A DNA stretch of 64,000 bases from Thermoprotei archaeon (GTDB lineage: Archaea; Thermoproteota; Thermoprotei; Thermoproteales; B15-G16), in assembly GCA_003649205.1 (NCBI GenBank), contig QMRC01000002.1, positions 160,001 through 224,000 on the forward strand, in the 5' to 3' direction. The translations under genes and the position numbers were made by a program. Every line of letters starts with the position of its first letter. Positions within the stretch are counted from its first letter, which is position 1. Positions 1-64,000 of the stretch are shown here, piece after piece. Under the pieces are notes generated by a model, which was not told the DNA's origin, did not search any database, and saw only the letters and a program-made list of their open reading frames with translations.

Positions 1-399
1 TAATCTACATAGCTTCTCTAGGTGTGGTAGTCCTGGTTCTGGTACCTTACCGACTACCCTTACGTATACTCCCGGTCCTCCAATTATGACTATTGCGTCG
101 TACTTCGTAGCTAATTCACTTAGCTTGTCCTCTATGTCTATGATGTAGTACCTATACGGTATGTCTATGGTCTTATTCATAGCTAGTACGTCTATGGTTG
201 CACCTGCTCTCTCAAGTACTTCTCTAACTGGTTGGTACTCCTTTGGTTGGTATCCTTCAAATAGTACGATTAATACCTTCTTGCCCTCTACCTTAGGTAT
301 TTTCGCTGGTATTGATGTTTGTATGTGAGTTAGTGTTAGGTAGAGTGCAGTAGCTATGATTATTATGGTGATTACTATGGCTAAGACTACTTTCTTCAC
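1..399 (-). CDS. DJ-1/PfpI-family protein with N-terminal signal/membrane anchor (3' end runs off the window)
   Basis: Manual translation from GTG at 399 (GGTGA SD upstream): MKKVVLAIVITIIIIATALYL...KKVLIVLFEGYQPKEY...YDAIVIIGGPG. No stop before position 1. Not in the ORF track. Confidence 0.75.
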   Translation of the reverse strand, partial: MKKVVLAIVITIIIIATALYLTLTHIQTSIPAKIPKVEGKKVLIVLFEGYQPKEYQPVREVLERAGATIDVLAMNKTIDIPYRYYIIDIEDKLSELATKYDAIVIIGGPGVYVRVVGKVPEPGLPHLEKLCRL

Positions 400-441
400 A
401 TCAATCACCCTGAGTTTTGGTGCGTAACTGATGTTTAAGTT

Positions 442-897
442 CTAGCTCATGGCTTTGCCTCTCCTCTCGAGCTTCTTCGAGATCCATCCTTCATTTACTT
501 CTACTAGTTCCCATTCCTTCTTGAATTCTTGAAAGTACTTCTTGGCTTCTATCCAGAATCCATTGTCGTACACTACAATACCGTGTTCGAGGGCATCTAG
601 TACTGCTATGTCGAAGTTCTTTAGTGCTGTGTAGAACTCGTCTTCTGTGTATATCCATGGTTGTACCATTGGGGTGTGGGGCATAAGCTTGAATCTCTCT
701 AATCCCTTTGGTGCTGATTTGAGTACGATGAGGATATCTATATCGCTCCAAGGTTTCCAGCATCCTCTAGCTCTAGAGCCAAATACCACTATTGACCTAA
801 CGTTACTTCCTAGTCTCTTCAGTACTTCATCCCTAAACTTCAGTACGTAGACTCTGACATCTGTACCGAGTTCATCAGTACCTAAGTACTTAAGCAC
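442..897 (-). CDS. Minimal nucleotidyltransferase (MNT) antitoxin-type protein
   Basis: GSRARG...SDIDIL pol-beta NTase motif; overlaps the HEPN gene. Confidence 0.85.
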   Translation of the reverse strand: MLKYLGTDELGTDVRVYVLKFRDEVLKRLGSNVRSIVVFGSRARGCWKPWSDIDILIVLKSAPKGLERFKLMPHTPMVQPWIYTEDEFYTALKNFDIAVLDALEHGIVVYDNGFWIEAKKYFQEFKKEWELVEVNEGWISKKLERRGKAMS

Positions 898-1265
898 CTC
901 ATCACCTCCGATACAACTTTTCTAGCTAATTCAATAGCTTTCTTAGCTACTGTCTCCGTGTACTCGATTCCATATCTCTTCCTAGCGTCAGGATAACGTG
1001 AAGCGTAGTAGTGTATCGTCAATTCTCTAAGCTCTTCATCACTCACTGTTAGCTCTAGTCCATATGCTCTAGCTCTTGAGTACAGTAGACATAGGTCATG
1101 TATTCTGAGGAAGTTGCCATGACGTAATAGGTATGCTTTGAGAATGTGTTGAATAGCTTGTTCAGCGTGAAAGCAAGCATATGCGTAATCTCCTACATAA
1201 TACCTCTCCTCTGCTCTCTTGAGCTCTGAGCGACTACTCTCAATCCAGTCCTCTACTGTAGCCAT
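882..1265 (-). CDS. HEPN domain protein (HEPN-MNT pair)
   Basis: ACFHAEQAIQ, IHDL and SRYPD motifs typical of archaeal HEPN proteins; directly upstream of MNT. Confidence 0.85.
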   Translation of the reverse strand: MATVEDWIESSRSELKRAEERYYVGDYAYACFHAEQAIQHILKAYLLRHGNFLRIHDLCLLYSRARAYGLELTVSDEELRELTIHYYASRYPDARKRYGIEYTETVAKKAIELARKVVSEVMRCLST

Positions 1266-1284
1266 CTCTTCTCCACCTACTTAA

Positions 1285-1333
1285 TCAGCTCAAATCGCTT
1301 TAATCACCTATCATCAAGACCAATCTTCATCAT
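1285..1333 (-). ncRNA. Box C/D sRNA candidate
   Basis: Minus strand reads ATGATGA-agattggtcttg-ATGA..GTGATTA-aagcgatttgag-CTGA; intergenic, about 50 nt. Confidence 0.7.
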
Positions 1334-1359
1334 CGAGGGTAGGTGTGGTTGATACCTAC

Positions 1360-2334
1360 TTAAGCTTTCCTGCATTGTTTCATCGACTCTATGATCTTGA
1401 CTACTTCTCTAGCGAGTTTGATCTTGGATTTTAGATCAGTCATTACTATGTTGCTTGTGATCACGTAGATTTCGAGTTCCTTACTTATCCTCTCGCCTAC
1501 TTCTCTATCTCTCACATCTACTACCATGGCGTCTACGTAGTCTCTAAGTATTTCAGCTACTGAGTAGCTCGATGGTTCGTAACCTATTGCTTTTAGGAAT
1601 TTATGGAGTGGTCCTGAGAATGGTCTATTACCTACTATTGGTGATATCGCTACTACAGGTACTTCACCGCGTAGCTCCTTTATCTTCTCACCTAGTCCCT
1701 GTACCTTCAGTATAGGTAGTATGCTATTTACCGTGTTACTTGGTCCTATGATTATGGCGTCTGCTTGTTCTAGTGCTGTGATTACGTCTCTTGTTACCTT
1801 TGCTTTCTCTAGTCCTAGGAATGTTATTCCGTGTACTTCAGGTTCCATTCTGTACTTGACTAAGTACTCCTGTATGTGGAGGTTACCTATGTTCGTGAGT
1901 ACGTAGGTTTCTACGTGGTTATCTGTTGCTGGTAGTACTGTGGCTCTGATACGTAGCTTACTTGCTAGGTACTTCGTTACCTGCGTTAGTGTGTACCCTC
2001 TCTTCATGAGTAGTGTCCTTGTAATGTGTGTTGCTAGGTCTCTATCACCGATGTTGAACCATGTCCAGTCTAGTCCGTACTGTTTTGCTTGTTGTAGGAA
2101 GTTGAAGGTGTCTTCTTTGATTCCCCAGTACTTACCTGTATCGAGGATGTTTGCGAAGAGGTATAGTACTGTATCTACGTCAGGTGCTATGTAGAGGTCA
2201 TTCCACCAGAAGTTATCTGCTACGTTGACTACGACAGTTATATCTTCTTCAGGGACGACATGTCTTAGACCTTCGAGTAGTTTGGGCGTTCCTGTTCCAC
2301 CGCTTAGAACTACGAGCTTCACCTTGATTCCCAC
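1360..2334 (-). CDS. cofD: 2-phospho-L-lactate transferase (F420 biosynthesis)
   Basis: LSGGTGTPK, PDVDTVLY, WFNIGDRDLATH, IIGPSN motifs. Confidence 0.93.
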   Translation of the reverse strand: MGIKVKLVVLSGGTGTPKLLEGLRHVVPEEDITVVVNVADNFWWNDLYIAPDVDTVLYLFANILDTGKYWGIKEDTFNFLQQAKQYGLDWTWFNIGDRDLATHITRTLLMKRGYTLTQVTKYLASKLRIRATVLPATDNHVETYVLTNIGNLHIQEYLVKYRMEPEVHGITFLGLEKAKVTRDVITALEQADAIIIGPSNTVNSILPILKVQGLGEKIKELRGEVPVVAISPIVGNRPFSGPLHKFLKAIGYEPSSYSVAEILRDYVDAMVVDVRDREVGERISKELEIYVITSNIVMTDLKSKIKLAREVVKIIESMKQCRKA

Positions 2335-2430
2335 TTTGTTTGTGTTGCTTGGGATTTTTAGTTAAGTGCCGTGTCTACTCCTTGGGGTAGGCTCAAATAG
2401 ATGGGTTGTTACTTGTGTTGAGGGGTTGGG

Positions 2431-3408
2431 ATGTGTTCTCAAGTCTCTATCTCTATCCTGGTTGAGCGTGGTCTATGTTCTAGCTGTGGTGCTTGTGCTG
2501 CAGTGTGTCCCTTCTCAGCTATTGAGTTTCCAGAGCCTTTCTCATTACCTAGGGTAATTGGTGATAAGTGTAGGTTGTGTGGTCTCTGCTATAGGATCTG
2601 TCCTCAGGTAGGTATTGTTGATGAGGTTAGGGGGAGAGAGGTTAAGCCGTTGGCTACGTACATGGCTAGGTCTACTCTAGCTGAGGTTAGGGGGGTTGCT
2701 CAGTGTGGTGGTGTTGTCACTACATTAGCTATGTACTTACTGGATAGGAGGTTCGTTGATGCTGTTGTGTCTGTTGGTAGGGATGAGTACTGGCGTCCAG
2801 TACCTAAGCTCATTACTGATAAGTTGGGGGTTCTCGAGGTAGCAGGTTCGAAGTATACCTACGTATCGGTTCTTACATTGTTGAGAGATGTCGTTAGAAG
2901 TGATGCTATTAGGTCGGTAGCTGTTATTGGTCTTCCCTGTCATATGAGAGCTATTGAGAAAATGAGGAGATTGAAGTTAGCTGCCTCTCAGAAAGTTAAG
3001 TACCTCATCAGCATCTTCTGCATGCACAACTTCGAATATGGTGTAGTGAAGTACATTGTTGAGAAGTTTGGTCTCGATATCAAGTCCATCTCTAAGATGG
3101 ATATAAAGAGGAGGTTCATAGTTAAGTTAGTGGATGGTAGGGTTCTCGAGGTACCTCTCAAGGAGTTAGATCAGTTCGTTAGAGCTTGCTGCCGTAGCTG
3201 TCCAGAGTTTGTCTCCACAATAGCAGATGTCTGTGTCGGTAGTGTAGGTGCTGAAGAAGGTTGGAGTACCGTATTCGTGATGTCTGAGAGAGGTAGAGGA
3301 ATTGTTGAAGATGCTGTGAGAGATCAATACCTTGAGGTTAAGGAGCTACCTGAAAAGGCCATGAAGATTGTGGCGAAGTTAATCAGTATGAAGGTTGGAA
3401 GTAGATAG
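2431..3408 (+). CDS. FrhB/FdhB-family F420-dependent oxidoreductase subunit with N-terminal 2x[4Fe-4S] domain (FpoF/FqoF-like architecture)
   Basis: CSSCGACAAVCP and CRLCGLCYRICP, then AQCGGVVT, GSKY, GLPCH, IFCMHNF, CCRSC, ADVCVGSVG. Confidence 0.88.
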   Translation: MCSQVSISILVERGLCSSCGACAAVCPFSAIEFPEPFSLPRVIGDKCRLCGLCYRICPQVGIVDEVRGREVKPLATYMARSTLAEVRGVAQCGGVVTTLAMYLLDRRFVDAVVSVGRDEYWRPVPKLITDKLGVLEVAGSKYTYVSVLTLLRDVVRSDAIRSVAVIGLPCHMRAIEKMRRLKLAASQKVKYLISIFCMHNFEYGVVKYIVEKFGLDIKSISKMDIKRRFIVKLVDGRVLEVPLKELDQFVRACCRSCPEFVSTIADVCVGSVGAEEGWSTVFVMSERGRGIVEDAVRDQYLEVKELPEKAMKIVAKLISMKVGSR

Positions 3409-3468
3409 TAATAACTCAAGTAGCTAAACTTTATTTCCTGAACCAATGTCAGTTAGAGAGGGATCTAG

Positions 3469-5511
3469 TTGAGTAAGCCACTTCACGTCAAGATCGGTAA
3501 GCTCGAGTCCCCTCCCTTAGCTGCTGAGAACATTGATCTGGTCATCGGCTCTGTAGTTATTGAGGAGGAGTGGGAACCAACTGGTCCTGCTTCAAGACCT
3601 TCACTTCCAATGCTGAGGGCTTGGGATCTATTCCTCTTGAAGAGGTATGAACCTATGTACGTAGTTGAGAATAAGCTACAGCACGCAAAGACCTTACTCA
3701 CACTCACGGTATCCGGTGCATTAGCCTACCTAGCACTAGCTAAGAGAAGGCTTAGAGCTGCGTACCGTAGGTTAGGTGAGGATGCCCCAATTGAGTTAGG
3801 TGTTGCTGTTGAGGCTCCACTCACTAGGTTACTGATAGGTATTAGGCCAAAGGTATTGACTGAGCTTGAGGAGCCCCTGAGGTATGCTGAGGAGCAGATA
3901 GTCGAGATCAGTGCAGCTATCCACAGTAATCAGGAAGCTAGTATCGAGGACTTGGAGTCAAAGATGTTTCACATAGGTACAGCTACGCTACTGCTAACTG
4001 AGGTAGCTGAGATAGCTAATTTAATGCTAGTTCCGAAGGGTATTAAGGTACCTGAAAAGCTTGAGTTTGGAAAGGCACTCATTGACTTCACGAAACCTGT
4101 AGTACTTATCCTCGGTGATGTTCCTGAGGTAGTAGATGTTGTTGAGTACTGTGAGAGAAGTGGGTATATCGATAAGATCGAGATCGTGACTGGTGGATGC
4201 TATGCACTAGACACCGTTAGGGTTGGTAAGTACTTGGTTAAGGTCGTTGGTACGCTCGATGACGTTAGGGATGTTGTCGGTAGAGGACTTGTGGACGTAC
4301 TCATCGTTGGTGAGCAAGGTGCTATACCAGACATAGTTGAGAAAGCCAAGGAGAAGGGTACTGTGGTGATTACGACAACAGAGAGAGCTTACCTAGGTCT
4401 ACCAGACCTTACAGGTGTGGATACTGAGAAGATAGTTGAAGCTGTTAAATCAGGTACAGTGAGGGGATTTGCTGTCTTGGATGCACAGAAGTTAGCTGAG
4501 GTAGTACCTAGAGTAGCACTGGTAGTTTATGAAGCTAGAAAGGAAGTGAAGCCTAAAGCTCTTGAGGAGGTAAAGGAGGTCTTTAGCAGGGAGAAGTACG
4601 TAATGAAGCCACCACTCGGACCTGTTCCTGAACCTGTTATCAGGGATCTAGGTGTTCCTGTCGTGATGGGTACTATACCTGGTATAATAGCTGTTGTTGG
4701 ATGTAGTAACTATGGACCTAGCTCACTTGAGGAACTTGGTGAGATCCTTGAGGAGCTGTGTAAGAGGAACTTCCTAATCCTCACGACAGGCTGTACAGCA
4801 ATAGCACTGTCCAAGTACAGGACTAAGGAGGCAGGTCACGGGCTTTACGAGGACTTCCCAGATCAGACATTGGTGATGGGATCTCCAACAGCTATAGCAC
4901 ACATAGCTGGACTCGCACTCAAGGTACCACAGATCTTCGCTAGAATGCCGCTTAGATCAAATGCACCTGCACTAGTCGACTACCTACTTAATAGAGTTGG
5001 TGCTGTTGGTCTAGCATGGTCAGCACCGCTCGAGAGGGATGCAGCAATTGCATGGGGCGTACTAAGGTGTGGTGTACCAGTTGTTGCTGGTCCAGCACTA
5101 GCACCTGTTGGTAGGTTATTCCTTGGTGATCCAACTAAGCCAGAGAAGTACGTGATATACGACAAGAGGACGAAGAAGAAGGTATTCGTTGGACCAGTAC
5201 CTGAGCACCTACTGTGTCTAGCTAAGAACAAGGACGAAGCACTGATACTGATAACTAAGCTAGTTATGAGGGCTAACGATGGTCACAGCGCTAGGGCTAT
5301 CAAGGCATGTCACTACGTCGACATGTACAGGAAAGTACATGGAACACTACCACCAGACCTACCGAACTACATCAGAGCTGAAGCAGACATAGCGATAACG
5401 GTCAAGGACGAGGTCATGAAGTTCCTACAGGAGAAGGGCTGGAAACCACTAGAGGAACCATTGGTAGACCCAACGTGTCTACCGCTACTCCAAGAAATAA
5501 CAAGTTTATAA
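3469..5511 (+). CDS. cdhA: CdhA (ACDS alpha/CODH) homolog lacking most metal-cluster ligands; predicted catalytically inactive
   Basis: CdhA-like blocks EEWEPTGP..LRAWDLFLLKRY, GTIPGIIAVVGCSNY, DYLLNRVGAVG, PVPEHLL, DPT. Only 9 Cys and no CxxC; C-cluster motifs read GDV, GGCY, GEQG, GCSN, GCTA, GSP. Confidence 0.88.
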   Translation: MSKPLHVKIGKLESPPLAAENIDLVIGSVVIEEEWEPTGPASRPSLPMLRAWDLFLLKRYEPMYVVENKLQHAKTLLTLTVSGALAYLALAKRRLRAAYRRLGEDAPIELGVAVEAPLTRLLIGIRPKVLTELEEPLRYAEEQIVEISAAIHSNQEASIEDLESKMFHIGTATLLLTEVAEIANLMLVPKGIKVPEKLEFGKALIDFTKPVVLILGDVPEVVDVVEYCERSGYIDKIEIVTGGCYALDTVRVGKYLVKVVGTLDDVRDVVGRGLVDVLIVGEQGAIPDIVEKAKEKGTVVITTTERAYLGLPDLTGVDTEKIVEAVKSGTVRGFAVLDAQKLAEVVPRVALVVYEARKEVKPKALEEVKEVFSREKYVMKPPLGPVPEPVIRDLGVPVVMGTIPGIIAVVGCSNYGPSSLEELGEILEELCKRNFLILTTGCTAIALSKYRTKEAGHGLYEDFPDQTLVMGSPTAIAHIAGLALKVPQIFARMPLRSNAPALVDYLLNRVGAVGLAWSAPLERDAAIAWGVLRCGVPVVAGPALAPVGRLFLGDPTKPEKYVIYDKRTKKKVFVGPVPEHLLCLAKNKDEALILITKLVMRANDGHSARAIKACHYVDMYRKVHGTLPPDLPNYIRAEADIAITVKDEVMKFLQEKGWKPLEEPLVDPTCLPLLQEITSL

Positions 5512-5555
5512 GTCTCGAAGCAAGAGATTATGAAGGTGATTTACCTATCTCCAAA

Positions 5556-5569
5556 CAACTATATAGTTG
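5556..5569. promoter_or_regulatory. Perfect 14-bp palindrome containing a TATA-like core upstream of cdhC
   Basis: CAACTATATAGTTG, ending 19 bp before the cdhC ATG. Confidence 0.35.
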
Positions 5570-5588
5570 GTTAGGGTGATGTGTAGCT

Positions 5589-7010
5589 ATGTCCTCTAGC
5601 ATAGTACCCGGATTTCCCGTCGACATTGGACCTGCGTACGAGGGTCAGAGAATTAGGAGACCAGACATGTACGTTGAGTTCGGTGGACCCAAGATAGCTC
5701 AGAAGTTCGAGCTACTAAGGGTTAAGAAGTTGGAAGAGGTTGAGGATGAGAAGGTTGAGGTTATTGGACCTGACCTACCTGAGCTGAAAGAGGGTGAGAG
5801 CTATCCAATCGGTATAGTCATTGAGGTAGCTGGTGCAAAGCTCACACCTGAACTAGAGGGTGTTCTCGAGAGGAGAATTCACGACTTCCTAAACTACATC
5901 GACGGTGTCATGCACGTAGGTTCGAGAGCAGACATTTGGATTAGGATAAGTAAGAAGGCATACAGTAAAGGTCTCAATACACTGAAGCTAATTGGTCTAG
6001 CTCTGATCAAGCTATTCAAGAAGACCTTCCCAATGATTGAGAAAGCACAGGTAAAGTTCATAACAGATCTTGAGAAGGTTAAGGAGTACCTAAGTGAGGC
6101 AATGAAGGTTTACGAGGAGAGAGATAAGAGGGCACTAGCTCTAACAGATGAGGAGGTAGATACATTCTACGGCTGTATCCTATGCCAGTCCTTCGCTCCT
6201 GGTCATGTCTGCATAATAACTCCTGAAAGACCATCAGCATGCGGTGCTGTGTCCTGGTTTGATGCTAGAGCAGCAGCCATGATCGATCCCAAGGGACCAA
6301 TATTCCCAGTACCTAAAGGTAAGTGTCTGGATCCAGTTAAGGGAGAGTACGAAGGTGTTAACGAGAAGGTTAAGGAGAAGTCACTTGGGAATGTAGAGAA
6401 GGTGTACCTATACAGCATGTTCGACTATCCAATGACATCCTGTGGTTGCTTCGAAGCAGTAGCATTCTACATACCTGAGGTCGATGGTATAGGTATAGTC
6501 CATAGAGGATTTAGAGGTAAGACACCTATTGGACTAACGTTTGGTCAGTTAGCAGAGCAGGTCGGTGGTGGTAGACAGGTAAGTGGCTTCCTAGGCATAT
6601 CGATACTGTACATGAGGTCCAGGAAGTTCCTAATAGCTGATGGTGGATGGAAGAGAGTTGTGTGGCTACCGAGCGAGCTTAAGGAGAAGCTAAAGGATGT
6701 GATACCACCAGATCTCTACGATAAGATAGCTACTGAGAAAGATGTATCAACTGTTGAGGAGCTAAAGAAGTGGTTGATCGAGAAAGGTCACCCAGTAGCA
6801 GAGAAGCTAAAGGCTGCTGAAGCAGCACCCCCAGCTGCACCACCTGCCGCACCTCCCGCACCTGCCGCTCCAGCTCCTGCACCAGCACCGCCAACAGCGG
6901 TTACGGTACCAGCAGCGGCACCAGCAGCACCACAGGTACCCATTAGGATAGTGCTGCACAATGCTAGGATATACATCAAGAGAGTAGTTGTTGTGAAGAA
7001 GGGTACCTAG
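5589..7010 (+). CDS. cdhC: Acetyl-CoA synthase, ACDS beta subunit
   Basis: A-cluster motifs intact: GCILCQSFAPGHVC..ACG and SCGCFE; ADGGWKRVVW; Pro/Ala linker followed by a short C-terminal beta motif. Confidence 0.96.
   Translation: MSSSIVPGFPVDIGPAYEGQRIRRPDMYVEFGGPKIAQKFELLRVKKLEEVEDEKVEVIGPDLPELKEGESYPIGIVIEVAGAKLTPELEGVLERRIHDFLNYIDGVMHVGSRADIWIRISKKAYSKGLNTLKLIGLALIKLFKKTFPMIEKAQVKFITDLEKVKEYLSEAMKVYEERDKRALALTDEEVDTFYGCILCQSFAPGHVCIITPERPSACGAVSWFDARAAAMIDPKGPIFPVPKGKCLDPVKGEYEGVNEKVKEKSLGNVEKVYLYSMFDYPMTSCGCFEAVAFYIPEVDGIGIVHRGFRGKTPIGLTFGQLAEQVGGGRQVSGFLGISILYMRSRKFLIADGGWKRVVWLPSELKEKLKDVIPPDLYDKIATEKDVSTVEELKKWLIEKGHPVAEKLKAAEAAPPAAPPAAPPAPAAPAPAPAPPTAVTVPAAAPAAPQVPIRIVLHNARIYIKRVVVVKKGT
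6811..6940 (+). repeat. Low-complexity Pro/Ala linker coding region inside cdhC
   Basis: Encodes AAEAAPPAAPPAAPPAPAAPAPAPAPPTAVTVPAAAPAAPQVP. Confidence 0.8.
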
Positions 7011-7021
7011 GGTGTTCATTC

Positions 7022-7240
7022 ATGAGTACGAGACAGGAGGGGAAGAGGAGTACTGAGCAAGGTAGTGAACTAGGTACTGATCTCCTCAACTTCCTCCTTT
7101 CTCTTGTTGGTTTAGGAGCTACTGTTGAACTTCACGGTGTGACGATAACAGCTGAGAAGGTTGTCATAACGAGAATTGAGGGGAGTGGTAGTGAGTCAGG
7201 AGAGAAGGGTAAGGGAAGAGAGGAGAGAAGCAGAAGCTAG
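7022..7240 (+). CDS. Small hypothetical protein of the cdh operon resembling the CdhD N-terminal / CdhC C-terminal motif
   Basis: ATG 11 nt after the cdhC stop; LLNFLLSL..VELHGVTITAEKVVI aligns by eye with CdhD LLKLLST..LEFEDVVIDARELTI. Confidence 0.7.
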   Translation: MSTRQEGKRSTEQGSELGTDLLNFLLSLVGLGATVELHGVTITAEKVVITRIEGSGSESGEKGKGREERSRS

Positions 7241-8561
7241 GAAGGTTGTTGCGGATTTACTCAAGCTACTGAGTACAGCTGATAGACTAGAGTTCGAAGA
7301 CGTTGTGATTGATGCTAGGGAGCTAACTATCGAGTTCATACCCCCATCAGCTCCAACAGGTCCAACGTACCTGAAGCTAACCGTTGAGCCGGTTGGTGTA
7401 CCACAGCCACCAGGTGGTAAGCTAGAGTTCATCCTTGAGGTAACTCCAACAGGCTTTAGATTACTCACACCACCAGTACCTGGTGCTGTACCTATTACAG
7501 TACCGCCCATAGCTGCTGTCCCTAAGCTTGTTGAGTTTATTAAGGTGGAGTACAAGTACCCAAGTCTTGAGTTCAAGGGGTCAATTGCCGAGGTCAAGAT
7601 AGGTGCTACGAAAGCTGAAGGTGGTACGAGATCTACAGTTATTAAGATTGGTGGTGACAATAAGCCCCCTATCTTCAGGTTCCTAGGTTACGTAGTTAAT
7701 AGACCGAAGGTAGCACTAGACGTATTCGATACAACTATCCCACTACCTAGAGCTGTGAGAGATGCGTACGGTGATGTTCTCTCAAATCCCTATGAGTGGG
7801 CAAAGAAGTGTATCAACGTGGTTAAGGCAGATCTAATATCGTTTCACCTAGTCAGTACTGACCCCGGTATCAAAGATGTATCACCACAAGAAGCAGCTAA
7901 AGAGGTTGAGCAGATGCTCCAGACAATAGACATTCCATTCATTGTCGGTGGTTGTGGTAATCCAGTTAAGGACCTAGAGACCTTCGCGAAGGTAGCTGAG
8001 GTAGCTGCTAACGAGAGACTCGTACTGGCATCAGTTACCTTCGGTATGAATATACCTAAGTACGTTGAGGTTGTTAAGAAGTTCAATCACGTAGCACTAG
8101 CCCTCATATTCATGGATGTGACTCAGGCTAAAGCCATATGTCGTAGGTTGATGGATCTAGGTCTCAGCAAGGATAGGATAATTCTCGACCCGACAACGGC
8201 TGCATTAGGGTATGGTACAGAGTACTCCTTTAGTGCAGCTGAGAGAATTAGGTTAGCTGCTCTTAGAGGTGACGAGGATCTACAGGTACCAATGAGCTGT
8301 GCCGCGACAAATGCTTGGGCTGCTAGAGAGGCGTGGATGAAGCTAGATGCGTGGGGTCCAAGGGAGTGGAGAGGTCCTCTCTGGGAAGCTGTTACAGCTA
8401 TGACGATGTTGCTTGCTGGTGCGGATCTCTTCATGATGATGCATCCACTAGCAGCGTCCATAGTTAAGTCTGTTACTGAGTTCATGGAGAAGCAGACGGT
8501 TAGGGATGTTATTGAGAAGGAGGTTTCTGAGTACTATAGCTGGGTGACTAAGAGGTATTGA
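7176..8561 (+). CDS. cdhD: Corrinoid FeS protein small subunit, ACDS delta (true start probably GTG at 7191)
   Basis: IGATKAEGGTRS, DPTTAALGYGTEYS, ERIRLAALRGD, NAWAAREAW, RGPLWE, LFMMMHP. Confidence 0.95.
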   Translation: MRGVVVSQERRVREERREAEARKVVADLLKLLSTADRLEFEDVVIDARELTIEFIPPSAPTGPTYLKLTVEPVGVPQPPGGKLEFILEVTPTGFRLLTPPVPGAVPITVPPIAAVPKLVEFIKVEYKYPSLEFKGSIAEVKIGATKAEGGTRSTVIKIGGDNKPPIFRFLGYVVNRPKVALDVFDTTIPLPRAVRDAYGDVLSNPYEWAKKCINVVKADLISFHLVSTDPGIKDVSPQEAAKEVEQMLQTIDIPFIVGGCGNPVKDLETFAKVAEVAANERLVLASVTFGMNIPKYVEVVKKFNHVALALIFMDVTQAKAICRRLMDLGLSKDRIILDPTTAALGYGTEYSFSAAERIRLAALRGDEDLQVPMSCAATNAWAAREAWMKLDAWGPREWRGPLWEAVTAMTMLLAGADLFMMMHPLAASIVKSVTEFMEKQTVRDVIEKEVSEYYSWVTKRY

Positions 8562-8577
8562 GAGGAGGTGACCTTAC

Positions 8578-10008
8578 GTGCCTAGGAGGATTAAGCCTCT
8601 TGATGTCTATAGGTTACTTCCGAAGCTAAATTGCGGTAAGTGTGGTGAACCGACGTGCATGGTCTTTGCTACTAAGCTGATTGAGCGACAGACTACACTC
8701 GATAAGTGTAGGCCTCTCTTCGAGGATCCTAGATTTAGGGAGAACTTGAGGAAGTTAATGGAGTTGTTGAGGCCTCCTGTTAAGGAGGTTACCATAGGTG
8801 TTGAACCTAATGCTGTTAAGGTCGGTGGCAAGGACGTTGTGTATAGGCATGAATGGACTTGGAGGAATCCAACAGCTATAGCTCTCGATGTTCACGATGG
8901 GATGGGTGATGAAGAGGTTGAGAGGAGGATTAAGTTTGTTAATGAGTGGTTCTATGAGAGGATTGAGAAGAGACTCGGTATTGACTTACTTGCTGTTAGG
9001 TGTGTCTCTGGTAGTGCTGAGCGATTTGTGAAGTTTGTCGAGAAGGTATGTAAGTTAACTAGTAAACCGTTGATCGTGTGTACTCTTGATCCAGCTACTC
9101 TCGAGGAAGTATTGAAGAGGATTGGTTCTCGAAGACCTCTAATCTATGCTGCTACTGAGAGAAATTGGAGGGAGTTCGCTGATCTAGCTGTTAAGTGGTC
9201 TTGTCCTTTGGTTGTTTCAGCTCCTAACGACCTATCTAAGTTGAAGAGCTTAGTGGTCTCGATAGTGAAGAACTTTGGTTATGAGGAGCTGGTACTGGAT
9301 CCAGGTACCTTGGTTAGTAATGGTGGTTTCCTAGATACGATATCGAACTTTACGGCTCTCAGGTACTCAGCTATTGAGTTTGGTGAGAGGGAAGTAGGTT
9401 TTCCACTCATGGCTATACCAGCTACTGTCTGGATCTTCGAGAGTGGTGGTACTGAGGAGCTGGAGTTTAGGGAAGCAATTATAGCGTGTTCGTTAGTAGC
9501 TAGGTACGCGGATATTCTAGTAATGCATAGCTTAAGCCCATGGGTCTACATGGCTGTTCTCTGTCTGAGGGACTGCCTGTACACTGATCCACGAGTTCCA
9601 CCATCAGTTAAACCTGGACTGTACGAGGTGGGTAAACCAACACCTGAATCTCCTCTCGTAGTTACCTGTAACTATGCACTCACAGTATCCCTAGTGAGAG
9701 GAGATCTTGAGAAGAGTGGTATCGATGCTTGGCTACTGGTGATAGATACTGAGGGTACCTCTGTAGCATCAGCTGTTGCTGGTAAGAGATTCACAGCGGA
9801 TAAGATAGCTGAGGCGGTTAAGGAGCTTAAGTTAGAGGAGAAGGTCAAGCACAGGTCGCTGGTGATACCTGGCTACGCAGCTAAGATAGCTGGTGAACTA
9901 GAGGATCTACTACCAGGGTGGAGGGTCTTCGTAGGTCCTAGAGAGAGTAGTGATCTACCTAAGTTCATTAGGGAGATTTGGAGTAAGGAGGTCCTGGGTA
10001 AGGCGTAG
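8578..10008 (+). CDS. cdhE: Corrinoid FeS protein large subunit, ACDS gamma
   Basis: LPKLNCGKCGEPTCMVFA..C [4Fe-4S] motif, YRHE, YTDPRVP, NYALT, VGPRESS. Confidence 0.95.
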   Translation: MPRRIKPLDVYRLLPKLNCGKCGEPTCMVFATKLIERQTTLDKCRPLFEDPRFRENLRKLMELLRPPVKEVTIGVEPNAVKVGGKDVVYRHEWTWRNPTAIALDVHDGMGDEEVERRIKFVNEWFYERIEKRLGIDLLAVRCVSGSAERFVKFVEKVCKLTSKPLIVCTLDPATLEEVLKRIGSRRPLIYAATERNWREFADLAVKWSCPLVVSAPNDLSKLKSLVVSIVKNFGYEELVLDPGTLVSNGGFLDTISNFTALRYSAIEFGEREVGFPLMAIPATVWIFESGGTEELEFREAIIACSLVARYADILVMHSLSPWVYMAVLCLRDCLYTDPRVPPSVKPGLYEVGKPTPESPLVVTCNYALTVSLVRGDLEKSGIDAWLLVIDTEGTSVASAVAGKRFTADKIAEAVKELKLEEKVKHRSLVIPGYAAKIAGELEDLLPGWRVFVGPRESSDLPKFIREIWSKEVLGKA

Positions 10009-10010
10009 GC

Positions 10011-10787
10011 ATGAGTATACTGATTGCTGTAAGCGGTAAGGGTGGTGTAGGGAAGACCGTCATCACAGCACTCATGCTAAAGGCAATTACTGAGGAAGGT
10101 ATTGAGGATAGGGCTATCCTAGTGATTGATGCTGATCCGGATGCTAATCTAGCAGACGTACTTGGCATACCACTTGATGTAAAGAAAACTCTTGGTTACG
10201 TAGCTACTGAGTTCAAGAAGGAGCTAGAGAAAGCCTCTATATCCGAGGTCGATAAAGCTACAGTACTTCAGACACGAGTACTTGAGGTAGTTCAGGAACT
10301 ACCTAAATTCGACTTCCTCGTTATGTGGAGAACTGAAGGTGAGGGCTGTTATTGCTTTGTTAACGCAGTTCTCTCCAATGTTCTTGAGTGGTTAATGGAT
10401 CAGTACGACATAATCCTAGCTGATTGTGAAGCAGGGTTAGAGCACTTCAATAGACGAGTTTTCAAAGCAATAGACTACTTAGTACTGGTTACTGATCAGA
10501 GTAAAGCGAGCTTCGATACTGTTAAGAGAGTTCTAGATGTTGTTCATGAAGTGGGTATAAGGGTTAGGAATGTGGGTATCGTAGTCAATAAGTTCAGAGA
10601 ACACTATAGAGAACGAGTTACGAAACTTGCTAGTGAAATTGGAGTAGAGATTTGGGGATTCGTACCATATAGTGAGGCCATTGAGGAATTTATGTCTGAA
10701 GCTAGATCACTGATGGAGTTACCGAGAGATGAAGCTGCTTATGTAGCTGTGAAGGAGGTACTCAAGAAAAAAATAGGTATTTTGTAG
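10011..10787 (+). CDS. cooC: CooC/AcsF-type nickel-insertion ATPase
   Basis: GKGGVGKT, IDADPDANL, EGCYC, DCEAGLEH. Confidence 0.9.
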   Translation: MSILIAVSGKGGVGKTVITALMLKAITEEGIEDRAILVIDADPDANLADVLGIPLDVKKTLGYVATEFKKELEKASISEVDKATVLQTRVLEVVQELPKFDFLVMWRTEGEGCYCFVNAVLSNVLEWLMDQYDIILADCEAGLEHFNRRVFKAIDYLVLVTDQSKASFDTVKRVLDVVHEVGIRVRNVGIVVNKFREHYRERVTKLASEIGVEIWGFVPYSEAIEEFMSEARSLMELPRDEAAYVAVKEVLKKKIGIL

Positions 10788-10796
10788 GTTCCCGTT

Positions 10797-11795
10797 CTAG
10801 CTCCTTAACTTCTTGACTATTTCACCGATTAGTGCAAGAGCTTCTTTCTTCTTCGGACCTAGTGGTGATCCCATTACAATGTGAGTTATTCCAGCCTTGA
10901 TTAACTCTCTAAGTTTCTCAATGCACTCATCTGGTGAGCCTGAAATTGAGAAGTAGTCTAGCATTAAGTCATCTACGTTCTCAGCAGCTTTCTTGAAGTC
11001 TCCCTTAGCTAGTGCTTCTCTGATAGTGCTTACCTTACCTAGATCTATTCCTCGTTCCTTCAGTAATGTATCTGGTGCTCCTGCAACTATGAACGCTACT
11101 ACTAGTCTAGCTGCATCCTTTGCCTTCTTTGAATCTGGTGCTACTGAGAAGCAGGTATACGCTACAATGTCTATCTTGCTGAAGTCCTTTCCAGCTGCTT
11201 CAGCACCCTTCTTAATTAGTGGTATTGCCTTCTCGAAGTCCTTGGGGTGTGATGCGTTTATCAGTACTCCATCACCTAGTTGACCAGCTAGCTGAAGCAT
11301 CTTAGGTGCTTGGGCACCTATGTAAATTGGTATTGCTCTACTTGGCTTGAAGTTTAGTCTTGCTCCCTTAAGCTTGAAGAACTCACCTTCGAAGTTAACT
11401 ACTTCACCAGCAAGTAATCTCCTAATGACTGTCACAGCTTCTCTAACAGCTGTTAGTGGTTTCTTCCTCTCAATACCAATAGCTTCGAGTGTTGCCTTAT
11501 CACCTGAACCTATACCGAGAATAGCTCTTCCACCACTAACCTCATCTAGTGTAGCTACTGCAGCAGCTGTCCAAGCTGGGTGAATAACATATGGGTTTGT
11601 AACACCTACACCTAGAGTTATTTTACTTGTCTTGATAGCCATCATGGTTAATGCGATGTAGACAGTACGGTTGCAGTAGTGATCTGTTACCCATATACTA
11701 TCTAGGCCATTCTGCTCGGCAATGATTGCATACTCGACTAATGTTGAAATAGCTCTATCAGGAACCAGCTCTATACCGAACTTCAAGTTAACCAC
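10797..11795 (-). CDS. mer: F420-dependent methylene-tetrahydromethanopterin reductase (Mer)-like, luciferase superfamily
   Basis: FGIELVP, WVTDHY, GVTNPY, GIGSGD, IYIGAQAPKML, DGVLINASHPKDF, GSPLGP. Confidence 0.85.
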   Translation of the reverse strand: MVNLKFGIELVPDRAISTLVEYAIIAEQNGLDSIWVTDHYCNRTVYIALTMMAIKTSKITLGVGVTNPYVIHPAWTAAAVATLDEVSGGRAILGIGSGDKATLEAIGIERKKPLTAVREAVTVIRRLLAGEVVNFEGEFFKLKGARLNFKPSRAIPIYIGAQAPKMLQLAGQLGDGVLINASHPKDFEKAIPLIKKGAEAAGKDFSKIDIVAYTCFSVAPDSKKAKDAARLVVAFIVAGAPDTLLKERGIDLGKVSTIREALAKGDFKKAAENVDDLMLDYFSISGSPDECIEKLRELIKAGITHIVMGSPLGPKKKEALALIGEIVKKLRS

Positions 11796-12087
11796 ACAGT
11801 ATCCCCACCTATGGGGGTCCAGACTTATTGAAGAGAGAAATACATTGTTATTAAAAATTACGATGTAGCGAATTTACTTAATTGCTAGTGCTAGTGGTAA
11901 TCAATGGTTGGTTTGATTTGGTGTGATTAATTGCTTTTAGTAACTGATGGGTTTGCTTGAGCTACTATAATTGGTAATTTTCCTCTCGTGTATCTGCTTC
12001 AAGTCAAGTACTTATACTTCTGAAGCTGTTTCTGGTTGAGGGTTAAGTACATTAGGTAACGAAGTCCATACCTAGCTACTGTAGTCT

Positions 12088-12870
12088 TTGGTGATCTCCA
12101 TGGGTGAAGTACCTAAGGTAGAGATAATTGGGTTACTCGACTTTCCCGATGTTAAGCCAGGTGATGACCTTGGAAAGCTAATTGTCGAGGTTGCTAGGAG
12201 AAACGGTATTGAGTTCATGGATGGTGATGTAATTGTTATCGCTCAGAAGATTGTCTCTAAGTCCGAGGGTAGAATAGTTGATCTGCAGACCGTTAAACCG
12301 TCTGAGTATGCAGTGAAGTTGGGTGAGGAACTAGGTAAGGACCCTAGATTAGTTGAGGTGGTGCTTAGGGAATCTCATGAGGTTTTGAAGGCTGAGGCAG
12401 GGCACTTGATCTCGCTGACAAGACATGGATTCGTATGTGCTAATGCTGGTGTTGATCTATCTAATGTAGATGGTAGTGGGTTAAGAGTAACGTTACTACC
12501 TGTAAATCCGGATGAGTCAGCTAGGAGAATTAGGGAGAGAATTAAGGAGTTGACTGGTAGGGATGTTGCTGTTGTCATAACAGATACCTTCGGTAGACCA
12601 TTTCGTGAAGGTGTTGTGAATTTTGCAATAGGTATATCCGGTATCCATCCATTTCGTGACTACATAGGTAAGGTAGATAGGTACGGATACGTAATGAGAG
12701 TGACTAAGGTCTGCATCGTTGATGAGGTAGCTGCAGCGGCGGAGCTAGTTATGGGACAAGGTGCTGAGGGTATTCCAGTTGTAGTAATTAGAGGGCTCAG
12801 GTACGAGAGAAGGGATGACGCAAGTATTCAGGAAGTTGTTATGCGTAAGGAGAAGTGGTTATTCAGGTAA
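12088..12870 (+). CDS. cofE: Coenzyme F420-0:L-glutamate ligase
   Basis: AQKIVSKSEGR, CANAGVDLSN, PDESARRIR, DTFGRPFREG, DEVAAAAELVMG. Confidence 0.93.
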   Translation: MVISMGEVPKVEIIGLLDFPDVKPGDDLGKLIVEVARRNGIEFMDGDVIVIAQKIVSKSEGRIVDLQTVKPSEYAVKLGEELGKDPRLVEVVLRESHEVLKAEAGHLISLTRHGFVCANAGVDLSNVDGSGLRVTLLPVNPDESARRIRERIKELTGRDVAVVITDTFGRPFREGVVNFAIGISGIHPFRDYIGKVDRYGYVMRVTKVCIVDEVAAAAELVMGQGAEGIPVVVIRGLRYERRDDASIQEVVMRKEKWLFR

Positions 12871-12920
12871 TCAGCTCGTCGCGAGCTCGATCACTGCTCA
12901 CGCTGGGACGGCTTCATCAC
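12871..12920 (-). ncRNA. Box C/D sRNA candidate
   Basis: Minus strand: GTGATGA-agccgtcccagc-GTGA..GTGATCG-agctcgcgacgag-CTGA. Confidence 0.7.
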
Positions 12921-13032
12921 CAAAACCTCATAGAGATACGTAGGTATATATTCCTTACCTTAGTGTTGACAGAAAAGGGGTAAACGCTTATAAAGGGCAT
13001 GTAGTCCTATTCTACGGCACCAACCACCTTGG

Positions 13033-14442
13033 GTGATGTTAATGAGTAGCAAATCCGCAGAGAAGAGTCCTATCTACTACCTCTTCAACCCTCGTAGCAT
13101 TGCCGTGATAGGTGCTTCTCGTGATCCCAAGAAGATAGGTTATCAGATTCTCAAGAACATCATTGAGTATGGATTTAAGGGAAAGGTCTATCCAGTCAAC
13201 CCGAAAGCTGATGAGATTCTCGGACTAAAGTGCTACAAATCCATTCTCGATATACCTGATGAAGTTGATGTCGCTGTCATATCGATACCTGCTCAGTACG
13301 TATTACCTGTTGTTGAGGAATGTGGTAAGAAAGGTGTTAAGGCTCTAATAGTGATATCCTCTGGCTTTGGTGAGGTAGGTAATGTCGAGCTTGAGAGAAA
13401 GCTAGTTGAGACAGCTAGGAAGTACGGAATGAGGATACTTGGACCCAATATCTTCGGTCTCTACTACGGACCTGCTAGGTTGAACGCAACCTTTGGTCCT
13501 AAGGAGGTTATTCCAGGTAACATAGCATTTGTCTCACAGAGTGGTGCTCTAGGTATAGCACTCATGGGGTGGACCATTGCAAAGGGCGTAGCTCTCTCAG
13601 CTGTTGTCAGCATGGGTAACAAGGCAGATATAGATGATGCAGATGTCCTTGAGTACTTCGAAACTGATCCTAACACCAAGGTCATACTCATATACATGGA
13701 GGGTATTAGACCAGGTCTCGGTAGGAGGTTTGTTGAAGTGGCTAGGAGAGTATCTAAGAAGAAGCCAATCATAGTTATCAAGGCTGGTAGAACAGAGAGA
13801 GGTGCTGCTGCAGCAGCGTCGCACACTGGTGCGCTTGCAGGAGCAGATGCAATATACAATGCGGCATTTAAGCAAGCAGGTGTGCTCAGAGCGATAGGTT
13901 TTGAAGAAGCATTTGATTGGGCTAAAGCACTGAGCATGCTACCACCACCTAAGGGTGAGAACGCAGTAATCATAACGAATGGTGGTGGTGCTGGGGTAAT
14001 GGCTACTGATGCAGCTGTTGAGTGCGGTATTCGATTAATGGAGATGCCACCAGATCTACAGGAGAGGTTCAGGAAGTACATGCCACCATTCGGGAGCCCG
14101 AAGAACCCAATAGACTTGACAGGTCAAGCAAGTGAAGAGGCGTACAAAGGTGCTCTCCTAGAAGCATTCAATGAACCTAGAATTCACTCCATAATACTAC
14201 TGTACTGTCAGACAGCAATTACAGATCCAGAGGTGCTTGCTGATAAGATAATTGAGGCTTGGAATGAAGCTAAGGAGAGAAAGCCTATGGTAGTCTCATT
14301 CATTGGTGGAATTGAGTGTGATAGAGCTATGGCGAAACTAGATAAGGCTGGTATCCCAGCATACCCATCTCCAGAGAGAGCTGTTAGTGCTCTCAGTGCT
14401 GTCTATAAGTGGGCTAGATGGGCAGGTTACGTGAAGGAGTAA
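13033..14442 (+). CDS. acdA: ADP-forming acyl-CoA synthetase, alpha subunit
   Basis: PRSIAVIGAS, ILGPN, SQSGALG, phospho-His motif ASHTGALAG, TNGGGAG, NPIDLTG. Confidence 0.92.
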   Translation: MMLMSSKSAEKSPIYYLFNPRSIAVIGASRDPKKIGYQILKNIIEYGFKGKVYPVNPKADEILGLKCYKSILDIPDEVDVAVISIPAQYVLPVVEECGKKGVKALIVISSGFGEVGNVELERKLVETARKYGMRILGPNIFGLYYGPARLNATFGPKEVIPGNIAFVSQSGALGIALMGWTIAKGVALSAVVSMGNKADIDDADVLEYFETDPNTKVILIYMEGIRPGLGRRFVEVARRVSKKKPIIVIKAGRTERGAAAAASHTGALAGADAIYNAAFKQAGVLRAIGFEEAFDWAKALSMLPPPKGENAVIITNGGGAGVMATDAAVECGIRLMEMPPDLQERFRKYMPPFGSPKNPIDLTGQASEEAYKGALLEAFNEPRIHSIILLYCQTAITDPEVLADKIIEAWNEAKERKPMVVSFIGGIECDRAMAKLDKAGIPAYPSPERAVSALSAVYKWARWAGYVKE

Positions 14443-14495
14443 GCAGTTCCCCTTTCTCTCTCACCACTCCCCCTTTAGATCTGGGTACTAGCTAG

Positions 14496-14546
14496 GTGAT
14501 GAGTGCGGACCCCACATGATAGATGATTGCCCCTCAGCACAACTGA
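14496..14546 (+). ncRNA. Box C/D sRNA candidate
   Basis: GTGATGA-gtgcggaccccac-ATGA..ATGATTG-cccctcagcacaa-CTGA. Confidence 0.72.
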
Positions 14547-14548
14547 TG

Positions 14549-15883
14549 CTACACCTTAGTAACCTCTAGACTTAAAGTCCCACACCTCACCTCAGCTACT
14601 ACACTAAACTTCTTATTAGCTTCATTAAATCCAGGTTCAACGTAATAACCACATACACCACTAGGTCCTCTAACAATACACGTACCTATCTCGACATGGG
14701 GTTTAATGCATACCTTAACCTCCTCTGGGATCTTTAAACTAGCTCTGGTAGTACCTGTACCCACCCTCAGCTTAACCTCACTTTCATTAACAACACTTGA
14801 GTAGGTTGCATTAACTACTAGCGTACCTGTCTCAATCTGTGTACTCAAGTCCTCAATACAAATACCGGATCCATGGATTGCTACGGCACCTGTATCAACA
14901 TCTACCTCCAACTTACTTAGCCTAGCACCATTGATAGAGAGCTTCACGGATCCAGAACGTACCTTCGTCTTCAAGTTCCTCAATTTCTCAATAGGTAGCT
15001 CAAGATGTGCCTCACCTACATCACACACCAAGCTCAGTACCCTGCCCTCTGTAGTGAGTTCAATACTAGGCTCCTTCCCCTTCTCACACCATACAACAAC
15101 TCTACCACTACCTGGCTTGAGCACTATGGAACCAGACCCAACCTCAACAGTGACATCGGCTTCATGTCTCAGCTCAACACTACGATCAAGAACCTTCTCC
15201 CTCATGCCTAAACCAATCCAACCAAGGGATAGCGACTTAAGTGCTGAAGATAGTGCAGTACCTACACTACGAAGTACTGAGGACAGCGCAGTACTCATAG
15301 GCTTAGTAAGACCACAGATAAGCCCTAGAAATCTACCCTCGTCCTCAGTTGATATCGATAACACATCACGGCACTTAAGTAAGGCTAGCTCTCTCAGGTG
15401 TTTCGGTACTCTCAGAGAGACTACATCCTCTATCCTCTCAATAACGGTATCAAATAACTCAGCATCCACATCATCATCCACGGTGACAGATATAGCATCA
15501 CGAATTATTGCTTTTTGTCCTCTCTCCCTCAACCTAGCCAATAACTCCTTAGTTACGTGTATGGAAATAGCATCTCTGAACACAAAAAGCTCAGTGGCTT
15601 TAGCCTTCTCATCCTCACCACTGTACAGGTTCTTGAGTATGCGATATACCTTCCAACCTAACTGACTTAACCTATAGAGCCCCTTCTCATCCTTCTCGAT
15701 TAAACCCTGTAGTGATCTTAGGTGAAATGCGAAGTGGCCTGAATCCCCTACACCAACACATTTCATCAACTCAACGTACGGTAAGGGACCTCTCTCACCA
15801 AGTACAAGAACTACCCTCCTCCTAACCTCATGACTTAAAGCCTTGAAGATCCTATTCAGTTCCTCCTCACTAACTTCAACCAC
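14549..15883 (-). CDS. ArsR-type wHTH protein fused to a beta-rich (DUF4097/adhesin-like) C-terminal region
   Basis: IFKALSHEVRRRV...SGHFAFHLRSL...GLYRLS; repeated V-x-(S/T)-G-x-(I/V) beta motifs in the C-terminal half. Confidence 0.6.
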   Translation of the reverse strand: MVEVSEEELNRIFKALSHEVRRRVVLVLGERGPLPYVELMKCVGVGDSGHFAFHLRSLQGLIEKDEKGLYRLSQLGWKVYRILKNLYSGEDEKAKATELFVFRDAISIHVTKELLARLRERGQKAIIRDAISVTVDDDVDAELFDTVIERIEDVVSLRVPKHLRELALLKCRDVLSISTEDEGRFLGLICGLTKPMSTALSSVLRSVGTALSSALKSLSLGWIGLGMREKVLDRSVELRHEADVTVEVGSGSIVLKPGSGRVVVWCEKGKEPSIELTTEGRVLSLVCDVGEAHLELPIEKLRNLKTKVRSGSVKLSINGARLSKLEVDVDTGAVAIHGSGICIEDLSTQIETGTLVVNATYSSVVNESEVKLRVGTGTTRASLKIPEEVKVCIKPHVEIGTCIVRGPSGVCGYYVEPGFNEANKKFSVVAEVRCGTLSLEVTKV

Positions 15884-15972
15884 CCCTCCTCCCTCACGAT
15901 ATAGAAGGGACTACACAGTAATGTACTAATCCACTTAACTCAACACAACCTATGTGTAGAGAGTACTTCACT

Positions 15973-16443
15973 TCATGGAGAAACGCCTAGGTACCTCAGT
16001 ACCTGTGGTATAGCATCTCTAACCCTCATACCGTATAGCGTTACTGGCCTAATACCAAATTGCTGAAGCCAAGATACTACACCTTGACCGAAGTTACCTG
16101 CGACCACAGCTCTAGCACCTGTAGATGCAACCCACTGAGCTATAGCATAGCCGAAACCTCCACCCATACCCCCACCCATGCCTCTACCCATACCACGTCC
16201 TCTACACCATCCACCACCGCCACCACCTCTAGCAAAAGTATTTGGAAATACATCTACTCTGATCACAGTACCGTCAGGAGCTACATCGACGATGGTGAAG
16301 GTGCTGGCTCTAGCGAAGCCAGGTGATATCACATCATCGAGACCTCCTGTACCAAGGGTTGCAAATACTATCCTTACTACACCACCGATCTGTGATCCAG
16401 AACTACTTGGAGGGTACATACTGTACACCTCGCTAGAGTACAA
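15973..16443 (-). CDS. NifB/NifX-family (FeMo-cofactor-binding-like) protein with Gly-rich insert
   Basis: ISPGFARASTFTIVDV, AVVAGNFG; true start probably downstream of the ORF-track start. Confidence 0.7.
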   Translation of the reverse strand: MYSSEVYSMYPPSSSGSQIGGVVRIVFATLGTGGLDDVISPGFARASTFTIVDVAPDGTVIRVDVFPNTFARGGGGGGWCRGRGMGRGMGGGMGGGFGYAIAQWVASTGARAVVAGNFGQGVVSWLQQFGIRPVTLYGMRVRDAIPQVLRYLGVSP

Positions 16444-16578
16444 AAGTAGCGACGAAGCTTATAATTTAAGCATTCTCGATGTAGCGGATCAACAGTTAAA
16501 GGAAGGAGTCTTCATTAGTGTTGAACGTTATGGTCGTATTCCCATCAAACTAACTTAAAGTTCAGTGCATAAGGGGGT

Positions 16579-17664
16579 GTGGGGGTTTCTATGCGTATTA
16601 GAGATATTAGGACTAGAGTTCTTGAGCTGAAGCTTAGATCAGTGTTCAGAACTGCTCTTGGTGAGGAAGAGCTGGCGAAGTCTGTGTTGGTTTTTGTTGA
16701 GACTGGTGATGGTGCTGTTGGTATCGGTGAGGCGTCCCCAGCACCTAGGGTAACTGGTGAAGATGTATCTACTGTAGTTGAAGTTATTGAGAAGGTGCTT
16801 AAGCCGAGAGTTGTTGGGCTTGAGGTTGAGGAGTTTAGAAGGATTTGGTTGACTATGGAGAGGTGTATTGAGGGTAATTACTCGGCTAAGGCGGGTATCG
16901 ACATAGCTGTTCACGATCTTCTGGGTAAGGTTCTCGGTAGACCGCTCTGGAGATTACTCGGTGGTTTAGTGAGTGAGCTTGAGACTGACATAACGGTTAG
17001 TCTCGATAGGCCTGAGGTGATGGCTGAGGAGGCTAGGGTTGCTGTTGAGAAGGGGTTTAGGGTTTTGAAGTTGAAGTTGGGTCTTGATCCTAAGCTCGAT
17101 GTTGAGCGTGTTAGAGCTGTGAGGGATGCTGTCGGTTATGACGTTAGGTTGAGGGTTGATGCTAATCAGGGTTGGTCACCTAAGCAAGCTGTCTGGGTTC
17201 TCAGTAGGATTGAGAGGTTTGAGATTGAGTGTGTTGAGCAGCCAGTACCTGAGTGGTGTATTGACGGTCTTAAGTACGTTAGGGAGAGAGTTGAGGTTCC
17301 TGTAATTGCTGATGAGAGTGCTAAGACCGTACGTGACGTAGCTCACTTAGCTAAGCTTGAAGCCGTGGACGGTGTGAATGTGAAGCTAATGAAGTGTGGT
17401 GGTATCACACCAGCACTTGACATAGTTTCCGTAGCTAGATCTCACGACTTAATGCTGATGTTTGGCTGTATGCTAGAGACGAGGGTCTCGATCACTGCTG
17501 CAGCATCAGTAGCTTCCTATGCGCAGCCTGAATTTATCGACTTAGATGCACCACTCAGTATAGTGCATGAACCAATTAAGGGAGGAGTAGAGTACGTAGG
17601 ACCTAGGATGAAATTACCACTAGGTCCTGGTCTAGGTGTAGAGGTCATAGAGTGGGATCTATAG
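16579..17664 (+). CDS. Dipeptide epimerase / N-acyl-D-amino-acid racemase (enolase superfamily, L-Ala-D/L-Glu epimerase / DgcA-like)
   Basis: KLKLG, RVDANQGW, EQP, ADES, NVKLMKCGG, GCMLE, DLD. Confidence 0.85.
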   Translation: MGVSMRIRDIRTRVLELKLRSVFRTALGEEELAKSVLVFVETGDGAVGIGEASPAPRVTGEDVSTVVEVIEKVLKPRVVGLEVEEFRRIWLTMERCIEGNYSAKAGIDIAVHDLLGKVLGRPLWRLLGGLVSELETDITVSLDRPEVMAEEARVAVEKGFRVLKLKLGLDPKLDVERVRAVRDAVGYDVRLRVDANQGWSPKQAVWVLSRIERFEIECVEQPVPEWCIDGLKYVRERVEVPVIADESAKTVRDVAHLAKLEAVDGVNVKLMKCGGITPALDIVSVARSHDLMLMFGCMLETRVSITAAASVASYAQPEFIDLDAPLSIVHEPIKGGVEYVGPRMKLPLGPGLGVEVIEWDL

Positions 17665-18723
17665 TTTCCCTATCGAATGTAACCTATCTAGTACGGAATC
17701 AACTAACCTACCTGGATCTCTACGTGGATCAGCTGCTGGTAAACCAATCTCCCTCTCTATTTTCTCACACATCTCTAGAATCTCATCTCTAGATCTACCG
17801 TATCCCATAATCGATATCGCTACTACCTTACTTGAGGGAACTAGGAACTCTATAGCTCTTATCTCTCGTATAAGAGGCTCCATGGGTACAGTAAATCCGT
17901 CTCTGAACTTCCTCCATGGATCGTGTGCGAGAATGACAGCATCAGGCCAACAACCGTAGAGTATGGCTACTGAGACCTGGCCATATGCAGGGTGGAGAAC
18001 TGAAGCCTGTCCCTCAACGAGTACCGGATTGTAACCTTCCTTATCTAGCTCGAGTACGTGAAGCTCAACAACACCTGGACAGAAATCTGAGGGAACTGCA
18101 TCGATAACGGTACCTCTATGAGCACCAACCATTATCATGGTTTGACCAGTACCAACAACACCAACTCTGTAACCACGTTTCTCAAGTTCACTACACACCT
18201 CAAGTACAGTAACGTTCTTACCAACAACACAGTCAGTACCAGCAATCAGTACACGACCACACCTTGTCTTCCGAACATCACCAGACCATATACGAAGTAG
18301 TTCCCTCCTCGGCTTCCTAACATCAACAATCCTGACGCCATGCTCACTAGCTAACTTCGAGAACTCAGGGTCCTCACTCAAGAAGTAGTGAAGACCACTC
18401 CATATCTCGAGACCACACTCAATAGCTCTCCTAATTACAGCTCTATGATGTTCAGGAAGAACACCACCAATAGTAGCTACACCAACGATAAGGACTTCAG
18501 GTCTATACACCAGAGCCTCATCTAGAGAAGCAACAACAGGAATACCTAGCTTACTCAAACCAAGAACCTCACCAGCATCACGACCGGCGTACCTACTGTC
18601 TATGACAGCAACAATGTCGAACTTCCTGCCACTGTACATAACGAGTATGTTAGCTGTCTTGCCAGTAAGTGAACCTAGGAAGCCCTCAGCTAGGATAACA
18701 GCTCTCTTACCCATAGACTGCAT
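17659..18723 (-). CDS. DUF1611-family protein (DgcN-like)
   Basis: GKTA, SGLH, GTDCVVGK, GTGQT, VEGQASVLHPAY. Confidence 0.82.
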   Translation of the reverse strand: MQSMGKRAVILAEGFLGSLTGKTANILVMYSGRKFDIVAVIDSRYAGRDAGEVLGLSKLGIPVVASLDEALVYRPEVLIVGVATIGGVLPEHHRAVIRRAIECGLEIWSGLHYFLSEDPEFSKLASEHGVRIVDVRKPRRELLRIWSGDVRKTRCGRVLIAGTDCVVGKNVTVLEVCSELEKRGYRVGVVGTGQTMIMVGAHRGTVIDAVPSDFCPGVVELHVLELDKEGYNPVLVEGQASVLHPAYGQVSVAILYGCWPDAVILAHDPWRKFRDGFTVPMEPLIREIRAIEFLVPSSKVVAISIMGYGRSRDEILEMCEKIEREIGLPAADPRRDPGRLVDSVLDRLHSIGKL

Positions 18724-18869
18724 GTAACTTACACAACATATAAGACTTTACCTAAGTATCAGGATCAACTACACAAGTGTAAAAGAAATTTAAGACACAT
18801 AGGTACCTAGTTCAAGGTACAGCAACCTATTTAAACAACTCCTCAACACCACACGTAGGTGATTAACCT

Positions 18870-19427
18870 ATGTGCCCACTTAGACCAGGTAGATGCTATA
18901 GGCACTTTAGTGGACCACCATACACTAGGCTAGAGTACATACCAGGTGCACCACAGGTACAAATACCAAAGTTCGATCTAGGTAACGTAAATGGTAAGTT
19001 CGAGGTAGTGGTAAAGCTCGTAGCTGAGGAAAACGGTCAGATAAGAGCAAACGCACTTGAAGCAGCGAGACAGATGGCTCATAAGTACTTAGCATCTAAG
19101 ATAGGTGAGCAGAATTACCACCTAAGGTTAGTCACGTATCCACACCACGTACTTAGGGAGAACAAGATGTTAGCTATGGCAGGTGCAGACAGACTTCAGG
19201 AAGGTATGAGACTTGCATTTGGTACTCCAGTTGGTAGAGCAGCTAGAGTCTACAGGGGTAGTGTAGTGATGTATGTGAGGACTAGAAAGGAGTACATAGA
19301 TCATGCAAAGGAAGCACTGAGAAGAGCATCCTCAAAGATATCCATACCGTGTAGAATAGTTGTTGAAGAGCTATCAGAACCAAGAGGACCAGAAGGAATA
19401 GTTGGTTTCGTGAAAGTAGGTAGTTAG
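18870..19427 (+). CDS. rpl10e: 50S ribosomal protein L10e/uL16
   Basis: [39 protein letters not shown]. Confidence 0.97.
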
Positions 19428-19438
19428 AGTTTCCTACC

Positions 19439-20842
19439 TCACTGACCAACCTTAATTAACTTGTACCTCTCGTAGATTAGCTCTACAGTACCATCTTTAA
19501 TGTAGAATTCAACGTAGAACTTCCTACCCCATGAAGTGGTGTAGAATATAGCTCTCTCCTCACTTAACTCAATAGGTATTAGAGGTACAATGCTCTCCGT
19601 GTACCTATCTCTACGCTCTACATACAGGAAGTCACCACGTTTCCTAACGTAGAGCTTCATAGTACCCCTGTACGTCTCGTACGTACCCTCAAGTCTTTCA
19701 AGCAATCTCTCAGTTCTAATGAATGGTAGCTCCTTCTCAGGATCTCTACCCATCATTAGTGCGAGAGCGTACATCCCTATGTTTGAGAGCGGGTAACCAG
19801 ATGCATTAGCTAGTACTGCAACACCTATCCTCTCCTCCGGTACATAACCAATAAATGCGGTGTAGACCAGAACTGAACCACTGTGCTCAATCAATCTCCT
19901 ACCTAGGAAGTTCTTGTGAATGATTAGTCCGTACCCATAGTACTCCTCACCAAGAAGCTCAAAAGGTAGCTTTACATGTGGTTTCTCCATTAACTCTATC
20001 ATCTCTTTGCTGAGTACCTGTACATCACCTAACTTACCACGGTTAATGTACATCATTAAGTATCTCGAGAGATCCATTACATTGCTGAGTAAACCACCAT
20101 CAGCAGTTACACCATAGGGGAACTTACTAGCTATGTACCTACCCTCCTTATCCAGTATGTATGGCGTAGCTACGTCTGGGTCCTTCTCGACATCCTCCTT
20201 ATGGAAGTACGTTCTCTTCATACCGAGAGGCTCCAGAATTCTCCTCTTGACATAGTCCTCATACCTCATACCACTGACCCTGGAGATTATATACCCCAAC
20301 AGTACGTACCCTTCATTGAGGTAGAAGAACTTCTCACCAGGTCGTGAAACAGCCCACTTCTCTGAATCCCTCATGAATGAAATCACGTCCTCAGGTGAGG
20401 CTAGTGGTAGCCAAGTAGTATCGAGACCTAGTACACCAGATATGTAGGCTTCAGCATAGGCTAGTGCTGGGAGACCTGTCGTGTGAGTTAGGAGGTGGTG
20501 AACCCTTATTGGTTCTCCAAATGGCTTTATATCGAGAGGAACGTACTTACTCACAGGATCATCGAGAGATAGTTTCCCCTCCTCAACTAATTGAAGAGTA
20601 GCTATTGCTGTGAACGACTTAGTTACAGAGCCAATACCGTAGATTGTGTGAGGTGTTGCGTGTAGACCTTGATCCACATCTCTAAATCCAAATCCACGAG
20701 CATAGATAACCTCGCTATCCCTAACTAGAGCAATACTGAGACCAGGAATCTTTGTCTTAGCTATCTTCTCCAATATGAAAGACTCTAACTTACCTATATC
20801 TATGGATACCATGGTCTGAACCAAATTACAGGTTATAACCAC
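19439..20842 (-). CDS. Serine hydrolase, beta-lactamase class C family (Pab87-like peptidase)
   Basis: SVTK (SxxK), HLLTHTTG, YLN (YxN), HSG, plus a C-terminal beta domain. Confidence 0.87.
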   Translation of the reverse strand: MVITCNLVQTMVSIDIGKLESFILEKIAKTKIPGLSIALVRDSEVIYARGFGFRDVDQGLHATPHTIYGIGSVTKSFTAIATLQLVEEGKLSLDDPVSKYVPLDIKPFGEPIRVHHLLTHTTGLPALAYAEAYISGVLGLDTTWLPLASPEDVISFMRDSEKWAVSRPGEKFFYLNEGYVLLGYIISRVSGMRYEDYVKRRILEPLGMKRTYFHKEDVEKDPDVATPYILDKEGRYIASKFPYGVTADGGLLSNVMDLSRYLMMYINRGKLGDVQVLSKEMIELMEKPHVKLPFELLGEEYYGYGLIIHKNFLGRRLIEHSGSVLVYTAFIGYVPEERIGVAVLANASGYPLSNIGMYALALMMGRDPEKELPFIRTERLLERLEGTYETYRGTMKLYVRKRGDFLYVERRDRYTESIVPLIPIELSEERAIFYTTSWGRKFYVEFYIKDGTVELIYERYKLIKVGQ

Positions 20843-21118
20843 ATAAATAAAGATCTACCCTTTCACCAGATCTTCAGAACTCATAGCTAACACCATACAC
20901 ACCCTTATCCTAGTAACAGCACGTCCTACAACTAATAGGAGCATTAATGTACTTACTCAAGGACTAAATTCCACATACTAAGAGCAACTCTAGACATAAT
21001 ACTCGCAAACGAATTGAAGAGGTGACAACACTCGTAGAGGGTATGTACGGTAATGTGAACCCTACGCGTCAAGTAATTACTGGGTAAGAGATGAGAGCTA
21101 GTGATGAGACTCGCCCTA

Positions 21119-21167
21119 TCAGCTCCGCCGATTATCTTCACCACTCAGGGCAGCGAAGACTCATCAC
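21119..21167 (-). ncRNA. Box C/D sRNA candidate
   Basis: Minus strand: GTGATGA-gtcttcgctgcc-CTGA..GTGAAGA-taatcggcggag-CTGA. Confidence 0.8.
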
Positions 21168-21337
21168 CGGATGAGGATACAGCCGAAGGGGGAAAATAAA
21201 CTTCACCAATGCTTGAGTACAGGTAGGTAAACTATATAGGTGAAGAAAGTAGGTTGCTTAGCGCTTTACTTCACGCTAGTAACCTAGCCAGGATTATGTG
21301 CTAATCTTTATCTTTATGCCGATAAGTATTGTAAAGT

Positions 21338-21697
21338 ATGAGAGCACCGTGTGAATACATATCAAGGTTAGTGATACCAGCTATCAGGGCGCTAGTAGCT
21401 GCATACCTAGTGAAGGAGTATAAGCTCTCACAAGTCGAGATAGCGAAGAAGCTAGAAGTCACACAACCAGCAATAAGCTATTACCTGCATTCGAAGAGAG
21501 GTAAGCAAGCACTTGAATTACTTAAGAGCGATGAAAGGGTAATGAAGTTAGTGAAGGAACTAGCTGAGCACTTACGTAGTAATGAGAGATCATCTACGTT
21601 CCAAAAGTTCATATGTGAGATATGTGTCTACATAAGAAGTTCTGATGACTTATTTTCCGAGATAATGTCTCTAATGGACAGAAGGATGAGTAGGTAA
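21338..21697 (+). CDS. HTH transcriptional regulator (COG2522-like)
   Basis: PCE..PAIRAL..LSQVEIAKKLEVTQPAISYY..RG and a C-terminal CEIC. Confidence 0.8.
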   Translation: MRAPCEYISRLVIPAIRALVAAYLVKEYKLSQVEIAKKLEVTQPAISYYLHSKRGKQALELLKSDERVMKLVKELAEHLRSNERSSTFQKFICEICVYIRSSDDLFSEIMSLMDRRMSR

Positions 21698-21802
21698 CCT
21701 ACTTTGAACTCCTTACACGGATAAGCTATTGCAAGTTAAACTCTCCTATTTACTTCGACGATAGACTTATAGATATTCACAATTTTTTCAAAAGTTACAG
21801 CA

Positions 21803-22666
21803 CTACGTAAGTAACTCATCCATACTACCACTTCTGTATCCAAGTAGGTCCAGAGTAACGTACCTATACCCCAGCTTCATGAGCTCTCTGGCTACCCTGT
21901 CCATGACTTCACAGTTAAAGAACTTCCACCTCTCATCCCTTCCAACTTCAATTCTAGCTATGTACCCATGATCACGAACTCTAATCTGAGCAACACCTGT
22001 TAACTCTTTGACAATTCTCTCAGCTTTGGCTATTCTCCTCAGTCTCTCTAATGTAATAGCTTCACCATAGGGAATTCTCGTTGCAAGACATGCCATGGAT
22101 GGTCTATTCCAGTTAGGTAGCTCAAGCGCTCTCGCTAGTTCTCTAACTTCATCCTTTGTCACACCTACTTCAGCAAGTGGTGACTTCACATTCTCCTCAA
22201 GTAGAGCGCGGTAACCAGGTCTACGGAGCTTCAAGTCGCTAGCATTAGTTCCATCAACTACAGCTATCGCACCAAATCTAGTAGCGACTTCCTTCATGCT
22301 CCTAATGAGCATCTTCTTACAGTGGTAACACCTATCAGGTGTATTACGAATGAACTCAGGATCGTTCAATACATTAACCTCAATCATTACGTGTCTAACA
22401 CCTAAGGAGCTAGCTACCTTCCTAGCCCACTCTAGATCTTCAGGTGGTTGAAGAGGTGATGTACATGTAACAGCAATTACATTATTCAAACCGAGAGCTA
22501 GAATAGCTACCTTCAAGACAACAGAACTATCTACACCACCTGAGAAGGCAATAATGATAGGTCCACCACACTTTCTAAACCAGTTAACTAAGTTCCTGAA
22601 CTTACTGAGTAAATTACTGCTTAATCTAGCTTCAACCTCCGTAATAGCTACACACATGGATTTCAA
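21803..22666 (-). CDS. larE: LarE-family ATP-dependent sulfur transferase
   Basis: AFSGGVDS, RCYHCK, DGTNASD, RPG, ACLATRIPYG, IRVRDH, GYRSGSM. Confidence 0.9.
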   Translation of the reverse strand: MKSMCVAITEVEARLSSNLLSKFRNLVNWFRKCGGPIIIAFSGGVDSSVVLKVAILALGLNNVIAVTCTSPLQPPEDLEWARKVASSLGVRHVMIEVNVLNDPEFIRNTPDRCYHCKKMLIRSMKEVATRFGAIAVVDGTNASDLKLRRPGYRALLEENVKSPLAEVGVTKDEVRELARALELPNWNRPSMACLATRIPYGEAITLERLRRIAKAERIVKELTGVAQIRVRDHGYIARIEVGRDERWKFFNCEVMDRVARELMKLGYRYVTLDLLGYRSGSMDELLT

Positions 22667-22747
22667 CCACAGGTACAGTACCTAAGAGTATATGAACGAG
22701 CTTTTAAATATCTGAGTTACTAATTCATGAGGGCTGGAGGTGTAGTG

Positions 22748-23098
22748 ATGAGTAAAGACCAGGTAATTGGAATAGCTCTACTAATAGCGTCAATAGTGGT
22801 AATTCTAGTGTATGGTTACTTAGTCTTCTTTCCACCACCGCTCTACGTTATGGGTGTTAGTGTAGATATCTTCGTCCTAAAGCTAACAGGATTCATAGCG
22901 ATACTAGCTGTCTTCGGTATCATGGCGTGGATAGGGTATACACTAGCTACAACACCGCCACCAAAACCAATTGAGGAAGTAGAGAAGGAAATTGAGGAAG
23001 AGCTCAAGAAGTTAGAGGAGGAGTTGAAGAAAGAGGAGAAGAAGGAAGAGGAAAAGAAGGAGGAGAAAGCAGCAGAGGAAGGAGAGAAAACACAGTAA
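22748..23098 (+). CDS. Conserved archaeal two-TM membrane protein with acidic coiled-coil tail
   Basis: MSKDQVIG, two hydrophobic helices, WIGYTLATTPPPKPIEE; ATG at 22748 follows a GGAGGTG SD. Confidence 0.75.
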   Translation: MSKDQVIGIALLIASIVVILVYGYLVFFPPPLYVMGVSVDIFVLKLTGFIAILAVFGIMAWIGYTLATTPPPKPIEEVEKEIEEELKKLEEELKKEEKKEEEKKEEKAAEEGEKTQ

Positions 23099-23116
23099 GT
23101 GAACTAGGTACTCACC

Positions 23117-23944
23117 CTACATATGCGCAATCTCGTGTATTGAAACAACCTTCACTCTTCGTAGTAATAGTACATTCCCGAGTAGTAGAGCTATGTACCA
23201 CAGCATGAGAGAGAACAATGCTAACCTCAAATCAACTAGTTCAATCTCTGCACCACCGAAGAAGTACTCGAAGTACCTACCTATCGGTGGTACCTTACCG
23301 AGGAATGTGTAGCACACTATGGATGCATAGGCATGGAATGGATTCACGTAGGTAGCTACTACACCGAAGTCTGTCCAGAGAGCTGCGTACGCTACAAATG
23401 CTATCATTAGTGGTAGCATAGCGATGAAGGTTAAGCTCTTGGGTTTACGGATGGCGAAGACTAGTAGACCTAGATCGTACGAGAGTAGGTGTGCTAGAAT
23501 GCCACCCATGACCAATGCGCCAAAGAGCATTAGTGGGTACTTCGGCACTACCCATACCCTGTACTTAATCCATGTAATAACCATTGTTGAGATGTAGAAT
23601 ATAGCTAAGATAATCAGAAACACGACTAAGTTAGCTGCGAAATCCTCTATAGCGTACCTCCTAGGACTTAACTTCGTGAACTTCGTTACATATCGTGCAC
23701 CTGCTATCTGAAATGCGGAAGAGTAGGTCAATGATATAGCTACAGAAGCTGCTGCTATCAATCCTAAGAATGCAAATGCAGTTGCAGTATTTGTTTCGAC
23801 ATACTCTATCGGTACCTCACCTCCCTCCCTACTGAAGACAAAGAACCACATTATGAGCCAGAACTCTACGAAGAATACCGACCAAAACAATAGGTGCTTA
23901 TTCGTTACCAAGGACTTAACCTTTAGCTTCAGGAACAAAGTCAT
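23117..23944 (-). CDS. ABC-2-type exporter permease (putative)
   Basis: About 6 TM helices; translationally coupled to the ABC ATPase. Confidence 0.65.
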   Translation of the reverse strand: MTLFLKLKVKSLVTNKHLLFWSVFFVEFWLIMWFFVFSREGGEVPIEYVETNTATAFAFLGLIAAASVAISLTYSSAFQIAGARYVTKFTKLSPRRYAIEDFAANLVVFLIILAIFYISTMVITWIKYRVWVVPKYPLMLFGALVMGGILAHLLSYDLGLLVFAIRKPKSLTFIAMLPLMIAFVAYAALWTDFGVVATYVNPFHAYASIVCYTFLGKVPPIGRYFEYFFGGAEIELVDLRLALFSLMLWYIALLLGNVLLLRRVKVVSIHEIAHM

Positions 23945-24738
23945 GAACTCACCTCCATAGCTAACTCATATACCCTGTCAAGAGTTATGAGATCTGTCAA
24001 GGCCTTACCCTCACCAGTCTCAACAATACTGAATTCCCTACCACTTATAGTGAATGTGAGTAGTGCCTCCTCTACCCTATTCGGAACTAATTTACTACGC
24101 TGTAGCTTCTCGACGTCAATTCTACCGTAGACTCTACCCTCGAACATCAGGTATGCAGACCATGTACGTAGAGCAGGTATGAGCCAAGTCTCATGTGTAC
24201 TAATGATGATGGTACCTCTGTACTCAGTAATCTTCTTGAGGAGCAGAGCCTTCCTAGCTGGATCAAGCTGCTCAAAAGGCTCATCTAATACTACATGCTT
24301 TGCGCAAGAACACAGAGCTAGTACACTTGTCACAATCTTTCTTTGACCAGCAGATAACTCCCATAACTTTCTCCTATTGATATCCCTAGGCTTAAGACCG
24401 AATTCCTCAAACATAGCTAGTGCCTGATCTAAGTCGCCACCTGTTAGATCCATGAATAACCTAGCTAAATCCCGAACACTAACTCCTAACATGGCGTAGA
24501 CATCCTCTACATTCGTAGCCACTAGTCCTGGTTCGCCATATATACTACGTAGATCCTTACCATCAATCACCACTCTACCACTATCAATAGGCACTAGACC
24601 AGTGATTACCTTGATTAATGTCGTCTTACCAGAACCATTAGGTCCTAGGAGCAGGTGCTTTGAGTCAAAGACACAGCTAATTCCGTGAAGGACTTCCTCA
24701 CCATCGTACCCAGCATGTACCTCCACCAATTCTATCAT
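23941..24738 (-). CDS. ABC transporter ATP-binding protein
   Basis: GPNGSGKT, LSAGQ, LDEP, STH. Confidence 0.9.
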   Translation of the reverse strand: MIELVEVHAGYDGEEVLHGISCVFDSKHLLLGPNGSGKTTLIKVITGLVPIDSGRVVIDGKDLRSIYGEPGLVATNVEDVYAMLGVSVRDLARLFMDLTGGDLDQALAMFEEFGLKPRDINRRKLWELSAGQRKIVTSVLALCSCAKHVVLDEPFEQLDPARKALLLKKITEYRGTIIISTHETWLIPALRTWSAYLMFEGRVYGRIDVEKLQRSKLVPNRVEEALLTFTISGREFSIVETGEGKALTDLITLDRVYELAMEVSS

Positions 24739-24805
24739 ACTTTAACCTCGAACTAGAGTTGGGTACTAACCCCTTAAAAAGTGGATGGATATCTCCTAAA
24801 TTGTC

Positions 24806-24907
24806 GTGAAGGTAGTGGTCTGTGGTAAGGGTGGTACTGGTAAATCGTCGACGGCTGCTCTTAACGATATTAGTACCATAGTGAATAGGTTACTGTCAGT
24901 ACGTTAG
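24806..24907 (+). pseudogene. 33-codon remnant of a CooC/MinD-type P-loop ATPase
   Basis: Translates as VKVVVCGKGGTGKSSTAAL, then degenerates to a stop. Confidence 0.6.
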
Positions 24908-24942
24908 ATGTTCAGCGAGATTGATTGTATTTGTAAAGAAAT

Positions 24943-25063
<121 letters not shown>

Positions 25064-25161
25064 TCTTCACGAATTGGTGCCTACATGGGGTATTTATCAT
25101 TATCTTCTTTAACTTACTTTGCTCCTGCTGTGTGTAGCTGCTTTAGCTAAGTTTAAATCTC

Positions 25162-25839
25162 GTGTGTACCTTCCTCACATGGTCTATGAGTGAGGTATCT
25201 GTGGTATCACTTGACTTTGCAGGAACTATAGCTCCTAAGGACTTTATTGACTACTTCTGGCTTACATTGATTCCTAAGTTCTACTCTCTTAAGTATGGTG
25301 TTGGTATTGAGGAGGCTTACAGGTACGTAATTTCGGAGTACGAGAGTGTTAGTACTGATGATGTTAATTGGTATCTTCCCAACTATTGGCTTGAGAGATT
25401 TGGTCTCATCGAGTATAGGGACGTGATGCTGAGTATGCTCAATGACTACGTTACTGTGTATAGTGAGGTTCCTACTGTTCTCACTAAATTGAGGGAAAAT
25501 GGTATTGAGATTGTTATTGTGAGCAATACAGCTATTGAATTCATTGATGTCTTCTTCAATAAGTATGGTGAATTGAGGAAGTTTTTCTCTAAGGTGTATT
25601 CATGTGTTTCGCACTTCGGCATACCACGTAAGTCAAAGGAGTTTTACTTGCGAGTTATTGAAGATCTCGGTGTGAAGCCCTCTAATGTAGTTCACGTCGG
25701 TGATGATGTAGTCTATGACTTTGAGGTACCTCGTTCACTAGGTATTAAGGCGTACCTACTTGATAGATCTGGAAAGAGAAAATCTCCCCTCACAATTAGT
25801 TCTCTTACAGAGTTGCTTGATCTAGTGCTGAAGAAGTAG
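25162..25839 (+). CDS. HAD-superfamily hydrolase
   Basis: SLDFAGT, VSN, K, HVGDD..D motifs. Confidence 0.85.
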   Translation: MCTFLTWSMSEVSVVSLDFAGTIAPKDFIDYFWLTLIPKFYSLKYGVGIEEAYRYVISEYESVSTDDVNWYLPNYWLERFGLIEYRDVMLSMLNDYVTVYSEVPTVLTKLRENGIEIVIVSNTAIEFIDVFFNKYGELRKFFSKVYSCVSHFGIPRKSKEFYLRVIEDLGVKPSNVVHVGDDVVYDFEVPRSLGIKAYLLDRSGKRKSPLTISSLTELLDLVLKK

Positions 25840-26403
25840 TAGCATTCCATGGACTATGCAGTAGAGCGCAATGGAAATCAGTGCTACTGCAGCTACTGTG
25901 GTTACGTACCTTCTATAGCTAGTTAGTACACTCGATATCTGGGATGCTGCTAGGAAGCTAAGTACGTCGACGAGGGTGAGTGCTGTGAAGGTCGCTAGGA
26001 ATACCTCGAGTACTCTCCTACCTATTAGACCGAGTGTAATTGAGGTTATCTGCGTCTTATCGCCTAACTCCATTAATGTGAAGACTACAGGTAGCTTACC
26101 CAGGTTACCTACTAGAACTCCTGAACTCACTTCTTTAAAGCTCCTAGCTAGTAGGTACGTCAGGTAGATACCTGCTGAAAGTTCGAAGAGACCCTGTACT
26201 TGATGAGGTAGGTTAAGTAGTAGCTGTACGAGGATAGCATTTACTGTGGATACAATGAGTATGGAGAGGAGTAAATACGTGAGCGCTCTCCAAGTTTTAC
26301 CTCTGTGGACTAGACCGAGAGCTATAGCTGTTAGCTGAGTCTTGTCACCTAGCTCCATTACAGCTATGGACGATGTCAGTACTAGGTACGTAGCTACATC
26401 CAC
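25822..26403 (-). CDS. TMEM165/GDT1 (UPF0016) family cation transporter
   Basis: Two ELGDKTQ signature repeats in hydrophobic halves. Confidence 0.9.
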   Translation of the reverse strand: MDVATYLVLTSSIAVMELGDKTQLTAIALGLVHRGKTWRALTYLLLSILIVSTVNAILVQLLLNLPHQVQGLFELSAGIYLTYLLARSFKEVSSGVLVGNLGKLPVVFTLMELGDKTQITSITLGLIGRRVLEVFLATFTALTLVDVLSFLAASQISSVLTSYRRYVTTVAAVALISIALYCIVHGMLLLLQH

Positions 26404-26503
26404 CTAAGTCACCTTATCAACCTCAGGTACCTAAGCTACTTCTCTTTTTCTGCAAGACAACCTTATCACAGAGTTTGACCTAACATCTAGATGGGTTTTA
26501 GTA

Positions 26504-27997
26504 ATGAGTTACTGTACACGCATACTTGAGGGTATTGGGACAGAGATCGGTTTTGTAGCAAGTGGAGCAACTGCGTACGCAGTACCTGTTGTCATCAGCA
26601 AGAAGTACGAGCACATGATATCAGATGAGCAGCTCGTGATAATTCACGATACACACTACCCAAGTACTCTCTTTCTCGGTGTATTGAGGAAGTTGACGAG
26701 GTATGAACCGTTTCTCCGTGAAAGGGTAAGAACTGTCTATGTAGATTACCCAGAGCTGATTAGTGAGAGCGAGCTCTACACTTTTACCAATGTAGTAGCT
26801 CTCCTCTACGCTGAGCTAGATACCAAGGAAGGGGTTGCTCATGAATGTATTCACGCTCCATTCCCTGGATCAAAGGTTTACCTAGTTGAGAGAGGTGAGT
26901 ACTTGAGTAAGTTCCTAAGGGTCAATAATGCTCTTGAGGTTGGAGTACATAAGTTCAGTGATTGGGTACTACCACTTGATCCAAAGTACTTAACATATCA
27001 CGTAGGTGTTTTTGGTGCTACTGGAACAGGTAAGTCACGTCTCATAAAGGCTCTCATAGATGAGATCCTTAAGAAAACTGACTACTCGGTAATAGTGTTT
27101 GACCATACAGGTGTTGACTACGTTCCCTTCTATCGAGATTACGTAGTACCTTCAGATACCATTAAGATATCTCCTCCACTCATAGCATCTGTCATAGCTA
27201 AGCTAGCTAACCTATCTTGGAGTACCTATGGGGATTACCTCGAGATTACGTGTATGGAGTACGTTACCGGGGGTAAGAGAAGTAGTAAACAAGTTCAATT
27301 ACAGAGTATTTGCCGGGAAGTCAATAACGGTATCGTCCTTGGGGGTTGTTGGAGTAAGAAGAAATTCATTGAGAAATTAACTGCGAACATCACGAATCTG
27401 GGTGGTAGGAGAGCTACTGCTAGGAAGGCTGAGCTATTCATCGACTACTACCTAGATGATTCGTTCTTTGACTCACTCAATCAGAGGGTTTTACCTCCAA
27501 AGTACATTGTTGAGAAGGCTCTTCGTGAGAGATTGGTTGTTGTCGATTTGAGTAGGGATAGAGAGCTTGCTATCAAGCAGGCTATAGTTAAGGACGTTAT
27601 GGAGGAAGTATGGAGGTTAGTGAAGGAGTATCAGAGACCTGTTAAGGTGGGTATTGTCATTGATGAGGCGCAGAACTATGTGTCTGAGGAGTGGAGTATC
27701 TGTGGTGATGTAATCGAGACAACTGTTAGGGAGGGTAGGAAGTGGCAGTACTTCGTAATTCTCGCTAGTCAGCGAGTTGCTAGAGATATTCGACCGTCGG
27801 TTAGAGCTAACTTGGGTACGGTATTCTTCTCAAGGTTACAAGCAACTGGTGATCTACGTGAACTAGGTGGGTACCTCGATCTTGGCGGTGTGACTGAGGC
27901 TTCACTAGCTCAGTTAGGTACTAGGGAGTTCTTCGTTGCTGGCCTCATGAATCCACTACGTAGACCAATACTCATTAAGGTACGAGAGGTGAGCTAG
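26504..27997 (+). CDS. HerA/FtsK-family ATPase
   Basis: HVGVFGATGTGKS, VFDHTG, IDEAQNY, REGRK, ASQR. Confidence 0.85.
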   Translation: MSYCTRILEGIGTEIGFVASGATAYAVPVVISKKYEHMISDEQLVIIHDTHYPSTLFLGVLRKLTRYEPFLRERVRTVYVDYPELISESELYTFTNVVALLYAELDTKEGVAHECIHAPFPGSKVYLVERGEYLSKFLRVNNALEVGVHKFSDWVLPLDPKYLTYHVGVFGATGTGKSRLIKALIDEILKKTDYSVIVFDHTGVDYVPFYRDYVVPSDTIKISPPLIASVIAKLANLSWSTYGDYLEITCMEYVTGGKRSSKQVQLQSICREVNNGIVLGGCWSKKKFIEKLTANITNLGGRRATARKAELFIDYYLDDSFFDSLNQRVLPPKYIVEKALRERLVVVDLSRDRELAIKQAIVKDVMEEVWRLVKEYQRPVKVGIVIDEAQNYVSEEWSICGDVIETTVREGRKWQYFVILASQRVARDIRPSVRANLGTVFFSRLQATGDLRELGGYLDLGGVTEASLAQLGTREFFVAGLMNPLRRPILIKVREVS

Positions 27998-27998
27998 A

Positions 27999-29162
27999 GT
28001 GAGCTACGACTACGAGGAAATTACGATACCAAATGGTAGGGTTGATAGGATCGACTTCTGGATTTCGCCACCTGTACTCTACTCAGTAATTCGTACAGTT
28101 GATAAGTTGAGTCAAGTTCTCTCAACTAAGTCTACTAAAGTTCTTACTGCTGTGGGGAAGGTAAAGGATAGGGTCGAGATAAAGGAAATTAGGACTAACA
28201 TAGGGACTGATCTAGTCACTGTAGCCATAGACTCAACTTATACCATACCTTATCTAGAGTTAATTGGTGGTAACTTAGCTATTGTTGCTGCGGGATTCGT
28301 AAGGTATCCAGCATTGAAGAAGGGTATCAACAGCTATGCGACAGCAACCATTGTACTAGATGATGAGGTTCAGAACTTTGAGAACTACGTCAGTAAGATT
28401 GCTCAGTACATGGAGAGGAAGGTACTGTATAGATTGTTGAAGAAGTTGGAGAGAGGTTACAGATTTGACTTAGTTGCTATCGATGGTAGTATTCTCCCAG
28501 CTCCTTTACCCTTTGCATTACCAAGTGGTATTAAGGGAAGGAGCGAGAGTAAGGTTGGTAAGGTGCTGTCCAAGAGTTTTCTCCTGATGAAGGAGATCAT
28601 TAAGTTAGCTAGGAAACATAATGTTGCTATAGTTGGCATAATTAAGAGAGTTAGGACAAAGTACTTCTCGATTATTCTCGGTGAAAAAGCTCCAGTAAAT
28701 GATAAGGTAATTGCTTCTCTCTTACTGAAGCCAAGTACCTACTTAGTGCTCGGTAAATTGGGTAGTATAGTTAGGGAGTATGTGAAGTATGTAAGGGGTT
28801 TGTCGTTGAAGGAAGTAGATGAGGTTAGAGATGCTCTTCCAGAAGTCGATGACATAGATGTTGTCTTCTACCGATCACCCATGAGCCTCTATATGCAGAG
28901 TACCAAGGTTGAGATACTGAACTTTAGCAACGTAGATCTTCATGATATCATTAGCTATCTCTGCATTCATACGACGCATACTGGAGTCCCTCACTTCATG
29001 GACATGGTAGATGCATACATTAGGTGCGAATCCAAGGTCTTACCTCATATACAGCAAATTCTCGAGAGTAAGGTAATTGAGAAGGGTGGATTACCTATAC
29101 TAACTGGATTTACAAATCCACAGAAGATGCACCTATACCGCGATCAGTTTCATTCAAGGTAA
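27999..29162 (+). CDS. NurA-family nuclease
   Basis: VAIDST, AIDGSIL, VGIIKR, GVPHFMDMVD; coupled to the HerA gene. Confidence 0.78.
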   Translation: MSYDYEEITIPNGRVDRIDFWISPPVLYSVIRTVDKLSQVLSTKSTKVLTAVGKVKDRVEIKEIRTNIGTDLVTVAIDSTYTIPYLELIGGNLAIVAAGFVRYPALKKGINSYATATIVLDDEVQNFENYVSKIAQYMERKVLYRLLKKLERGYRFDLVAIDGSILPAPLPFALPSGIKGRSESKVGKVLSKSFLLMKEIIKLARKHNVAIVGIIKRVRTKYFSIILGEKAPVNDKVIASLLLKPSTYLVLGKLGSIVREYVKYVRGLSLKEVDEVRDALPEVDDIDVVFYRSPMSLYMQSTKVEILNFSNVDLHDIISYLCIHTTHTGVPHFMDMVDAYIRCESKVLPHIQQILESKVIEKGGLPILTGFTNPQKMHLYRDQFHSR

Positions 29163-29819
29163 TTACTTTGGTACATGTGTACAAGTTTCTTCCCTCTCCT
29201 CCTTTCTCTCCTCATATAATCTATGCAGTAGGAGACGAACTTTCTTCGCTATGATATCGGTCTTAGTTATTATACCAACAACCCTGCCCCTATCAGCAAC
29301 CAAGACTGCTGGTACACCCTGTGACAATATCTTAACTACGACGTCGATTCTCTCATTAACACTAATTATCGGAAGAGCATCAGACATTATCTTCTCAACT
29401 GGTTCTTTGAGAATTGCATCACCTTCCCTAATCAACGCTCTCAATACATCATCCTCCTTAACAGTGCCAATAACCTTGTCATCCTTTATGACAGGTAGCT
29501 GAGAAAAGCCATGTTTCCACATGAGTTTGATAGCCTTCTCGACACTATCCTCTGGTTGAACGTACACAACGGGTGAGTTCATTACGTCACCTGCTTTAGT
29601 TCCTTCAGTAATGCTCTCTTCCAGTACTTTTAGTATTCTCCTTAGTGTTGATAGACGAGGATCAACTGTACCAGCTTCAATCCTAGCTATTAGAGACTGA
29701 CTTACACAAGCTCTCTTAGCTAGTTCTCTCTGTGTTAATCCAGCCTTTTTACGAAGGAGTTTTATGTCTTCAGGTGTTGGTAGAAAGGACATGTAGTAGC
29801 ACCGAGTATAATTTTTCAT
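29163..29819 (-). CDS. HTH-CBS transcriptional regulator (COG3620-like)
   Basis: LTQRELAKRACVSQSLIARIE..DPRLST plus a CBS pair. Confidence 0.88.
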   Translation of the reverse strand: MKNYTRCYYMSFLPTPEDIKLLRKKAGLTQRELAKRACVSQSLIARIEAGTVDPRLSTLRRILKVLEESITEGTKAGDVMNSPVVYVQPEDSVEKAIKLMWKHGFSQLPVIKDDKVIGTVKEDDVLRALIREGDAILKEPVEKIMSDALPIISVNERIDVVVKILSQGVPAVLVADRGRVVGIITKTDIIAKKVRLLLHRLYEERKEEREETCTHVPK

Positions 29820-29851
29820 TGAGAATCTTAAAAATCTGATTTAGGCAAGGT

Positions 29852-30973
29852 ATGCTATTCGAGAGACCTAAGGATGCTCTACTTGAGGTGTTGCGTGAGG
29901 AGGGTCTCTTTTCAGTAGCTTGCCATGTAAGAGGTATTGTGAAGAGACCTAGAGAGGATCCATTTCAGGATCTTGCTGTTGCACTTCTCCTCGGTAAAGG
30001 GGTTCTTACTGAACGACGTGAAGGTGATTTACCGAGAGGCGTCGTTTATCGTGAGGGTGTATTCAAGTTCTTGGGTGGTCCTGGAGATGAGCACCCTGAT
30101 GTGGTCTTCAGAAAGGTAGGTAGCGGGTATAAGCACGTACTAGAGGGGGTAGCTCTCGAAAGGTTACTATCTAGATTCCCCCTCATAGTGATTGACCTAT
30201 CACTCTGGGAACGACATACAGAAGGTGAGAAGTCTAGGCTCATACAGCAGCTAGCTTCCTCACTTAACGTAGTTAGAGCATTTCTCTGGGATCAACACCT
30301 CGTACTTACATGTACTTACCCATCGATTGCTGAGCGATTTAGGAGAGCTGTAGGTCAGAGAGCAAGACCTCAAGTAACGCAGGAGTCAACACTTGAATTT
30401 CTCAGGAGTTTAGGTCGTGTAAGGGCTATTCTCCTAGATCCAAATGTTGATGAAGAACTCACTACAGATGATGTACTCACTGCTGATGTCTTCGTCATCG
30501 GTGGTATAGTCGATAGAGAGGTACCGAGACCTGGTGAGACCAGGTTAATTGCTGATAAGTTAGGTTCTTTGGTTGAGAGAAAGAAGATCGTACTACGTGG
30601 TAAGTTGTATGGTGTCCCTCACAGGGTAAATAGAGTGATTGAGTTAATACTTAGAACGAGGTACGTTACGAGAGATCTCGAGAAAGCAATTCTCTCTACA
30701 ATGTCGATATACGATAAACTATGGAGACTTCGTCATGAACTTGTTGAGAGAGCTATTAGGGTTAGAATTGAAGGTAGTACCAAGCTCCTCATCTCGAGGT
30801 CAGTAGTTAATGAGTTACGTAGGTTTCTAGGTCTCGATATAGAGTATATTAACCTAGCTATAAGGCAGGTCGGTGTTGAGGTAGTTGATGACGATTATCT
30901 GGGTAAGGTGCTTCGGTCATGTGAAGTCGTTAGGAGAAGAGATGGTAGGGTAGTTTATGTTTTTAGGGGGTAG
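29852..30973 (+). CDS. trm10: tRNA m1R9 methyltransferase (Trm10, SPOUT fold)
   Basis: IVIDLS, QQL, LLDP, FVIGGIVD, GVPHRVN. Confidence 0.75.
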   Translation: MLFERPKDALLEVLREEGLFSVACHVRGIVKRPREDPFQDLAVALLLGKGVLTERREGDLPRGVVYREGVFKFLGGPGDEHPDVVFRKVGSGYKHVLEGVALERLLSRFPLIVIDLSLWERHTEGEKSRLIQQLASSLNVVRAFLWDQHLVLTCTYPSIAERFRRAVGQRARPQVTQESTLEFLRSLGRVRAILLDPNVDEELTTDDVLTADVFVIGGIVDREVPRPGETRLIADKLGSLVERKKIVLRGKLYGVPHRVNRVIELILRTRYVTRDLEKAILSTMSIYDKLWRLRHELVERAIRVRIEGSTKLLISRSVVNELRRFLGLDIEYINLAIRQVGVEVVDDDYLGKVLRSCEVVRRRDGRVVYVFRG

Positions 30974-31004
30974 TTCCTGAAGTTGTTCTTGAAGAGGGTT
31001 TTGT

Positions 31005-31847
31005 GTGAGTAGTAAGGAGTTTACAGTAGTTATACCTGCATACAATGAGATGGGTAGGATAGATAAGTACCTACCTGAGCTAGTACGTACTCTTGACAAG
31101 TACTTAGGAGATAGCTGTGAAGTAATTATTGTCACTGATGGGTGTACAGATGGTACTGATCTATGGGTCCATGAATTTAGTAAGCAGCATACAAACATCA
31201 AGCATCTAAACTTCAAGCATAGACTAGGTAAGGGAAGAGCTATTGTCACTGGACTGAGTATTGGCAGAGGTAGGTATCTCGCATATGTAGATGCTGATGG
31301 TTCAGTACCACCTAAGGAGGTAGTTAAGCTACTCCTATACATTAAGAAGGTGAACTGTGATCTAGTGATCGCTTCACGTTACTTACCAACATCACAGATC
31401 CTTAGAAAGCCGCCACTAATACGTATCCTGTACTCAAGAATCTTCAATGCAATCACTAAGATGTTATTTCCTGTACTCAGCACAATTCATGATACTCAAT
31501 GTGGACTAAAGGTAATTCGTCGAAGTACCTTCAGTAAGATTAAGAGTAAATTACTGGTACAGAATTTCGCCTTTGATGTCAATCTAATACTATCGGTAAT
31601 AGACGTGAGTGGTGAAGTTGTTGAAGTACCGATTCAGTGGTTTCACGTTGATATAGGGAGTAAGGTTAACGGAGAAGGTAGCATATTCACTAGGGTTAGA
31701 TGCTTAAATAAGGTAGGTCTTCAAATGCTACTTTCAGTACTGAAGCTAAAACTCTACAGAGGTAGATTAGGTATTGGGAGAGCACTACTTCAGCACCTTG
31801 GTAAGGTACTTGACTTCCTAATTTCACTTACCTTGAGAGGTGAGTAG
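31005..31847 (+). CDS. GT2 glycosyltransferase (dolichyl-phosphate glucosyltransferase-like)
   Basis: VVIPAYNE, DGCTDGT, GKGRA, DADGS, ASRY, DTQCGLK. Confidence 0.87.
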   Translation: MSSKEFTVVIPAYNEMGRIDKYLPELVRTLDKYLGDSCEVIIVTDGCTDGTDLWVHEFSKQHTNIKHLNFKHRLGKGRAIVTGLSIGRGRYLAYVDADGSVPPKEVVKLLLYIKKVNCDLVIASRYLPTSQILRKPPLIRILYSRIFNAITKMLFPVLSTIHDTQCGLKVIRRSTFSKIKSKLLVQNFAFDVNLILSVIDVSGEVVEVPIQWFHVDIGSKVNGEGSIFTRVRCLNKVGLQMLLSVLKLKLYRGRLGIGRALLQHLGKVLDFLISLTLRGE

Positions 31848-31879
31848 ATAGGTTAGGTAGTGAGGAGCTCCTCATCCTC

Positions 31880-32824
31880 ATGTACATAGCGAGGAGTGGA
31901 GAGCACTCGGTATCAGTAGATGAGCTGTGTAGAAGCACAGGGATGAACCGAGTGCAGCTATACAAGCTAGTTCACAGATTGTGTGATCTCAACTTACTAC
32001 ACTTCACTGAGTCTCAACTCAGGTGTAGACTCGATCTAGATAACCTACGTGTAGTTACTGACCTACTACCTAAACTGAGAACCGAAGTTCTTAGGTATAG
32101 AGCTCTGTACCTCGAGAGAACGACGTCTACACAGGATATCGTGCACAGATTAGCTAGGTGTGGATTTGAGGAAGGTTACGTCGTGATTGCTGAAGAGCAG
32201 CTTAGAGGAAGAGGAAGATGGGGTAGAACCTGGGTATCACCTAAAGGCGGTCTATGGTTTAGTGTACTGCTGAGACCAAAGGTAGCACTCCCACAGCAGA
32301 TTTCAATGGCGGCATCACTATCAGTTGCTGAAGTACTTAACAACTTACTTAAAATACCCACATACCTCAAATGGCCAAATGATGTAGTGATTCAAGGTAG
32401 GAAGGTATGTGGAGTACTCGTAGAGTCAAAGTGCGGAAAATACGGTGTAGAGTACATAGCGCTTGGTATAGGGATCAACGTAAATAATGAGGTACCTGAA
32501 GAACTTAGAGAACATGCCACATCACTGAGAGATGAAGTGAGACAGCAAGTACCTAGGGTACCAATACTCCTCAGCATACTCAAACAATTTGATCAACACT
32601 ACAAACACCTGGAGGCGAAGAGAGGCAGTAGAGTAGTGACAAGGTACTACAAACTCCTCATAGAGCGAAATCACAGGGTACGAATTGAATTGATCAATGG
32701 AGAACACATAGAGGGAAAAGTAATCGGTATAGATATCGACGGTAGCATAGTACTATCAACTGAAGGTAAGGAGGTACCCATACAGAGCGAACTTGTCAGG
32801 AAGGTACACGTACTTACAGAGTAA
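31880..32824 (+). CDS. birA: Biotin protein ligase with N-terminal HTH
   Basis: STQD, GRGRWGRTW, KWPND, KVCGVL, GIGINV. Confidence 0.9.
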   Translation: MYIARSGEHSVSVDELCRSTGMNRVQLYKLVHRLCDLNLLHFTESQLRCRLDLDNLRVVTDLLPKLRTEVLRYRALYLERTTSTQDIVHRLARCGFEEGYVVIAEEQLRGRGRWGRTWVSPKGGLWFSVLLRPKVALPQQISMAASLSVAEVLNNLLKIPTYLKWPNDVVIQGRKVCGVLVESKCGKYGVEYIALGIGINVNNEVPEELREHATSLRDEVRQQVPRVPILLSILKQFDQHYKHLEAKRGSRVVTRYYKLLIERNHRVRIELINGEHIEGKVIGIDIDGSIVLSTEGKEVPIQSELVRKVHVLTE

Positions 32825-32872
32825 AGCAAAAATTAAAAATACCCAAGACACGTATCTCTAGGCGGGATCCAT

Positions 32873-32950
32873 GCGGCCGTCGTCTAGCCTGGACTAGGAC
32901 GGCGGCCTGCCGCGCCGCTGACCCGGGTTCAAATCCCGGCGGCCGCACCA
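32873..32950 (+). tRNA. tRNA-Gly(GCC), CCA encoded
   Basis: Acceptor GCGGCCG/CGGCCGC, anticodon arm GCGGC-CTGCCGC-GCCGC, T-loop GTTCAAATC. Confidence 0.96.
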
Positions 32951-32991
32951 ACCCCCTCCTGGAACCTCCTCAACACCACCATATGGTGCTA

Positions 32992-33933
32992 CTAGAGATA
33001 TGTTCTCACTAGCAACGGATATCTCTCTCTAAGTACATCAGCTAGTAATCTTGGGAATACTCTATACCTACCCTTCTTGCTAACTGTGACGAGTTCATAC
33101 ATCTTCAACTTCCCTAAAATTCTCCTCAGTGATCTTAGTGAGATCTTGATATCCCTCGAGATAGGTACATGTGGTAGCTCTCTAGCTATCTCCTCATCAG
33201 TAGCTTCTTCAAGTCTAGCTACTGCGAGCAACGTCAATCTCTCCAACTTACTTAAGTCAGTAAATACACGCTCAGCTAATGAATTTCTCCTAGTTGAGAC
33301 ATAGGTAAGAAGTTCTCGATAATTACTCTCAAGAACATCTACTGAGAGCTTCCTTGAGATAGAGGTTAGGTACTCCAACAGTATACCTAAAGCACTTGGA
33401 ACACCTTCACATAGCTCATACAGTACATCTGTGAAATCACGCTCTATATCAACCCCACATCTACTACTAAGAACTTGAAGAAATCTCTTAACTTCACCTC
33501 GTGTAAGAGGTCTCAACCTGATTAGTGTAGTACCACTAGGCGCTGAAGACTCTAGATAATTCACGTTAGCAACAGCTAGCAAGAACTTCGTACGCTCTTT
33601 CTCACTAAGGTACTTCACACTGCTCATAGATCCAGCATAGTCATCAAGTAAGTACACTACATCGCTACTGAACTTGTAGGAGGATGGATTCACTACACCA
33701 CTCACATACCTAACATCTTTACCATACATCATGAGAGATGCTGCTATTGAGAATAGTAGACTCGTTTTACCGTAGCCAAGCCATCCATGCACGATAACTA
33801 CCTTAGTGCTCTCGCTCTGAAGTTCGGTAAGTATCCTCTCCTTAATCTCTAGGTGTGTTACATGTAGGTTAGGTGGTAGTGGCGATGTTGCTGATATGAG
33901 TGGTTTGTAGTGCTGTGTATGATCGTACTTCAT
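32992..33933 (-). CDS. Archaeal STAND-like P-loop ATPase with C-terminal wHTH
   Basis: GWLGYGKT, YLLDD, EGVP (GxP) and an HTH-like C-terminus. Confidence 0.6.
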   Translation of the reverse strand: MKYDHTQHYKPLISATSPLPPNLHVTHLEIKERILTELQSESTKVVIVHGWLGYGKTSLLFSIAASLMMYGKDVRYVSGVVNPSSYKFSSDVVYLLDDYAGSMSSVKYLSEKERTKFLLAVANVNYLESSAPSGTTLIRLRPLTRGEVKRFLQVLSSRCGVDIERDFTDVLYELCEGVPSALGILLEYLTSISRKLSVDVLESNYRELLTYVSTRRNSLAERVFTDLSKLERLTLLAVARLEEATDEEIARELPHVPISRDIKISLRSLRRILGKLKMYELVTVSKKGRYRVFPRLLADVLRERYPLLVRTYL

Positions 33934-33938
33934 GATCC

Positions 33939-33990
33939 TCGCCTAAATGCCTTCTCTTCATCAATCAGTGTAACCCTGATCGCTCATCGG
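33939..33990 (-). ncRNA. Box C/D sRNA candidate (degenerate C and D boxes)
   Basis: Minus strand: CCGATGA-gcgatcagggttaca-CTGA..ATGAAGA-gaaggcatttag-GCGA. Confidence 0.55.
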
Positions 33991-34052
33991 ATCTGAGAGA
34001 GTGTGCATGGGGAAAGTACATATACTTTTCCTCTACCTAGTGTACGTGCTGG

Positions 34053-34104
34053 ATGATGATTGCGTTGGTGGGGGTTATTGATGCCCGACGAAGGGCGAGG
34101 CTGA
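34053..34104 (+). ncRNA. Box C/D sRNA candidate
   Basis: ATGATGA...TTGATGC-ccgacgaagggcgagg-CTGA; D' box unclear. Confidence 0.5.
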
Positions 34105-34161
34105 TGCTATCTAGGGAAAGATTTTTCTCTAAGCGTATTCGTGGGGTCGTGGGGGTGTGTT

Positions 34162-34338
34162 ATGGCATACGTCCCTAAGACGTTGATGGTTGGTAGATGT
34201 TGGAGGTGTGGGAAGAGACTGTACAAAGGTGATACCTTCTACTACTGTGCAAGGTGTAATACGTACTACTGTCCTACCTGCTACAGGAAGACCTTTGGTA
34301 AGTGTCCATGTTGTCAGCTACCGCTTAGAGAGGTCTAG
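34162..34338 (+). CDS. Small Cys-rich zinc-finger protein (C4C4 RING/C1-like spacing)
   Basis: CWRC-x12-CARC-x4-CPTC-x7-CPCC; ATG at 34162 after a GGGGTG SD. Confidence 0.75.
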   Translation: MAYVPKTLMVGRCWRCGKRLYKGDTFYYCARCNTYYCPTCYRKTFGKCPCCQLPLREV

Positions 34339-34808
34339 GAGCTGCCTCTTCTCAACTCGTTGACCTTATTGAACACGGCATTGAGTACCTTAAGCATGTC
34401 TCCTGGTCTGTACCCACTTCTCGTACCTCGGTACCTCTTCTCGATATCGCCCATGGTTAGCTTAACTACCTCTGGATAGATCTCTAACTCCATGTAATAG
34501 GTCTTGAATTTCATGTACTTACTCGGTACATAGGTAAATTCTCCGAAGTACGTGTAGTGACCTAATCTCAATGTTGACTCAACGATGTTGATTAATCCAT
34601 CCATAGCTGATACGAACTTCATGCATGAGCTTTTCAGGTTGTCCTCATCTACTGTGTAGGCTGGTCCCTTAGAGAATGTCACGATTACTGTAAAGTCCTT
34701 CCTAACAGCCATCATCGATATCAGTACATCCAGGTATATTATGTGTAGACCCCTAACCCACTTACCACGTGTGAAAGAGAGCAAACCCTCAATTCTCATA
34801 CCGATCAA
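34335..34808 (-). CDS. Hypothetical protein
   Basis: 157-aa ORF filling the gap; no recognised motif. Confidence 0.6.
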   Translation of the reverse strand: MIGMRIEGLLSFTRGKWVRGLHIIYLDVLISMMAVRKDFTVIVTFSKGPAYTVDEDNLKSSCMKFVSAMDGLINIVESTLRLGHYTYFGEFTYVPSKYMKFKTYYMELEIYPEVVKLTMGDIEKRYRGTRSGYRPGDMLKVLNAVFNKVNELRRGSS

Positions 34809-34857
34809 CCCACATTACAAGTAACCTCTATAAAGTGTTACCGCTAGTGAATTCACG

Positions 34858-34908
34858 GTGATGAAGCTGAGCTACGCAGATTTGATGAAGAGTGCTTGCG
34901 AGGGCTGA
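34858..34908 (+). ncRNA. Box C/D sRNA candidate with a tRNA D-arm guide
   Basis: GTGATGA-agctgagctacg-CAGA..ATGAAGA-gtgcttgcgaggg-CTGA. Confidence 0.8.
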
Positions 34909-34910
34909 CT

Positions 34911-36119
34911 ATGGAGCTTCGTGGTGTAGTAGATCTCCCACTTCACGATGGGTACGTACCTACGTGGCTCTTCAAGAGAATGAGAAGGCTAACCACCGTG
35001 GTATTTAAGGTGCTCCTTGATGAGTTTGGTGTTGAGAAGCTCTTTGAGAGATTGAGTAATCCATTGTGGTTTCAAGCTCTTAATAATGTAATTGGTATGG
35101 ACTGGAATTCAAGCGGTAGTACAACCGTTACCTGTGCTGTCATAAAGCTTGTCCTGAATAATGAGTTGAGGGGTTATGGAGTTAGAGTTGTTGGTGGAAA
35201 GGGAGTGCTTAGTAGGGAAGTTCCTAGGGAGCTTAGGTATCGTGCTCCCGAGCTAGGTCTTAGTGAGGAGGATGTCGATTACTTGATTAAGGTCTCGAGA
35301 TTGGTAGCTAAGGTCGATACAGCTGCTGTTCAGAGTGGGTACACGTTGTATCACCATGTACTTCTATTCGATGGTGAGGGTAGGTGGTTAGTTATACAGC
35401 AGGGTATGAGAACCGATGTAAAGCTTGCGAGGAGGTATCATTGGTATCATGGATCGGTAAATAAACTATTTACTGATGATCCTAAGGAAAAGGTTGTTGC
35501 TTTGAGATTTCACGAAGGTGTACTGAATTTAGTTCATAGGGATAGTGCTCGCTGTAGAGAAACAATTCTTGACTTAGTTTGTAATGAGCCTGTGGTGAGA
35601 ACTATGAGGTACCTGAGGTATGTGAAGAGCACTATTAAGGCACATAGTTCGATGAAAAGTGGCCTTTGCACGCTTGATGAATTCATAGGTACGTCAAATA
35701 CTTTTAGCAAAGAGCTTCCACAAATTGGCACGACAATTTACTATAGATTACCGGGTGATGAATATGTAGAGAAGGTACTCAGGAAGGTTAAGGAATGTAA
35801 TGTTGAGAGCTTTGATGACTTACTTCTCGTTGATGGGCTTGGTCCTGCTGTTCTACGTGCTTTAGCACTGATAGCTGAGGTCATATACCGTGATCCACCA
35901 GCATACTGTGACAACGTTACCCACTTGGTAGATGAATACGATCCATTTAAGTTCTCGTTTGCTCTTGGTGGTAAGGATGGTGTTCCTTATCCTATATCGA
36001 GAGAGTTGTATGATGAGGTATTGAATGTACTAGAGAGGTTGATCTCATCAAAAGAATTGAATCAAGGAGAGAGATCACACGTACTGGAAATGTACCGTAG
36101 GTTAAGGTCATTCACTTAG
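34911..36119 (+). CDS. DUF763-family protein
   Basis: DLPLHDG..PTWLF, GMDWNSSGSTT, AKVDTAAVQSGY, QQGM, ARRYHW, GGKDGVPYP; ATG at 34911. Confidence 0.85.
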   Translation: MELRGVVDLPLHDGYVPTWLFKRMRRLTTVVFKVLLDEFGVEKLFERLSNPLWFQALNNVIGMDWNSSGSTTVTCAVIKLVLNNELRGYGVRVVGGKGVLSREVPRELRYRAPELGLSEEDVDYLIKVSRLVAKVDTAAVQSGYTLYHHVLLFDGEGRWLVIQQGMRTDVKLARRYHWYHGSVNKLFTDDPKEKVVALRFHEGVLNLVHRDSARCRETILDLVCNEPVVRTMRYLRYVKSTIKAHSSMKSGLCTLDEFIGTSNTFSKELPQIGTTIYYRLPGDEYVEKVLRKVKECNVESFDDLLLVDGLGPAVLRALALIAEVIYRDPPAYCDNVTHLVDEYDPFKFSFALGGKDGVPYPISRELYDEVLNVLERLISSKELNQGERSHVLEMYRRLRSFT

Positions 36120-36375
36120 AAATACTATGTTTAACCTACTCCTATGCTCCTCACAGTTGATACTTTTCCCTGAACTATTGATGAAAACATAATACCTTTA
36201 CCTTAATGTGCTGTGCTTAAGTAGCTATTGCTGCTGGCTTTTTATGATGGAGAGGTTAGAAAGCACTTGGTTCACCGTCCAATGTATACGTTACCCAACA
36301 GTAGTACAGCACCCATAACAACCATGTGAATGAGTATGAGGTACCTGTACTCAGCTTCCTAAAAATGTTTTTAAT

Positions 36376-38067
36376 TTGAGTGAAGCCCCAGTTGGTGTGA
36401 TGAGTTCTGAGGGATTCTGGATAGATCGTGTTACCTCAGAGATCAGGAAGAGGAAGCAGGAGCCTATTGTGTTAAGTACTGGGAAAACGCCGTCGGGACC
36501 AATACACATAGGTAGCTATAGAGAGCTGATCATGGTAAGTGCTCTGGAGAGGAGATTGAGATCGCTTGGTAAGGAGGTGAAGGTACTATTCTTCGTAGAT
36601 TCTTTTGATCCCATGAAGTCTATTCCAGCGAATCTGAGAGAGGAGTTTAGCCGTGATGTAGTTGAAGAACTTGAGAGGTACATAGGAAAGCCGTTGTGTG
36701 ATGTACCAGATCCATATGGTAAGTGTCACAGTAGTTATGCTGAGCACTTTGCTGAAGAGTTCATTAGTACGTTTGCTGAATTTGGTGTCTATGCTGAGGT
36801 TATTTACAGTCACAGACTTTATGAGAGGTCTGAGATGAAGGAGTGTGTTAGGTTAGTTCTCAAGAAGCTTGATGTAGTTAAGAAAATTCGTGAGAAGTAC
36901 TTAGCTGAGGTAGCTAAGCTGGATAAGGAGATTGTTGTTGGGGAGTGGAGTCCTGTAATGGTTGTATGTCCTAGATGTGGTATGTTGGCACCAAAGATAG
37001 CAGGTGAAGTTAAACCGAATAGGGTCATAGATTATGATCTAGAGTCTGATAAAGTGTACTTCAGATGTAACAGCTGCGGCTACAGTGATTGGGTACCTCT
37101 TTCAAGTGCTAGAGTTAAGTTGAGTTGGAGAATTGATTGGGCTGCTAAGTGGTTCATCTTTAAGGTTACCTGTGAACCTGCTGGAAAGGATCACTGTGTA
37201 CGTGGTGGAGCATATGATATGGCGTTAGAGATATGTAGGGAGGTCTTTGGGTATGAAGGTCCTGTGAAGGTACCTTACGAGTGGTTTACCTTTGGTGGTA
37301 AGGCGATGAAGACACATAAGGGAATAACGTTTACTCCAAGAGAGTGGCTTGAAGTTGCTCCACCTGAGGTCCTTAGGTTTTTGGTACTATCTACAGATCC
37401 AATGAGGCACATTGACTTTGTACCTGAAAAGGTTCCTAATCTAGTAGATAGCTTTGATACTGTAGAGAGGATTTACTTTGGTCTTGAGAAGCCTCGTTCT
37501 GAAGCTGATGAGTTTAAAGCTAGGGTAGTGTACCCGTTATGTGTTCCAGAGTGGCGATTAAGGAGAAAACCTGCTAGAGTACCGTATAGGTTAGCTGTGT
37601 ACCTAGTTCAGCTAGGTGATTTACTTGGTGAGGATAAGGTGTTGATGAAGGCTATGGACTTTGCGAGGAGGTACTACGATAAGCCTGAGCTAGATGAGGA
37701 GGATGTGAAGGACATCAAGAGAAGACTATACATGGCAAGCAACTGGGTTAGGAAGTATGCACCGGATAGAATGAGGTTTAGCATTTGTCCTGAGGTTCCT
37801 GAATCCATTAAGAAGAGTCTTAGCCCTGAACAGAGACAAGCACTTAAGGAGGTAGCTAATGTACTTGAGACTGAGGAACTAAGTGAAGTAGAGCTCCAGA
37901 ACAGGATATTCAAGATAGCTAGTGACCTAGGTATCGAGGCACCCAAGGTATTTCAAGCTGTGTACCTAGTACTTCTCGGTAAACCTTTTGGTCCTCGGCT
38001 AGCCCCACTACTACTAGCTCTTGACAGGGAATGGTTGGTGAAGAGATTGAGAGATGCTATAGCTTAA
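36376..38067 (+). CDS. lysS: Lysine--tRNA ligase, class I
   Basis: TPSGPIHIG, KLSWRIDWAAKW, EPAGKDH, MKTHKG, GPRL. Confidence 0.95.
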   Translation: MSEAPVGVMSSEGFWIDRVTSEIRKRKQEPIVLSTGKTPSGPIHIGSYRELIMVSALERRLRSLGKEVKVLFFVDSFDPMKSIPANLREEFSRDVVEELERYIGKPLCDVPDPYGKCHSSYAEHFAEEFISTFAEFGVYAEVIYSHRLYERSEMKECVRLVLKKLDVVKKIREKYLAEVAKLDKEIVVGEWSPVMVVCPRCGMLAPKIAGEVKPNRVIDYDLESDKVYFRCNSCGYSDWVPLSSARVKLSWRIDWAAKWFIFKVTCEPAGKDHCVRGGAYDMALEICREVFGYEGPVKVPYEWFTFGGKAMKTHKGITFTPREWLEVAPPEVLRFLVLSTDPMRHIDFVPEKVPNLVDSFDTVERIYFGLEKPRSEADEFKARVVYPLCVPEWRLRRKPARVPYRLAVYLVQLGDLLGEDKVLMKAMDFARRYYDKPELDEEDVKDIKRRLYMASNWVRKYAPDRMRFSICPEVPESIKKSLSPEQRQALKEVANVLETEELSEVELQNRIFKIASDLGIEAPKVFQAVYLVLLGKPFGPRLAPLLLALDREWLVKRLRDAIA

Positions 38068-38074
38068 GTTGAGT

Positions 38075-39103
38075 CTACAGGACCTCCTTTGTGTAGTCAA
38101 TCAACTCAAGTATTTTCTGAGGATAGTACCTTCTCCTAAAGATCTTAGCTATCACAGCCATCAACCTATCTCTGAGAGGTAGCTTCAAAGTACATCCACA
38201 TGCTACTGGATGCCCACCACCTCCAAATCTCCACACCACTGGTAGTAGATTGATGTCTCTAGCTCTACCTGCGTAGAGAGATACCGAATCATCTCGATAT
38301 ATTACCACAGCGAAGTCAGCACCATACCTCTCACAGAATTCCTTAACTAAAATACCCGCACCCTTAATACCTGTACCCCTAAAGTCAACTACGATAAACT
38401 TCCTACCTCCCCTAGTTGTGTGCACCTCAATGAACTTAGCCACATCAGTAAGTACCTTACGTTCTCTAGCCTCAATTCTCTTAGCTTCCTCAAGCAATTC
38501 GTTAGATAGCTTAATGCCCCTAGCTAATGCCTTCAGTAACCTAATCCTAGTTCCATGCTTCTGAGTTAACCTCCTATAGACATGCGATACCTCTAGGCTG
38601 TACCGTGCCGTATCTGCATCGTTTGCAACCTCAATAAGTTCCTTCGTATACTCGTCCACTAGATTAAGGTACTTAGCTACTACGGAGGTAGCACTTGGTG
38701 CTCTCTCAATACATAGCTTATCAACATAGGGAGAAATCGTAGAGAGAACTTCTTCAGGCCATGTGTGGTGATCAAACCAATAGATTCTACATCCTCTCTT
38801 CCTCAAACTCACTAGTGAGGATACTACAGCACCCACCTTCCCTCTATTGAGTGATATATCTGAGATAGCTATGTGGTACCCTTTACCTCTCCATAGGCTA
38901 ACAATACGGAGTACTTGATCAATATCTCGAGGTCCAGCAAATATTACCTCACTGTCTCCAAAGTATCTAAGCAGGAGAGCACCAGCAATGACACCATCAA
39001 CATCTCTATGTGTTATAACTACGTTTCTCTTAGCTAGATTCAGCAATCCCTTTAGTAGGAAGTACATTAGGCGAAATCGCCTAATTACCTCAGCTAAGTC
39101 CAT
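38075..39103 (-). CDS. DHH-family phosphoesterase
   Basis: THRDVDG, ISD, FDHH, GGGGHPVACG. Confidence 0.88.
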   Translation of the reverse strand: MDLAEVIRRFRLMYFLLKGLLNLAKRNVVITHRDVDGVIAGALLLRYFGDSEVIFAGPRDIDQVLRIVSLWRGKGYHIAISDISLNRGKVGAVVSSLVSLRKRGCRIYWFDHHTWPEEVLSTISPYVDKLCIERAPSATSVVAKYLNLVDEYTKELIEVANDADTARYSLEVSHVYRRLTQKHGTRIRLLKALARGIKLSNELLEEAKRIEARERKVLTDVAKFIEVHTTRGGRKFIVVDFRGTGIKGAGILVKEFCERYGADFAVVIYRDDSVSLYAGRARDINLLPVVWRFGGGGHPVACGCTLKLPLRDRLMAVIAKIFRRRYYPQKILELIDYTKEVL

Positions 39104-40482
39104 TAGTAACCAGCCTCTACAACATTTCTTGGCTTCATAATTTCTCTAAGGAGTATTGTAGCGTAGTTACCTCTACGTAACGTGAACTCCACTGTAACCC
39201 GTCGATACCCTGGATGTAGTTCGTCTTCCTCAACTTCGAATCTGAAGTTGAGTATGCGGGTTGATGCTGGTCTAATGGTTCCTCTCGATGAGAGTTCGGG
39301 CATGGACTTAATCTTGAAGTCTTCAAGGCTCAACTCTTCTTCCTTAAGTACTTCTCGCTCAACTTCACCGGGCTCTCCATCTGCGAGTATGGTGTTATAT
39401 CCAAATACATTCAGTACTAGAGCTGCCTTGCCATCTCTAATTAGTTCAAAAACTTTATCCCTATTACTGTCAGTTACCTTCACTAACGACTTAGTTGGAA
39501 ATCCATGAGGATCTAGTAGAGCTACGAAATCCCCTCTAACAGGTTTGCTAATTGGTAATCCTCGTTCTAGCCTTCTACTCAGTACCTTATTGAATAGGTA
39601 TGCTTGGTATGCCTCAATAAATAGTGTCAGTAGGTTTCTCGGTAATCTACGTAGAGCACCAACGAAGTCTCTAGGGTATTTGGATAGGTGCTCTAGAACT
39701 AATCTCTCAACATCATACCTCTTCGGTAGTAAAGTAAGTGCTTTTGCGTAGTCTCTGCTCTCCCAGATAATCTTCCTGATTTCAGCTATTGAGCTACTCT
39801 CATAGGGGTAGGGTCTCGCAATTAACTCCATAACAGCATCCTCAAACCTCTCCTTAACGATATACTTCCCAACTAAATGTGTATTCGGTCTCCTGGTACC
39901 AAACCTCTGATGTCCATAAAATGAAGGTAGACCACCAAGGGAATTTAACTCCTCTAGGATAGCACCTATCCTACGCTCAATCTCACTTTCACTCAACTCA
40001 ATACATCTAATCACTATGCAAAAGTGATTACCGAAAATACATGATGGTGTAAATGGTCTATCACTAGCTACAGGGACTTTAATGCACATGTTACTCGGAA
40101 GCTGTACACTCCTCAACTTATGTGGAGCAACACCGAACACACTAACAACCTGGGCAGTAACAGCAAAAGCATCCTTGTAACCACCCCATGAAACTCTAGA
40201 GAAGTCTACACCTAACCTCTTCACCAACTCCCAAACAGCCCTTAAGGTATCTACACCACGTTTCTCAAGGATAAACCAAGTCCAAGGACCAGACCTAACA
40301 TATTTACTCAAATTTACAGGTACTTCAGCACCAACTCTCACAACCTCACCATCCAGGAGCACCTCCTCAACAACAAAATCCTCATACCTACACCTAATTC
40401 TACCACCAATACCCTCAGTATCGGTAGCGAAGACCTCTAAACCCATAAACCTCTCCAACTCATCGAAACTACGCAGTACCAA
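39103..40482 (-). CDS. truD: tRNA pseudouridine(13) synthase TruD/Pus7
   Basis: EDFVVEE, GYKDAFAVT, YGHQRFG, AYQAYLFN, YATILLRE. Confidence 0.95.
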   Translation of the reverse strand: MVLRSFDELERFMGLEVFATDTEGIGGRIRCRYEDFVVEEVLLDGEVVRVGAEVPVNLSKYVRSGPWTWFILEKRGVDTLRAVWELVKRLGVDFSRVSWGGYKDAFAVTAQVVSVFGVAPHKLRSVQLPSNMCIKVPVASDRPFTPSCIFGNHFCIVIRCIELSESEIERRIGAILEELNSLGGLPSFYGHQRFGTRRPNTHLVGKYIVKERFEDAVMELIARPYPYESSSIAEIRKIIWESRDYAKALTLLPKRYDVERLVLEHLSKYPRDFVGALRRLPRNLLTLFIEAYQAYLFNKVLSRRLERGLPISKPVRGDFVALLDPHGFPTKSLVKVTDSNRDKVFELIRDGKAALVLNVFGYNTILADGEPGEVEREVLKEEELSLEDFKIKSMPELSSRGTIRPASTRILNFRFEVEEDELHPGYRRVTVEFTLRRGNYATILLREIMKPRNVVEAGY

Positions 40483-40542
40483 GAACCTTCACCTCACAAA
40501 GCATTTTAGAGAGGAGCTTGTAGTACATGGTGACAGTAGCTG

Positions 40543-40767
40543 GTGATCACTATGGAGGAGTCAAAGGAGTTAAAATTTATTCGTGAAGTACTACCGCAAG
40601 TAGCTCCAACATCAGCGTACTCACTCCTACTCGATACCCTAATCAAGATACTGAAGCTACTGAACCAGATGAATCGCAAGTTAGAGGACGTGGATGTAAG
40701 GCTTAAAAGAATTGAGGAGCTACTTCAGAAGAGAGAAAGTGAGGAATTACGAAGAGGGGACACATAG
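40543..40767 (+). CDS. Small coiled-coil hypothetical protein
   Basis: Heptad pattern LNQMNRKLEDVDVRLKRIEELL; first gene of a run of + strand ORFs. Confidence 0.6.
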   Translation: MITMEESKELKFIREVLPQVAPTSAYSLLLDTLIKILKLLNQMNRKLEDVDVRLKRIEELLQKRESEELRRGDT

Positions 40768-40772
40768 GGCTT

Positions 40773-41687
40773 ATGAGTTATGAAAATCTCATACTTGTTG
40801 AAAATCTGAGAAATGACTCTAGAGAACTTAGGATATTTTCAATACCTAAAAAACACACAGTGCTCCTACCACTTTGGTGTATAATCTCTGCCTACTTCCT
40901 CTACATATGTACGTACGTAGCTAAACACCCAGAAGTACTGAGGGAAACTAAACCCGCACCTACTGAATTAGCTATAGGACTTATTGTAGATCTGCTATAC
41001 TTAGGTATAACAATGTACGTACTACACTCAGTAATCAATGATTTCCTAAAGATAGCCATTGAGCGTGCGCTAAAGCTCTCTGTAACGATGAAGGATCTTC
41101 TGACTTCAGTTAAGAGATTGGGCAGAGAGAAGAAAATGGAGGAAAGTAACGTGGTGAAACATGTGGAATTAGTTGAGCGGTGTACATCACTTTACGAGAG
41201 GATACCATACAGGATTAGGAATCTCAAACTACTGCCATCACTATTCTCGCTAATACTCCTCATTGGCTTTCTAGCTAGGAACCCGCTAGCTGTGGGAACA
41301 GCAATTGCCTTCACAGCAGTAGCAATAACCACTGAGGTCACACTAACTACCAGGATGTTGATGTGTGAGTACTCTGAATTTACAGAAGCTATGAAGTGCC
41401 TAGCCAAGGTGGATACAGGTGTGGAGGTACTAGCAAGGCACCTGAAGAACCTACAGTACATCTTTACCTGTTTCGAAATTACGGTAGCTGTAGCGGTACT
41501 ACCTCTAGCTCTACTTCAATCACATCCACTAGACATAGCGACTATATACGTCTTGATGGTTATGCTAGCCATAATCTACTACCTCCACATGAAGTACCTC
41601 CTTGAGTTCTACGAAAAGTATTTGAATACACAGACAACATCTATAGAGACCATAATAGATTCGGTAGCAAGGTTGCTAATACCATGA
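40773..41687 (+). CDS. Hypothetical membrane protein
   Basis: About 6 hydrophobic segments; overlaps the lhr start (ATGA). Confidence 0.6.
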   Translation: MSYENLILVENLRNDSRELRIFSIPKKHTVLLPLWCIISAYFLYICTYVAKHPEVLRETKPAPTELAIGLIVDLLYLGITMYVLHSVINDFLKIAIERALKLSVTMKDLLTSVKRLGREKKMEESNVVKHVELVERCTSLYERIPYRIRNLKLLPSLFSLILLIGFLARNPLAVGTAIAFTAVAITTEVTLTTRMLMCEYSEFTEAMKCLAKVDTGVEVLARHLKNLQYIFTCFEITVAVAVLPLALLQSHPLDIATIYVLMVMLAIIYYLHMKYLLEFYEKYLNTQTTSIETIIDSVARLLIP

Positions 41688-44563
41688 GTACCGACAACGT
41701 ATTCTCACTCCTTCACCCGAGAATACAGGAAGCTATTAGGAAGAGAGGATTTGAGAAACCAACTGAACCACAGAAAGCCGCTATACCGCTGATACTTAAG
41801 GGCCATAATGTACTGATAATAGCACCAACAGGTACAGGTAAGACTGAAGCAGCAATACTACCAATATTCCACCTACTTCTAACTAATGAGGAGGTACGTA
41901 ATGAACGTGGCATTAAGATCCTCTACATAACTCCACTGAGAGCGCTAAACCGTGATCTCCTCCATAGGTTAATATGGTGGGGCTCTGAGCTAGGTATTAG
42001 AATTGGTGTAAGGCATGGGGATACTGATCAGAGTGAAAGAGCGAAGCAAGCTAGGGATCCACCTGACATGATGATTACGACGCCAGAGACCTTTCAAGCA
42101 ATGTTGTCAGGTAGAGTATTGAGAAGTCATCTCTCTAAGGTTCGTTGGGTTGTAATTGATGAGGTTCACGAAATTGCTGAGGATAAGCGAGGATCACAGT
42201 TGGTATTAGGTCTCGAGAGACTTAGGTTCATTTGTGGTAGAGACTTCCAGGTTATAGGTCTATCAGCTAGTGTAGGCTCACCTGAAGAGGTTGCTAAGTT
42301 CATAGTGGGTACAGATAGGGAGTGTCTAGTGGTTAAGGTCAAAGCCCTTAGGCATGTTGTACTGAAGGTTGTCTGTCCTAAGCCTGGTCCTGAAGATAAT
42401 CACCTAGCTGAGAAGCTGTACACTCACCCGGAGGTAGCTGCTAGGCTCAGATTGATGTATGATCTAGTTAAGGAGCATAGATCAACTCTCATATTTGTCA
42501 ACACTAGGAGCATAGCAGAGGTCCTTGGTTCTCGCTTCAATGTGTGGAGCATAGATCTACCAATAATGGTTCACCATGGATCTCTGTCTAAACCTTCGAG
42601 GATAGTAGCTGAGACAGGTCTTAGAGAGGGTAAGCTGAAGGCTCTTGTCTGTACCTCTAGTCTTGAGCTTGGTATTGACATTGGTCACGTAGATCTAGTC
42701 ATTCAGTACATGAGCCCAAGACAAGTAACGAGATTAGTACAACGAGTTGGGAGGAGTGGTCACTGGGTAGGTGGTGTTGCTAAGGGTGTTATTGTGACTG
42801 ACGACCCTAATGATACGCTTGAGGCTCTTGTCATATGTAGGAAGGCTGTAGCTGAGGAACTCGAACCAATTAAGATACCTAGCAAGCCTCTAGATGTGTT
42901 GTGTCACCAGATTGTTGGTTTCCTACAGATTAGGTCTAGGTGGAAGCTTAGTGAGTTGCTTGAGATCATTAGGAGAGCTTACCCGTACAGGGACTTGACA
43001 ATTGATGAGTTAAGAGCTGTGGTTAGGTACATGCATGAGAGGTACCCGAGGTTAGTTTGGTACAGTGAAGAGGATGATGTGATTGTTAAGCCAAAGAATA
43101 CACGTGGTATGTACGAGTACTTCTTCACAGAGCTCTCAATGATACCGGATGAGAAGCAGTATCTTGTAGTTGATGAGTCTACTGGTACTCCTGTCGGTAT
43201 TTTGGATGAGTCGTTCGTTGCTGAGTACGGTGAACCTGGTATCAAGTTCATCTTTAGAGGGAATGTGTGGATTTTGAGATCGATAGTGGGTGATAGGATC
43301 TACGTTGTACCTGCTAGGGACCCTACTGGAGCAATTCCCTCATGGGTTGGTGAGGAGATTCCAGTACCCTTTGAAGTTGCTCAGGAAGTTGGTAGGATAA
43401 GAGCTTTTGTGTACAGTGAGCTTAAGAGAGGTAAGTCACTACAGGATGTCATTAAGGAGCTACTCAATCAGTACCCGTACACCGATGAGAGTACATTAGC
43501 GGAGGCGCTTAAGCCTGTTGAGGAGAATTTCAGATTGGGGTATCCTGTCCCAACAGATAGAGACATTGTTGTGGAGTGTCTCGGTAACACAGTCATAGTA
43601 CATGCTCACTTCGGTACGCTTGTCAATAGGACTTTAGCTAGGTTAATAGCGCACGTACTGACAGAGGTACTCGGTCATGGTGTTGGTGTTCAGCAAGATC
43701 CGTACACCATCGTTATCTACTCATCGAGTACTCTAGGTAAGAGGAATATTGAGAAGGCAATAGAGGAGCTCCTGAAGTATGATATTGATGAGCTTCTAAC
43801 GAGAATTGCTAAGAGAACCGGTCTATTTAAGCGAAGGTTAATTCATGTAGCTAGGAGATTTGGTGCTCTTCCTAAGGGTGTTGACTCAAGTAGTATAAGC
43901 TTGAGGAAGTTAGTTGAGATGTTTGAGGGCACTCCAATAATGGCTGAAGCACTTAAGGAGTTCAAGCTCAAGGACGTTGATGTCGTGAAGACGAGAGAAG
44001 TTCTCGAAGATATTAGGTATGGTTACTACAGGATAACTATCCTAGAGCTTCCAGAACCTTCTCCTCTCGGTAAGCTTGCTCTTGAGAAACTCTCTAAGAA
44101 ACTTGAGCTAATACCACCAGAACGTTTAGAGAAGTTAATTATTGAGTCTACAAGAGCTAGATTATTGAACGAGGTCAAGGTCTTGGTCTGTACTTCGTGT
44201 TGGAAGTGGTATACTGTTACGAAGGTGAAGGAGATACCTGATGTAGTATCTTGTCCTCTCTGTGGTTCTAGGAGAATAGGTGTATGTGATTTAGAGGAGG
44301 ATAGGGTCAAGTCTCTATTAAGTAAGGTACGGTCTCGTGCTAGGTTGAGAGATGAGGAGCAAAGAATTGTTGAGAGATTAGTTAAGTCATCTGAATTAGT
44401 TGAGCTGTATGGTAAGTCTGCTATTGTTGCTCTCTCTGCAAGAGGTTTGAGTATTAATGATTGTAGAGAAGTTCTGTCACTTATTCCTGATTACAGAAGT
44501 ATTGACTTCATAAAGCTGGTCATTAGTAAGGAGAAGGAAGTACTGAAGAGGAGGTTCATATAG
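41684..44563 (+). CDS. Lhr-family ATP-dependent helicase
   Basis: APTGTGKT, TPLRALNRD, DEVH, SAS, HHGSL, SSLELGIDIG, QRVGRSGH, C-terminal Zn CxxC pairs. Confidence 0.92.
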   Translation: MSTDNVFSLLHPRIQEAIRKRGFEKPTEPQKAAIPLILKGHNVLIIAPTGTGKTEAAILPIFHLLLTNEEVRNERGIKILYITPLRALNRDLLHRLIWWGSELGIRIGVRHGDTDQSERAKQARDPPDMMITTPETFQAMLSGRVLRSHLSKVRWVVIDEVHEIAEDKRGSQLVLGLERLRFICGRDFQVIGLSASVGSPEEVAKFIVGTDRECLVVKVKALRHVVLKVVCPKPGPEDNHLAEKLYTHPEVAARLRLMYDLVKEHRSTLIFVNTRSIAEVLGSRFNVWSIDLPIMVHHGSLSKPSRIVAETGLREGKLKALVCTSSLELGIDIGHVDLVIQYMSPRQVTRLVQRVGRSGHWVGGVAKGVIVTDDPNDTLEALVICRKAVAEELEPIKIPSKPLDVLCHQIVGFLQIRSRWKLSELLEIIRRAYPYRDLTIDELRAVVRYMHERYPRLVWYSEEDDVIVKPKNTRGMYEYFFTELSMIPDEKQYLVVDESTGTPVGILDESFVAEYGEPGIKFIFRGNVWILRSIVGDRIYVVPARDPTGAIPSWVGEEIPVPFEVAQEVGRIRAFVYSELKRGKSLQDVIKELLNQYPYTDESTLAEALKPVEENFRLGYPVPTDRDIVVECLGNTVIVHAHFGTLVNRTLARLIAHVLTEVLGHGVGVQQDPYTIVIYSSSTLGKRNIEKAIEELLKYDIDELLTRIAKRTGLFKRRLIHVARRFGALPKGVDSSSISLRKLVEMFEGTPIMAEALKEFKLKDVDVVKTREVLEDIRYGYYRITILELPEPSPLGKLALEKLSKKLELIPPERLEKLIIESTRARLLNEVKVLVCTSCWKWYTVTKVKEIPDVVSCPLCGSRRIGVCDLEEDRVKSLLSKVRSRARLRDEEQRIVERLVKSSELVELYGKSAIVALSARGLSINDCREVLSLIPDYRSIDFIKLVISKEKEVLKRRFI

Positions 44564-45036
44564 TGAAGTACCGCAAAGTATGTGTTGGTGGTACCTTTGA
44601 TGTGCTTCATAGAGGGCACATGAAGCTAATCGAGGAAGCATGTCAGGTAAGTGATCACCTAGTCATCTGTGTCACTACCTCGGAATTTGCTTCTAGGTTT
44701 AAGAGGAGAGTTGTTAGAGCTTTTGAAGATAGGATTAGAGATCTCCTCAATTTCCTCAAGGAGAATGGACTTGTCAATAAGGTATCCATATTACCTACTG
44801 AAGACATTTACGGAGCTACACTGATTGACCCAGAGATTGAGGCTATTGTTGTAACTGCTGAGTCCTTGAAGAGAGGTTTCGAGGTTAATCTTGAATGTTG
44901 GAGACGTGGTATGAGGTTACTCGACATAGTTGTTGTCCCGATGGTTAAAGCTGAAGACGGAAAGCCAATTTCAGCTTCTAGAATTCTAAAGGGAGAGATA
45001 GATAGAGAGGGTAGAATTGTGAAGTGTTTAAGGTAG
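44563..45036 (+). CDS. coaD: Phosphopantetheine adenylyltransferase (archaeal type)
   Basis: GGTFDVLHRGH, DGKPISASRI. Confidence 0.85.
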   Translation: MKYRKVCVGGTFDVLHRGHMKLIEEACQVSDHLVICVTTSEFASRFKRRVVRAFEDRIRDLLNFLKENGLVNKVSILPTEDIYGATLIDPEIEAIVVTAESLKRGFEVNLECWRRGMRLLDIVVVPMVKAEDGKPISASRILKGEIDREGRIVKCLR

Positions 45037-46419
45037 TGTGAACTTCGTTTTAGCTACGTCCTTTGATATTCTCTCAGATGCCGTTTCCTCATAGATTCTC
45101 TTCATTATATTGACCTCGTGATCTGTCAAGAGCATCCCTCTACTTGCTTTCATCCTCCTCTGAATCTCGATTGCCTCATCTAGTGATAATTCGATGAGGG
45201 GTTTACCGTAGTCTCTAGCGTATATGGTGAAGGGAGGTACATCCTCGTAGACACTACCATATAGGTGTGCTGCAGGACCTATCTTCCTACCACAGTAAAT
45301 CGTGACATTGACTGCAGTCTTAACCCAGTCACCTATGAAAGCACCGATCTTGTTCACACCTGTATCTACACGAACCTTACCCACGTACATCTTGATAGCT
45401 CCATAGGTATTTTTTAGGTTAGAGACAACAGTTCCAGCACCAATGTTAACCCATTCACATACATAGGAGTCACCTAGGTAACCGTGATGCTTCTTATTGG
45501 TGAAACCTTGTACTACTACGTTCTTAAGCTCACCACCAACATATGAATAAGGCCCTATGTTAGTTCCATGCTCGAGATTTGTATTAGCACCAACTTTACT
45601 GAACCTACCGATGTACGTTGGTCCTTCGATATAGGTAAACGCATTCACTTCAGCACCCTCATCTATCAAGACAGGTCCTCTCCTCACATCGATCACTACA
45701 TCCTCATCAACTTGAGCACGTGGATGAAGAAGTACCTTCTCCCTATTACCCTTGACCTTACCTTCAAACCTACACCACTCAAGCTCACGTTTAAGTAGCT
45801 CTATGTCCTCAGCTAGGTACCTCTCATTCCACAGCAATATCTCCCACAGATTATTTAGGAATGTTAACTCTTCTTCCTCAAGGACCTCAACAGTTTGGGA
45901 TAAGAAGTCAAGTAGTTCTGGTGATATAGGTGCTTTTAAGAACTCAGCAGCTGTTATAGCTAATGATGGATGCAACTTGGCTACAGCTATGTAACCCCTA
46001 CTAACTACAACAATATTACCGGTACTAGCAATTACCTTCCTAATTACTTCGAGAGCCTTATTATCAACTACCAACCTACCATTTATGAGTAGAGTAGTTG
46101 GGTAATCTAGCTTCGATACATCATTTACACTAACGAAGTTGAAATTTAAGTAAATCCTGTAAAACCAATCAAAGTATGGTGCTAGGTAATCTCTCATGAA
46201 TAGCACAACGTATTCAGCACCTAGCTTAGCTGCTGCTCTAAACCATAGAGGAAATACACCAATACGAATCTCGTACGTTGGTCTAGCGTAGACGAGCGGG
46301 TACAACCTATATAGCTCAATGTCCTCGAAGAACGCAATACATATTCCGCTACCACGATTTTTCTCAATCAGCTCACAGTATATTGGGTACATGATCTCGA
46401 AGTACAGAACAGATCTCAA
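45028..46419 (-). CDS. GlmU-like sugar nucleotidyltransferase-related protein with left-handed beta-helix
   Basis: LYPL..RP..EIRIG N-domain; hexapeptide repeats; NKKHHGYLGDS, NIGAGT..SNLKN. Confidence 0.78.
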   Translation of the reverse strand: MRSVLYFEIMYPIYCELIEKNRGSGICIAFFEDIELYRLYPLVYARPTYEIRIGVFPLWFRAAAKLGAEYVVLFMRDYLAPYFDWFYRIYLNFNFVSVNDVSKLDYPTTLLINGRLVVDNKALEVIRKVIASTGNIVVVSRGYIAVAKLHPSLAITAAEFLKAPISPELLDFLSQTVEVLEEEELTFLNNLWEILLWNERYLAEDIELLKRELEWCRFEGKVKGNREKVLLHPRAQVDEDVVIDVRRGPVLIDEGAEVNAFTYIEGPTYIGRFSKVGANTNLEHGTNIGPYSYVGGELKNVVVQGFTNKKHHGYLGDSYVCEWVNIGAGTVVSNLKNTYGAIKMYVGKVRVDTGVNKIGAFIGDWVKTAVNVTIYCGRKIGPAAHLYGSVYEDVPPFTIYARDYGKPLIELSLDEAIEIQRRMKASRGMLLTDHEVNIMKRIYEETASERISKDVAKTKFTLP

Positions 46420-46772
46420 TTAGATAAAAATCTACGCCATACATCTACATACGACATCAAAACGCTGCAGAACCTAGTAGACAACTTGATCACAAGTACT
46501 CTTCTACCTCTCTTCTCAACATCAATAAGACCACACATCTGTAACCTCCTCACAATATACAGTAAGTTACTTTTTGAGGTGCCAACTACAGTACATAACT
46601 CTCTAATACTCTCTGGTTTCACCTCAATGCAACCACTTGACTTAACTAGGAGAAGTAGCTTAACAGCAGCATCTACGAGAGATTTCCTGTTATAGAACAC
46701 TCTTGCCACTAACTCACTCAAGGTCATGCTCTTGAGTGGGTAGAGCCTAAGTGTTGCCCTCTCCCTAGCCAT
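46416..46772 (-). CDS. Winged-helix DNA-binding hypothetical protein
   Basis: SIRELC..SKSNLLYIVRRLQMCGLI wHTH pattern. Confidence 0.6.
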   Translation of the reverse strand: MARERATLRLYPLKSMTLSELVARVFYNRKSLVDAAVKLLLLVKSSGCIEVKPESIRELCTVVGTSKSNLLYIVRRLQMCGLIDVEKRGRRVLVIKLSTRFCSVLMSYVDVWRRFLSN

Positions 46773-46779
46773 GTAGTTA

Positions 46780-46887
46780 CTAACGGGTTAATGCTAGTAG
46801 TATAGTCGTTAGAGTTAGTATGATAATTATGAGCAATGCTACAAGTAATCGTCTAATTCTGTACCTCCTATACCTCCTACCGTACAA
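46780..46887 (-). CDS. 35-aa single-TM microprotein (not in ORF track)
   Basis: TTG start 7 nt after GAGGTG; MYGRRYRRYRIRRLLVALLIIIILTLTTILLALTR; fills the gap between the NUDIX and wHTH genes. Confidence 0.55.
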   Translation of the reverse strand: MYGRRYRRYRIRRLLVALLIIIILTLTTILLALTR

Positions 46888-47317
46888 GACCTAACACCTC
46901 GCCAACCTTAATACCATCGTAGAGGATACGTCTATGATCGAAAGCCAATTCCTTGGGTAGTGACCTAATGTCAAATACCTTGACCTCCTTAGTCTCATTA
47001 GATGTCCGTAGAGTACCACCAATAACAACACCGACGAAGGCAATAGATACTACGTGACCTCTTGGATCCCTAGTGGGTTCTGAGTACACACCGACAGTTC
47101 TCAACAACTTGACCCTTAAACCAGTTTCCTCATAAAACTCACGTACGGCAGCGTCTTCAACACGTTCACCATACTCAACAAAACCACCAGGTAAAGCCCA
47201 GTAACCACTGTACGGTTCACGTACTCTCTTGACCAACACCACCTTACCAATGCTGTAGAACCCAATAACGTCAACAGCTAGTGCAGGTCCTCTACCTGGA
47301 CTCAGAATCGTCATCAA
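46877..47317 (-). CDS. NUDIX hydrolase
   Basis: GGFVEYGERVEDAAVREFYEETG, RDPRGH, LAFDH. Confidence 0.92.
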   Translation of the reverse strand: MMTILSPGRGPALAVDVIGFYSIGKVVLVKRVREPYSGYWALPGGFVEYGERVEDAAVREFYEETGLRVKLLRTVGVYSEPTRDPRGHVVSIAFVGVVIGGTLRTSNETKEVKVFDIRSLPKELAFDHRRILYDGIKVGEVLGLVR

Positions 47318-47382
47318 GAAGTAAAAATAGCTAGGAGTAGATAAGGATTGTCAAACTAAAAATGGAGGGTTCTAAGCTGAGA

Positions 47383-47610
47383 TTATCCAAGTAGTGGAAT
47401 CAATGCTTCTCTCCTACCGAGTCTCTCTTTCACCAATAGGTCTCTGATGGCTACTCTAATTGCTTCACTACGTGATGGGTACCTACCCTCCTCAACTAAC
47501 CTATCCAACTCCTTAAGCATTTGCTCAGGGATGTGGAATGTTATCAGTACCATAGGCTCCTTACGACTCTTAGCCCTAGGCATACTACCACCACGTAATT
47601 GTCTGACCAT
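47383..47610 (-). CDS. Ribbon-helix-helix (CopG) regulator
   Basis: LITFHIPEQMLKELDRLV..YPSRSEAIRVAIRDLL. Confidence 0.88.
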   Translation of the reverse strand: MVRQLRGGSMPRAKSRKEPMVLITFHIPEQMLKELDRLVEEGRYPSRSEAIRVAIRDLLVKERLGRREALIPLLG

Positions 47611-47871
47611 ATTGTTATACGAAATGACTTTAAAGGATTGGTATGGAGCATCTGTATTACGTAGTTACAATAAGTTCATCAAATTTACTTATCATCTCTT
47701 CACAGAGCTAGTTTTGGCACCGTTTTACACGCATTTTTGGAAATTGAGTTTTTAGATGTTGAAAAACCCATTTTAACTAGATATCACATGAGTACGTAGA
47801 CCCTATTCACACGCTACTTAACGCCAGTACGTAACTAATTATTAAGTGGACGCTTAGTTAAGTGATTTTGC

Positions 47872-47922
47872 TCAGCATAAAAGAACTTCTTCATAAGCAT
47901 CTGCAAGAGCCTGATTCATCAT
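47872..47922 (-). ncRNA. Box C/D sRNA candidate directly downstream of the histone gene
   Basis: Minus strand: ATGATGA-atcaggctcttg-CAGA..ATGAAGA-agttcttttatg-CTGA. Confidence 0.78.
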
Positions 47923-47938
47923 CGCAGGGCACTTAATA

Positions 47939-48175
47939 CTACAGTGGAAGTGGTATGGCAAACCACCTGGCTAATCTCCTAGCAGCTAACTTCACGTCCT
48001 CAGCCATAACGGTTTTTCTACCGGCATGTCTAGCCAATTCAATAGCTTCTCTAGCGATCTCATACGCAATAGCTTCAAGAATGTCTCTGAGCACGTAAGT
48101 CGCTTCTTCACTAACCCTCTCAGCACCAGCTTTATGGAATATCCTATCAATTGGAGCTAGAGGGAGCTCAGGCAT
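47939..48175 (-). CDS. Archaeal histone (HMf family) with C-terminal extension
   Basis: ELPLAPIDRI..GAERVS..A..HAGRKTV..EDV. Confidence 0.96.
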   Translation of the reverse strand: MPELPLAPIDRIFHKAGAERVSEEATYVLRDILEAIAYEIAREAIELARHAGRKTVMAEDVKLAARRLARWFAIPLPL

Positions 48176-48300
48176 TTAATCACCGTACTAATCTCCGAAG
48201 TTACTGAATAAAAACTTAGTGACTTATGCCTCGAGATAATAGTGGAAAAATTCTCTTTTTCACTCTCTGTATTGTACTTGTGAGTACTTGTGATGAAGGG

Positions 48301-48349
48301 TCACAGGGTAGGGGCATCATCACCTATCTGTGGAGGACTTTTGCATCAT
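48301..48349 (-). ncRNA. Box C/D sRNA candidate
   Basis: Minus strand: ATGATGC-aaaagtcctcca-CAGA..GTGATGA-tgcccctaccct-GTGA. Confidence 0.65.
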
Positions 48350-48447
48350 CCCCACAACGTGACTAATATACCTCGACATATATACCTAGTGCTGTTCACT
48401 GCTGCTACTCCATGAAGAAAAGAATATAGTTAAACAACGACTTACAT

Positions 48448-48526
48448 ATGATCGCCGCTCCAGCCCTCCACGAGAGCCCATGTCTGGGTTCGATGAGTGG
48501 AGGAAGCTTCACCCCTTAACACCTGA
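48448..48526 (+). ncRNA. Atypical GC-rich K-turn-containing RNA (extended C/D-like)
   Basis: ATGATCG ... stem CCTCCAC/GTGGAGG enclosing a GA/GATGA internal loop and an AGCCCA/TGGGTT hairpin ... CTGA. Confidence 0.45.
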
Positions 48527-48536
48527 ATCTAGATAA

Positions 48537-50501
48537 GTGACTATGTCTAGGGAGAAATTGCCACATATAGCACTCCTAAGTAAGGTAGCGGTTGATCTGT
48601 TTTGGTGCCCGAATTGTAATGTGCCACTAATATCCATAGATAAGTGTTCTAGATGTGGTGAGAGGGGATTTCCCGTAAAGGCGACACCACCGAGAGATGT
48701 TAGACCTGCATTTGAGTTCGATGTACAGCAGCTACGTGGGTTAGCTTCTACTGAACTAGGTATTCCAGGTAAGTATGTGGATAAGTTAATTCCTAGCAAT
48801 CAGATTATTTTGCTTAATAAGGTTCCGTACCCTGATGTTGCTGATGAGGTTATTGTTGGTGGTAAGGTAGTTGCTCATAGGTTCTTTGATCCAGTTCTCT
48901 GGCGGTGGAGACTAAAGCCGGTGTACCATGGAGTAGCTGCTATGGTTAGGGAAAAGGTAGGGTATTACGCGATTGTTAATTTACCTAAGTTAACCCGTGG
49001 TTACGAAGTCCATAGAGATAAGATTGTTGAGTGCGAACTACCTCCTTACAGGGGTTCCTTTGTAGCTGTTGAGACTAGTGATGGTAGGTACCAAGCTGTT
49101 GCGATTAAGACTAGAGGACAAAGGATCAAGATAGTTAAGGTGTGGCCTAGTAAGGACTACTCCTCACCTGGTAAGTGCTCGAGTATAGATGTTGCTATTG
49201 AGGCTAATTACTCTCGATTGAGGAGACTAGAATCTAGGTCATGCATTTTCCTGCAGACACTCAAAGATAAGATGTGGGGTGATAGGCACTTCTTCATATC
49301 GTTTTCAGGTGGTAAGGACAGTTTAGTTGCTCTACATCTCGCTGTCAAGGTACTTGATCTCAGGGATGTAGTGTTTAATGATACAGGTCTTGAGTTACCT
49401 GAGACTCTAAGTAATGTAGATGAGGTGGCTAAGGCATATGGTCTAAGAGTATACCGTACTGAGATTGGTGATAAGTTCTGGAACTTAGTTTCTAGGTACG
49501 GCCCCCCAGCAAGAGATTATAGGTGGTGTTGTGAGGTTTGCAAGCTCGCTCCTCTGGTTGATTTGATTAAGAGGGTCTTCCCTGGTAAGAGATTGAGTAT
49601 TATTGGTCAGAGGAAGCTTGAGTCCTTTAAGAGAGCTTCGAGATCGAGATTGTCCAGGAGTTCCGTTATTCCTAAGACTCTTGTTGCTGCTCCGATACAT
49701 GACTGGTGTGCTCTCGATGTTTGGCTCTACATCTTTAGGGAGAAGCTCAATGTGAATAAGGTCTACTTCCATGGTATTGATCGTGTTGGTTGCTGGATGT
49801 GTCCTGCATGTGAGTTAGGTGAGTACGAGATTTTGAAGGAATTACACCCAGAGCTGTGGAGTAGATGGGAGGAGGTACTCTGTAGATTTGCAACATCAAG
49901 AGGCTACCCTGAGGAGTGGGTTAAGTATGGTCTATGGAGATGGAGAAGCTACCCTGGTGATATAAGGAGAGTACTTCAACTCTGTGATTTTGATGTGTCG
50001 AGAGCAAGTGAGGTAGATGTCGTTAGAGCTATGGTGGAGAGCCCACGAGTTATGCATAGTGGTGAAGTTCTCAGGATTGAGCTAGCTAGGTCGAGCAATG
50101 TGAGTAGTGAGCTAGTGTATGAGCTGCTGTATACTTTTAAGGATCTCGAAATTCTGTACAGGGGTGACAAAGTAGTGGTAAGGTACGGTAATTATAGTGC
50201 TTGTATTGAGGTGAGTAGTTGCTACCTGATTGAGATCAGAGGTGTTAGGGATTGGAGTAGTGATCTCGAGATCTTACTCAAGTACTTACTGTATCCTAAT
50301 CTTGTACCTCAGCTATGTACTGGGTGCTCTCTCTGTGTAAATCTGTGTGAAACCGGTGCACGCACTGTAGATACTCTTCATAGAGTAGTTCTTGAGAGAT
50401 GTAGTCGTTGTGGTTCATGTTCTCGTGTATGTCCTGTATTCAGGTATGTGACTAGTGACTTAGTTAGGTTTGTGAAGTTGAAGGTACTGGGTATTGTGTA
50501 G
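48537..50501 (+). CDS. PAPS-reductase-family (PP-loop) protein with N-terminal Zn ribbon and C-terminal 2x[4Fe-4S]
   Basis: CPNC..CSRC, SFSGGKDS, DTGLELPET, RWCCEVCK, RVGCWMCP, CTGCSLCVNLC, CSRCGSCSRVCP. Confidence 0.85.
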   Translation: MTMSREKLPHIALLSKVAVDLFWCPNCNVPLISIDKCSRCGERGFPVKATPPRDVRPAFEFDVQQLRGLASTELGIPGKYVDKLIPSNQIILLNKVPYPDVADEVIVGGKVVAHRFFDPVLWRWRLKPVYHGVAAMVREKVGYYAIVNLPKLTRGYEVHRDKIVECELPPYRGSFVAVETSDGRYQAVAIKTRGQRIKIVKVWPSKDYSSPGKCSSIDVAIEANYSRLRRLESRSCIFLQTLKDKMWGDRHFFISFSGGKDSLVALHLAVKVLDLRDVVFNDTGLELPETLSNVDEVAKAYGLRVYRTEIGDKFWNLVSRYGPPARDYRWCCEVCKLAPLVDLIKRVFPGKRLSIIGQRKLESFKRASRSRLSRSSVIPKTLVAAPIHDWCALDVWLYIFREKLNVNKVYFHGIDRVGCWMCPACELGEYEILKELHPELWSRWEEVLCRFATSRGYPEEWVKYGLWRWRSYPGDIRRVLQLCDFDVSRASEVDVVRAMVESPRVMHSGEVLRIELARSSNVSSELVYELLYTFKDLEILYRGDKVVVRYGNYSACIEVSSCYLIEIRGVRDWSSDLEILLKYLLYPNLVPQLCTGCSLCVNLCETGARTVDTLHRVVLERCSRCGSCSRVCPVFRYVTSDLVRFVKLKVLGIV

Positions 50502-51120
50502 CGGGGGTTTCACCTTGCCGTATAGTGCCTGGGCTTTGAGTAAGAAGTACTTTACTAATAGGTTACGTAATGAGATGGAGCTAGGTCTAGTGGACCAAGA
50601 CATAGTGAATTTCCTTCTATACATCAATGAATTGGATGATTTCTACACCACATCTTCCTGTAGTGGTAGAATAGCTATTGGTACTGGAGAGACTTTGAGC
50701 AATAAGAGAGCATTTAAAATAGTTTACAAGTGGCATACTCCCATTAGTACACATGAGCTTGAGGAGGCTATTTCTGAATTAGAACCTCAAGGTGTTACTG
50801 CTTGGTTACTTGTTAGGCAGCCAATAATTCACATAGCTGTGAAGAGTATGGACTTAGCTCTCAAGGTACTTCACATAGCTAGAGAAGCTGGATTTGAGTG
50901 CTCAAATATATTGACCATTGATGAGTATAGAGTTGTTGTTGAGGTCGTATCCCAGGAGAGGTTTGATACTTTACTCATGAGAGGTGGTAAGTTGCTGTAC
51001 AGTAGACAGCAGCTTAATCACTTAGTGAACTTAGCTAATGCTGTTCTTGTACGTGGAAAGTCAAAGTTAAGTAGGTTCGAGCAGATGTTTAGGAAGGTAT
51101 TTAGGGGAGGTACCTGGTGA
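50494..51120 (+). CDS. taw3: tRNA wyosine-derivative methyltransferase Taw3/TYW3
   Basis: VDQDI, YTTSSCSGRI, KWH, PIIHI. Confidence 0.85.
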   Translation: MCSGGFTLPYSAWALSKKYFTNRLRNEMELGLVDQDIVNFLLYINELDDFYTTSSCSGRIAIGTGETLSNKRAFKIVYKWHTPISTHELEEAISELEPQGVTAWLLVRQPIIHIAVKSMDLALKVLHIAREAGFECSNILTIDEYRVVVEVVSQERFDTLLMRGGKLLYSRQQLNHLVNLANAVLVRGKSKLSRFEQMFRKVFRGGTW

Positions 51121-51124
51121 TTTC

Positions 51125-51640
51125 ATGATAAAGAAGAGGCATGTACTGAGTAAGAGAGATACTAAGAGAGTTATCGACGTGTTGAGACTAGTCATGGATG
51201 TGAGTGAAGATCTAGTTGATTCAGTTATTGAGGTTGCTGAATTGAAGAGTGGTGACAAACTCTACATAGTTAATGGAAAGCCACTTCTCTATGAGATGAA
51301 GATTGAAGGTACCACATATGCTGTACCTACGCTATGGGCACTTGCTAAGTTAGGTGTACGCCATAAGTTACCGATAGTAGTTGTCGACATGGGGGCTGTA
51401 CCACACATATGTAATGGTGCTGACGTGATGAGACCTGGTATTAGAGATATAGTTGGTGAGTTCAAGCGTGGTGATTTGGTTGTAGTAGTTGATGAGAGGT
51501 ATGGTAAGCCAATAGCTGTATGTAGGTCACTGTTTGATGCCGATGAAATTAAGTCAATGAAGAGGGGTAAGGTATTACAGAACATACACTACGTTGGAGA
51601 TAAGTATTGGGAGGTGTGTAGTGAAGTAGGTAGAGGTTGA
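51125..51640 (+). CDS. PUA-domain RNA-binding protein (MCT-1/Tma20-like)
   Basis: VVVDMGAVPHICNGADVMRPGI, IHYVGD. Confidence 0.88.
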   Translation: MIKKRHVLSKRDTKRVIDVLRLVMDVSEDLVDSVIEVAELKSGDKLYIVNGKPLLYEMKIEGTTYAVPTLWALAKLGVRHKLPIVVVDMGAVPHICNGADVMRPGIRDIVGEFKRGDLVVVVDERYGKPIAVCRSLFDADEIKSMKRGKVLQNIHYVGDKYWEVCSEVGRG

Positions 51641-51651
51641 GGTAGAGATCA

Positions 51652-51831
51652 TTGAGCTGGATTGCAGGAGAACAGTTCTCGTGTCCTTACTGTGGCTCAA
51701 AGAACTTCAGAATAGTTAAGGTATTGTTTCAAAGCGATGAGAGTAGACTTTACGCATGTACCTGCAATGATTGCGGTAAGGTATTCTTACTCCATAGTGA
51801 TAGACATCGCTCAGCGGTCTCCAAGCTCTAG
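51652..51831 (+). CDS. 59-aa zinc-ribbon microprotein (not in ORF track)
   Basis: TTG start after a GAGGT SD; MSWIAGEQFSCPYCGSKNFRIVKVLFQSDESRLYACTCNDCGKVFLLHSDRHRSAVSKL. Confidence 0.65.
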   Translation: MSWIAGEQFSCPYCGSKNFRIVKVLFQSDESRLYACTCNDCGKVFLLHSDRHRSAVSKL

Positions 51832-51935
51832 TACATAAGTCCGGTAAAATAGAGCAAGATATTTTAAGGGATTGAGGTTAAGGGATAAGGGTTTATATAA
51901 GTTAATTAGTAGGTTAGTGTTGGGTTGGTGAGATT

Positions 51936-52985
51936 ATGACTAGGAGGAGAAGGAGTAGTACAGCAACAAGTACAACGGAGACGAGTACTGCAGTTACTGC
52001 AACTATTAGACCAACAACAGGGGCGGTCACCATAATGGAGATTGATGATAGCAAGTACCAGTTAGAGGACATTGACGGTGTTGGTAAGGTAACTGCCCAG
52101 AAGCTTAGAGATGCAGGTTATACAACTGTTAGAGACGTAGCATTTGCATCTGTGAGAGAGCTAGCTGAGGTCATTGGCTCAGAGGAGAGAGCTAAAACAA
52201 TAATCCTCAATGCACAGAGGTTGCTAGGTATAAAGCCATTTATGACAGCGCTGGAGTACTACCAGAGAAGGCAAGCAGTTAGGTACATCTCAACAGGATG
52301 TAGAGCGCTAGATGAACTTCTGGGAGGTGGTATTGAAACTAGAGCAATAACGGAGTTTGTAGGTGAGTTCGGTGCTGGTAAGACACAGATATGTCACCAG
52401 CTGTGTGTCATGGTTCAGTTACCACCTGAGAAGGGTGGGTTAGCAGGTAAGGCACTGTACATCGATACAGAGGGTACGTTTAGACCTGAGAGGATCATGC
52501 AGATCGCTAAGTACAGAGGCCTCGACCCTGAGGAGGCTCTAAAGAACATAATCTACGCTAGAGCATACAACAGCGATCACCAGATAATGATAGTTGATGA
52601 GGCTAAGAAGATCATTAGACAAGAGAACATTAGGTTGATAGTTGTAGACAGCTTGGTAGCACACTTCAGAGCTGAGTACCCAGGTAGAGAGAACCTAGCT
52701 GCTAGACAGCAAAAGTTAAATCAGCACATTAGCCAGTTATTGAAGATAGCCGATATATACAATGTAGCTGTGGTTGTAACGAATCAAGTTATTGCTCAAC
52801 CAGATGTGTTCTTTGGTAATCCACTAAAACCTGCAGGAGGTAACGTAGTAGCTCACGGATGTACATACAGGATATGGTTGAGAAAGGGTAAGGAGAACAT
52901 CAGAATAGCTAAGGTGTTCGATAGTCCATACCATCCAGAGAAGGAGGTTACCTTCAGAATAACTGAAGAGGGTATAGTAGACTAG
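51936..52985 (+). CDS. radA: DNA repair and recombination protein RadA
   Basis: GEFGAGKTQ, YIDTEGTFRPER, VDSLVAHFRAEYPGRE, TNQV. Confidence 0.97.
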   Translation: MTRRRRSSTATSTTETSTAVTATIRPTTGAVTIMEIDDSKYQLEDIDGVGKVTAQKLRDAGYTTVRDVAFASVRELAEVIGSEERAKTIILNAQRLLGIKPFMTALEYYQRRQAVRYISTGCRALDELLGGGIETRAITEFVGEFGAGKTQICHQLCVMVQLPPEKGGLAGKALYIDTEGTFRPERIMQIAKYRGLDPEEALKNIIYARAYNSDHQIMIVDEAKKIIRQENIRLIVVDSLVAHFRAEYPGRENLAARQQKLNQHISQLLKIADIYNVAVVVTNQVIAQPDVFFGNPLKPAGGNVVAHGCTYRIWLRKGKENIRIAKVFDSPYHPEKEVTFRITEEGIVD

Positions 52986-53063
52986 AACTAGACTAGCTAT
53001 TCAGCACCAATCTCGTCATTGCGCTTACTACTTGTGTAAAATTATTCATAGTTATTCCCGATG

Positions 53064-53113
53064 GTGATGAACCCACCCTTGACTGTACTCATGATGAAAC
53101 TGTCTCACACTGA
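53064..53113 (+). ncRNA. Box C/D sRNA candidate
   Basis: GTGATGA-acccacccttga-CTGT..ATGATGA-aactgtctcaca-CTGA. Confidence 0.75.
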
Positions 53114-53201
53114 TTTCAATTAGCAATAGTTACCTTATGAAACTTATCTACACGCTAGACTTTAATTCAGCTCCTCTACAAACTATTTTCGGGACTACTA
53201 A

Positions 53202-53642
53202 ATGACTTCCCGTGATCTAGTGATATTTCGTAGTGTTGATGAGTTGGTACAGTACATTAACTCTAAAATTGAGGAAATTAGTAAGAAGGTTGAGGAATAC
53301 AGTAAATTAGCTGAAGAAGTCAAGTCATTTGCTGAGTACGCAAAGACTTTGAGAGAATTTCTTGAGAAAGCTCTCGGTAAGGAAGTTAAGTTCACAAGTG
53401 AGTTAGAGGTCATGGGATTTAGATTAGTTGTAGATGCGAGACCCATAGATGAGTATGAAGTTCTATCTGATGTACTAAACTCATTGACAGAGAGAATGAA
53501 GGTACTGATAAGGTTTAGAGAAGCTATTCTACCGCTCCTCGAAAAGCTGAGGGAGAGTGGTAGGAAGTTTCTTGTTTACTTAGTTCTCGAAAATGAGGTT
53601 CCAGTAAAGTTACTAATTAAGGAAACGGAGATTAGGACTTAG
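53202..53642 (+). CDS. Hypothetical coiled-coil protein
   Basis: 146-aa ORF leading the adenylate kinase operon. Confidence 0.65.
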   Translation: MTSRDLVIFRSVDELVQYINSKIEEISKKVEEYSKLAEEVKSFAEYAKTLREFLEKALGKEVKFTSELEVMGFRLVVDARPIDEYEVLSDVLNSLTERMKVLIRFREAILPLLEKLRESGRKFLVYLVLENEVPVKLLIKETEIRT

Positions 53643-53646
53643 ACTG

Positions 53647-54306
53647 GTGAGGAATAGCATGGTTCGAGTAGTTGTTCTAGCTGTTCCGGGGGGCGGAAAG
53701 TCTACAACGTTGCAATTACTTCAGAAACTAAGACCTGAAGTAAAGGTAGTTAATTTCGGAGATGTGATGTTTGAAGTAGCAAAGAGAGTCTATGGTGTAC
53801 GTGATAGGGATGAGATGAGAAAGAAATTAACGCTAAATGACTATAGGAGGCTTCAGGAGCTAGCAGCCGAAGAGATAGGAAGGATTAGTGGTGTAGTGCT
53901 GATTGATACTCATGCAGCTATAAAGACACCCTATGGTTACTACCCAGGCATTCCAGAGAGAGTTATTAAGTTAATGAAACCCGATGCTATAGTGCTTCTC
54001 GAGTTCGATCCTGAGATTGTTCTTGAGAGGAGATTGAAGGATTTGGAAAGAGGTAGTGAGGTAACTGAAGTAGGGACAATTAGGCAATTGAGGAAGAGGG
54101 ATATAGAGTCTCTAGATGATATTGAACAGCATCAAGAGATAGCTAAGTACTTTGCAGCCGCGGCATCCGTGATAGCAAGTTGCCCACTATACATAGTTAA
54201 CCTAAGAGGTGTTAAGCAGAATATGCCTTTTGATCATGCTCTCATAGCAGCTAAGCTACTTTCTGATCTGCTTACTCACCTCATGGGAGGTAGGGGGAAT
54301 GAGTAA
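53647..54306 (+). CDS. adkA: Archaeal adenylate kinase
   Basis: VPGGGKST, VNFGDVM, RDEMRK, DTHAAIKTPYGYYPG. Confidence 0.9.
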   Translation: MRNSMVRVVVLAVPGGGKSTTLQLLQKLRPEVKVVNFGDVMFEVAKRVYGVRDRDEMRKKLTLNDYRRLQELAAEEIGRISGVVLIDTHAAIKTPYGYYPGIPERVIKLMKPDAIVLLEFDPEIVLERRLKDLERGSEVTEVGTIRQLRKRDIESLDDIEQHQEIAKYFAAAASVIASCPLYIVNLRGVKQNMPFDHALIAAKLLSDLLTHLMGGRGNE

Positions 54307-54538
54307 GTTAGTTGAGTCCTATATATTAATACTGGTTGAGACAGGTAAAGAGTATGAGGTAGCTGAAGAAATTAAGAGAATTAAAGGCGTTGAAGATGTG
54401 CTGATTACGTATGGCATTTACGATATCGTCGTGAAGGTGGAGACAGAAAGCTTAGAGAAGCTAAATGAAATAGTTACGAGAATAAGAAGGATTCCCGGTG
54501 TCCGACAGACAACAACACTTGTTGGTGTTGGCGTTTAA
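54299..54538 (+). CDS. Stand-alone Lrp/AsnC ligand-binding domain protein
   Basis: YILI..G..GVEDV..TYGIYDIVVKV..IRRIPGVRQTTTL. Confidence 0.85.
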   Translation: MSKLVESYILILVETGKEYEVAEEIKRIKGVEDVLITYGIYDIVVKVETESLEKLNEIVTRIRRIPGVRQTTTLVGVGV

Positions 54539-54563
54539 AATACTCCATTTTATGTATGTAAAG

Positions 54564-54579
54564 TACCCCAGTAGGGGTA
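54564..54579. promoter_or_regulatory. Inverted repeat, possible operator
   Basis: TACCCC-agta-GGGGTA in an AT-rich intergenic region. Confidence 0.3.
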
Positions 54580-54713
54580 ACATTTAAAAGAATGAGTAAC
54601 CTCTTGACATGATGGTAGGATATGTTAGTAGGTTACATGTTATTTCCTTACATCTTTACAACAGTGAAAACAGTTAAATACTGATCACTTTGCCAACTTA
54701 TATCAAGAGATAG

Positions 54714-56108
54714 TTGTCATGTGGTCGATATAGTATGAGTGGCGAGGGTCAAAATGTTGCAAAGAGAAGCGAGAAGAAGAGGAAGCGAGTAATAATAATG
54801 GGTGCTGGTGGTAGAGATTTTCACAACTTCAATGTATACTTCAGGAACAATCCTGAGTACGAGGTTGTTGCCTTTACGGCAGCGCAAATACCTGGAATAG
54901 AGGGAAGAGTTTACCCTCCCGAACTCGCTGGGCCACTGTACCCAAATGGAATACCAATATACTCGGAAGAGAAGCTACCTGAACTAGTTAGGAAGTATGA
55001 TGTCGATGAGGTAATACTGGCCTACTCAGACCTAACGTTTAAGGAGGTTATGGAAAAAGCTTCGCGAGTTCTAGCACTTGGTGCTGATTTCAAGTTGCTC
55101 GGTGTCAAGAGTACTATGCTCAAGTCTAGTAAACCGGTCATAGCTGTTTGCGCAACAAGAACAGGTGCTGGTAAGAGTACAACATCCAGAAAGATAATCA
55201 GGTACTTACTTGAGCTAGGTGTCAACCCTGTTGTCATACGACACCCAATGGCGTATGGTGATTTGAGGAAGAAGATCATTATGAGAATAACGGATTACTC
55301 AGATCTGGATCGCTATGGTTGTACTATTGAGGAGAGAGAAGAGTTTGAACAGTACATCGAGCTTGGTATTACAATCTATGCTGGTGTTGACTACGAGAAG
55401 GTACTGAAGGAAGCGGAGAAGGAAGGAGATGTGATTCTATGGGATGGCGGAAATAATGACTTCCCATTCATCGAGCCCGACCTCTGGATAACCGTTGTCG
55501 ATCCTCTAAGACCGGGCCAAGAAGTTGAGTCTTATCCAGGTGCTGTAAACGTCATACTTGCACATGTCATAGTTGTAAACAAGGTCAATACTGCTCCGAA
55601 GGAGAATATTAACAAGGTAATAGAAAATGTACGAAGGGTAAATCCAGGAGCGAAGATAGTACTTGCTGAGTCAAGGATAATTGTTGATCATCCAGAACTG
55701 ATTAAAGGTAAGAGAGTAGTTGTAGTAGAGGACTTTCCCTCAGTAACACATGGTTGTCTAAGCTATGGTGCTGGCTACATAGCCGCTACCCAGTACGGTG
55801 CCGCAGAAGTAGTTGACCCCAAACCATACGCTACAGGTCTTCTAAAGAAAATCTACGAGCAATATCCTCAGATGGGACCTGTAGTCCCATCACTAGGTTA
55901 CGGTGAAGAGCATATGAGAGAATTGGAAGAACTACTGAATAGAATTCCCTGTGACACAATAATCCTAGGTACTCCCTCAAACATAGCCAGGTACCTAAAA
56001 CTCAATAAACCTGTAGTTAGAGTCAAGTGCGAATTACATGAGTTGAGCGAACCAACATTGAGAGCAATAATTGAGGACTTCATTAGTAAAGTACGGAGAA
56101 ATTCTTAA
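54714..56108 (+). CDS. COG2403 P-loop enzyme (cDPG synthetase / arginine synthetase family)
   Basis: IIMGAGGRDFHNFN, AQIPGI, RTGAGKS, RHPMAYG, TIEEREE, WDGGNND. Confidence 0.8.
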   Translation: MSCGRYSMSGEGQNVAKRSEKKRKRVIIMGAGGRDFHNFNVYFRNNPEYEVVAFTAAQIPGIEGRVYPPELAGPLYPNGIPIYSEEKLPELVRKYDVDEVILAYSDLTFKEVMEKASRVLALGADFKLLGVKSTMLKSSKPVIAVCATRTGAGKSTTSRKIIRYLLELGVNPVVIRHPMAYGDLRKKIIMRITDYSDLDRYGCTIEEREEFEQYIELGITIYAGVDYEKVLKEAEKEGDVILWDGGNNDFPFIEPDLWITVVDPLRPGQEVESYPGAVNVILAHVIVVNKVNTAPKENINKVIENVRRVNPGAKIVLAESRIIVDHPELIKGKRVVVVEDFPSVTHGCLSYGAGYIAATQYGAAEVVDPKPYATGLLKKIYEQYPQMGPVVPSLGYGEEHMRELEELLNRIPCDTIILGTPSNIARYLKLNKPVVRVKCELHELSEPTLRAIIEDFISKVRRNS

Positions 56109-56117
56109 GTTAAGTTC

Positions 56118-57539
56118 GTGGTCTTCTCTAGGTACCAGATGTTTACGACATTTCATGAACTAGCAGATTGTGTAGAGGATGCTGTATGGCGTTTAAAGGG
56201 GAGAACTCTTGCTGTTTTCTTCAATCTCTGTCTAGATTCAATACATAGAGTTTCAGAGGATACCCTACGTAATTTAGAGCTGAGTTCTATTGAAAATAGA
56301 TGTGGTAGTGTAGATGAGGTTGTGTCTACAGCGCATGAAGTAGTTAAGCGAGGTGTTGTGGAGTCGCTAACGGATATCACATACTGCCTCCTTTACTCTA
56401 TTGTGTTGGGTAGGAGTTTCGAAGTTATCTTACCGGATCCAACTATGAGTAAAATGCTGAGTGAGAAAGTGAGTAACTATACACTTTCTCTAGGTGGTGT
56501 ATGCGGATTAGCATCTCTCACCCTACCTAGGCTCGGTTGTAGAGTAATTCTACCAGTAACAACTCCTAATCCTACGGTAGTGAACTATTTGAAACATAGT
56601 AGCTTAGTTGAAGTTCTCTACTATGAGGATATACTCCATACAGTAGCTAGTGAAGTTGCTCCGTACTTTCTACATTGGGTCTTTGAGATAGAGACAGGTC
56701 TCAAGGTGAGGTTTAAATCATCAATAATAGTGAGTAGAGAATGCTGTAGGTTTATTGCGTCATGTGATTACATGACACTTAATTTTCCACTAAATGTGGT
56801 GAGCAAATTTGTGAATTACCTCTTTGAAAGACGGGGCCTCGACGCTACCGTTGTTTCTGGATTTCAAGTACTTAATAGAGCACTCGATCCAGAGGTCATG
56901 AGTAAGCTACGTACTCTACTCAAGCTAATTACTGATTTCTCTCACTCATCTAGATCACATATACATATTGAGCTAGCTTACTGTAGCGACTTCGAGGTGC
57001 TTAAGTATGTAGTGAAAGCATTACCAGATATCGTGTGTGGTATCGGATTTAATGAAGAGGAGTTATCTGAGGTAGCTAAGTGTATCGGACTCAATTATGG
57101 TCAGGACTTCACTACAATGCTGATTGATGTTGCAAGTTCTTTTCTCGAGGGTAACGTACTATATGTCACGGTTCACTCACCACACTTTGTGATTTCGGTA
57201 TCGAGGAGTAAAGAACTAGCTAAATACCTCACTACAGCGGCGGCAGTAGGTAACTTCGGAGTTGCTCTCCTCAATAAACCTGGTAACCCAAGTGAAGTTC
57301 TTACCTATTGTTATAACAAGGGTTCTTACTATATCGAGAAGTTGCGCAGTGTAGTTGAAGGTCTACGTAGATTAGGTTTCTCGCACATAGGCTCCGGTAT
57401 CTGGGTAAAGGGAGACACCTACGTATCTACGTACCTCTGCATGAATGTACCACTTGGAAGAAGTGTTGGTAGAGGTGATACATTTGCCGTCTTTGAGGCA
57501 ATTGCTTTAAGTGAGCTACTGCATGGAAGTCGTAGGTGA
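56118..57539 (+). CDS. ADP-dependent glucokinase/phosphofructokinase family protein (divergent)
   Basis: LGG, HWVFE, RFIAS, VVSGFQ, HIELA, GFNEEEL (NExE), SVGRGDT (GxGD). Confidence 0.7.
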   Translation: MVFSRYQMFTTFHELADCVEDAVWRLKGRTLAVFFNLCLDSIHRVSEDTLRNLELSSIENRCGSVDEVVSTAHEVVKRGVVESLTDITYCLLYSIVLGRSFEVILPDPTMSKMLSEKVSNYTLSLGGVCGLASLTLPRLGCRVILPVTTPNPTVVNYLKHSSLVEVLYYEDILHTVASEVAPYFLHWVFEIETGLKVRFKSSIIVSRECCRFIASCDYMTLNFPLNVVSKFVNYLFERRGLDATVVSGFQVLNRALDPEVMSKLRTLLKLITDFSHSSRSHIHIELAYCSDFEVLKYVVKALPDIVCGIGFNEEELSEVAKCIGLNYGQDFTTMLIDVASSFLEGNVLYVTVHSPHFVISVSRSKELAKYLTTAAAVGNFGVALLNKPGNPSEVLTYCYNKGSYYIEKLRSVVEGLRRLGFSHIGSGIWVKGDTYVSTYLCMNVPLGRSVGRGDTFAVFEAIALSELLHGSRR

Positions 57540-57584
57540 TGAGTGGGACCTGCACAGATCGATGACGAAGTTTAACTTCTCTGA
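57536..57584 (+). ncRNA. Box C/D sRNA candidate overlapping the upstream stop codon
   Basis: GTGATGA-gtgggacctgca-CAGA..ATGACGA-agtttaacttct-CTGA. Confidence 0.78.
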
Positions 57585-57630
57585 TTACGTTGTAGGTATG
57601 TTAGGGGAATTGAGGTAGTAAATGATATAG

Positions 57631-58941
57631 CTACTTGATCTTACGTAGTTTAGCAATGAAGAAGCCTGTTGTATCATGGATATGTGGGTAGAGTCTCTGT
57701 GCTGTACTTAGTCCATAGAGACCTGGTAGTCCAATTTTAGGCTCTGCCTCTACCAATTCCACATCATCTCTACTCTCGAGGATCTCTTTGAGTAACACTT
57801 CGTTTTCCTCCAGCGTGAAGGTACAGGTTGAGTATACGAGAACTCCACCAGTTTTCAGTAACTCGATACCTCTCAGCAGTAACTGCATCTGCATCTCACG
57901 ATGTTTCCTCACAATATCTGGAGTTATCCATAACCTAATCTCAGGACTATGCCCTAGCTTACCCAAACTACTACAATCCGGATCAACCAATACGTAATCG
58001 AATTTCCTCCTAAAGCTGATATATCGTGAATCACAGAGAATTGGTAATATACCATGTGAAACACCCAATCTCTCACTTACATTTCGAAGTGCCTGTAGTC
58101 TCTTTCGTGACCAATCTAGCGACAATAATGTACAGCGACATCGAGTTATCTGTGCTATGTGTGTACTCTTACCTCCAGGTGCAGCACAGAGATCAACTAC
58201 GTAGGACTTTCTCTTAGGTGATAGTACGTGAGTAACGAGTGCAGAGGCTTTATCCTGTATGTGGAAATATCCCCTGTGATACTCAGGTACATGGCTGAGA
58301 TTTATACCGTATTTAACCACACGGAGAACATCAGGTAGATCAGGGTCCTCAATCGTCTCTACACCTCTCTTAGCTAGTAACCTCATCAATCTCCTCCTAC
58401 TTACCTTAGTGGTATTAACTCTGATCCATAGCGTAGCTGGTTCATTGAACCTAGCTAGCAACCTCTCACACTCAGCATCACCAAGGAGATTGAGTAAGTA
58501 CTTCACAACCCATGTAGGTTGAGAGTACTTAATACTGAGCCTCTCAACCACATCACCTATTCTAGAGATCATCGAATTCACATCAACATCACGTACCTTG
58601 AGCAGATCTCTCAATTTAATCCCGATCTTACTTAGGTAAGGTAAAACCCTCGATACTCTACTTACATCGACATTACGAAAGAGTACTTCGTAAATTGTTG
58701 CTCTAAGTATATTCCTCAGTAATACGCCACCTACCCTCTCTACACCAAGGACATTAGAAGCTATGTAGTCAAGTAGCTTAAAGTTTCTCAATACAGCTAG
58801 AGCAAAGGCTCTGACTACACCCTTTATGACACTGAGTTCTCGGTACCTACTGAAGTAATCCTCCATCACACCACGGAGAGATAACTTACGTAACTCGACT
58901 TCAGTAATTACCTCAGCAACTACAACTTCTATAGGCTTCAT
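57631..58941 (-). CDS. RsmB/NOP2-family RNA m5C methyltransferase
   Basis: IQDKAS, DLCAAPGGKS, DPDCS, YSTCT..EENE, GFFIAKL. Confidence 0.9.
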   Translation of the reverse strand: MKPIEVVVAEVITEVELRKLSLRGVMEDYFSRYRELSVIKGVVRAFALAVLRNFKLLDYIASNVLGVERVGGVLLRNILRATIYEVLFRNVDVSRVSRVLPYLSKIGIKLRDLLKVRDVDVNSMISRIGDVVERLSIKYSQPTWVVKYLLNLLGDAECERLLARFNEPATLWIRVNTTKVSRRRLMRLLAKRGVETIEDPDLPDVLRVVKYGINLSHVPEYHRGYFHIQDKASALVTHVLSPKRKSYVVDLCAAPGGKSTHIAQITRCRCTLLSLDWSRKRLQALRNVSERLGVSHGILPILCDSRYISFRRKFDYVLVDPDCSSLGKLGHSPEIRLWITPDIVRKHREMQMQLLLRGIELLKTGGVLVYSTCTFTLEENEVLLKEILESRDDVELVEAEPKIGLPGLYGLSTAQRLYPHIHDTTGFFIAKLRKIK

Positions 58942-58989
58942 GCGCTACACAACAAGGTATTTGTGTAGGGTATTGATAAAGTGTATGTG

Positions 58990-59038
58990 GTGATGAGGAC
59001 GCCCTTTACAGATCGATGAAGAGGGCCTTAATCACTGA
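58990..59038 (+). ncRNA. Box C/D sRNA candidate
   Basis: GTGATGA-ggacgcccttta-CAGA..ATGAAGA-gggccttaatca-CTGA. Confidence 0.8.
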
Positions 59039-59041
59039 TCT

Positions 59042-59869
59042 TCATTTACGACCTTCAACCCTCTGTATTACCTTATCAGCAATTTCCATGAGTCGCTTAG
59101 TAACTATAGCGTCTGGGTACTTGAGTAAAATTGGTACTCCTTCATCCATACACTCTACAACTCTCGGATCCAGTGGTATGGAGCCGAGGAACTCAAGGTT
59201 AAACTCTTTAGCAAGGGATTCTCCATCACTACCAAATACCTTGTATACAGTACCACACCTTGGACACACGAACTCACTCATATTCTCAACTATACCGATC
59301 ACGGGTATATTTAGTATTTGACAGAATCTTACCGCTTTACCAACAACCTCTTTCGACAACTTACTTGGAATCGTTACAACAATTGCACCTACATAGTCTA
59401 AGAACTGTGCTATGGTGAGTGGTTCATCACCAGTACCTGGTGGTAAATCAACGAGTAAGTAGTCTAACTTACCCCAATTTACCCTTGTCAACAACTCAAG
59501 TAGAGCTCTAGTCTTGAGAGGACCTCTCCAAATTACTGGAGATGAGGAGTCTCTCAACATGAAGCTTATAGAAACAACCTTCACATTCTTAGGTCCTGTA
59601 ACTGGAACTATGTATCCATCACTACCTAAACTCAATACCTTACCCTCAACACCTAGTGTCTTAGGTATAGAAGGACCGTGGAAATCAGCGTCCAACACCC
59701 CAACTAACCTACCCTTCAGAGCTAGAGCTACAGCCAACGTAGCTGTGAGAAAGCTCTTTCCCACACCACCCTTACCACTAACAACAGCTATGCGATACCT
59801 AACGTCCCTTAATCTCTCCCTAATCTTACCCTTTATCTCCTCAGGAGAGAATACTTGAGTACCAGACAT
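59042..59869 (-). CDS. Mrp/NBP35 Fe-S carrier ATPase
   Basis: SGKGGVGKS, DADFHGPS, WRGP, DLPPGTGD, ENMS..CPRC. Confidence 0.93.
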   Translation of the reverse strand: MSGTQVFSPEEIKGKIRERLRDVRYRIAVVSGKGGVGKSFLTATLAVALALKGRLVGVLDADFHGPSIPKTLGVEGKVLSLGSDGYIVPVTGPKNVKVVSISFMLRDSSSPVIWRGPLKTRALLELLTRVNWGKLDYLLVDLPPGTGDEPLTIAQFLDYVGAIVVTIPSKLSKEVVGKAVRFCQILNIPVIGIVENMSEFVCPRCGTVYKVFGSDGESLAKEFNLEFLGSIPLDPRVVECMDEGVPILLKYPDAIVTKRLMEIADKVIQRVEGRK

Positions 59870-59932
59870 GAAATCACCACAATTTTCGTGCTATAACACA
59901 GAAATAAATAAAGTAAATCTCTTGAGTTCAAA

Positions 59933-60643
59933 CTACTCAGCAAGCTCATAGATCCTCTTCTTCCTCTCATACTCATCCCTCGAGCAAATTCTCCTAGCTG
60001 GTACACCAGCAACCACGGTGTATGGTTCTACATCTCTAGTAACTACGGAACCTGCACCAACAACACTATACTCTCCAATCCTAACACCAGCAATCAACAC
60101 AGCACCCGCACCAATGACAGCCCCCTCCCCTATCTCGACACCTACAAGTCTCTTACTAGGTGGGTACCTATCATTGGTTACGACCACATAAGGACCTATG
60201 AACACACTATTCCCAATAATCGTCTTTGGTGGTAAGTACACACCTGTCTGAATCCTAGCATTTTCACCAATTCTCACATACCCATCTATGACGGTATACG
60301 AGCCAACTAAAGTACGTGAACCAATGATAGTACCCTCTCTAATGATTACCCCATGACCGGTCTCAACAAAATCACCAATCATAACACCTTCATAAACAAC
60401 GGTCCCCCTTCTCAAGATAACTCCTCTACCAATCCTCGCACCAGAACTAACTTCATCTAGGATACTGTACTCAAGCTCAGATCTGGATCTTAGATCGAGT
60501 AATCGAGCTCTCGTAGGATAACCAACAATAGTAAAGTCATCGAGTAAGGTATAGTCACCAACCTCACTAGGACCAAGCACAGTAGCAGTACCAAGTAACT
60601 TAACTCCCTTCCCGATCTTAGACCGTGGAGAAATCCAGACCAT
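59933..60643 (-). CDS. Hexapeptide-repeat acyltransferase
   Basis: Left-handed beta-helix repeats, TNDRYP, GAGSVVTRDV, GVPAR. Confidence 0.85.
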   Translation of the reverse strand: MVWISPRSKIGKGVKLLGTATVLGPSEVGDYTLLDDFTIVGYPTRARLLDLRSRSELEYSILDEVSSGARIGRGVILRRGTVVYEGVMIGDFVETGHGVIIREGTIIGSRTLVGSYTVIDGYVRIGENARIQTGVYLPPKTIIGNSVFIGPYVVVTNDRYPPSKRLVGVEIGEGAVIGAGAVLIAGVRIGEYSVVGAGSVVTRDVEPYTVVAGVPARRICSRDEYERKKRIYELAE

Positions 60644-60666
60644 AGGAGTACCCTAGGGTAGGGTAG

Positions 60667-62376
60667 CTATTTAACTTCAACTCCTAACTTCACTAAACGA
60701 GAGAGTAGTTCCCGTTGAAACCTCTCAACTAGGTAATCAAGGTACTTAGCTACGTAGTGTAGATGATGTAGAGCAACATCACGAGATCTCGAAGCTAGTT
60801 GCTTAACAACGTCTATACTAGGTACATCAACCAGAATCTCCTCACTACCAGGGACAACAACCCTACTCCTTAACTTATTCAGTTTCTCTACACTGAATTC
60901 AGCTAGCAACTCTCTAACCTCAGACCTCAGAGAACCAGTAATGACCTCTGGTACTAAGTCGCAGTATATTTTATCAAAGTCTTTACCATACACACCGTAG
61001 TAATATGGCTTGAGGAACTCACGATATATGAGTTTCAGTACGTATAGTGAAGGTATACGTAGCTCAATTTCTAGATCAAGTACCTTAAGCCTCCTTCTCA
61101 AGTACTCCTCAACGCTCTTCACACTAGGTACGTAGTCCGTACTCATCTCGTTGATAAAGTCAGCAACAACTCTAAGTAGGTGAACTAAATCACCATCAGA
61201 CATGAGCTCTTCAGTATCGTAGTTCGTGTGGTAAAACTTCATCAAGGCATCTAGTGAGCTAACTGTCACACCACCGATACCCACGACATGTAGATTTAAG
61301 GAGTCGTAGTATATTGAGGGAGGAAGCACTTCATATCTCAACCAATCGTACCTACTAAGTACCTTACCCACAAGTGGTTGGTAGTCAGGTGTCACGTAGA
61401 ACTCGAGAGGTTGTGTCACAAAGGCATCAATGCAGAGAACTCCAATACACTTACTCACTAACTCACCTACGTGCCTATGCACGTAAACGTATGAACCGTA
61501 TATCCAGTACCAAGGAGCAAATCTAGGCCTCCCAAGCTCCTCAGCAGTAAAGGACACCACCTTAATACTCCTCCTAGGTGTGTACCTGCTCTTGACGAGC
61601 TTCTTCACAAGCCAAAGCAATGTAGCTAGACCAACAACATTGTCACAGTACCCAGTAAACCAGTGATCGTGGTGAGCACATACCAAGATCTCTTCACTCT
61701 CTACCCTACCACCGATATCCACAACAATATTGTACCCAATGCCATGCTTAACCTCAACCGAGGTATCGATACGCATTTTCACACTTGAACCAGACCTAAG
61801 CCTCTCAACCAACTTCAACCCCCATATCTTTGGAACAACAACTACCGGTACCGGTGGAGCTTCACCTACAGCGAAGTTGTAGTCCTTACTATACGTCACA
61901 ACAATACGCCTAAAACCATCATCTAGGTACGGCTCAATGACTACGAAAGCTATGGCTCCTGCGTTGACAGCAGCTATGTACTGGTACTTAAGATCATCTA
62001 GGTCATGTGTTGACCAATCACTCACAACAATCTTACCACAGACATCTAGATCACTATACTCACTCTCCCTCAACCTAGTACCGACATACACACACCTACC
62101 CTCGACAACAGCATTTGGTGATAGAGGAATAGCACGAGCAGGTACCCTAGTTCCATCATCGAGAACAACTTCACACCCTCTCTCCAACCATGTAAGACAC
62201 TCAACAGGTTCCAACCTGAAGCTGATACCTAATTCATCGAGATACGACGCAACTAGCTCAATGATATCGTACTCACTACGAGAACCAGCAACTACCTCAC
62301 CTACAGAACACAGAGCCCTCGCTAGTGAGCGAACTTCACGTACATCACGTACATCGACAGACAGTACGGAACTCAA
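60667..62376 (-). CDS. M28-family peptidase with PA domain
   Basis: AHHDHW, DN..G, FTAEE, YHT..DT. Confidence 0.8.
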   Translation of the reverse strand: MSSVLSVDVRDVREVRSLARALCSVGEVVAGSRSEYDIIELVASYLDELGISFRLEPVECLTWLERGCEVVLDDGTRVPARAIPLSPNAVVEGRCVYVGTRLRESEYSDLDVCGKIVVSDWSTHDLDDLKYQYIAAVNAGAIAFVVIEPYLDDGFRRIVVTYSKDYNFAVGEAPPVPVVVVPKIWGLKLVERLRSGSSVKMRIDTSVEVKHGIGYNIVVDIGGRVESEEILVCAHHDHWFTGYCDNVVGLATLLWLVKKLVKSRYTPRRSIKVVSFTAEELGRPRFAPWYWIYGSYVYVHRHVGELVSKCIGVLCIDAFVTQPLEFYVTPDYQPLVGKVLSRYDWLRYEVLPPSIYYDSLNLHVVGIGGVTVSSLDALMKFYHTNYDTEELMSDGDLVHLLRVVADFINEMSTDYVPSVKSVEEYLRRRLKVLDLEIELRIPSLYVLKLIYREFLKPYYYGVYGKDFDKIYCDLVPEVITGSLRSEVRELLAEFSVEKLNKLRSRVVVPGSEEILVDVPSIDVVKQLASRSRDVALHHLHYVAKYLDYLVERFQRELLSRLVKLGVEVK

Positions 62377-62427
62377 GTACTCACCTCACTGAGCACTTGA
62401 GGTAAAGCTTTAAGAACTTAACCATGT

Positions 62428-63033
62428 TTGAGAGCTAGGTGTCGTAGGATGGGTACTGTTGTCTTCATAGCACTTTTCGACGGAGTACACCAACGTGAAC
62501 TCTCACCAATCAAGAGTACCCTAGAATCTCGTAGCTTCAGTACCAGGATACTAGCAGTAGACAATGATATACCAATCAACTATTGGTGTCAACTAAGTAA
62601 GTTGAGTGCTGAAGACCTCAGCAAGTTAGTGGACGAAGGTAACGCACTAGTGATATTGGGAGGATATAGACTTTACTACATCGTGACTGGGAAGAAACCA
62701 GCTAAGATCAAGTACAGGAAGCCTTGTCCCGGTTTAAGCAATCTACTCGAAATAATTAAGTTATTTAATGAGAGAAAAAAGATAATAGCCACAGCACTTG
62801 CAGGACCAGCACTCTTAGCTAGACTAGGTATACTAAAAGGGAAGAGAGCAACTGTACTACCCACAACAGACCTAGTGTATATAATGAGGGAAAACGGTGT
62901 TGAGATCACGTACAGTCCAGTCGAAGTATCAGACAACATTATAACCGCAAAGAACATCGAAGATATACCACTACTAGCTCGTACACTGGTTGAAGTACTT
63001 GAAAAACAAACACCAAAAGCGATTACTGCTTAA
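62428..63033 (+). CDS. DJ-1/PfpI-family protein lacking the nucleophile Cys
   Basis: LFDGVHQREL, LVILGG, TALAGPALLARLGILKGKRAT, NIITA. Confidence 0.78.
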   Translation: MRARCRRMGTVVFIALFDGVHQRELSPIKSTLESRSFSTRILAVDNDIPINYWCQLSKLSAEDLSKLVDEGNALVILGGYRLYYIVTGKKPAKIKYRKPCPGLSNLLEIIKLFNERKKIIATALAGPALLARLGILKGKRATVLPTTDLVYIMRENGVEITYSPVEVSDNIITAKNIEDIPLLARTLVEVLEKQTPKAITA

Positions 63034-63087
63034 GCTTAGAAACGTTAAAATTCCCTTACATAAGTTCTAGGCTCTGAGGAGTAAACC

Positions 63088-64000
63088 ATGAAGCTGGAGA
63101 ACCTCGAAAGCAAGGTATTGGTAATAGATGTTACTAACCTCAACGTACGTGAGGAGAAGGTCAAGGGCATACTAGGACCAATTAGCTGGGGTCTACACTG
63201 TCACCTAGAGAAGTATGAGAGTTTCAAGTACGATGTCTTTGATGAGCACAACGTTCTGTGTGCTGGCATAGGTAAGTTAGCAGGTAGCGTAATACCTGGT
63301 ACACAGAGACTGGTATTCACCTTTAGATCACCGATAACAGGTGGTTTCTACATATCGTCGCTCGGAGGTGGAGGAATACCATTGCTAGCACTGGGGATAG
63401 ATTACCTCGTTGTAGAGGGTAGAGCTAGAGAGCCAGTCGTTGTACTCCTGAAGAACTTAGGTAAAGGTGTTGAGGCAGCCTTCGAGCCTCTACCTAGAGA
63501 AGAGTTGTTCAGAATTTATCGAGAGTACAGGGGTGAGATAGGAGTATATGCTCTCGAGAGGTACTTACTAGAGAAGTACAGAGATCAGTACCTTTACGAT
63601 GGTAGGTACGTCACATTTAGGATATACTGTGTAGGTCCTGCTGCTTGGAGTACAAGGTACGGCATGATATTCTCGTCAGTAATAAGGAACGGTGAGATAG
63701 ATGTAGGTGCTGAGGACTTTGCAGGTAGAGGAGGTGCCGGTTCAGTACTAGCTAGGTGTCACAATGTAGTAGCCATGCTCATCGGTGGTGTTGAGAGTAA
63801 GAGAACTTTCCCCGCAAGTGATCTAAGGGATGTGAAGGTAACTGATGACGTATTTAATTCAGTAATGGGTAAACCCATGAGTAAGGCAGCTTTTGATGCA
63901 ACAGTAAAGTACAGATATGACCCAAGTGTAGGTTCTGGCGGTACATTTGGAGTGAACATGTCGACACTTAAGGAGAAATCTGTCCTCTTCAACTGGAAGA
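63088..64000 (+). CDS. gor: Glyceraldehyde-3-phosphate:ferredoxin oxidoreductase (AOR family), runs off the window
   Basis: Manual translation: MKLENLES..GILGPISWG..GTHRLVFTFRSP..SSLGGG..DFAGRGGAGSVL..KYRYDP..GGTFGVN. Confidence 0.8.
   Translation, partial: MKLENLESKVLVIDVTNLNVREEKVKGILGPISWGLHCHLEKYESFKYDVFDEHNVLCAGIGKLAGSVIPGTQRLVFTFRSPITGGFYISSLGGGGIPLLALGIDYLVVEGRAREPVVVLLKNLGKGVEAAFEPLPREELFRIYREYRGEIGVYALERYLLEKYRDQYLYDGRYVTFRIYCVGPAAWSTRYGMIFSSVIRNGEIDVGAEDFAGRGGAGSVLARCHNVVAMLIGGVESKRTFPASDLRDVKVTDDVFNSVMGKPMSKAAFDATVKYRYDPSVGSGGTFGVNMSTLKEKSVLFNWK

What the first reader, a model, noticed from the sequence alone, without database searches (positions are those of the whole stretch)
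1360..14442. CODH-independent ACS / F420 / Mer C1 module in a Thermoproteota-like heterotroph
Seen: cofD, FrhB-like oxidoreductase, degenerate cdhA, intact cdhC/D/E, cooC, mer, cofE and acdA are contiguous. No cdhB, cooS, mtd, mch, ftr or fwd occurs in the window. Known: ACS plus CFeSP interconvert acetyl-CoA with a methyl group and CO, and Mer interconverts methyl- and methylene-pterin using F420. Dehalococcoides runs ACS without CODH to cleave acetyl-CoA for C1 units and releases CO. Inference, two models: (a) acetyl-CoA cleavage to methyl/methylene-pterin for biosynthesis, with CO released and F420H2 reoxidised by the FrhB-like protein; (b) carbonylation of methylene-derived methyl groups with environmental CO to give acetyl-CoA, then acetate plus ATP via the adjacent ACD. 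Either would be an unusual, truncated Wood-Ljungdahl system.
Basis: partly seen in the sequence, partly recalled or inferred. Interest (0 to 1): 0.85.

Follow-up and report, generated by a model that had tools for sequence, protein, structure and literature searches.

The report
Acetyl-CoA synthase operon with dead CODH subunit
An uncultured hot-spring-type archaeon carries a complete but rewired carbon-fixing (Wood-Ljungdahl) pathway in which the usual CO-making subunit beside acetyl-CoA synthase has lost all its metal sites, and the only intact copy sits elsewhere, next to a hydrogenase-maturation gene.

Summary
Window 1360-14442 encodes cofD, an FpoF/FrhB-like protein, a cluster-less CdhA ("CdhA*"), intact cdhC/D/E, a CooC-type ATPase, mer, cofE and acdA. 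No cdhB, cooS, mtd, mch, ftr or fwd lies in the window.

The "truncated, CODH-independent" reading is only partly supported. The methyl branch is complete elsewhere:
- fwdABCD, ftr and mch are on contig C5.
- An NADP-type MtdA replaces the F420-dependent Mtd.

A second, very divergent CdhA ("CdhA2") keeps every C-, B- and E/F-cluster ligand. It lies 5.5 kb beyond the window end, overlapping hypD. No canonical cdhA or cdhB was found in either genome of the genus.

CdhA* is not a pseudogene. Its dN/dS is 0.11. It belongs to a small conserved clade and occupies the same operon slot, after an FrhB-like gene, as another degenerate CdhA in related families.

Best reading: an archaeal Wood-Ljungdahl/ACDS variant with a non-catalytic alpha-like subunit and a CODH acting in trans. 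An ACS truly uncoupled from CODH remains possible.

The parts
1360..2334 (-). cofD (2-phospho-L-lactate transferase, F420 biosynthesis)
   Evidence: TIGR01819, 328.6 bits against a cut-off of 257. PF01933 also matches.
2431..3408 (+). FrhB/FpoF-like F420-binding iron-sulfur flavoprotein with an N-terminal 2x[4Fe-4S] domain. First gene of the operon.
   Evidence: PF04432, PF04422 and Fer4 domains match. It aligns over its full length to FpoF/FqoF models, below their cut-offs. It is the only FrhB-family ORF in the genome by blastp. An FrhB-like gene also precedes the degenerate 'type 2' CdhA in G022, G028 and G030.
3469..5511 (+). CdhA*: a cluster-less paralogue of the ACDS alpha subunit (680 aa). 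It is predicted to be non-catalytic for CO/CO2.
   Evidence: TIGR00314 scores 532 bits in three stretches against a cut-off of 781. The B/D motif and the E/F insert are deleted. Ligand changes are His to Asp, DEQC to GEQG and GSC to GSP. dN/dS against G001 is 0.107. It belongs to a clade of nine protein clusters.
5589..7010 (+). cdhC (acetyl-CoA synthase, A-cluster subunit)
   Evidence: TIGR00316, 640.5 bits against a cut-off of 356. The Cys-Gly-Cys motif is invariant in alignment A3. dN/dS is 0.043.
7176..8561 (+). cdhD (small subunit of the corrinoid Fe-S protein) with an N-terminal extension
   Evidence: TIGR00381, 389 bits against a cut-off of 253. NF003375 aligns residues 22-442.
8578..10008 (+). 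cdhE (large subunit of the corrinoid Fe-S protein) with an N-terminal Fe-S domain
   Evidence: NF003195, 538 bits against a cut-off of 306. PF04060 and PF03599 match.
10011..10787 (+). CooC/AcsF-type nickel-insertion ATPase
   Evidence: PF01656 (CbiA/ParA family) matches. The P-loop GKGGVGKT and a C-Y-C motif at residue 113 are present. A homologue sits between cdhC and cdhD in L013. It is the only copy in the genome by blastp.
10797..11795 (-). mer (F420-dependent methylene-H4MPT reductase)
   Evidence: TIGR03555, 458.6 bits against a cut-off of 349. It is the only copy in the genome.
12088..12870 (+). cofE (F420-0:gamma-glutamyl ligase)
   Evidence: TIGR01916, 293.8 bits against a cut-off of 181.
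13033..14442 (+). acdA (alpha subunit of ADP-forming acetyl-CoA synthetase)
   Evidence: TIGR02717, 597 bits against a cut-off of 567. Beta subunits (PF13549) lie on C1 and C3.

Best explanation
The cluster is the ACS/corrinoid core of an essentially complete but rewired archaeal (H4MPT-type) Wood-Ljungdahl pathway in a Thermoproteales genus.

Shown:
- CdhC, CdhD, CdhE and the CooC-type ATPase are intact.
- The operon's alpha-like gene (CdhA*) has lost the B, D, E and F clusters and three of the six C-cluster ligands, so it cannot interconvert CO and CO2.
- CdhA* is nevertheless under purifying selection.
- CdhA* keeps the N-terminal peptide, the second Rossmann domain and the C-terminal part better than its ex-catalytic core.

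Inferred:
- CdhA* is a non-catalytic alpha-like subunit. It docks or positions CdhC, much as the cluster-less prismane A1 domain does in bacterial AcsB.
- CO2/CO interconversion is done in trans by CdhA2, the only ligand-complete CODH homologue in the genome.
- Methyl-H4MPT has two sources. One is CO2 via Fwd, Ftr, Mch, an NADP-type MtdA and Mer. The other is methylated substrates via an Mto-like corrinoid methyltransferase system.
- The FpoF-like protein equilibrates ferredoxin (or the Nuo/Fpo-like complex) with F420 for Mer.
- Acetyl-CoA is assimilated, or converted to acetate plus ATP by ACD.

The direction of flux (reductive or acetogenic versus oxidative) is not decided by the sequence.
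For: CdhA* loss of clusters is seen against solved CdhA structures and in alignments.

CdhA* is a real, constrained gene:
- It is 94% identical to the G001 orthologue, with dN/dS 0.107. For comparison, CdhC is 0.043 and truA is 0.084.
- Nine related protein clusters of 635-683 aa were found among 53 hits.
- In those nine, the residues at the former ligand positions are invariant: D217, C244, E282, C412, C442 and S472-P473-T474.

Mean identity to seven canonical CdhA, by region:

| Region | CdhA* | CdhA2 |
|---|---|---|
| N-terminal peptide | 52% | 30% |
| Helical region | 36% | 21% |
| Rossmann-1 | 31% | 30% |
| Rossmann-2 | 42% | 29% |
| C-terminus | 49% | 28% |

- The ACDS paper states that CdhA Rossmann domain 2 takes over the position and function of the bacterial A1 domain in docking ACS (PMC13370988, passages read).
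- The operon form is conserved. G022 has FrhB-like, then a degenerate 'type 2' CdhA, then CdhC, CdhD and CdhE. The same first two genes occur in G028 and G030. Canonical cdhA-cdhB stands alone elsewhere.
- CdhA2 keeps His, five Cys, the acid-base His and Lys, four B-cluster Cys and two CxxCxxC motifs, in both genomes. Its dN/dS is 0.154.
- The methyl branch is complete.
- The Mto-like cluster is, ACD beta subunits, and an NADP-type group 3b-like hydrogenase and a Nuo/Fpo-like complex.
Against: - No physical link between CdhA2 and the ACS operon is shown. CdhA2 lies about 58 kb from the end of the operon (from cooC at C2:170787 to C2:229469).
- CdhA2 starts 56-74 nt inside the 3' end of hypD.
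- Its docking-side domains are the least like canonical CdhA.
- It sits on a branch of 2.96 changes per site with no clear relatives: the best non-self hit is 28% identical among 46 hits. That looks like a change of partner or function.
- CdhB was not found.
- In another archaeon (L013), CdhA* sits beside a canonical cdhA-cdhB-cdhC. There it is an addition to the catalytic alpha subunit, not a stand-in for it.
- The genome is 93.8% complete, so a canonical cdhAB could lie in a gap. A rough chance that both genomes of the genus miss it by incompleteness alone is about 2%.
- No expression data exist.
Confidence: 0.5

Rival explanations
1. This is the reader's idea in sharpened form: an ACS uncoupled from CODH. 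CdhA2 serves [NiFe]-hydrogenase maturation, or some other task, together with HypD. ACS/CFeSP with the dead alpha subunit has no CO channel. It would then do one of two things. It could carbonylate methyl-H4MPT with free CO. Or it could cleave acetyl-CoA to supply methyl- and methylene-H4MPT and release CO, as described for Dehalococcoides (recalled, not read here).
For: - No canonical cdhA or cdhB was found in two of two genomes of the genus.
- CdhA2 overlaps hypD.
- A second, degenerate HypD is followed after 11 nt by a 293-aa paralogue of the C-terminal third of CdhA2. That pair sits in the hypE/hypF locus on C6.
- CdhA2 is extremely divergent.
- SHMT, GcvT and Fae were not found in G000 or G001. 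Mer and MtdA are therefore the only identified routes to methylene-H4MPT.
Against: - With a complete methyl branch, C1 units at every oxidation level can be made from CO2 without cleaving acetyl-CoA.
- CdhA2 keeps everything needed to make or consume CO, and CO diffuses within the cell.
- The two HypD-CdhA2 adjacencies probably stem from one duplication, so they are not independent.
- cdh genes at separate loci are common. The relatives also keep cdhAB apart from cdhCDE.
Confidence: 0.27
2. CdhA* is not merely a scaffold. Its remodelled pocket would bind a different metal centre or a ligand and carry out a new reaction or a sensing role. The pocket is lined by three retained Cys plus invariant Asp, Glu, His, Ser and Thr. 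Such a role could involve electrons from the FrhB-like protein encoded just upstream.
For: - All residues at the former ligand positions are invariant across nine clusters that are only 47-54% identical overall.
- An FrhB-like gene precedes the alpha-like gene in two families of the order.
- The sister 'type 2' form keeps the B, E and F clusters and five Cys, but has lost both His residues.
Against: - CdhA* has no Fe-S relay left (B, D, E and F clusters are all gone). Electrons from FrhB could not reach the pocket by the usual path.
- Outside this order, the FrhB-like neighbour is absent upstream of the CdhA* gene in L012.
Confidence: 0.13
3. The module is a decaying remnant of a Wood-Ljungdahl pathway and is no longer used.
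For: The genus has lost several related genes: canonical cdhAB, the F420-dependent Mtd, CofG/CofH and SHMT.
Against: - All operon genes are intact and under purifying selection between two genomes, with dN/dS of 0.04-0.15.
- Mtd was replaced rather than simply lost.
- The fwd/ftr/mch cluster is intact.
Confidence: 0.05

Closest known systems
Archaeal acetyl-CoA decarbonylase/synthase (ACDS, CdhABCDE) of Methanosarcina and other methanogens (PDB 3cf4, 9c0q, 8riu; PMC13370988)
   Same: - CdhC, CdhD, CdhE and a CooC-type ATPase lie in one operon.
- An alpha-like gene precedes cdhC.
- CdhD has an N-terminal extension.
- The pathway uses H4MPT.
   Different: - The operon's alpha subunit lacks all metal clusters.
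- No epsilon subunit (CdhB) was found.
- The only ligand-complete alpha homologue is unlinked, very divergent, and scores 231 bits against a cut-off of 781.
A1 (prismane) domain of bacterial AcsB, and the prismane-fused CdhC clade (PMC13370988, sections read)
   Same: - Both are cluster-less CODH-like modules next to the ACS catalytic domains.
- In bacteria that module docks ACS to CODH.
- CdhA* residues 360-578 match the A1 region of Clostridium autoethanogenum ACS (6ytt_A residues 90-298, E 7.9e-6).
   Different: - CdhA* is a separate, full-length alpha-type protein of 680 aa.
- It branches with archaeal CdhA, not with A1 domains.
- I did not test whether canonical CdhA matches A1 equally well.
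Ni-CODH structural groups A-1 to A-6 (Inoue et al. 2019, PMC6344411; passages and Table 2 read)
   Same: CdhA2 has the pattern of group A-2: no D-cluster Cys, a complete C-cluster, the acid-base His and Lys, and E/F motifs present.
   Different: [quoted passage not shown]
- None of its groups lacks Cys2 and Cys5.
Homoacetogenic or methyl-oxidising Wood-Ljungdahl pathways proposed for Korarchaeia, Bathyarchaeia and Lokiarchaeia (PMC10667645, passages read)
   Same: - H4MPT methyl branch.
- An FqoF/FrhB-type link to F420.
- ACD for ATP.
- Mto-like methyltransferases.
- No Mcr.
   Different: - Those lineages are reported with a complete CdhABCDE and the F420-dependent Mtd.
- Here cdhAB is not canonical, and Mtd is replaced by an MtdA-type enzyme.
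Incomplete Wood-Ljungdahl pathway of Dehalococcoides mccartyi
   Same: ACS and the corrinoid protein are present without a canonical CODH partner.
   Different: Here the methyl branch is complete, and a ligand-complete CODH homologue exists.

Membership tests
Archaeal ACDS complex (CdhABCDE) | Alpha subunit with a complete Ni-Fe-S C-cluster, B/D clusters and the E/F insert | tested here: not met
   The operon gene CdhA* lacks the B/D motif, the E/F insert, the His ligand and two of five Cys. TIGR00314 scores 532 bits against a cut-off of 781.
Archaeal ACDS complex (CdhABCDE) | Epsilon subunit CdhB | tested here: not met
   PF02552 gave 0 matches in G000; 4 candidates were scored. tblastn with CdhB from L013 and G020 gave a best E-value of 1.4. 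The genome is 93.8% complete.
Archaeal ACDS complex (CdhABCDE) | Beta subunit CdhC with A-cluster motifs | tested here: met
   TIGR00316 scores 640.5 bits against a cut-off of 356. C285-G286-C287 are invariant in alignment A3.
Archaeal ACDS complex (CdhABCDE) | Corrinoid Fe-S protein subunits CdhD and CdhE | tested here: met
   TIGR00381 scores 389 bits against a cut-off of 253. NF003195 scores 538 bits against a cut-off of 306.
Ni-CODH clade A (for CdhA2, outside the window) | C-cluster His plus five Cys, acid-base His and Lys, four B-cluster Cys | tested here: met
   The motifs IGHN, CCSA, DEQC, GCPEY, GCTA, GSC, LHFGQE and TEKA, plus four N-terminal Cys, are present in G000 and G001.
Ni-CODH clade A (for CdhA2, outside the window) | Score above the curated cdhA equivalog cut-off | tested here: not met
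   TIGR00314 scores 231 bits against a cut-off of 781. The nearest relatives are 28% identical.
Ni-CODH clade A (for CdhA2, outside the window) | CO-oxidising or CO2-reducing activity | not testable with these tools
   This needs an enzyme assay.
H4MPT methyl branch of the Wood-Ljungdahl pathway | Fwd, Ftr and Mch | tested here: met
   All score above their cut-offs on C5: TIGR03121, TIGR03122, TIGR03129 (a fwdD-B fusion), TIGR03119 and TIGR03120.
H4MPT methyl branch of the Wood-Ljungdahl pathway | F420-dependent methylene-H4MPT dehydrogenase (Mtd) | tested here: not met
   PF01993 gave no match in G000 or G001, but matched 4 of 4 Wood-Ljungdahl-bearing relatives searched. Hmd and FolD were also not found. 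The step is covered by an MtdA-type enzyme: PF09176 at 79.6 bits against a cut-off of 27, and a full-length match to PDB 1lu9/6tge at E 2.6e-42. That enzyme occurs in 2 of 31 genomes searched, G000 and G001 only.
H4MPT methyl branch of the Wood-Ljungdahl pathway | Mer | tested here: met
   TIGR03555 scores 458.6 bits against a cut-off of 349.
Dehalococcoides-type incomplete Wood-Ljungdahl pathway (ACS without CODH) | No CODH-family gene with catalytic ligands in the genome | tested here: not met
   CdhA2 lies at C2:229469-231544.
Dehalococcoides-type incomplete Wood-Ljungdahl pathway (ACS without CODH) | Methyl branch interrupted, so that acetyl-CoA cleavage is the source of methyl groups | tested here: not met
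   The branch is complete, and an Mto-like methyltransferase cluster is also present.

The most novel reading that the evidence does not exclude
CODH and ACS have been uncoupled in this genus. CdhA2, translationally coupled to HypD, is a dedicated CO2-to-CO enzyme. It feeds the CO ligand of the [NiFe]-hydrogenase cofactor to HypC/HypD through its C-terminal domain, in the way canonical CdhA feeds CO to ACS. ACS itself works with a catalytically dead alpha-like subunit and no CO channel. A degenerate HypD followed by a paralogue of the CdhA2 C-terminal domain, in the hypE/hypF locus, would be a second, non-catalytic copy of that pairing.
Probability: 0.18. Interest if true: 0.85.

Novelty: new variant of a known kind. 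Interest (0 to 1): 0.62.

Why it matters
ACDS is among the oldest enzyme complexes. Its textbook form couples CO production and acetyl-CoA synthesis in one machine.

Here the alpha-subunit slot of the operon is held by a conserved protein without any metal cluster. The catalytic residues survive only in an unlinked, fast-evolved homologue beside a hydrogenase-maturation gene. This gives a natural test of two questions:
- What does the alpha subunit contribute apart from catalysis (docking, CO tunnel, assembly)?
- Can ACS work with CO supplied in trans?

Surveys that discard CODH homologues with incomplete motifs, as in PMC6344411, miss such paralogues. Genome annotation that counts 'cdhA present' would also wrongly score this operon as a full CODH/ACS.

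The HypD-CODH neighbourhood touches the open question of where anaerobes obtain the CO ligand of [NiFe]-hydrogenases. That this question is open is my recollection, not something I read here.

The genus also shows a coherent retreat from F420:
- Fo synthase was not found.
- The F420-dependent Mtd is replaced by an NADP-dependent enzyme.

Tried and rejected
- **Binding test.** Complex prediction with CdhC residues 1-410 and CdhA* residues 91-680 gave no verdict. The median score was 0.28 against a mark of 0.32. I use it neither for nor against binding.
- **Expression.** The look-up of sequencing runs listed no RNA holder. One DNA run holds the whole stretch and may be the source sample. No conclusion on expression or habitat was drawn, and read laying was not used.
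- **Related loci.** The search for related loci in genome contigs gave only 3 loci from 82 pattern matches. Synteny for the CdhA* clade therefore rests on L011/L036, L012 and L013 only.
- **Sources of methylene-H4MPT.** I considered serine (SHMT), glycine (GcvT) and formaldehyde (Fae). None was found in G000 or G001.
- **CofE-like ORF.** I considered the 294-aa CofE-like ORF between fwdDB and ftr as a stand-in for Mtd. I dropped the idea once the MtdA-type gene was found. G020, which has Mtd, also has this ORF.
- **Three hydrogenases.** I first read three PF00374 matches as three hydrogenases. Only the C1 locus is a hydrogenase (group 3b-like). The two C3 matches are one NuoD gene counted twice on a palindromic contig.
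- **Literature.** Searches found no description of a cluster-less CdhA paralogue or of an FrhB-CdhA operon. These searches cover open-access text only.
- **Tree.** The tree is a 'quick' LG+G4 tree with long-branch warnings. The sister relation of CdhA* to the 'type 2' form is tentative. The place of CdhA2 is unresolved, and no AU test was run.

Full report
**Setting.** The window is G000:C2:160001-224000 of a 2.07-Mb, 31-contig genome, 93.8% complete with 4.2% contamination. A same-genus genome, G001, is 71% complete. Its contig with the same operon is titled 'uncultured Thermoproteales archaeon'. The other 29 relatives sampled are two families of the same order. Most are closed genomes of about 2 Mb.

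**Observation.**
- cofD (1360-2334, minus strand)
- an FrhB/FpoF-like protein with an N-terminal 2x[4Fe-4S] domain (2431-3408)
- a 680-aa cdhA-like gene (3469-5511)
- cdhC (5589-7010), cdhD (7176-8561) and cdhE (8578-10008)
- a CooC-type ATPase (10011-10787; P-loop and C-Y-C motif)
- mer (10797-11795, minus strand)
- cofE (12088-12870)
- acdA (13033-14442)

Flanking genes are unrelated: a HEPN/nucleotidyltransferase pair upstream, and a DUF7347 protein, an enolase-superfamily enzyme and ribosomal protein L16 downstream. The stated absences in the window hold.

**The operon's alpha subunit is dead but conserved.** I compared the 680-aa protein ('CdhA*') with solved CdhA structures (8riu, 9c0q, 3cf4) and aligned it with canonical sequences.
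- It lacks the whole N-terminal Cys motif of the B and D clusters.
- It lacks the roughly 80-residue ferredoxin-like insert that holds the E and F clusters.
- At the C-cluster positions it reads G-D for GHN, GCYA for CCTA, GEQG for DEQC and GSPT for GSC.
- It keeps the Cys of GCSNY and of TGC.
- Three of six C-cluster ligands are therefore gone, including the one in the GSC motif. By my recollection, not checked here, that Cys binds the nickel.

It is nevertheless not a pseudogene.
- The G001 orthologue is 94% identical, with dN/dS 0.107. This lies within the range of neighbouring housekeeping genes: CdhC 0.043, truA 0.084, a Thi4-like gene 0.131.
- A search of 5.8 billion clustered proteins returned 53 hits at E <= 1e-20. 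Nine of them (P0001-P0009) are 635-683 aa, 44-100% identical over at least 95% of the query, and share the same losses.
- One of the nine is labelled 'Archaeoglobus sp.' by its source.
- Across the nine, the substituted ligand positions are invariant: D217, C244, E282, C412, C442, S472-P473-T474 and H152.
- In a profile search of 1.84 billion representatives, only two clusters score above 1100 bits. The next scores 529 bits.
- Other short CdhA-like lineages in that list (P0049/P0103, P0107, P0111) are degenerate in different ways. P0106, P0110 and P0114 keep a full C-cluster without the E/F insert.

**Which parts CdhA* keeps.** Measured against seven canonical CdhA, CdhA* is most conserved in three places: the N-terminal peptide (52%), the second Rossmann domain (42%) and the C-terminal part (49%). 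It is least conserved in the helical region (36%) and the first Rossmann domain (31%). A 2026 preprint on ACDS states that CdhA Rossmann-fold domain 2 takes over the position and function of the bacterial A1 prismane domain in the CO-transfer state. It also states that disordered termini of CdhA and CdhC cross-link (PMC13370988; passages and section 11 read). My inference is that CdhA* keeps the docking and assembly surfaces and has shed the chemistry.

**The operon form is conserved in the order.**
- In G022 (another family) the order is FrhB-like, then a 766-aa 'type 2' CdhA, then CdhC, CdhD and CdhE.
- G028 and G030 show the same first two genes on short contigs.
- The type 2 protein keeps the B, E and F motifs and five Cys. 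It has lost the His ligand (IGES) and the acid-base His (TVFRE).
- In these three genomes and in G020, a canonical CdhA stands elsewhere, in G022 and G020 followed by CdhB. It scores 1104-1112 bits, above the cut-off, in 3 of 31 genomes searched. G030's best match is 630 bits.
- In a quick ML tree of 102 CdhA rows, the 11 CdhA* rows form one clade (100*). That clade joins the G030 type 2 row (96*) and then the canonical CdhA of G020, G022 and G028.
- The tool warns of long-branch joins in that tree, so I treat the order of events as tentative.
- In an unrelated archaeon (L013) the order is CdhA*, canonical CdhA (799 aa), CdhB, CdhC, CooC, CdhD. In L012, CdhA* stands alone.
- CdhA* is therefore an accessory paralogue elsewhere. 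In the window's genus it is the only alpha-type gene left in the operon.

*Methyl branch: found.*
- C5 carries mptN-like, mch, fwdC, fwdA, a fwdD-B fusion, a CofE-like ORF and ftr in one block.
- The F420-dependent Mtd was not found in G000 or G001, but is present in 4 of 4 Wood-Ljungdahl-bearing relatives searched.
- Hmd and FolD were not found either.
- C6:21107-22069 encodes a 320-aa protein with the Mpt_N domain. It matches Methylobacterium MtdA (PDB 1lu9/6tge) over its full length at E 2.6e-42.
- This family occurs in 2 of 31 genomes searched, exactly G000 and G001. This is a clean non-orthologous replacement of an F420 enzyme by an NADP enzyme.

*Canonical cdhAB: not found*.

*A second CdhA homologue exists.* 'CdhA2' (691 aa, C2:229469-231544) lies 5.5 kb beyond the window end.
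- In both genomes it keeps IGHN, CC, DEQC, GCPEY, GCTA and GSC.
- It also keeps the acid-base His and Lys, four B-cluster Cys and two Cys-rich ferredoxin motifs in a shortened insert.
- Only the two D-cluster Cys are missing. This is the pattern of structural group A-2 in PMC6344411 (Table 2, read).
- Its dN/dS is 0.154.
- It is extraordinarily divergent: 231 bits against the 781-bit cut-off, best non-self hit 28% identical among 46 hits, and a branch of 2.96 changes per site.

**Further context.**
- C1:284299-293557 holds an MtrH-like methyltransferase, a corrinoid protein, three URO-D-family methyltransferases, an MFS transporter and a RACo-type activase. This resembles the Mto system discussed for Korarchaeia in PMC10667645 (passages read).
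- No McrA was found.
- ACD beta subunits exist.
- The one true [NiFe]-hydrogenase is a four-subunit, NAD(P)-linked group 3b-like enzyme. A Nuo/Fpo-like complex and an A-type ATP synthase are present.
- CofH and CofG were not found in G000 or G001. G020 and G022 have CofG above the cut-off.
- With cofD and cofE retained, this suggests salvage of the Fo headgroup and fits the switch from Mtd to MtdA.
- SHMT was found in 29 of 31 genomes. It is missing only in G000 and G001.

**The unexpected neighbour of CdhA2.** All three candidate start codons of cdhA2 lie 56-74 nt inside the 3' end of a bona fide hypD, which scores 437 bits on TIGR00075 against a cut-off of 193.

On C6, divergently from hypF, lie three genes:
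- hypE;
- a degenerate HypD paralogue (117 bits, below the cut-off; 28% identical to the first; the CGTHEH and GPGCPVC motifs are lost);
- 11 nt later, a 293-aa ORF that is 32% identical to residues 501-688 of CdhA2 and lacks the GSC Cys.

That ORF has only one other relative in the large protein database, at 75% identity. The two HypD-CdhA2 pairs probably descend from one duplication, so they are one old adjacency and not two independent ones. They still make a functional tie to hydrogenase maturation a serious possibility.

**Mechanism I commit to (confidence 0.5).** This is a complete, rewired H4MPT Wood-Ljungdahl pathway.
- CdhC, CdhD and CdhE, with the CooC-type maturase, make or cleave acetyl-CoA.
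- CdhA* is a non-catalytic alpha-like subunit that docks CdhC. It is analogous to the cluster-less A1 domain of bacterial AcsB.
- CdhA2 supplies or removes CO in trans.
- Methyl-H4MPT comes from CO2 (Fwd, Ftr, Mch, MtdA with NADPH, Mer with F420H2) or from methylated substrates through the Mto-like system.
- The FpoF-like protein links ferredoxin or the Nuo/Fpo-like complex to F420.
- ACD yields acetate and ATP.

The gene content, the loss of ligands, the purifying selection, the synteny and the replacements are shown. All protein-protein contacts, the activity of CdhA2 and the direction of flux are inferred.

**Rivals.**
- ACS uncoupled from CODH, with CdhA2 serving HypD: 0.27.
- A new function in the remodelled CdhA* pocket: 0.13.
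- A decaying remnant: 0.05.

**Verdict.** The system is a new variant of a known kind. The points of interest are:
- the conserved dead alpha subunit in the operon slot;
- the FrhB-like gene followed by a degenerate CdhA, as an order-wide arrangement;
- the HypD-linked orphan CODH;
- the replacement of Mtd by MtdA together with the loss of Fo synthase.

Noticed in passing
G000:C2:228385-231544 (L004:6385-9544), 4.4-7.5 kb beyond the window end: A bona fide hypD is overlapped at its 3' end by 56-74 nt by the start of CdhA2. CdhA2 is a very divergent CdhA homologue that keeps all C-, B- and E/F-cluster ligands.
   Followed up: yes
G000:C6:13108-18610 (L049:4108-9610): hypF lies divergent from three genes: hypE, a degenerate HypD paralogue with its Cys/His motifs lost, and a 293-aa ORF. 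The ORF is 32% identical to the C-terminal 190 residues of CdhA2. Its only other relative in the database is 75% identical.
   Followed up: partly
G000:C6:21107-22069 (L049:12107-13069, minus strand): An MtdA-type NADP-dependent methylene-H4MPT dehydrogenase matches PDB 1lu9 at E 2.6e-42. It is present only in G000 and G001 among 31 genomes. The F420-dependent Mtd is present only in the other Wood-Ljungdahl-bearing relatives.
   Followed up: yes
G000 contig C3 (291,428 bases): The contig is identical to its own reverse complement over its whole length. It is a palindromic assembly artefact, and genes on it (NuoD, acdB, a cofE paralogue) are counted twice. The true genome size is about 146 kb smaller.
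   Followed up: yes
G000 and G001, whole genomes: SHMT was not found in either genome, although it is present in 29 of 29 other relatives. GcvT, Fae, CofG, CofH, Hmd and FolD were also not found. cofD, cofE, a second cofE paralogue on C3 and a CofE-like ORF in the fwd cluster are present. This suggests Fo salvage and an unusual C1 economy.
   Followed up: partly
G000:C1:284299-293557 (L048:8299-17557): The cluster encodes an MtrH-like methyltransferase, a corrinoid protein, three URO-D-family methyltransferases, an MFS transporter and a RACo-type corrinoid activase. It is an Mto-like system that could load methyl groups onto H4MPT.
   Followed up: partly
Relatives: L041 (G022:C9), L042 (G028:C2), L017 (G030:C122): A 'type 2' CdhA of 764-766 aa follows an FrhB-like gene and, in G022, precedes cdhC, cdhD and cdhE. 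It has the B, E and F motifs and five C-cluster Cys, but lacks the His ligand and the acid-base His. Canonical cdhA-cdhB stands elsewhere.
   Followed up: partly
Proteins P0049/P0103, P0107 and P0111 (metagenomic): These are further CdhA-like lineages of 633-695 aa. They lost the C-cluster Cys in different ways, independently of the CdhA* clade. Cluster-less CODH homologues seem to have arisen repeatedly.
   Followed up: no
G022:C15, G028:C56 and G030:C96, next to mtd; also G001:C113: Weak TIGR00314 matches fall in 455-640-aa open frames beside the Mtd gene of the genus-g8 relatives. There is also a 476-aa frame in G001 with no blastp counterpart among the G000 ORFs. This may be a third Prismane-like family.
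   Followed up: no
window 442-1265 (minus strand): A HEPN-domain protein and a minimal nucleotidyltransferase lie side by side. This arrangement is typical of a toxin-antitoxin-like pair.
   Followed up: no
window 19439-22666: A serine hydrolase of the class C beta-lactamase/PBP fold (467 aa, far below all cut-offs) and a LarE-type sulfur transferase (TIGR00268, 291 bits). LarE belongs to biosynthesis of the nickel-pincer cofactor.
   Followed up: no
G000:C5:86255-87139 (L009:8255-9139, minus strand) and L044:6239-7120: A 294-aa CofE-like ORF (PF01996, E 4.8e-13) sits between fwdD-B and ftr in G000. In G020 a homologue 38% identical sits next to the FrhB-like gene. It may be a ligase for the glutamyl tail of a pterin or of F420.
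   Followed up: no

What the first reader, a model, noticed from the sequence alone, without database searches (positions are those of the whole stretch)
3469..5511. Catalytically dead CO dehydrogenase (pseudo-CdhA) kept as an intact gene in an otherwise complete ACDS operon
Seen: an uninterrupted 680-aa ORF with CdhA-like blocks from start to end, only 9 Cys and no CxxC. I compared it from memory with the canonical CdhA layout. (i) The N-terminal Cys segment that binds the B and D clusters (CxxCCLCxxGxC...GACG) is missing after RYEPMY (near nt 3650-3690). (ii) The internal 2x[4Fe-4S] E/F domain is missing at KALEEVKEVFSREKY (near nt 4550-4600). (iii) Of six C-cluster ligand motifs, GHN reads GDV, EQC reads EQG and GSC reads GSP, while GGCY, GCSNY and GCTA keep a Cys. 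(iv) The His-rich helix reads ALAYLALAKRR and the SQKA Lys position reads LERD. Inference: two clean in-frame deletions plus ligand loss, with no stops or frameshifts, point to selection for a non-redox role. Possible roles are an ACS docking/activation scaffold, a CO channel or reservoir, or binding of a simpler metal site.
Basis: partly seen in the sequence, partly recalled or inferred. Interest (0 to 1): 0.92.

Follow-up and report, generated by a model that had tools for sequence, protein, structure and literature searches.

The report
Cluster-less CdhA paralog in archaeal ACDS operon
This intact, conserved gene encodes a copy of the archaeal CO dehydrogenase subunit that has lost all its electron-transfer clusters and half of its active-site ligands, yet it is kept under selection next to the acetyl-CoA synthase genes, so it very probably no longer oxidises CO and serves that enzyme complex in some other way.

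Summary
ORF 3469-5511 (680 aa) is a full-length CdhA homolog, with a confident CdhA fold model. It lacks the B/D-cluster Cys segment, the E/F ferredoxin insert, three of six C-cluster ligands (His lost, Cys2 to Gly, Cys5 to Pro) and the acid-base residues.

It is not a one-off, a decaying gene or an assembly artefact. Nine proteins (635-683 aa, 47-54% identical) form a monophyletic clade with the same losses. Only three Cys are invariant in the clade, and they are the three retained ligand positions. dN/dS against the congeneric ortholog is 0.11. An independent metagenome contig spans the gene with no indel inside it.

A divergent CdhA-like gene with all ligands lies about 66 kb away. In two other genomes the short form coexists with a canonical CdhA. 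The nearest full-length relatives are atypical CdhA paralogs that also sit directly upstream of cdhC.

Best reading, about 50%: an ACS-associated subunit that does not oxidise CO and acts in docking, tethering or gas handling, possibly with a small residual metal site. No description was found in print. New variant of a known kind.

The parts
2431..3408 (+). FrhB-like F420 reductase with an N-terminal 2x[4Fe-4S] ferredoxin domain (zeta-like); first gene of the cluster in this genus
   Evidence: Pfam Fer4 + FrhB_FdhB_N + FrhB_FdhB_C. It matches 8rja_E at 163.1 bits and 8riu_B at 141.9 bits over residues 11-321. 8riu_B is the zeta subunit of the F420-reducing CODH. The gene is conserved upstream in G001 (L006, 88% identity) but is not found upstream in other lineages.
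3469..5511 (+). Short, cluster-less CdhA paralog (680 aa, P0001)
   Evidence: AF2 model pLDDT 87.8, pTM 0.87. Foldseek TM 0.86-0.87 to CdhA chains 9c0r_A, 8riu_A and 3cf4_A.
3469..3663 (+). Retained N-terminal extension and EEEWEP..GP motif (residues 1-65), up to RYEPMYV
   Evidence: This is the segment best retained relative to canonical CdhA: identity ratio 0.82. Alignment. Lemaire 2024 and Zimmer 2026 propose this extension tethers or stabilises other ACDS subunits.
3661..3684 (+). Junction where the B/D-cluster Cys segment (about 25 residues in canonical CdhA) is missing; it ends at His72, a residue shared with the P0057-type relatives
   Evidence: Alignment columns 91-115 are empty in all 9 short members. 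All six B/D Cys columns are gaps. H72 is invariant and shared with the P0057 type.
4117..4119 (+). Asp217 at the former C-cluster His (GHN reads G-D)
   Evidence: invariant D217; His column is a gap in all 9.
4198..4200 (+). Cys244, retained C-cluster Cys1
   Evidence: Invariant in 9 of 9; aligned to Cys1.
4318..4320 (+). Gly284 replacing C-cluster Cys2 (DEQC reads GEQG)
4540..4600 (+). Junction where the E/F 2x[4Fe-4S] ferredoxin insert is missing
   Evidence: 20 residues with 0 Cys, against 91 residues with 8 Cys in P0020. Bridged without indel by contigs of runs X2 and X3.
4702..4704 (+). Cys412, retained C-cluster Cys3
   Evidence: Invariant.
4792..4794 (+). Cys442, retained C-cluster Cys4
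   Evidence: Invariant.
4885..4887 (+). Pro473 replacing the Ni ligand Cys5 (GSC reads GSP)
   Evidence: Invariant P473.
5035..5037 (+). Arg523 at the catalytic Lys position; this position is not conserved within the clade
   Evidence: R, A, A, A, M, F, S, S, T across the 9 members.
5589..7010 (+). CdhC (ACS beta subunit) with intact A-cluster motifs and the C-terminal extension
   Evidence: TIGR00316 640.5 bits. The four cluster Cys and the SCGCF motif are invariant.
7176..8561 (+). CdhD (delta, CoFeSP small subunit)
   Evidence: TIGR00381 389.4 bits.
8578..10008 (+). CdhE (gamma, corrinoid Fe-S protein large subunit)
   Evidence: NF003195 538 bits.
10011..10787 (+). CooC/MinD-type P-loop ATPase (probable Ni-insertion accessory protein)
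   Evidence: Pfam CbiA, AAA_31 and ParA. A homolog sits in the cdh operon of L008.
10797..11795 (-). Mer (F420-dependent methylene-H4MPT reductase), convergent to the operon
   Evidence: TIGR03555 458.6 bits.

Best explanation
The gene encodes a CdhA paralog that no longer interconverts CO and CO2. It is kept because it works with the acetyl-CoA synthase/corrinoid module (CdhC, CdhD, CdhE).

Shown:
- It keeps the whole CdhA fold, the N-terminal extension and the C-terminal half.
- It lacks every electron-relay cluster (B, D, E, F), the Ni ligand, Cys2, His and the acid-base residues.
- It is under purifying selection.
- It belongs to a small monophyletic clade whose members mostly sit directly upstream of cdh genes.

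Inferred:
- It occupies the place of the alpha subunit in the ACDS assembly. It would dock CdhC through Rossmann domain 2 and the C-terminal domain, and be tethered through its N-terminal extension.
- This would give the A-cluster its closed, gas-channel-facing state, or vent or admit CO.
- CO2/CO conversion would be done by a separate CdhA with all ligands: the divergent gene about 66 kb away in this genus, and a canonical CdhA-CdhB pair in other genomes.
- The three invariant Cys plus Asp217 probably still hold a simple Fe-S or metal site that stabilises or tunes the former active-site pocket.

My confidence that it is not a CODH and is selected is about 0.9. My confidence in the specific ACS-partner role is about 0.5.
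For: 1. Loss of catalytic and relay elements in 9 of 9 clade members.
2. Selection. dN/dS is 0.107, against 0.043-0.150 for its operon neighbours. 192 of 680 columns are invariant.
3. Gene order. The downstream neighbour is visible in 4 lineages. In 2 it is cdhC directly (window/G001, and L036). In 1 it is canonical cdhA-cdhB-cdhC-cooC-cdhD (L008/L039). In 1 the gene stands alone (L007/L038), with cdhA-cdhB-cdhC elsewhere in that genome.
4. Nearest full-length relatives. The P0057 type groups with the short clade at SH-aLRT 95. In same-order genome G022 (contig C9) a protein of this type lies directly upstream of cdhC-cdhD, while a canonical cdhA-cdhB pair lies on another contig. A CdhC-linked atypical alpha paralog therefore predates the cluster loss.
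5. The parts reported to contact or tether ACS are the best retained relative to canonical CdhA. Identity ratios are 0.82 for the N-terminus and 0.71 for the CTD, against 0.54 for the helical domain that carried B/D. Within the clade, Rossmann domain 2 is the most conserved part, with 77 of 186 columns invariant. The interface description comes from the Zimmer 2026 preprint, sections 8 and 10, and Lemaire 2024, section 7.
6. Division of labour in this genome. Only two Prismane-family genes were found. The other one, P0102, has His, all five C-cluster Cys, Lys, four B-cluster Cys and a 10-Cys E/F insert, but no N-terminal extension and a shortened C-terminus. Its dN/dS is 0.154.
7. CdhC has intact A-cluster motifs. 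FwdA, Ftr, Mch and Mer are present, so the pathway around the gene looks functional.
8. Residual site. Only 3 Cys columns are invariant in the clade, and they are Cys1, Cys3 and Cys4. 28 of 63 positions within +/-4 residues of the seven former active-site positions are invariant, against 28% overall; random centres reach that level in 363 of 10,000 trials.
Against: - No direct evidence of binding to CdhC.
- In one lineage the gene stands alone beside regulators and a membrane protein. In L008 it sits beside a complete canonical cdhA-cdhB. Both fit an accessory or independent function at least as well as an alpha stand-in.
- Recombinant CdhC is reported to be active without CdhA (recalled, no call), so a docking partner is not obviously needed.
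- The invariance of three former ligand Cys and of the remodelled pocket argues that the pocket itself, not only the surfaces, is functional.
- The segment boundaries used are my approximations.
- The retention ratios differ only moderately, and Rossmann domain 2 has a low ratio (0.59).
- The zeta-like F420 reductase upstream suggests that electron transfer is still wanted at this locus, which a pure scaffold does not explain.
- Mtd (PF01993) was not found. The genome is 93.8% complete, so absences are provisional.
Confidence: 0.5

Rival explanations
1. It is a repurposed metalloprotein. The remodelled pocket (Cys244, Cys412, Cys442, Asp217, perhaps Glu522) binds a different Fe-S or metal centre that carries out a new reaction or senses CO or redox state. 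In this genus it would be wired to F420 through the upstream zeta-like reductase, whose ferredoxin domain would take over from the deleted relay clusters.
For: - The three former ligand Cys are the only invariant Cys.
- D217, G284 and P473 are invariant, and the pocket loops are enriched in invariant positions.
- There is precedent for CODH scaffolds without CO activity that hold a different cluster: CooS-V, PDB 7b7q, is among the fold hits, and clade D is described as lacking CO/CO2 activity in PMC13056359 (passages seen).
- A ferredoxin + FrhB gene lies 60 nt upstream and is conserved in G001. It has the same architecture as the zeta subunit of the F420-reducing CODH.
Against: - The FrhB-like gene is not upstream in the other lineages examined. 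Upstream neighbours there are NIL-MMPL, DUF2250, a CooC-like gene and ORFs without a family.
- In the solved complex, zeta docks at the alpha/epsilon junction and takes electrons from the distal E/F cluster. Both epsilon and E/F are missing here.
- No new conserved Cys or His cluster motif appears.
Confidence: 0.2
2. It is a maturation scaffold or chaperone, a NifEN-like paralog of the catalytic subunit. It would hold a precursor Fe-S or Ni species, or hold CdhC or CdhA during cluster insertion together with the CooC-type ATPase.
For: - It coexists with a ligand-complete CdhA in the four genomes checked: G000, G001, G041 and G042.
- It lies directly upstream of canonical cdhA in L008.
- A CooC-like ATPase lies divergently upstream in L037 and inside the window operon.
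- It retains a partial ligand set.
Against: - CooC-type genes are ordinary members of cdh operons, so their presence does not discriminate.
- A full-size protein under strong constraint over its whole length and placed first in the operon looks more like a stoichiometric subunit, but this is weak evidence.
- No precedent for such a CODH scaffold paralog was found in the literature searches.
- The NifEN analogy is recalled, not tested.
Confidence: 0.12
3. It forms a mixed dimer with a catalytic CdhA (the divergent P0102 here, canonical CdhA elsewhere). The mixed dimer would modulate or regulate CODH activity, or attach an otherwise unattached CODH to ACS.
For: - Complementary features in this genome: P0102 has the catalytic set but lacks the N-terminal extension and part of the C-terminus, while the short form has the reverse.
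- It co-occurs with a ligand-complete CdhA in 4 of 4 genomes checked.
Against: - In CODH dimers the C-cluster of one protomer is served by the B-cluster of the other (established structural knowledge, recalled). A partner without a B-cluster would disconnect the active C-cluster.
- P0102 is only 24-25% identical to the short form.
- No P0102-like gene scored in G041 or G042.
Confidence: 0.08
4. It is still a working CO dehydrogenase whose ligands lie at shifted positions, or it is a decaying pseudogene or an assembly artefact.
For: - The Pfam Prismane domain is over its cut-off and the CdhA match is strong.
- The fold is intact.
Against: - No alternative conserved Cys or His is available. Only three Cys columns are invariant, and no relay clusters exist to carry electrons.
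- Against decay: dN/dS is 0.107, there are no stops, and the architecture is conserved at 47-54% identity.
- Against artefact: an independent contig spans the gene with no indel in the ORF, and 9 homologs share the layout.
Confidence: 0.04

Closest known systems
Canonical CdhA (alpha subunit of archaeal ACDS; PDB 3CF4, 9C0Q-T, 8RIU)
   Same: Same fold and domain order: Foldseek TM 0.86-0.87 with 28-32% identity. Also shared are the N-terminal extension, Rossmann domains, C-terminal domain and the position in a cdh operon next to cdhC.
   Different: It has no B, D, E or F clusters. It keeps 3 of 6 C-cluster ligands and has no acid-base His or Lys. No epsilon partner was found in the genome. It scores below the TIGR00314 cut-off.
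Atypical clade-A Ni-CODH structural groups A-4/A-6 of Inoue et al. 2019 (PMC6344411, section 11 read), and the P0057-type CdhA of same-order genomes
   Same: They sit in the same part of the tree (95% SH-aLRT group). They share the lack of a D-cluster, the lost His and altered acid-base residues. The P0057 type also lies directly upstream of cdhC.
   Different: Those groups keep the B-cluster, the E/F insert and Cys2-Cys5. The short clade has lost B, E/F, Cys2 and Cys5 but keeps Cys1. None of the 24 structural groups in Inoue's Table 2 has this pattern.
F420-reducing CODH component alpha2-epsilon2-zeta2 of Ca. Ethanoperedens thermophilum (PDB 8RIU; PMC11493965, section 7 read)
   Same: An F420 reductase with an N-terminal 2x[4Fe-4S] ferredoxin domain is encoded in the ACDS gene cluster. 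8riu_A is the best sequence match of the short CdhA in the PDB.
   Different: There the alpha subunit is fully equipped, and zeta takes electrons from its distal E/F cluster at the alpha/epsilon junction. Here E/F, B, D and epsilon are all absent, so that wiring cannot exist as described.
CooS-V / clade D CODH (PDB 7B7Q)
   Same: It is a CODH-fold protein that is not a CO dehydrogenase and binds a different cluster in the old pocket (title; passages of PMC13056359).
   Different: CooS-V keeps its B and D relay clusters and five of six ligand positions. It is a CooS-type protein and is not linked to ACS.
A1 (prismane-like) domain of bacterial AcsB
   Same: It is a CODH-derived, cluster-free module whose job is to dock ACS on CODH and line the CO path. 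Residues 360-578 of the short CdhA match this domain (6ytt_A; NF040764). Zimmer 2026 states that CdhA Rossmann domain 2 takes the A1 role in archaea.
   Different: A1 is a single domain fused to ACS. The protein here is a full-length, separately encoded alpha paralog.
Incomplete Wood-Ljungdahl pathway of Dehalococcoides (ACS and CoFeSP without CODH); recalled from memory, no call
   Same: An ACS/CoFeSP module operating without a cognate CODH in its operon.
   Different: That system is bacterial and has no pseudo-CODH subunit. Here a second, ligand-complete CdhA-like gene exists elsewhere in the genome.

Membership tests
CdhA, ACDS alpha subunit (NCBIfam TIGR00314) | Whole-protein score at or above the curated cut-off | tested here: not met
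   531.7 bits against a cut-off of 781.3, matched in 3 stretches. In the whole-genome search no match exceeded the cut-off.
CdhA, ACDS alpha subunit (NCBIfam TIGR00314) | C-cluster ligand set: His plus five Cys | tested here: not met
   His is lost, Cys2 is Gly and Cys5 is Pro. Cys1, Cys3 and Cys4 are kept, in 9 of 9 clade members.
CdhA, ACDS alpha subunit (NCBIfam TIGR00314) | B-cluster (four Cys) and D-cluster Cys in the N-terminal segment | tested here: not met
   All six columns are gaps in 9 of 9.
CdhA, ACDS alpha subunit (NCBIfam TIGR00314) | E/F 2x[4Fe-4S] ferredoxin insert | tested here: not met
   13-20 residues with 0-1 Cys, against about 90 residues with 8 Cys. There is no Fer4 Pfam hit.
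CdhA, ACDS alpha subunit (NCBIfam TIGR00314) | Acid-base His (helix) and Lys | tested here: not met
   The helix His positions read Y, L and R. The Lys position is Arg here and varies in the clade.
CdhA, ACDS alpha subunit (NCBIfam TIGR00314) | CdhA fold with N-terminal extension and C-terminal domain | tested here: met
   AF2 model pLDDT 87.8. TM 0.86-0.87 to 9c0r_A, 8riu_A and 3cf4_A. Alignment.
CdhA, ACDS alpha subunit (NCBIfam TIGR00314) | Encoded with cdhC, cdhD and cdhE, and partnered by CdhB (epsilon) | tested here: inconclusive
   cdhC, cdhD and cdhE follow it. PF02552 (CdhB) was not found in the 93.8%-complete genome: best hit 11.9 bits against a cut-off of 21. It was found in 5 of 5 comparison genomes.
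CdhA, ACDS alpha subunit (NCBIfam TIGR00314) | CO:acceptor oxidoreductase activity and Ni content | not testable with these tools
   Needs purified protein.
Prismane/CODH superfamily (Pfam PF03063) | Domain score over the gathering threshold | tested here: met
   98.0 bits against 27.
Atypical clade-A Ni-CODH groups A-4/A-6 (Inoue 2019) | B-cluster, E/F insert and Cys2-Cys5 retained; His and Cys1 substituted | tested here: not met
   The pattern differs: B and E/F are absent, Cys1 is kept, and Cys2 and Cys5 are lost (against Table 2). The phylogenetic neighbourhood is shared.
F420-reducing CODH (alpha2-epsilon2-zeta2, 8RIU type) | Zeta-type subunit (ferredoxin domain plus FrhB-like F420 reductase) encoded in the ACDS cluster | tested here: met
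   It is not specifically closest to zeta: 141.9 bits to 8riu_B against 163 bits to FwdI (8rja_E) and 9tn7_A (F420 hydrogenase/dehydrogenase beta-subunit-domain protein); Fsr 7npa_A 158.5 bits.
F420-reducing CODH (alpha2-epsilon2-zeta2, 8RIU type) | Electron path from the C-cluster through relay clusters to the distal E/F cluster, then to zeta at the alpha/epsilon junction | tested here: not met
   No B, D, E or F clusters and no epsilon. The path is described.
Pseudoenzyme (catalytically inactive paralog kept by selection) | Loss of catalytic residues together with purifying selection and conservation across lineages | tested here: met
   Inactivity itself is inferred, not measured.

The most novel reading that the evidence does not exclude
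In this Thermoproteales genus the ACDS runs with an alpha subunit that has no redox wire at all. Carbonyl chemistry would then be split between a stand-alone, deep-branching CODH and an ACS module whose alpha-like subunit has become a new F420-linked metalloprotein. In that protein the former C-cluster pocket, with three Cys and one Asp, would hold a simple Fe-S centre. That centre would be served directly by the ferredoxin domain of the upstream zeta-like reductase, docking where the B/D segment was deleted. It could, for example, deliver F420-derived electrons to the ACS/corrinoid module or handle CO in a new way.
Probability: 0.15. Interest if true: 0.85.

Novelty: new variant of a known kind. 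Interest (0 to 1): 0.62.

Why it matters
The alpha subunit of ACDS has been treated as a synonym for CO dehydrogenase. Surveys of Ni-CODH diversity remove sequences that lack C-cluster ligands, and they report B-cluster Cys as strictly conserved (PMC13240472, passages; PMC6344411, section 11). A conserved, selected CdhA with no relay clusters and half a ligand set, sitting next to cdhC, is therefore outside what has been catalogued.

If it is a stoichiometric partner of CdhC, it is a natural experiment. It separates the structural and gas-channel role of alpha from its catalysis, which is the open question raised by the recent ACDS architecture work (Zimmer 2026 preprint).

It also affects genome-based metabolic calls. 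In this genus an automatic "cdhA present" would wrongly imply a complete carbonyl branch in this operon. The likely CODH is a divergent gene 66 kb away that scores only 222.5 bits on the cdhA model.

Tried and rejected
Complex prediction. I ran short CdhA residues 365-680 with CdhC residues 1-410, each with its own alignment. The result was no verdict (scores 0.07 and 0.00, mark 0.32, controls not run). It is evidence neither way.

Expression. No RNA holder was listed for the stretch, so nothing can be said on expression. Parts of the stretch without cover in runs X2 and X4 are not evidence.

Model geometry. The AF2 model is not delivered as coordinates to the script box. I therefore could not measure Cys-Cys distances, map tunnels or map the CdhC-contact surface.

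Co-transfer of short CdhA with CdhC. The window CdhC is 66% identical to the CdhC next to the short CdhA of L036 and 51% to that of L008. It is 55-62% identical to the CdhC of same-order genomes. The differences are too small to decide, so I dropped this line.

Conserved upstream partner. Upstream ORFs of other lineages are HcyBio-CBS, NIL-MMPL, DUF2250, a CooC-like ATPase and ORFs without a family. There is no conserved partner, so the FrhB-like gene is specific to this genus.

Considered and rejected:
- Recent lineage-specific deletions: rejected.
- Assembly artefact: rejected.
- Neutral decay: rejected.
- Hidden canonical CdhA or CooS in this genome: not found with TIGR00314 or PF03063. The genome is 93.8% complete, so this is provisional.

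Tree caveats. It was built with the quick method and has SH-aLRT support only. The rows were 51 proteins over 560 aa that I chose. Shorter fragments and most of the 201 stored proteins were left out. The label 'canon' was assigned by length before the ligands were checked. P0102 and P0062 have long branches.

Literature. Searches found no description of a CdhA lacking the B-cluster or of a pseudo-CdhA. What I saw of each paper:
- PMC6344411: section 11 and passages.
- PMC13056359 and PMC13240472: passages only.
- PMC11493965: section 7 and passages.
- Preprint 10.64898/2026.07.07.736967: abstract and sections 8, 10 and 11.
Inoue's Supplementary Table 1 ('others', 21 of 1942 unclassified) and Lemaire's supplementary figures on frhB homologues might list such sequences, and I could not see them. 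Adam et al. 2018, the Dehalococcoides work, the recombinant CdhC work and the NifEN analogy are recalled, not read.

Full report
WHAT IS THERE

The ORF at 3469-5511 (+) is open for 680 codons from a TTG start, with a GAGGG-like motif just upstream. It is the second gene of a same-strand cluster:
- an FrhB-like F420 reductase with an N-terminal 2x[4Fe-4S] domain (2431-3408);
- this ORF;
- CdhC (5589-7010);
- CdhD (7176-8561);
- CdhE (8578-10008);
- a CooC/MinD-type ATPase (10011-10787).

The cluster is flanked by cofD, mer, cofE and an ADP-forming acetate-CoA ligase alpha subunit.

The protein matches the cdhA model TIGR00314 at 531.7 bits in three stretches, below the 781.3 cut-off. An AlphaFold2 model built on a 21-row alignment is confident (pLDDT 87.8, pTM 0.87). 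It superposes on CdhA structures with TM 0.86-0.87, against about 0.5 for CooS-type CODHs.

All quoted motifs are at the quoted coordinates. There are 9 Cys and no CxxC. Against canonical CdhA:
- The roughly 25-residue B/D-cluster Cys segment is missing.
- The E/F region is 20 residues with no Cys, against 91 residues with 8 Cys.
- The C-cluster His is lost, and an invariant Asp217 stands beside the gap.
- Cys1, Cys3 and Cys4 are kept (C244, C412, C442).
- Cys2 is Gly284 and the Ni ligand Cys5 is Pro473.
- The catalytic Lys position is Arg523.
- The His-rich helix has no His.

IT IS A FAMILY, UNDER SELECTION, AND REAL

A word-indexed search of 5.8 billion proteins returned eight further proteins of 635-683 aa at 44-53% BLASTP identity (47-54% in the MAFFT alignment), all with the same losses. 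A profile search of 1.84 billion 50%-identity representatives shows the clade as just two representatives, at 1166 and 1108 bits. The next hit, a canonical CdhA, scores 529 bits.

In a 51-row tree the nine form one clade (SH-aLRT 100) on a long stem, and the window's protein is the first to branch. Within the clade 192 of 680 columns are invariant. Of all columns containing any Cys, only three are invariant, and they are exactly the three retained ligand positions. The replacement residues D217, G284 and P473 are also invariant.

Against the ortholog of the second genome of the genus (94% amino-acid identity), dN/dS is 0.107 over 680 codons. The range for the neighbouring genes is 0.043-0.150.

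One contig from an independent study (run X3) spans 3300-5700 at about 92% identity, and its only indels fall in the intergenic flanks. A contig of run X2 bridges the E/F junction. Decay and artefact are therefore excluded.

CONTEXT IN THIS GENOME

The window lies in a 2.07-Mb assembly that is 93.8% complete. Its same-genus relative G001 (L006) carries the record title 'uncultured Thermoproteales archaeon'.

FwdA, Ftr, Mch and Mer are present. McrA and Mtd (PF01993) were not found.

CdhB (epsilon) was not found: the best hit is 11.9 bits against a cut-off of 21. All five comparison genomes have it. The operon is therefore not "otherwise complete". It lacks epsilon and has gained a zeta-like gene.

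Only two Prismane-family genes exist in the genome. The second, P0102, lies at contig position 229526-231412, about 66 kb downstream and just outside the window, next to hypD. It is only 24-25% identical to the short form. It has His, all five Cys, Lys, four B-cluster Cys and a shortened 10-Cys E/F insert. It lacks the N-terminal extension and part of the C-terminus. Its dN/dS is 0.154. It is the plausible CO dehydrogenase of this organism.

CONTEXT ELSEWHERE

The downstream neighbour of the short gene is visible in four lineages:
- Window genus: cdhC directly.
- Metagenome contig L036: cdhC directly.
- L008/L039: a canonical cdhA-cdhB-cdhC-cooC-cdhD operon.
- L007/L038: the gene stands alone, and a canonical cdhA-cdhB-cdhC lies on another contig of that genome.

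The upstream neighbours differ from lineage to lineage, so the FrhB-like gene is a feature of this genus only.

In same-order genomes of genus g8, a 764-766-aa atypical CdhA (the P0057 type) is found. It has His replaced by Glu and no D-cluster, but keeps the B-cluster, the E/F insert, Cys1-5 and Lys. In G022 (contig C9) it lies directly upstream of cdhC-cdhD, while a canonical cdhA-cdhB pair sits elsewhere. This type groups with the short clade at SH-aLRT 95. The wider group corresponds to the atypical clade-A forms tabulated by Inoue et al. 2019 as A-4 and A-6.

The likely history is therefore as follows. First came a CdhC-linked alpha paralog with a weakened active site. The short clade then lost the whole redox apparatus. 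Finally, in this genus, the canonical cdhA-cdhB pair was lost as well.

HOW IT MOST LIKELY WORKS

What is shown is a CdhA-fold protein that cannot wire or build a C-cluster, is strongly constrained, and is genetically tied to cdhC.

What is inferred is that it fills the alpha position for the ACS/corrinoid module.

Published work places the CdhA-CdhC contact on CdhA Rossmann domain 2 and the C-terminal domain. It proposes that the disordered CdhA N-terminus and the CdhC C-terminus keep the modules together. It notes that Rossmann domain 2 plays the part of the cluster-free A1 domain of bacterial ACS (Zimmer 2026 preprint, sections 8 and 10; Lemaire 2024, section 7).

The short clade keeps all these parts. 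Relative to how much canonical CdhAs resemble each other, the N-terminus (ratio 0.82) and the CTD (0.71) are the best retained. The helical domain that carried B/D is the least retained (0.54). Within the clade, Rossmann domain 2 is the most conserved domain. CdhC has intact A-cluster motifs and its C-terminal extension.

The three invariant Cys, and the enrichment of invariant positions around the old pocket (28 of 63; random centres reach this in 363 of 10,000 trials), suggest that a small metal or Fe-S site persists.

I put about 0.9 on "not a CODH, and selected". I put about 0.5 on the ACS-partner role.

RIVALS

- A repurposed metal centre, perhaps fed by the zeta-like F420 reductase (0.2). 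The solved F420-reducing CODH, 8RIU, has such a subunit encoded in its ACDS operon. There, however, it docks at the alpha/epsilon junction and draws electrons from the distal E/F cluster, and all of these are missing here.
- A maturation scaffold acting with the CooC-type ATPase (0.12).
- A mixed dimer with a catalytic CdhA (0.08). This is disfavoured because a partner without a B-cluster would disconnect the active C-cluster (recalled structural knowledge).
- A still-active CODH, decay or artefact (0.04 together).

COMPARISON WITH WHAT IS KNOWN, AND NOVELTY

The protein belongs to the Prismane/CODH superfamily and derives from clade-A CdhA. It fails five defining features of CdhA: the score cut-off, the C-cluster ligand set, the B/D clusters, the E/F clusters and the acid-base residues.

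None of the 24 structural groups in Inoue's Table 2 has its pattern. One marine survey states that it removed sequences lacking C-cluster ligands and found B-cluster Cys strictly conserved. Such proteins are therefore filtered out by design. Six literature searches found no description. Supplementary tables could not be opened.

Sources name clade members 'hypothetical protein' or generically 'CO dehydrogenase/acetyl-CoA synthase alpha subunit'.

I class it as a new variant of a known kind: an inactive or repurposed CODH-fold protein, like clade D or the A1 domain, but one that is a full-length alpha paralog stripped of every relay cluster and embedded in ACDS operons.

LIMITS

- There is no biochemical data and no expression data.
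- There was no verdict from complex prediction.
- No model coordinates were available.
- Genomes are MAGs, so absences are provisional.
- The tree is quick-mode only.

Noticed in passing
G000:C2:229526-231412 (about 5.5 kb beyond the window end); L002 1444-3519: A second, very divergent CdhA-like gene (P0102, about 685-691 aa) lies next to hypD. It has the full C-cluster ligand set, Lys, four B-cluster Cys, no D-cluster and a shortened E/F insert with 10 Cys. It has no N-terminal extension. It scores only 222.5 bits on the cdhA model, and in the tree it forms a separate long-branched pair with P0075. It is probably the organism's real CODH.
   Followed up: partly
window 2431-3408 (+): A ferredoxin-domain plus FrhB-like F420 reductase has the architecture of the zeta subunit of the F420-reducing CODH (8RIU) and of FwdI (8RJA). 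It lies 60 nt upstream of a CdhA that has no clusters to hand it electrons. Its partner is unknown.
   Followed up: partly
L013/L048 (G022 contig C9), L011 (G028), L018 (G022 contig C2): Same-order genomes carry two alpha paralogs. In G022 (contig C9) an atypical 766-aa CdhA (His replaced by Glu, no D-cluster) lies directly upstream of cdhC-cdhD without cdhB; G028 has the 764-aa equivalent (L011). A canonical CdhA-CdhB pair lies on another contig. In G020 cdhA-cdhB-mer and cdhC-cdhD-cdhE are on separate contigs.
   Followed up: partly
proteins P0049/P0058, P0062, P0066, P0088: There are other degenerate CdhA-like lineages in public data. P0049 and P0058 (695 aa) keep the four B-cluster Cys but have lost all six C-cluster ligands and the E/F insert. 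P0062 and P0066 lack B/D and E/F but keep Cys2-Cys5. Loss of parts of the CODH apparatus has happened several times.
   Followed up: no
window 1360-2334 (-), 10797-11795 (-), 12088-12870 (+), 13033-14442 (+): cofD, mer, cofE and an ADP-forming acetate-CoA ligase alpha subunit flank the cdh cluster. Together they form an F420/H4MPT/acetyl-CoA gene neighbourhood in a Thermoproteales genome. McrA and Mtd (PF01993) were not found in the genome.
   Followed up: partly
L039 3-311 and 339-1604: In one metagenome contig the short CdhA gene (98% identical to that of L008) is split into two reading frames just upstream of the canonical cdhA. This may be a frameshift or a sequencing error.
   Followed up: no
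G000:C3:102308-102433 (-) and G000:C3:188996-189121 (+); L019, L020: Two weak PF02552 matches have identical scores (11.9 bits, each with the same two stops) on opposite strands of contig C3, about 87 kb apart. This suggests an inverted duplicated segment.
   Followed up: no
window 26504-29162 (+): A HerA-like ATPase (DUF87) is followed by a NurA-domain gene, the usual archaeal end-resection pair. Lhr-type helicase (41684-44563) and RadA (51936-52985) are also in the window.
   Followed up: no
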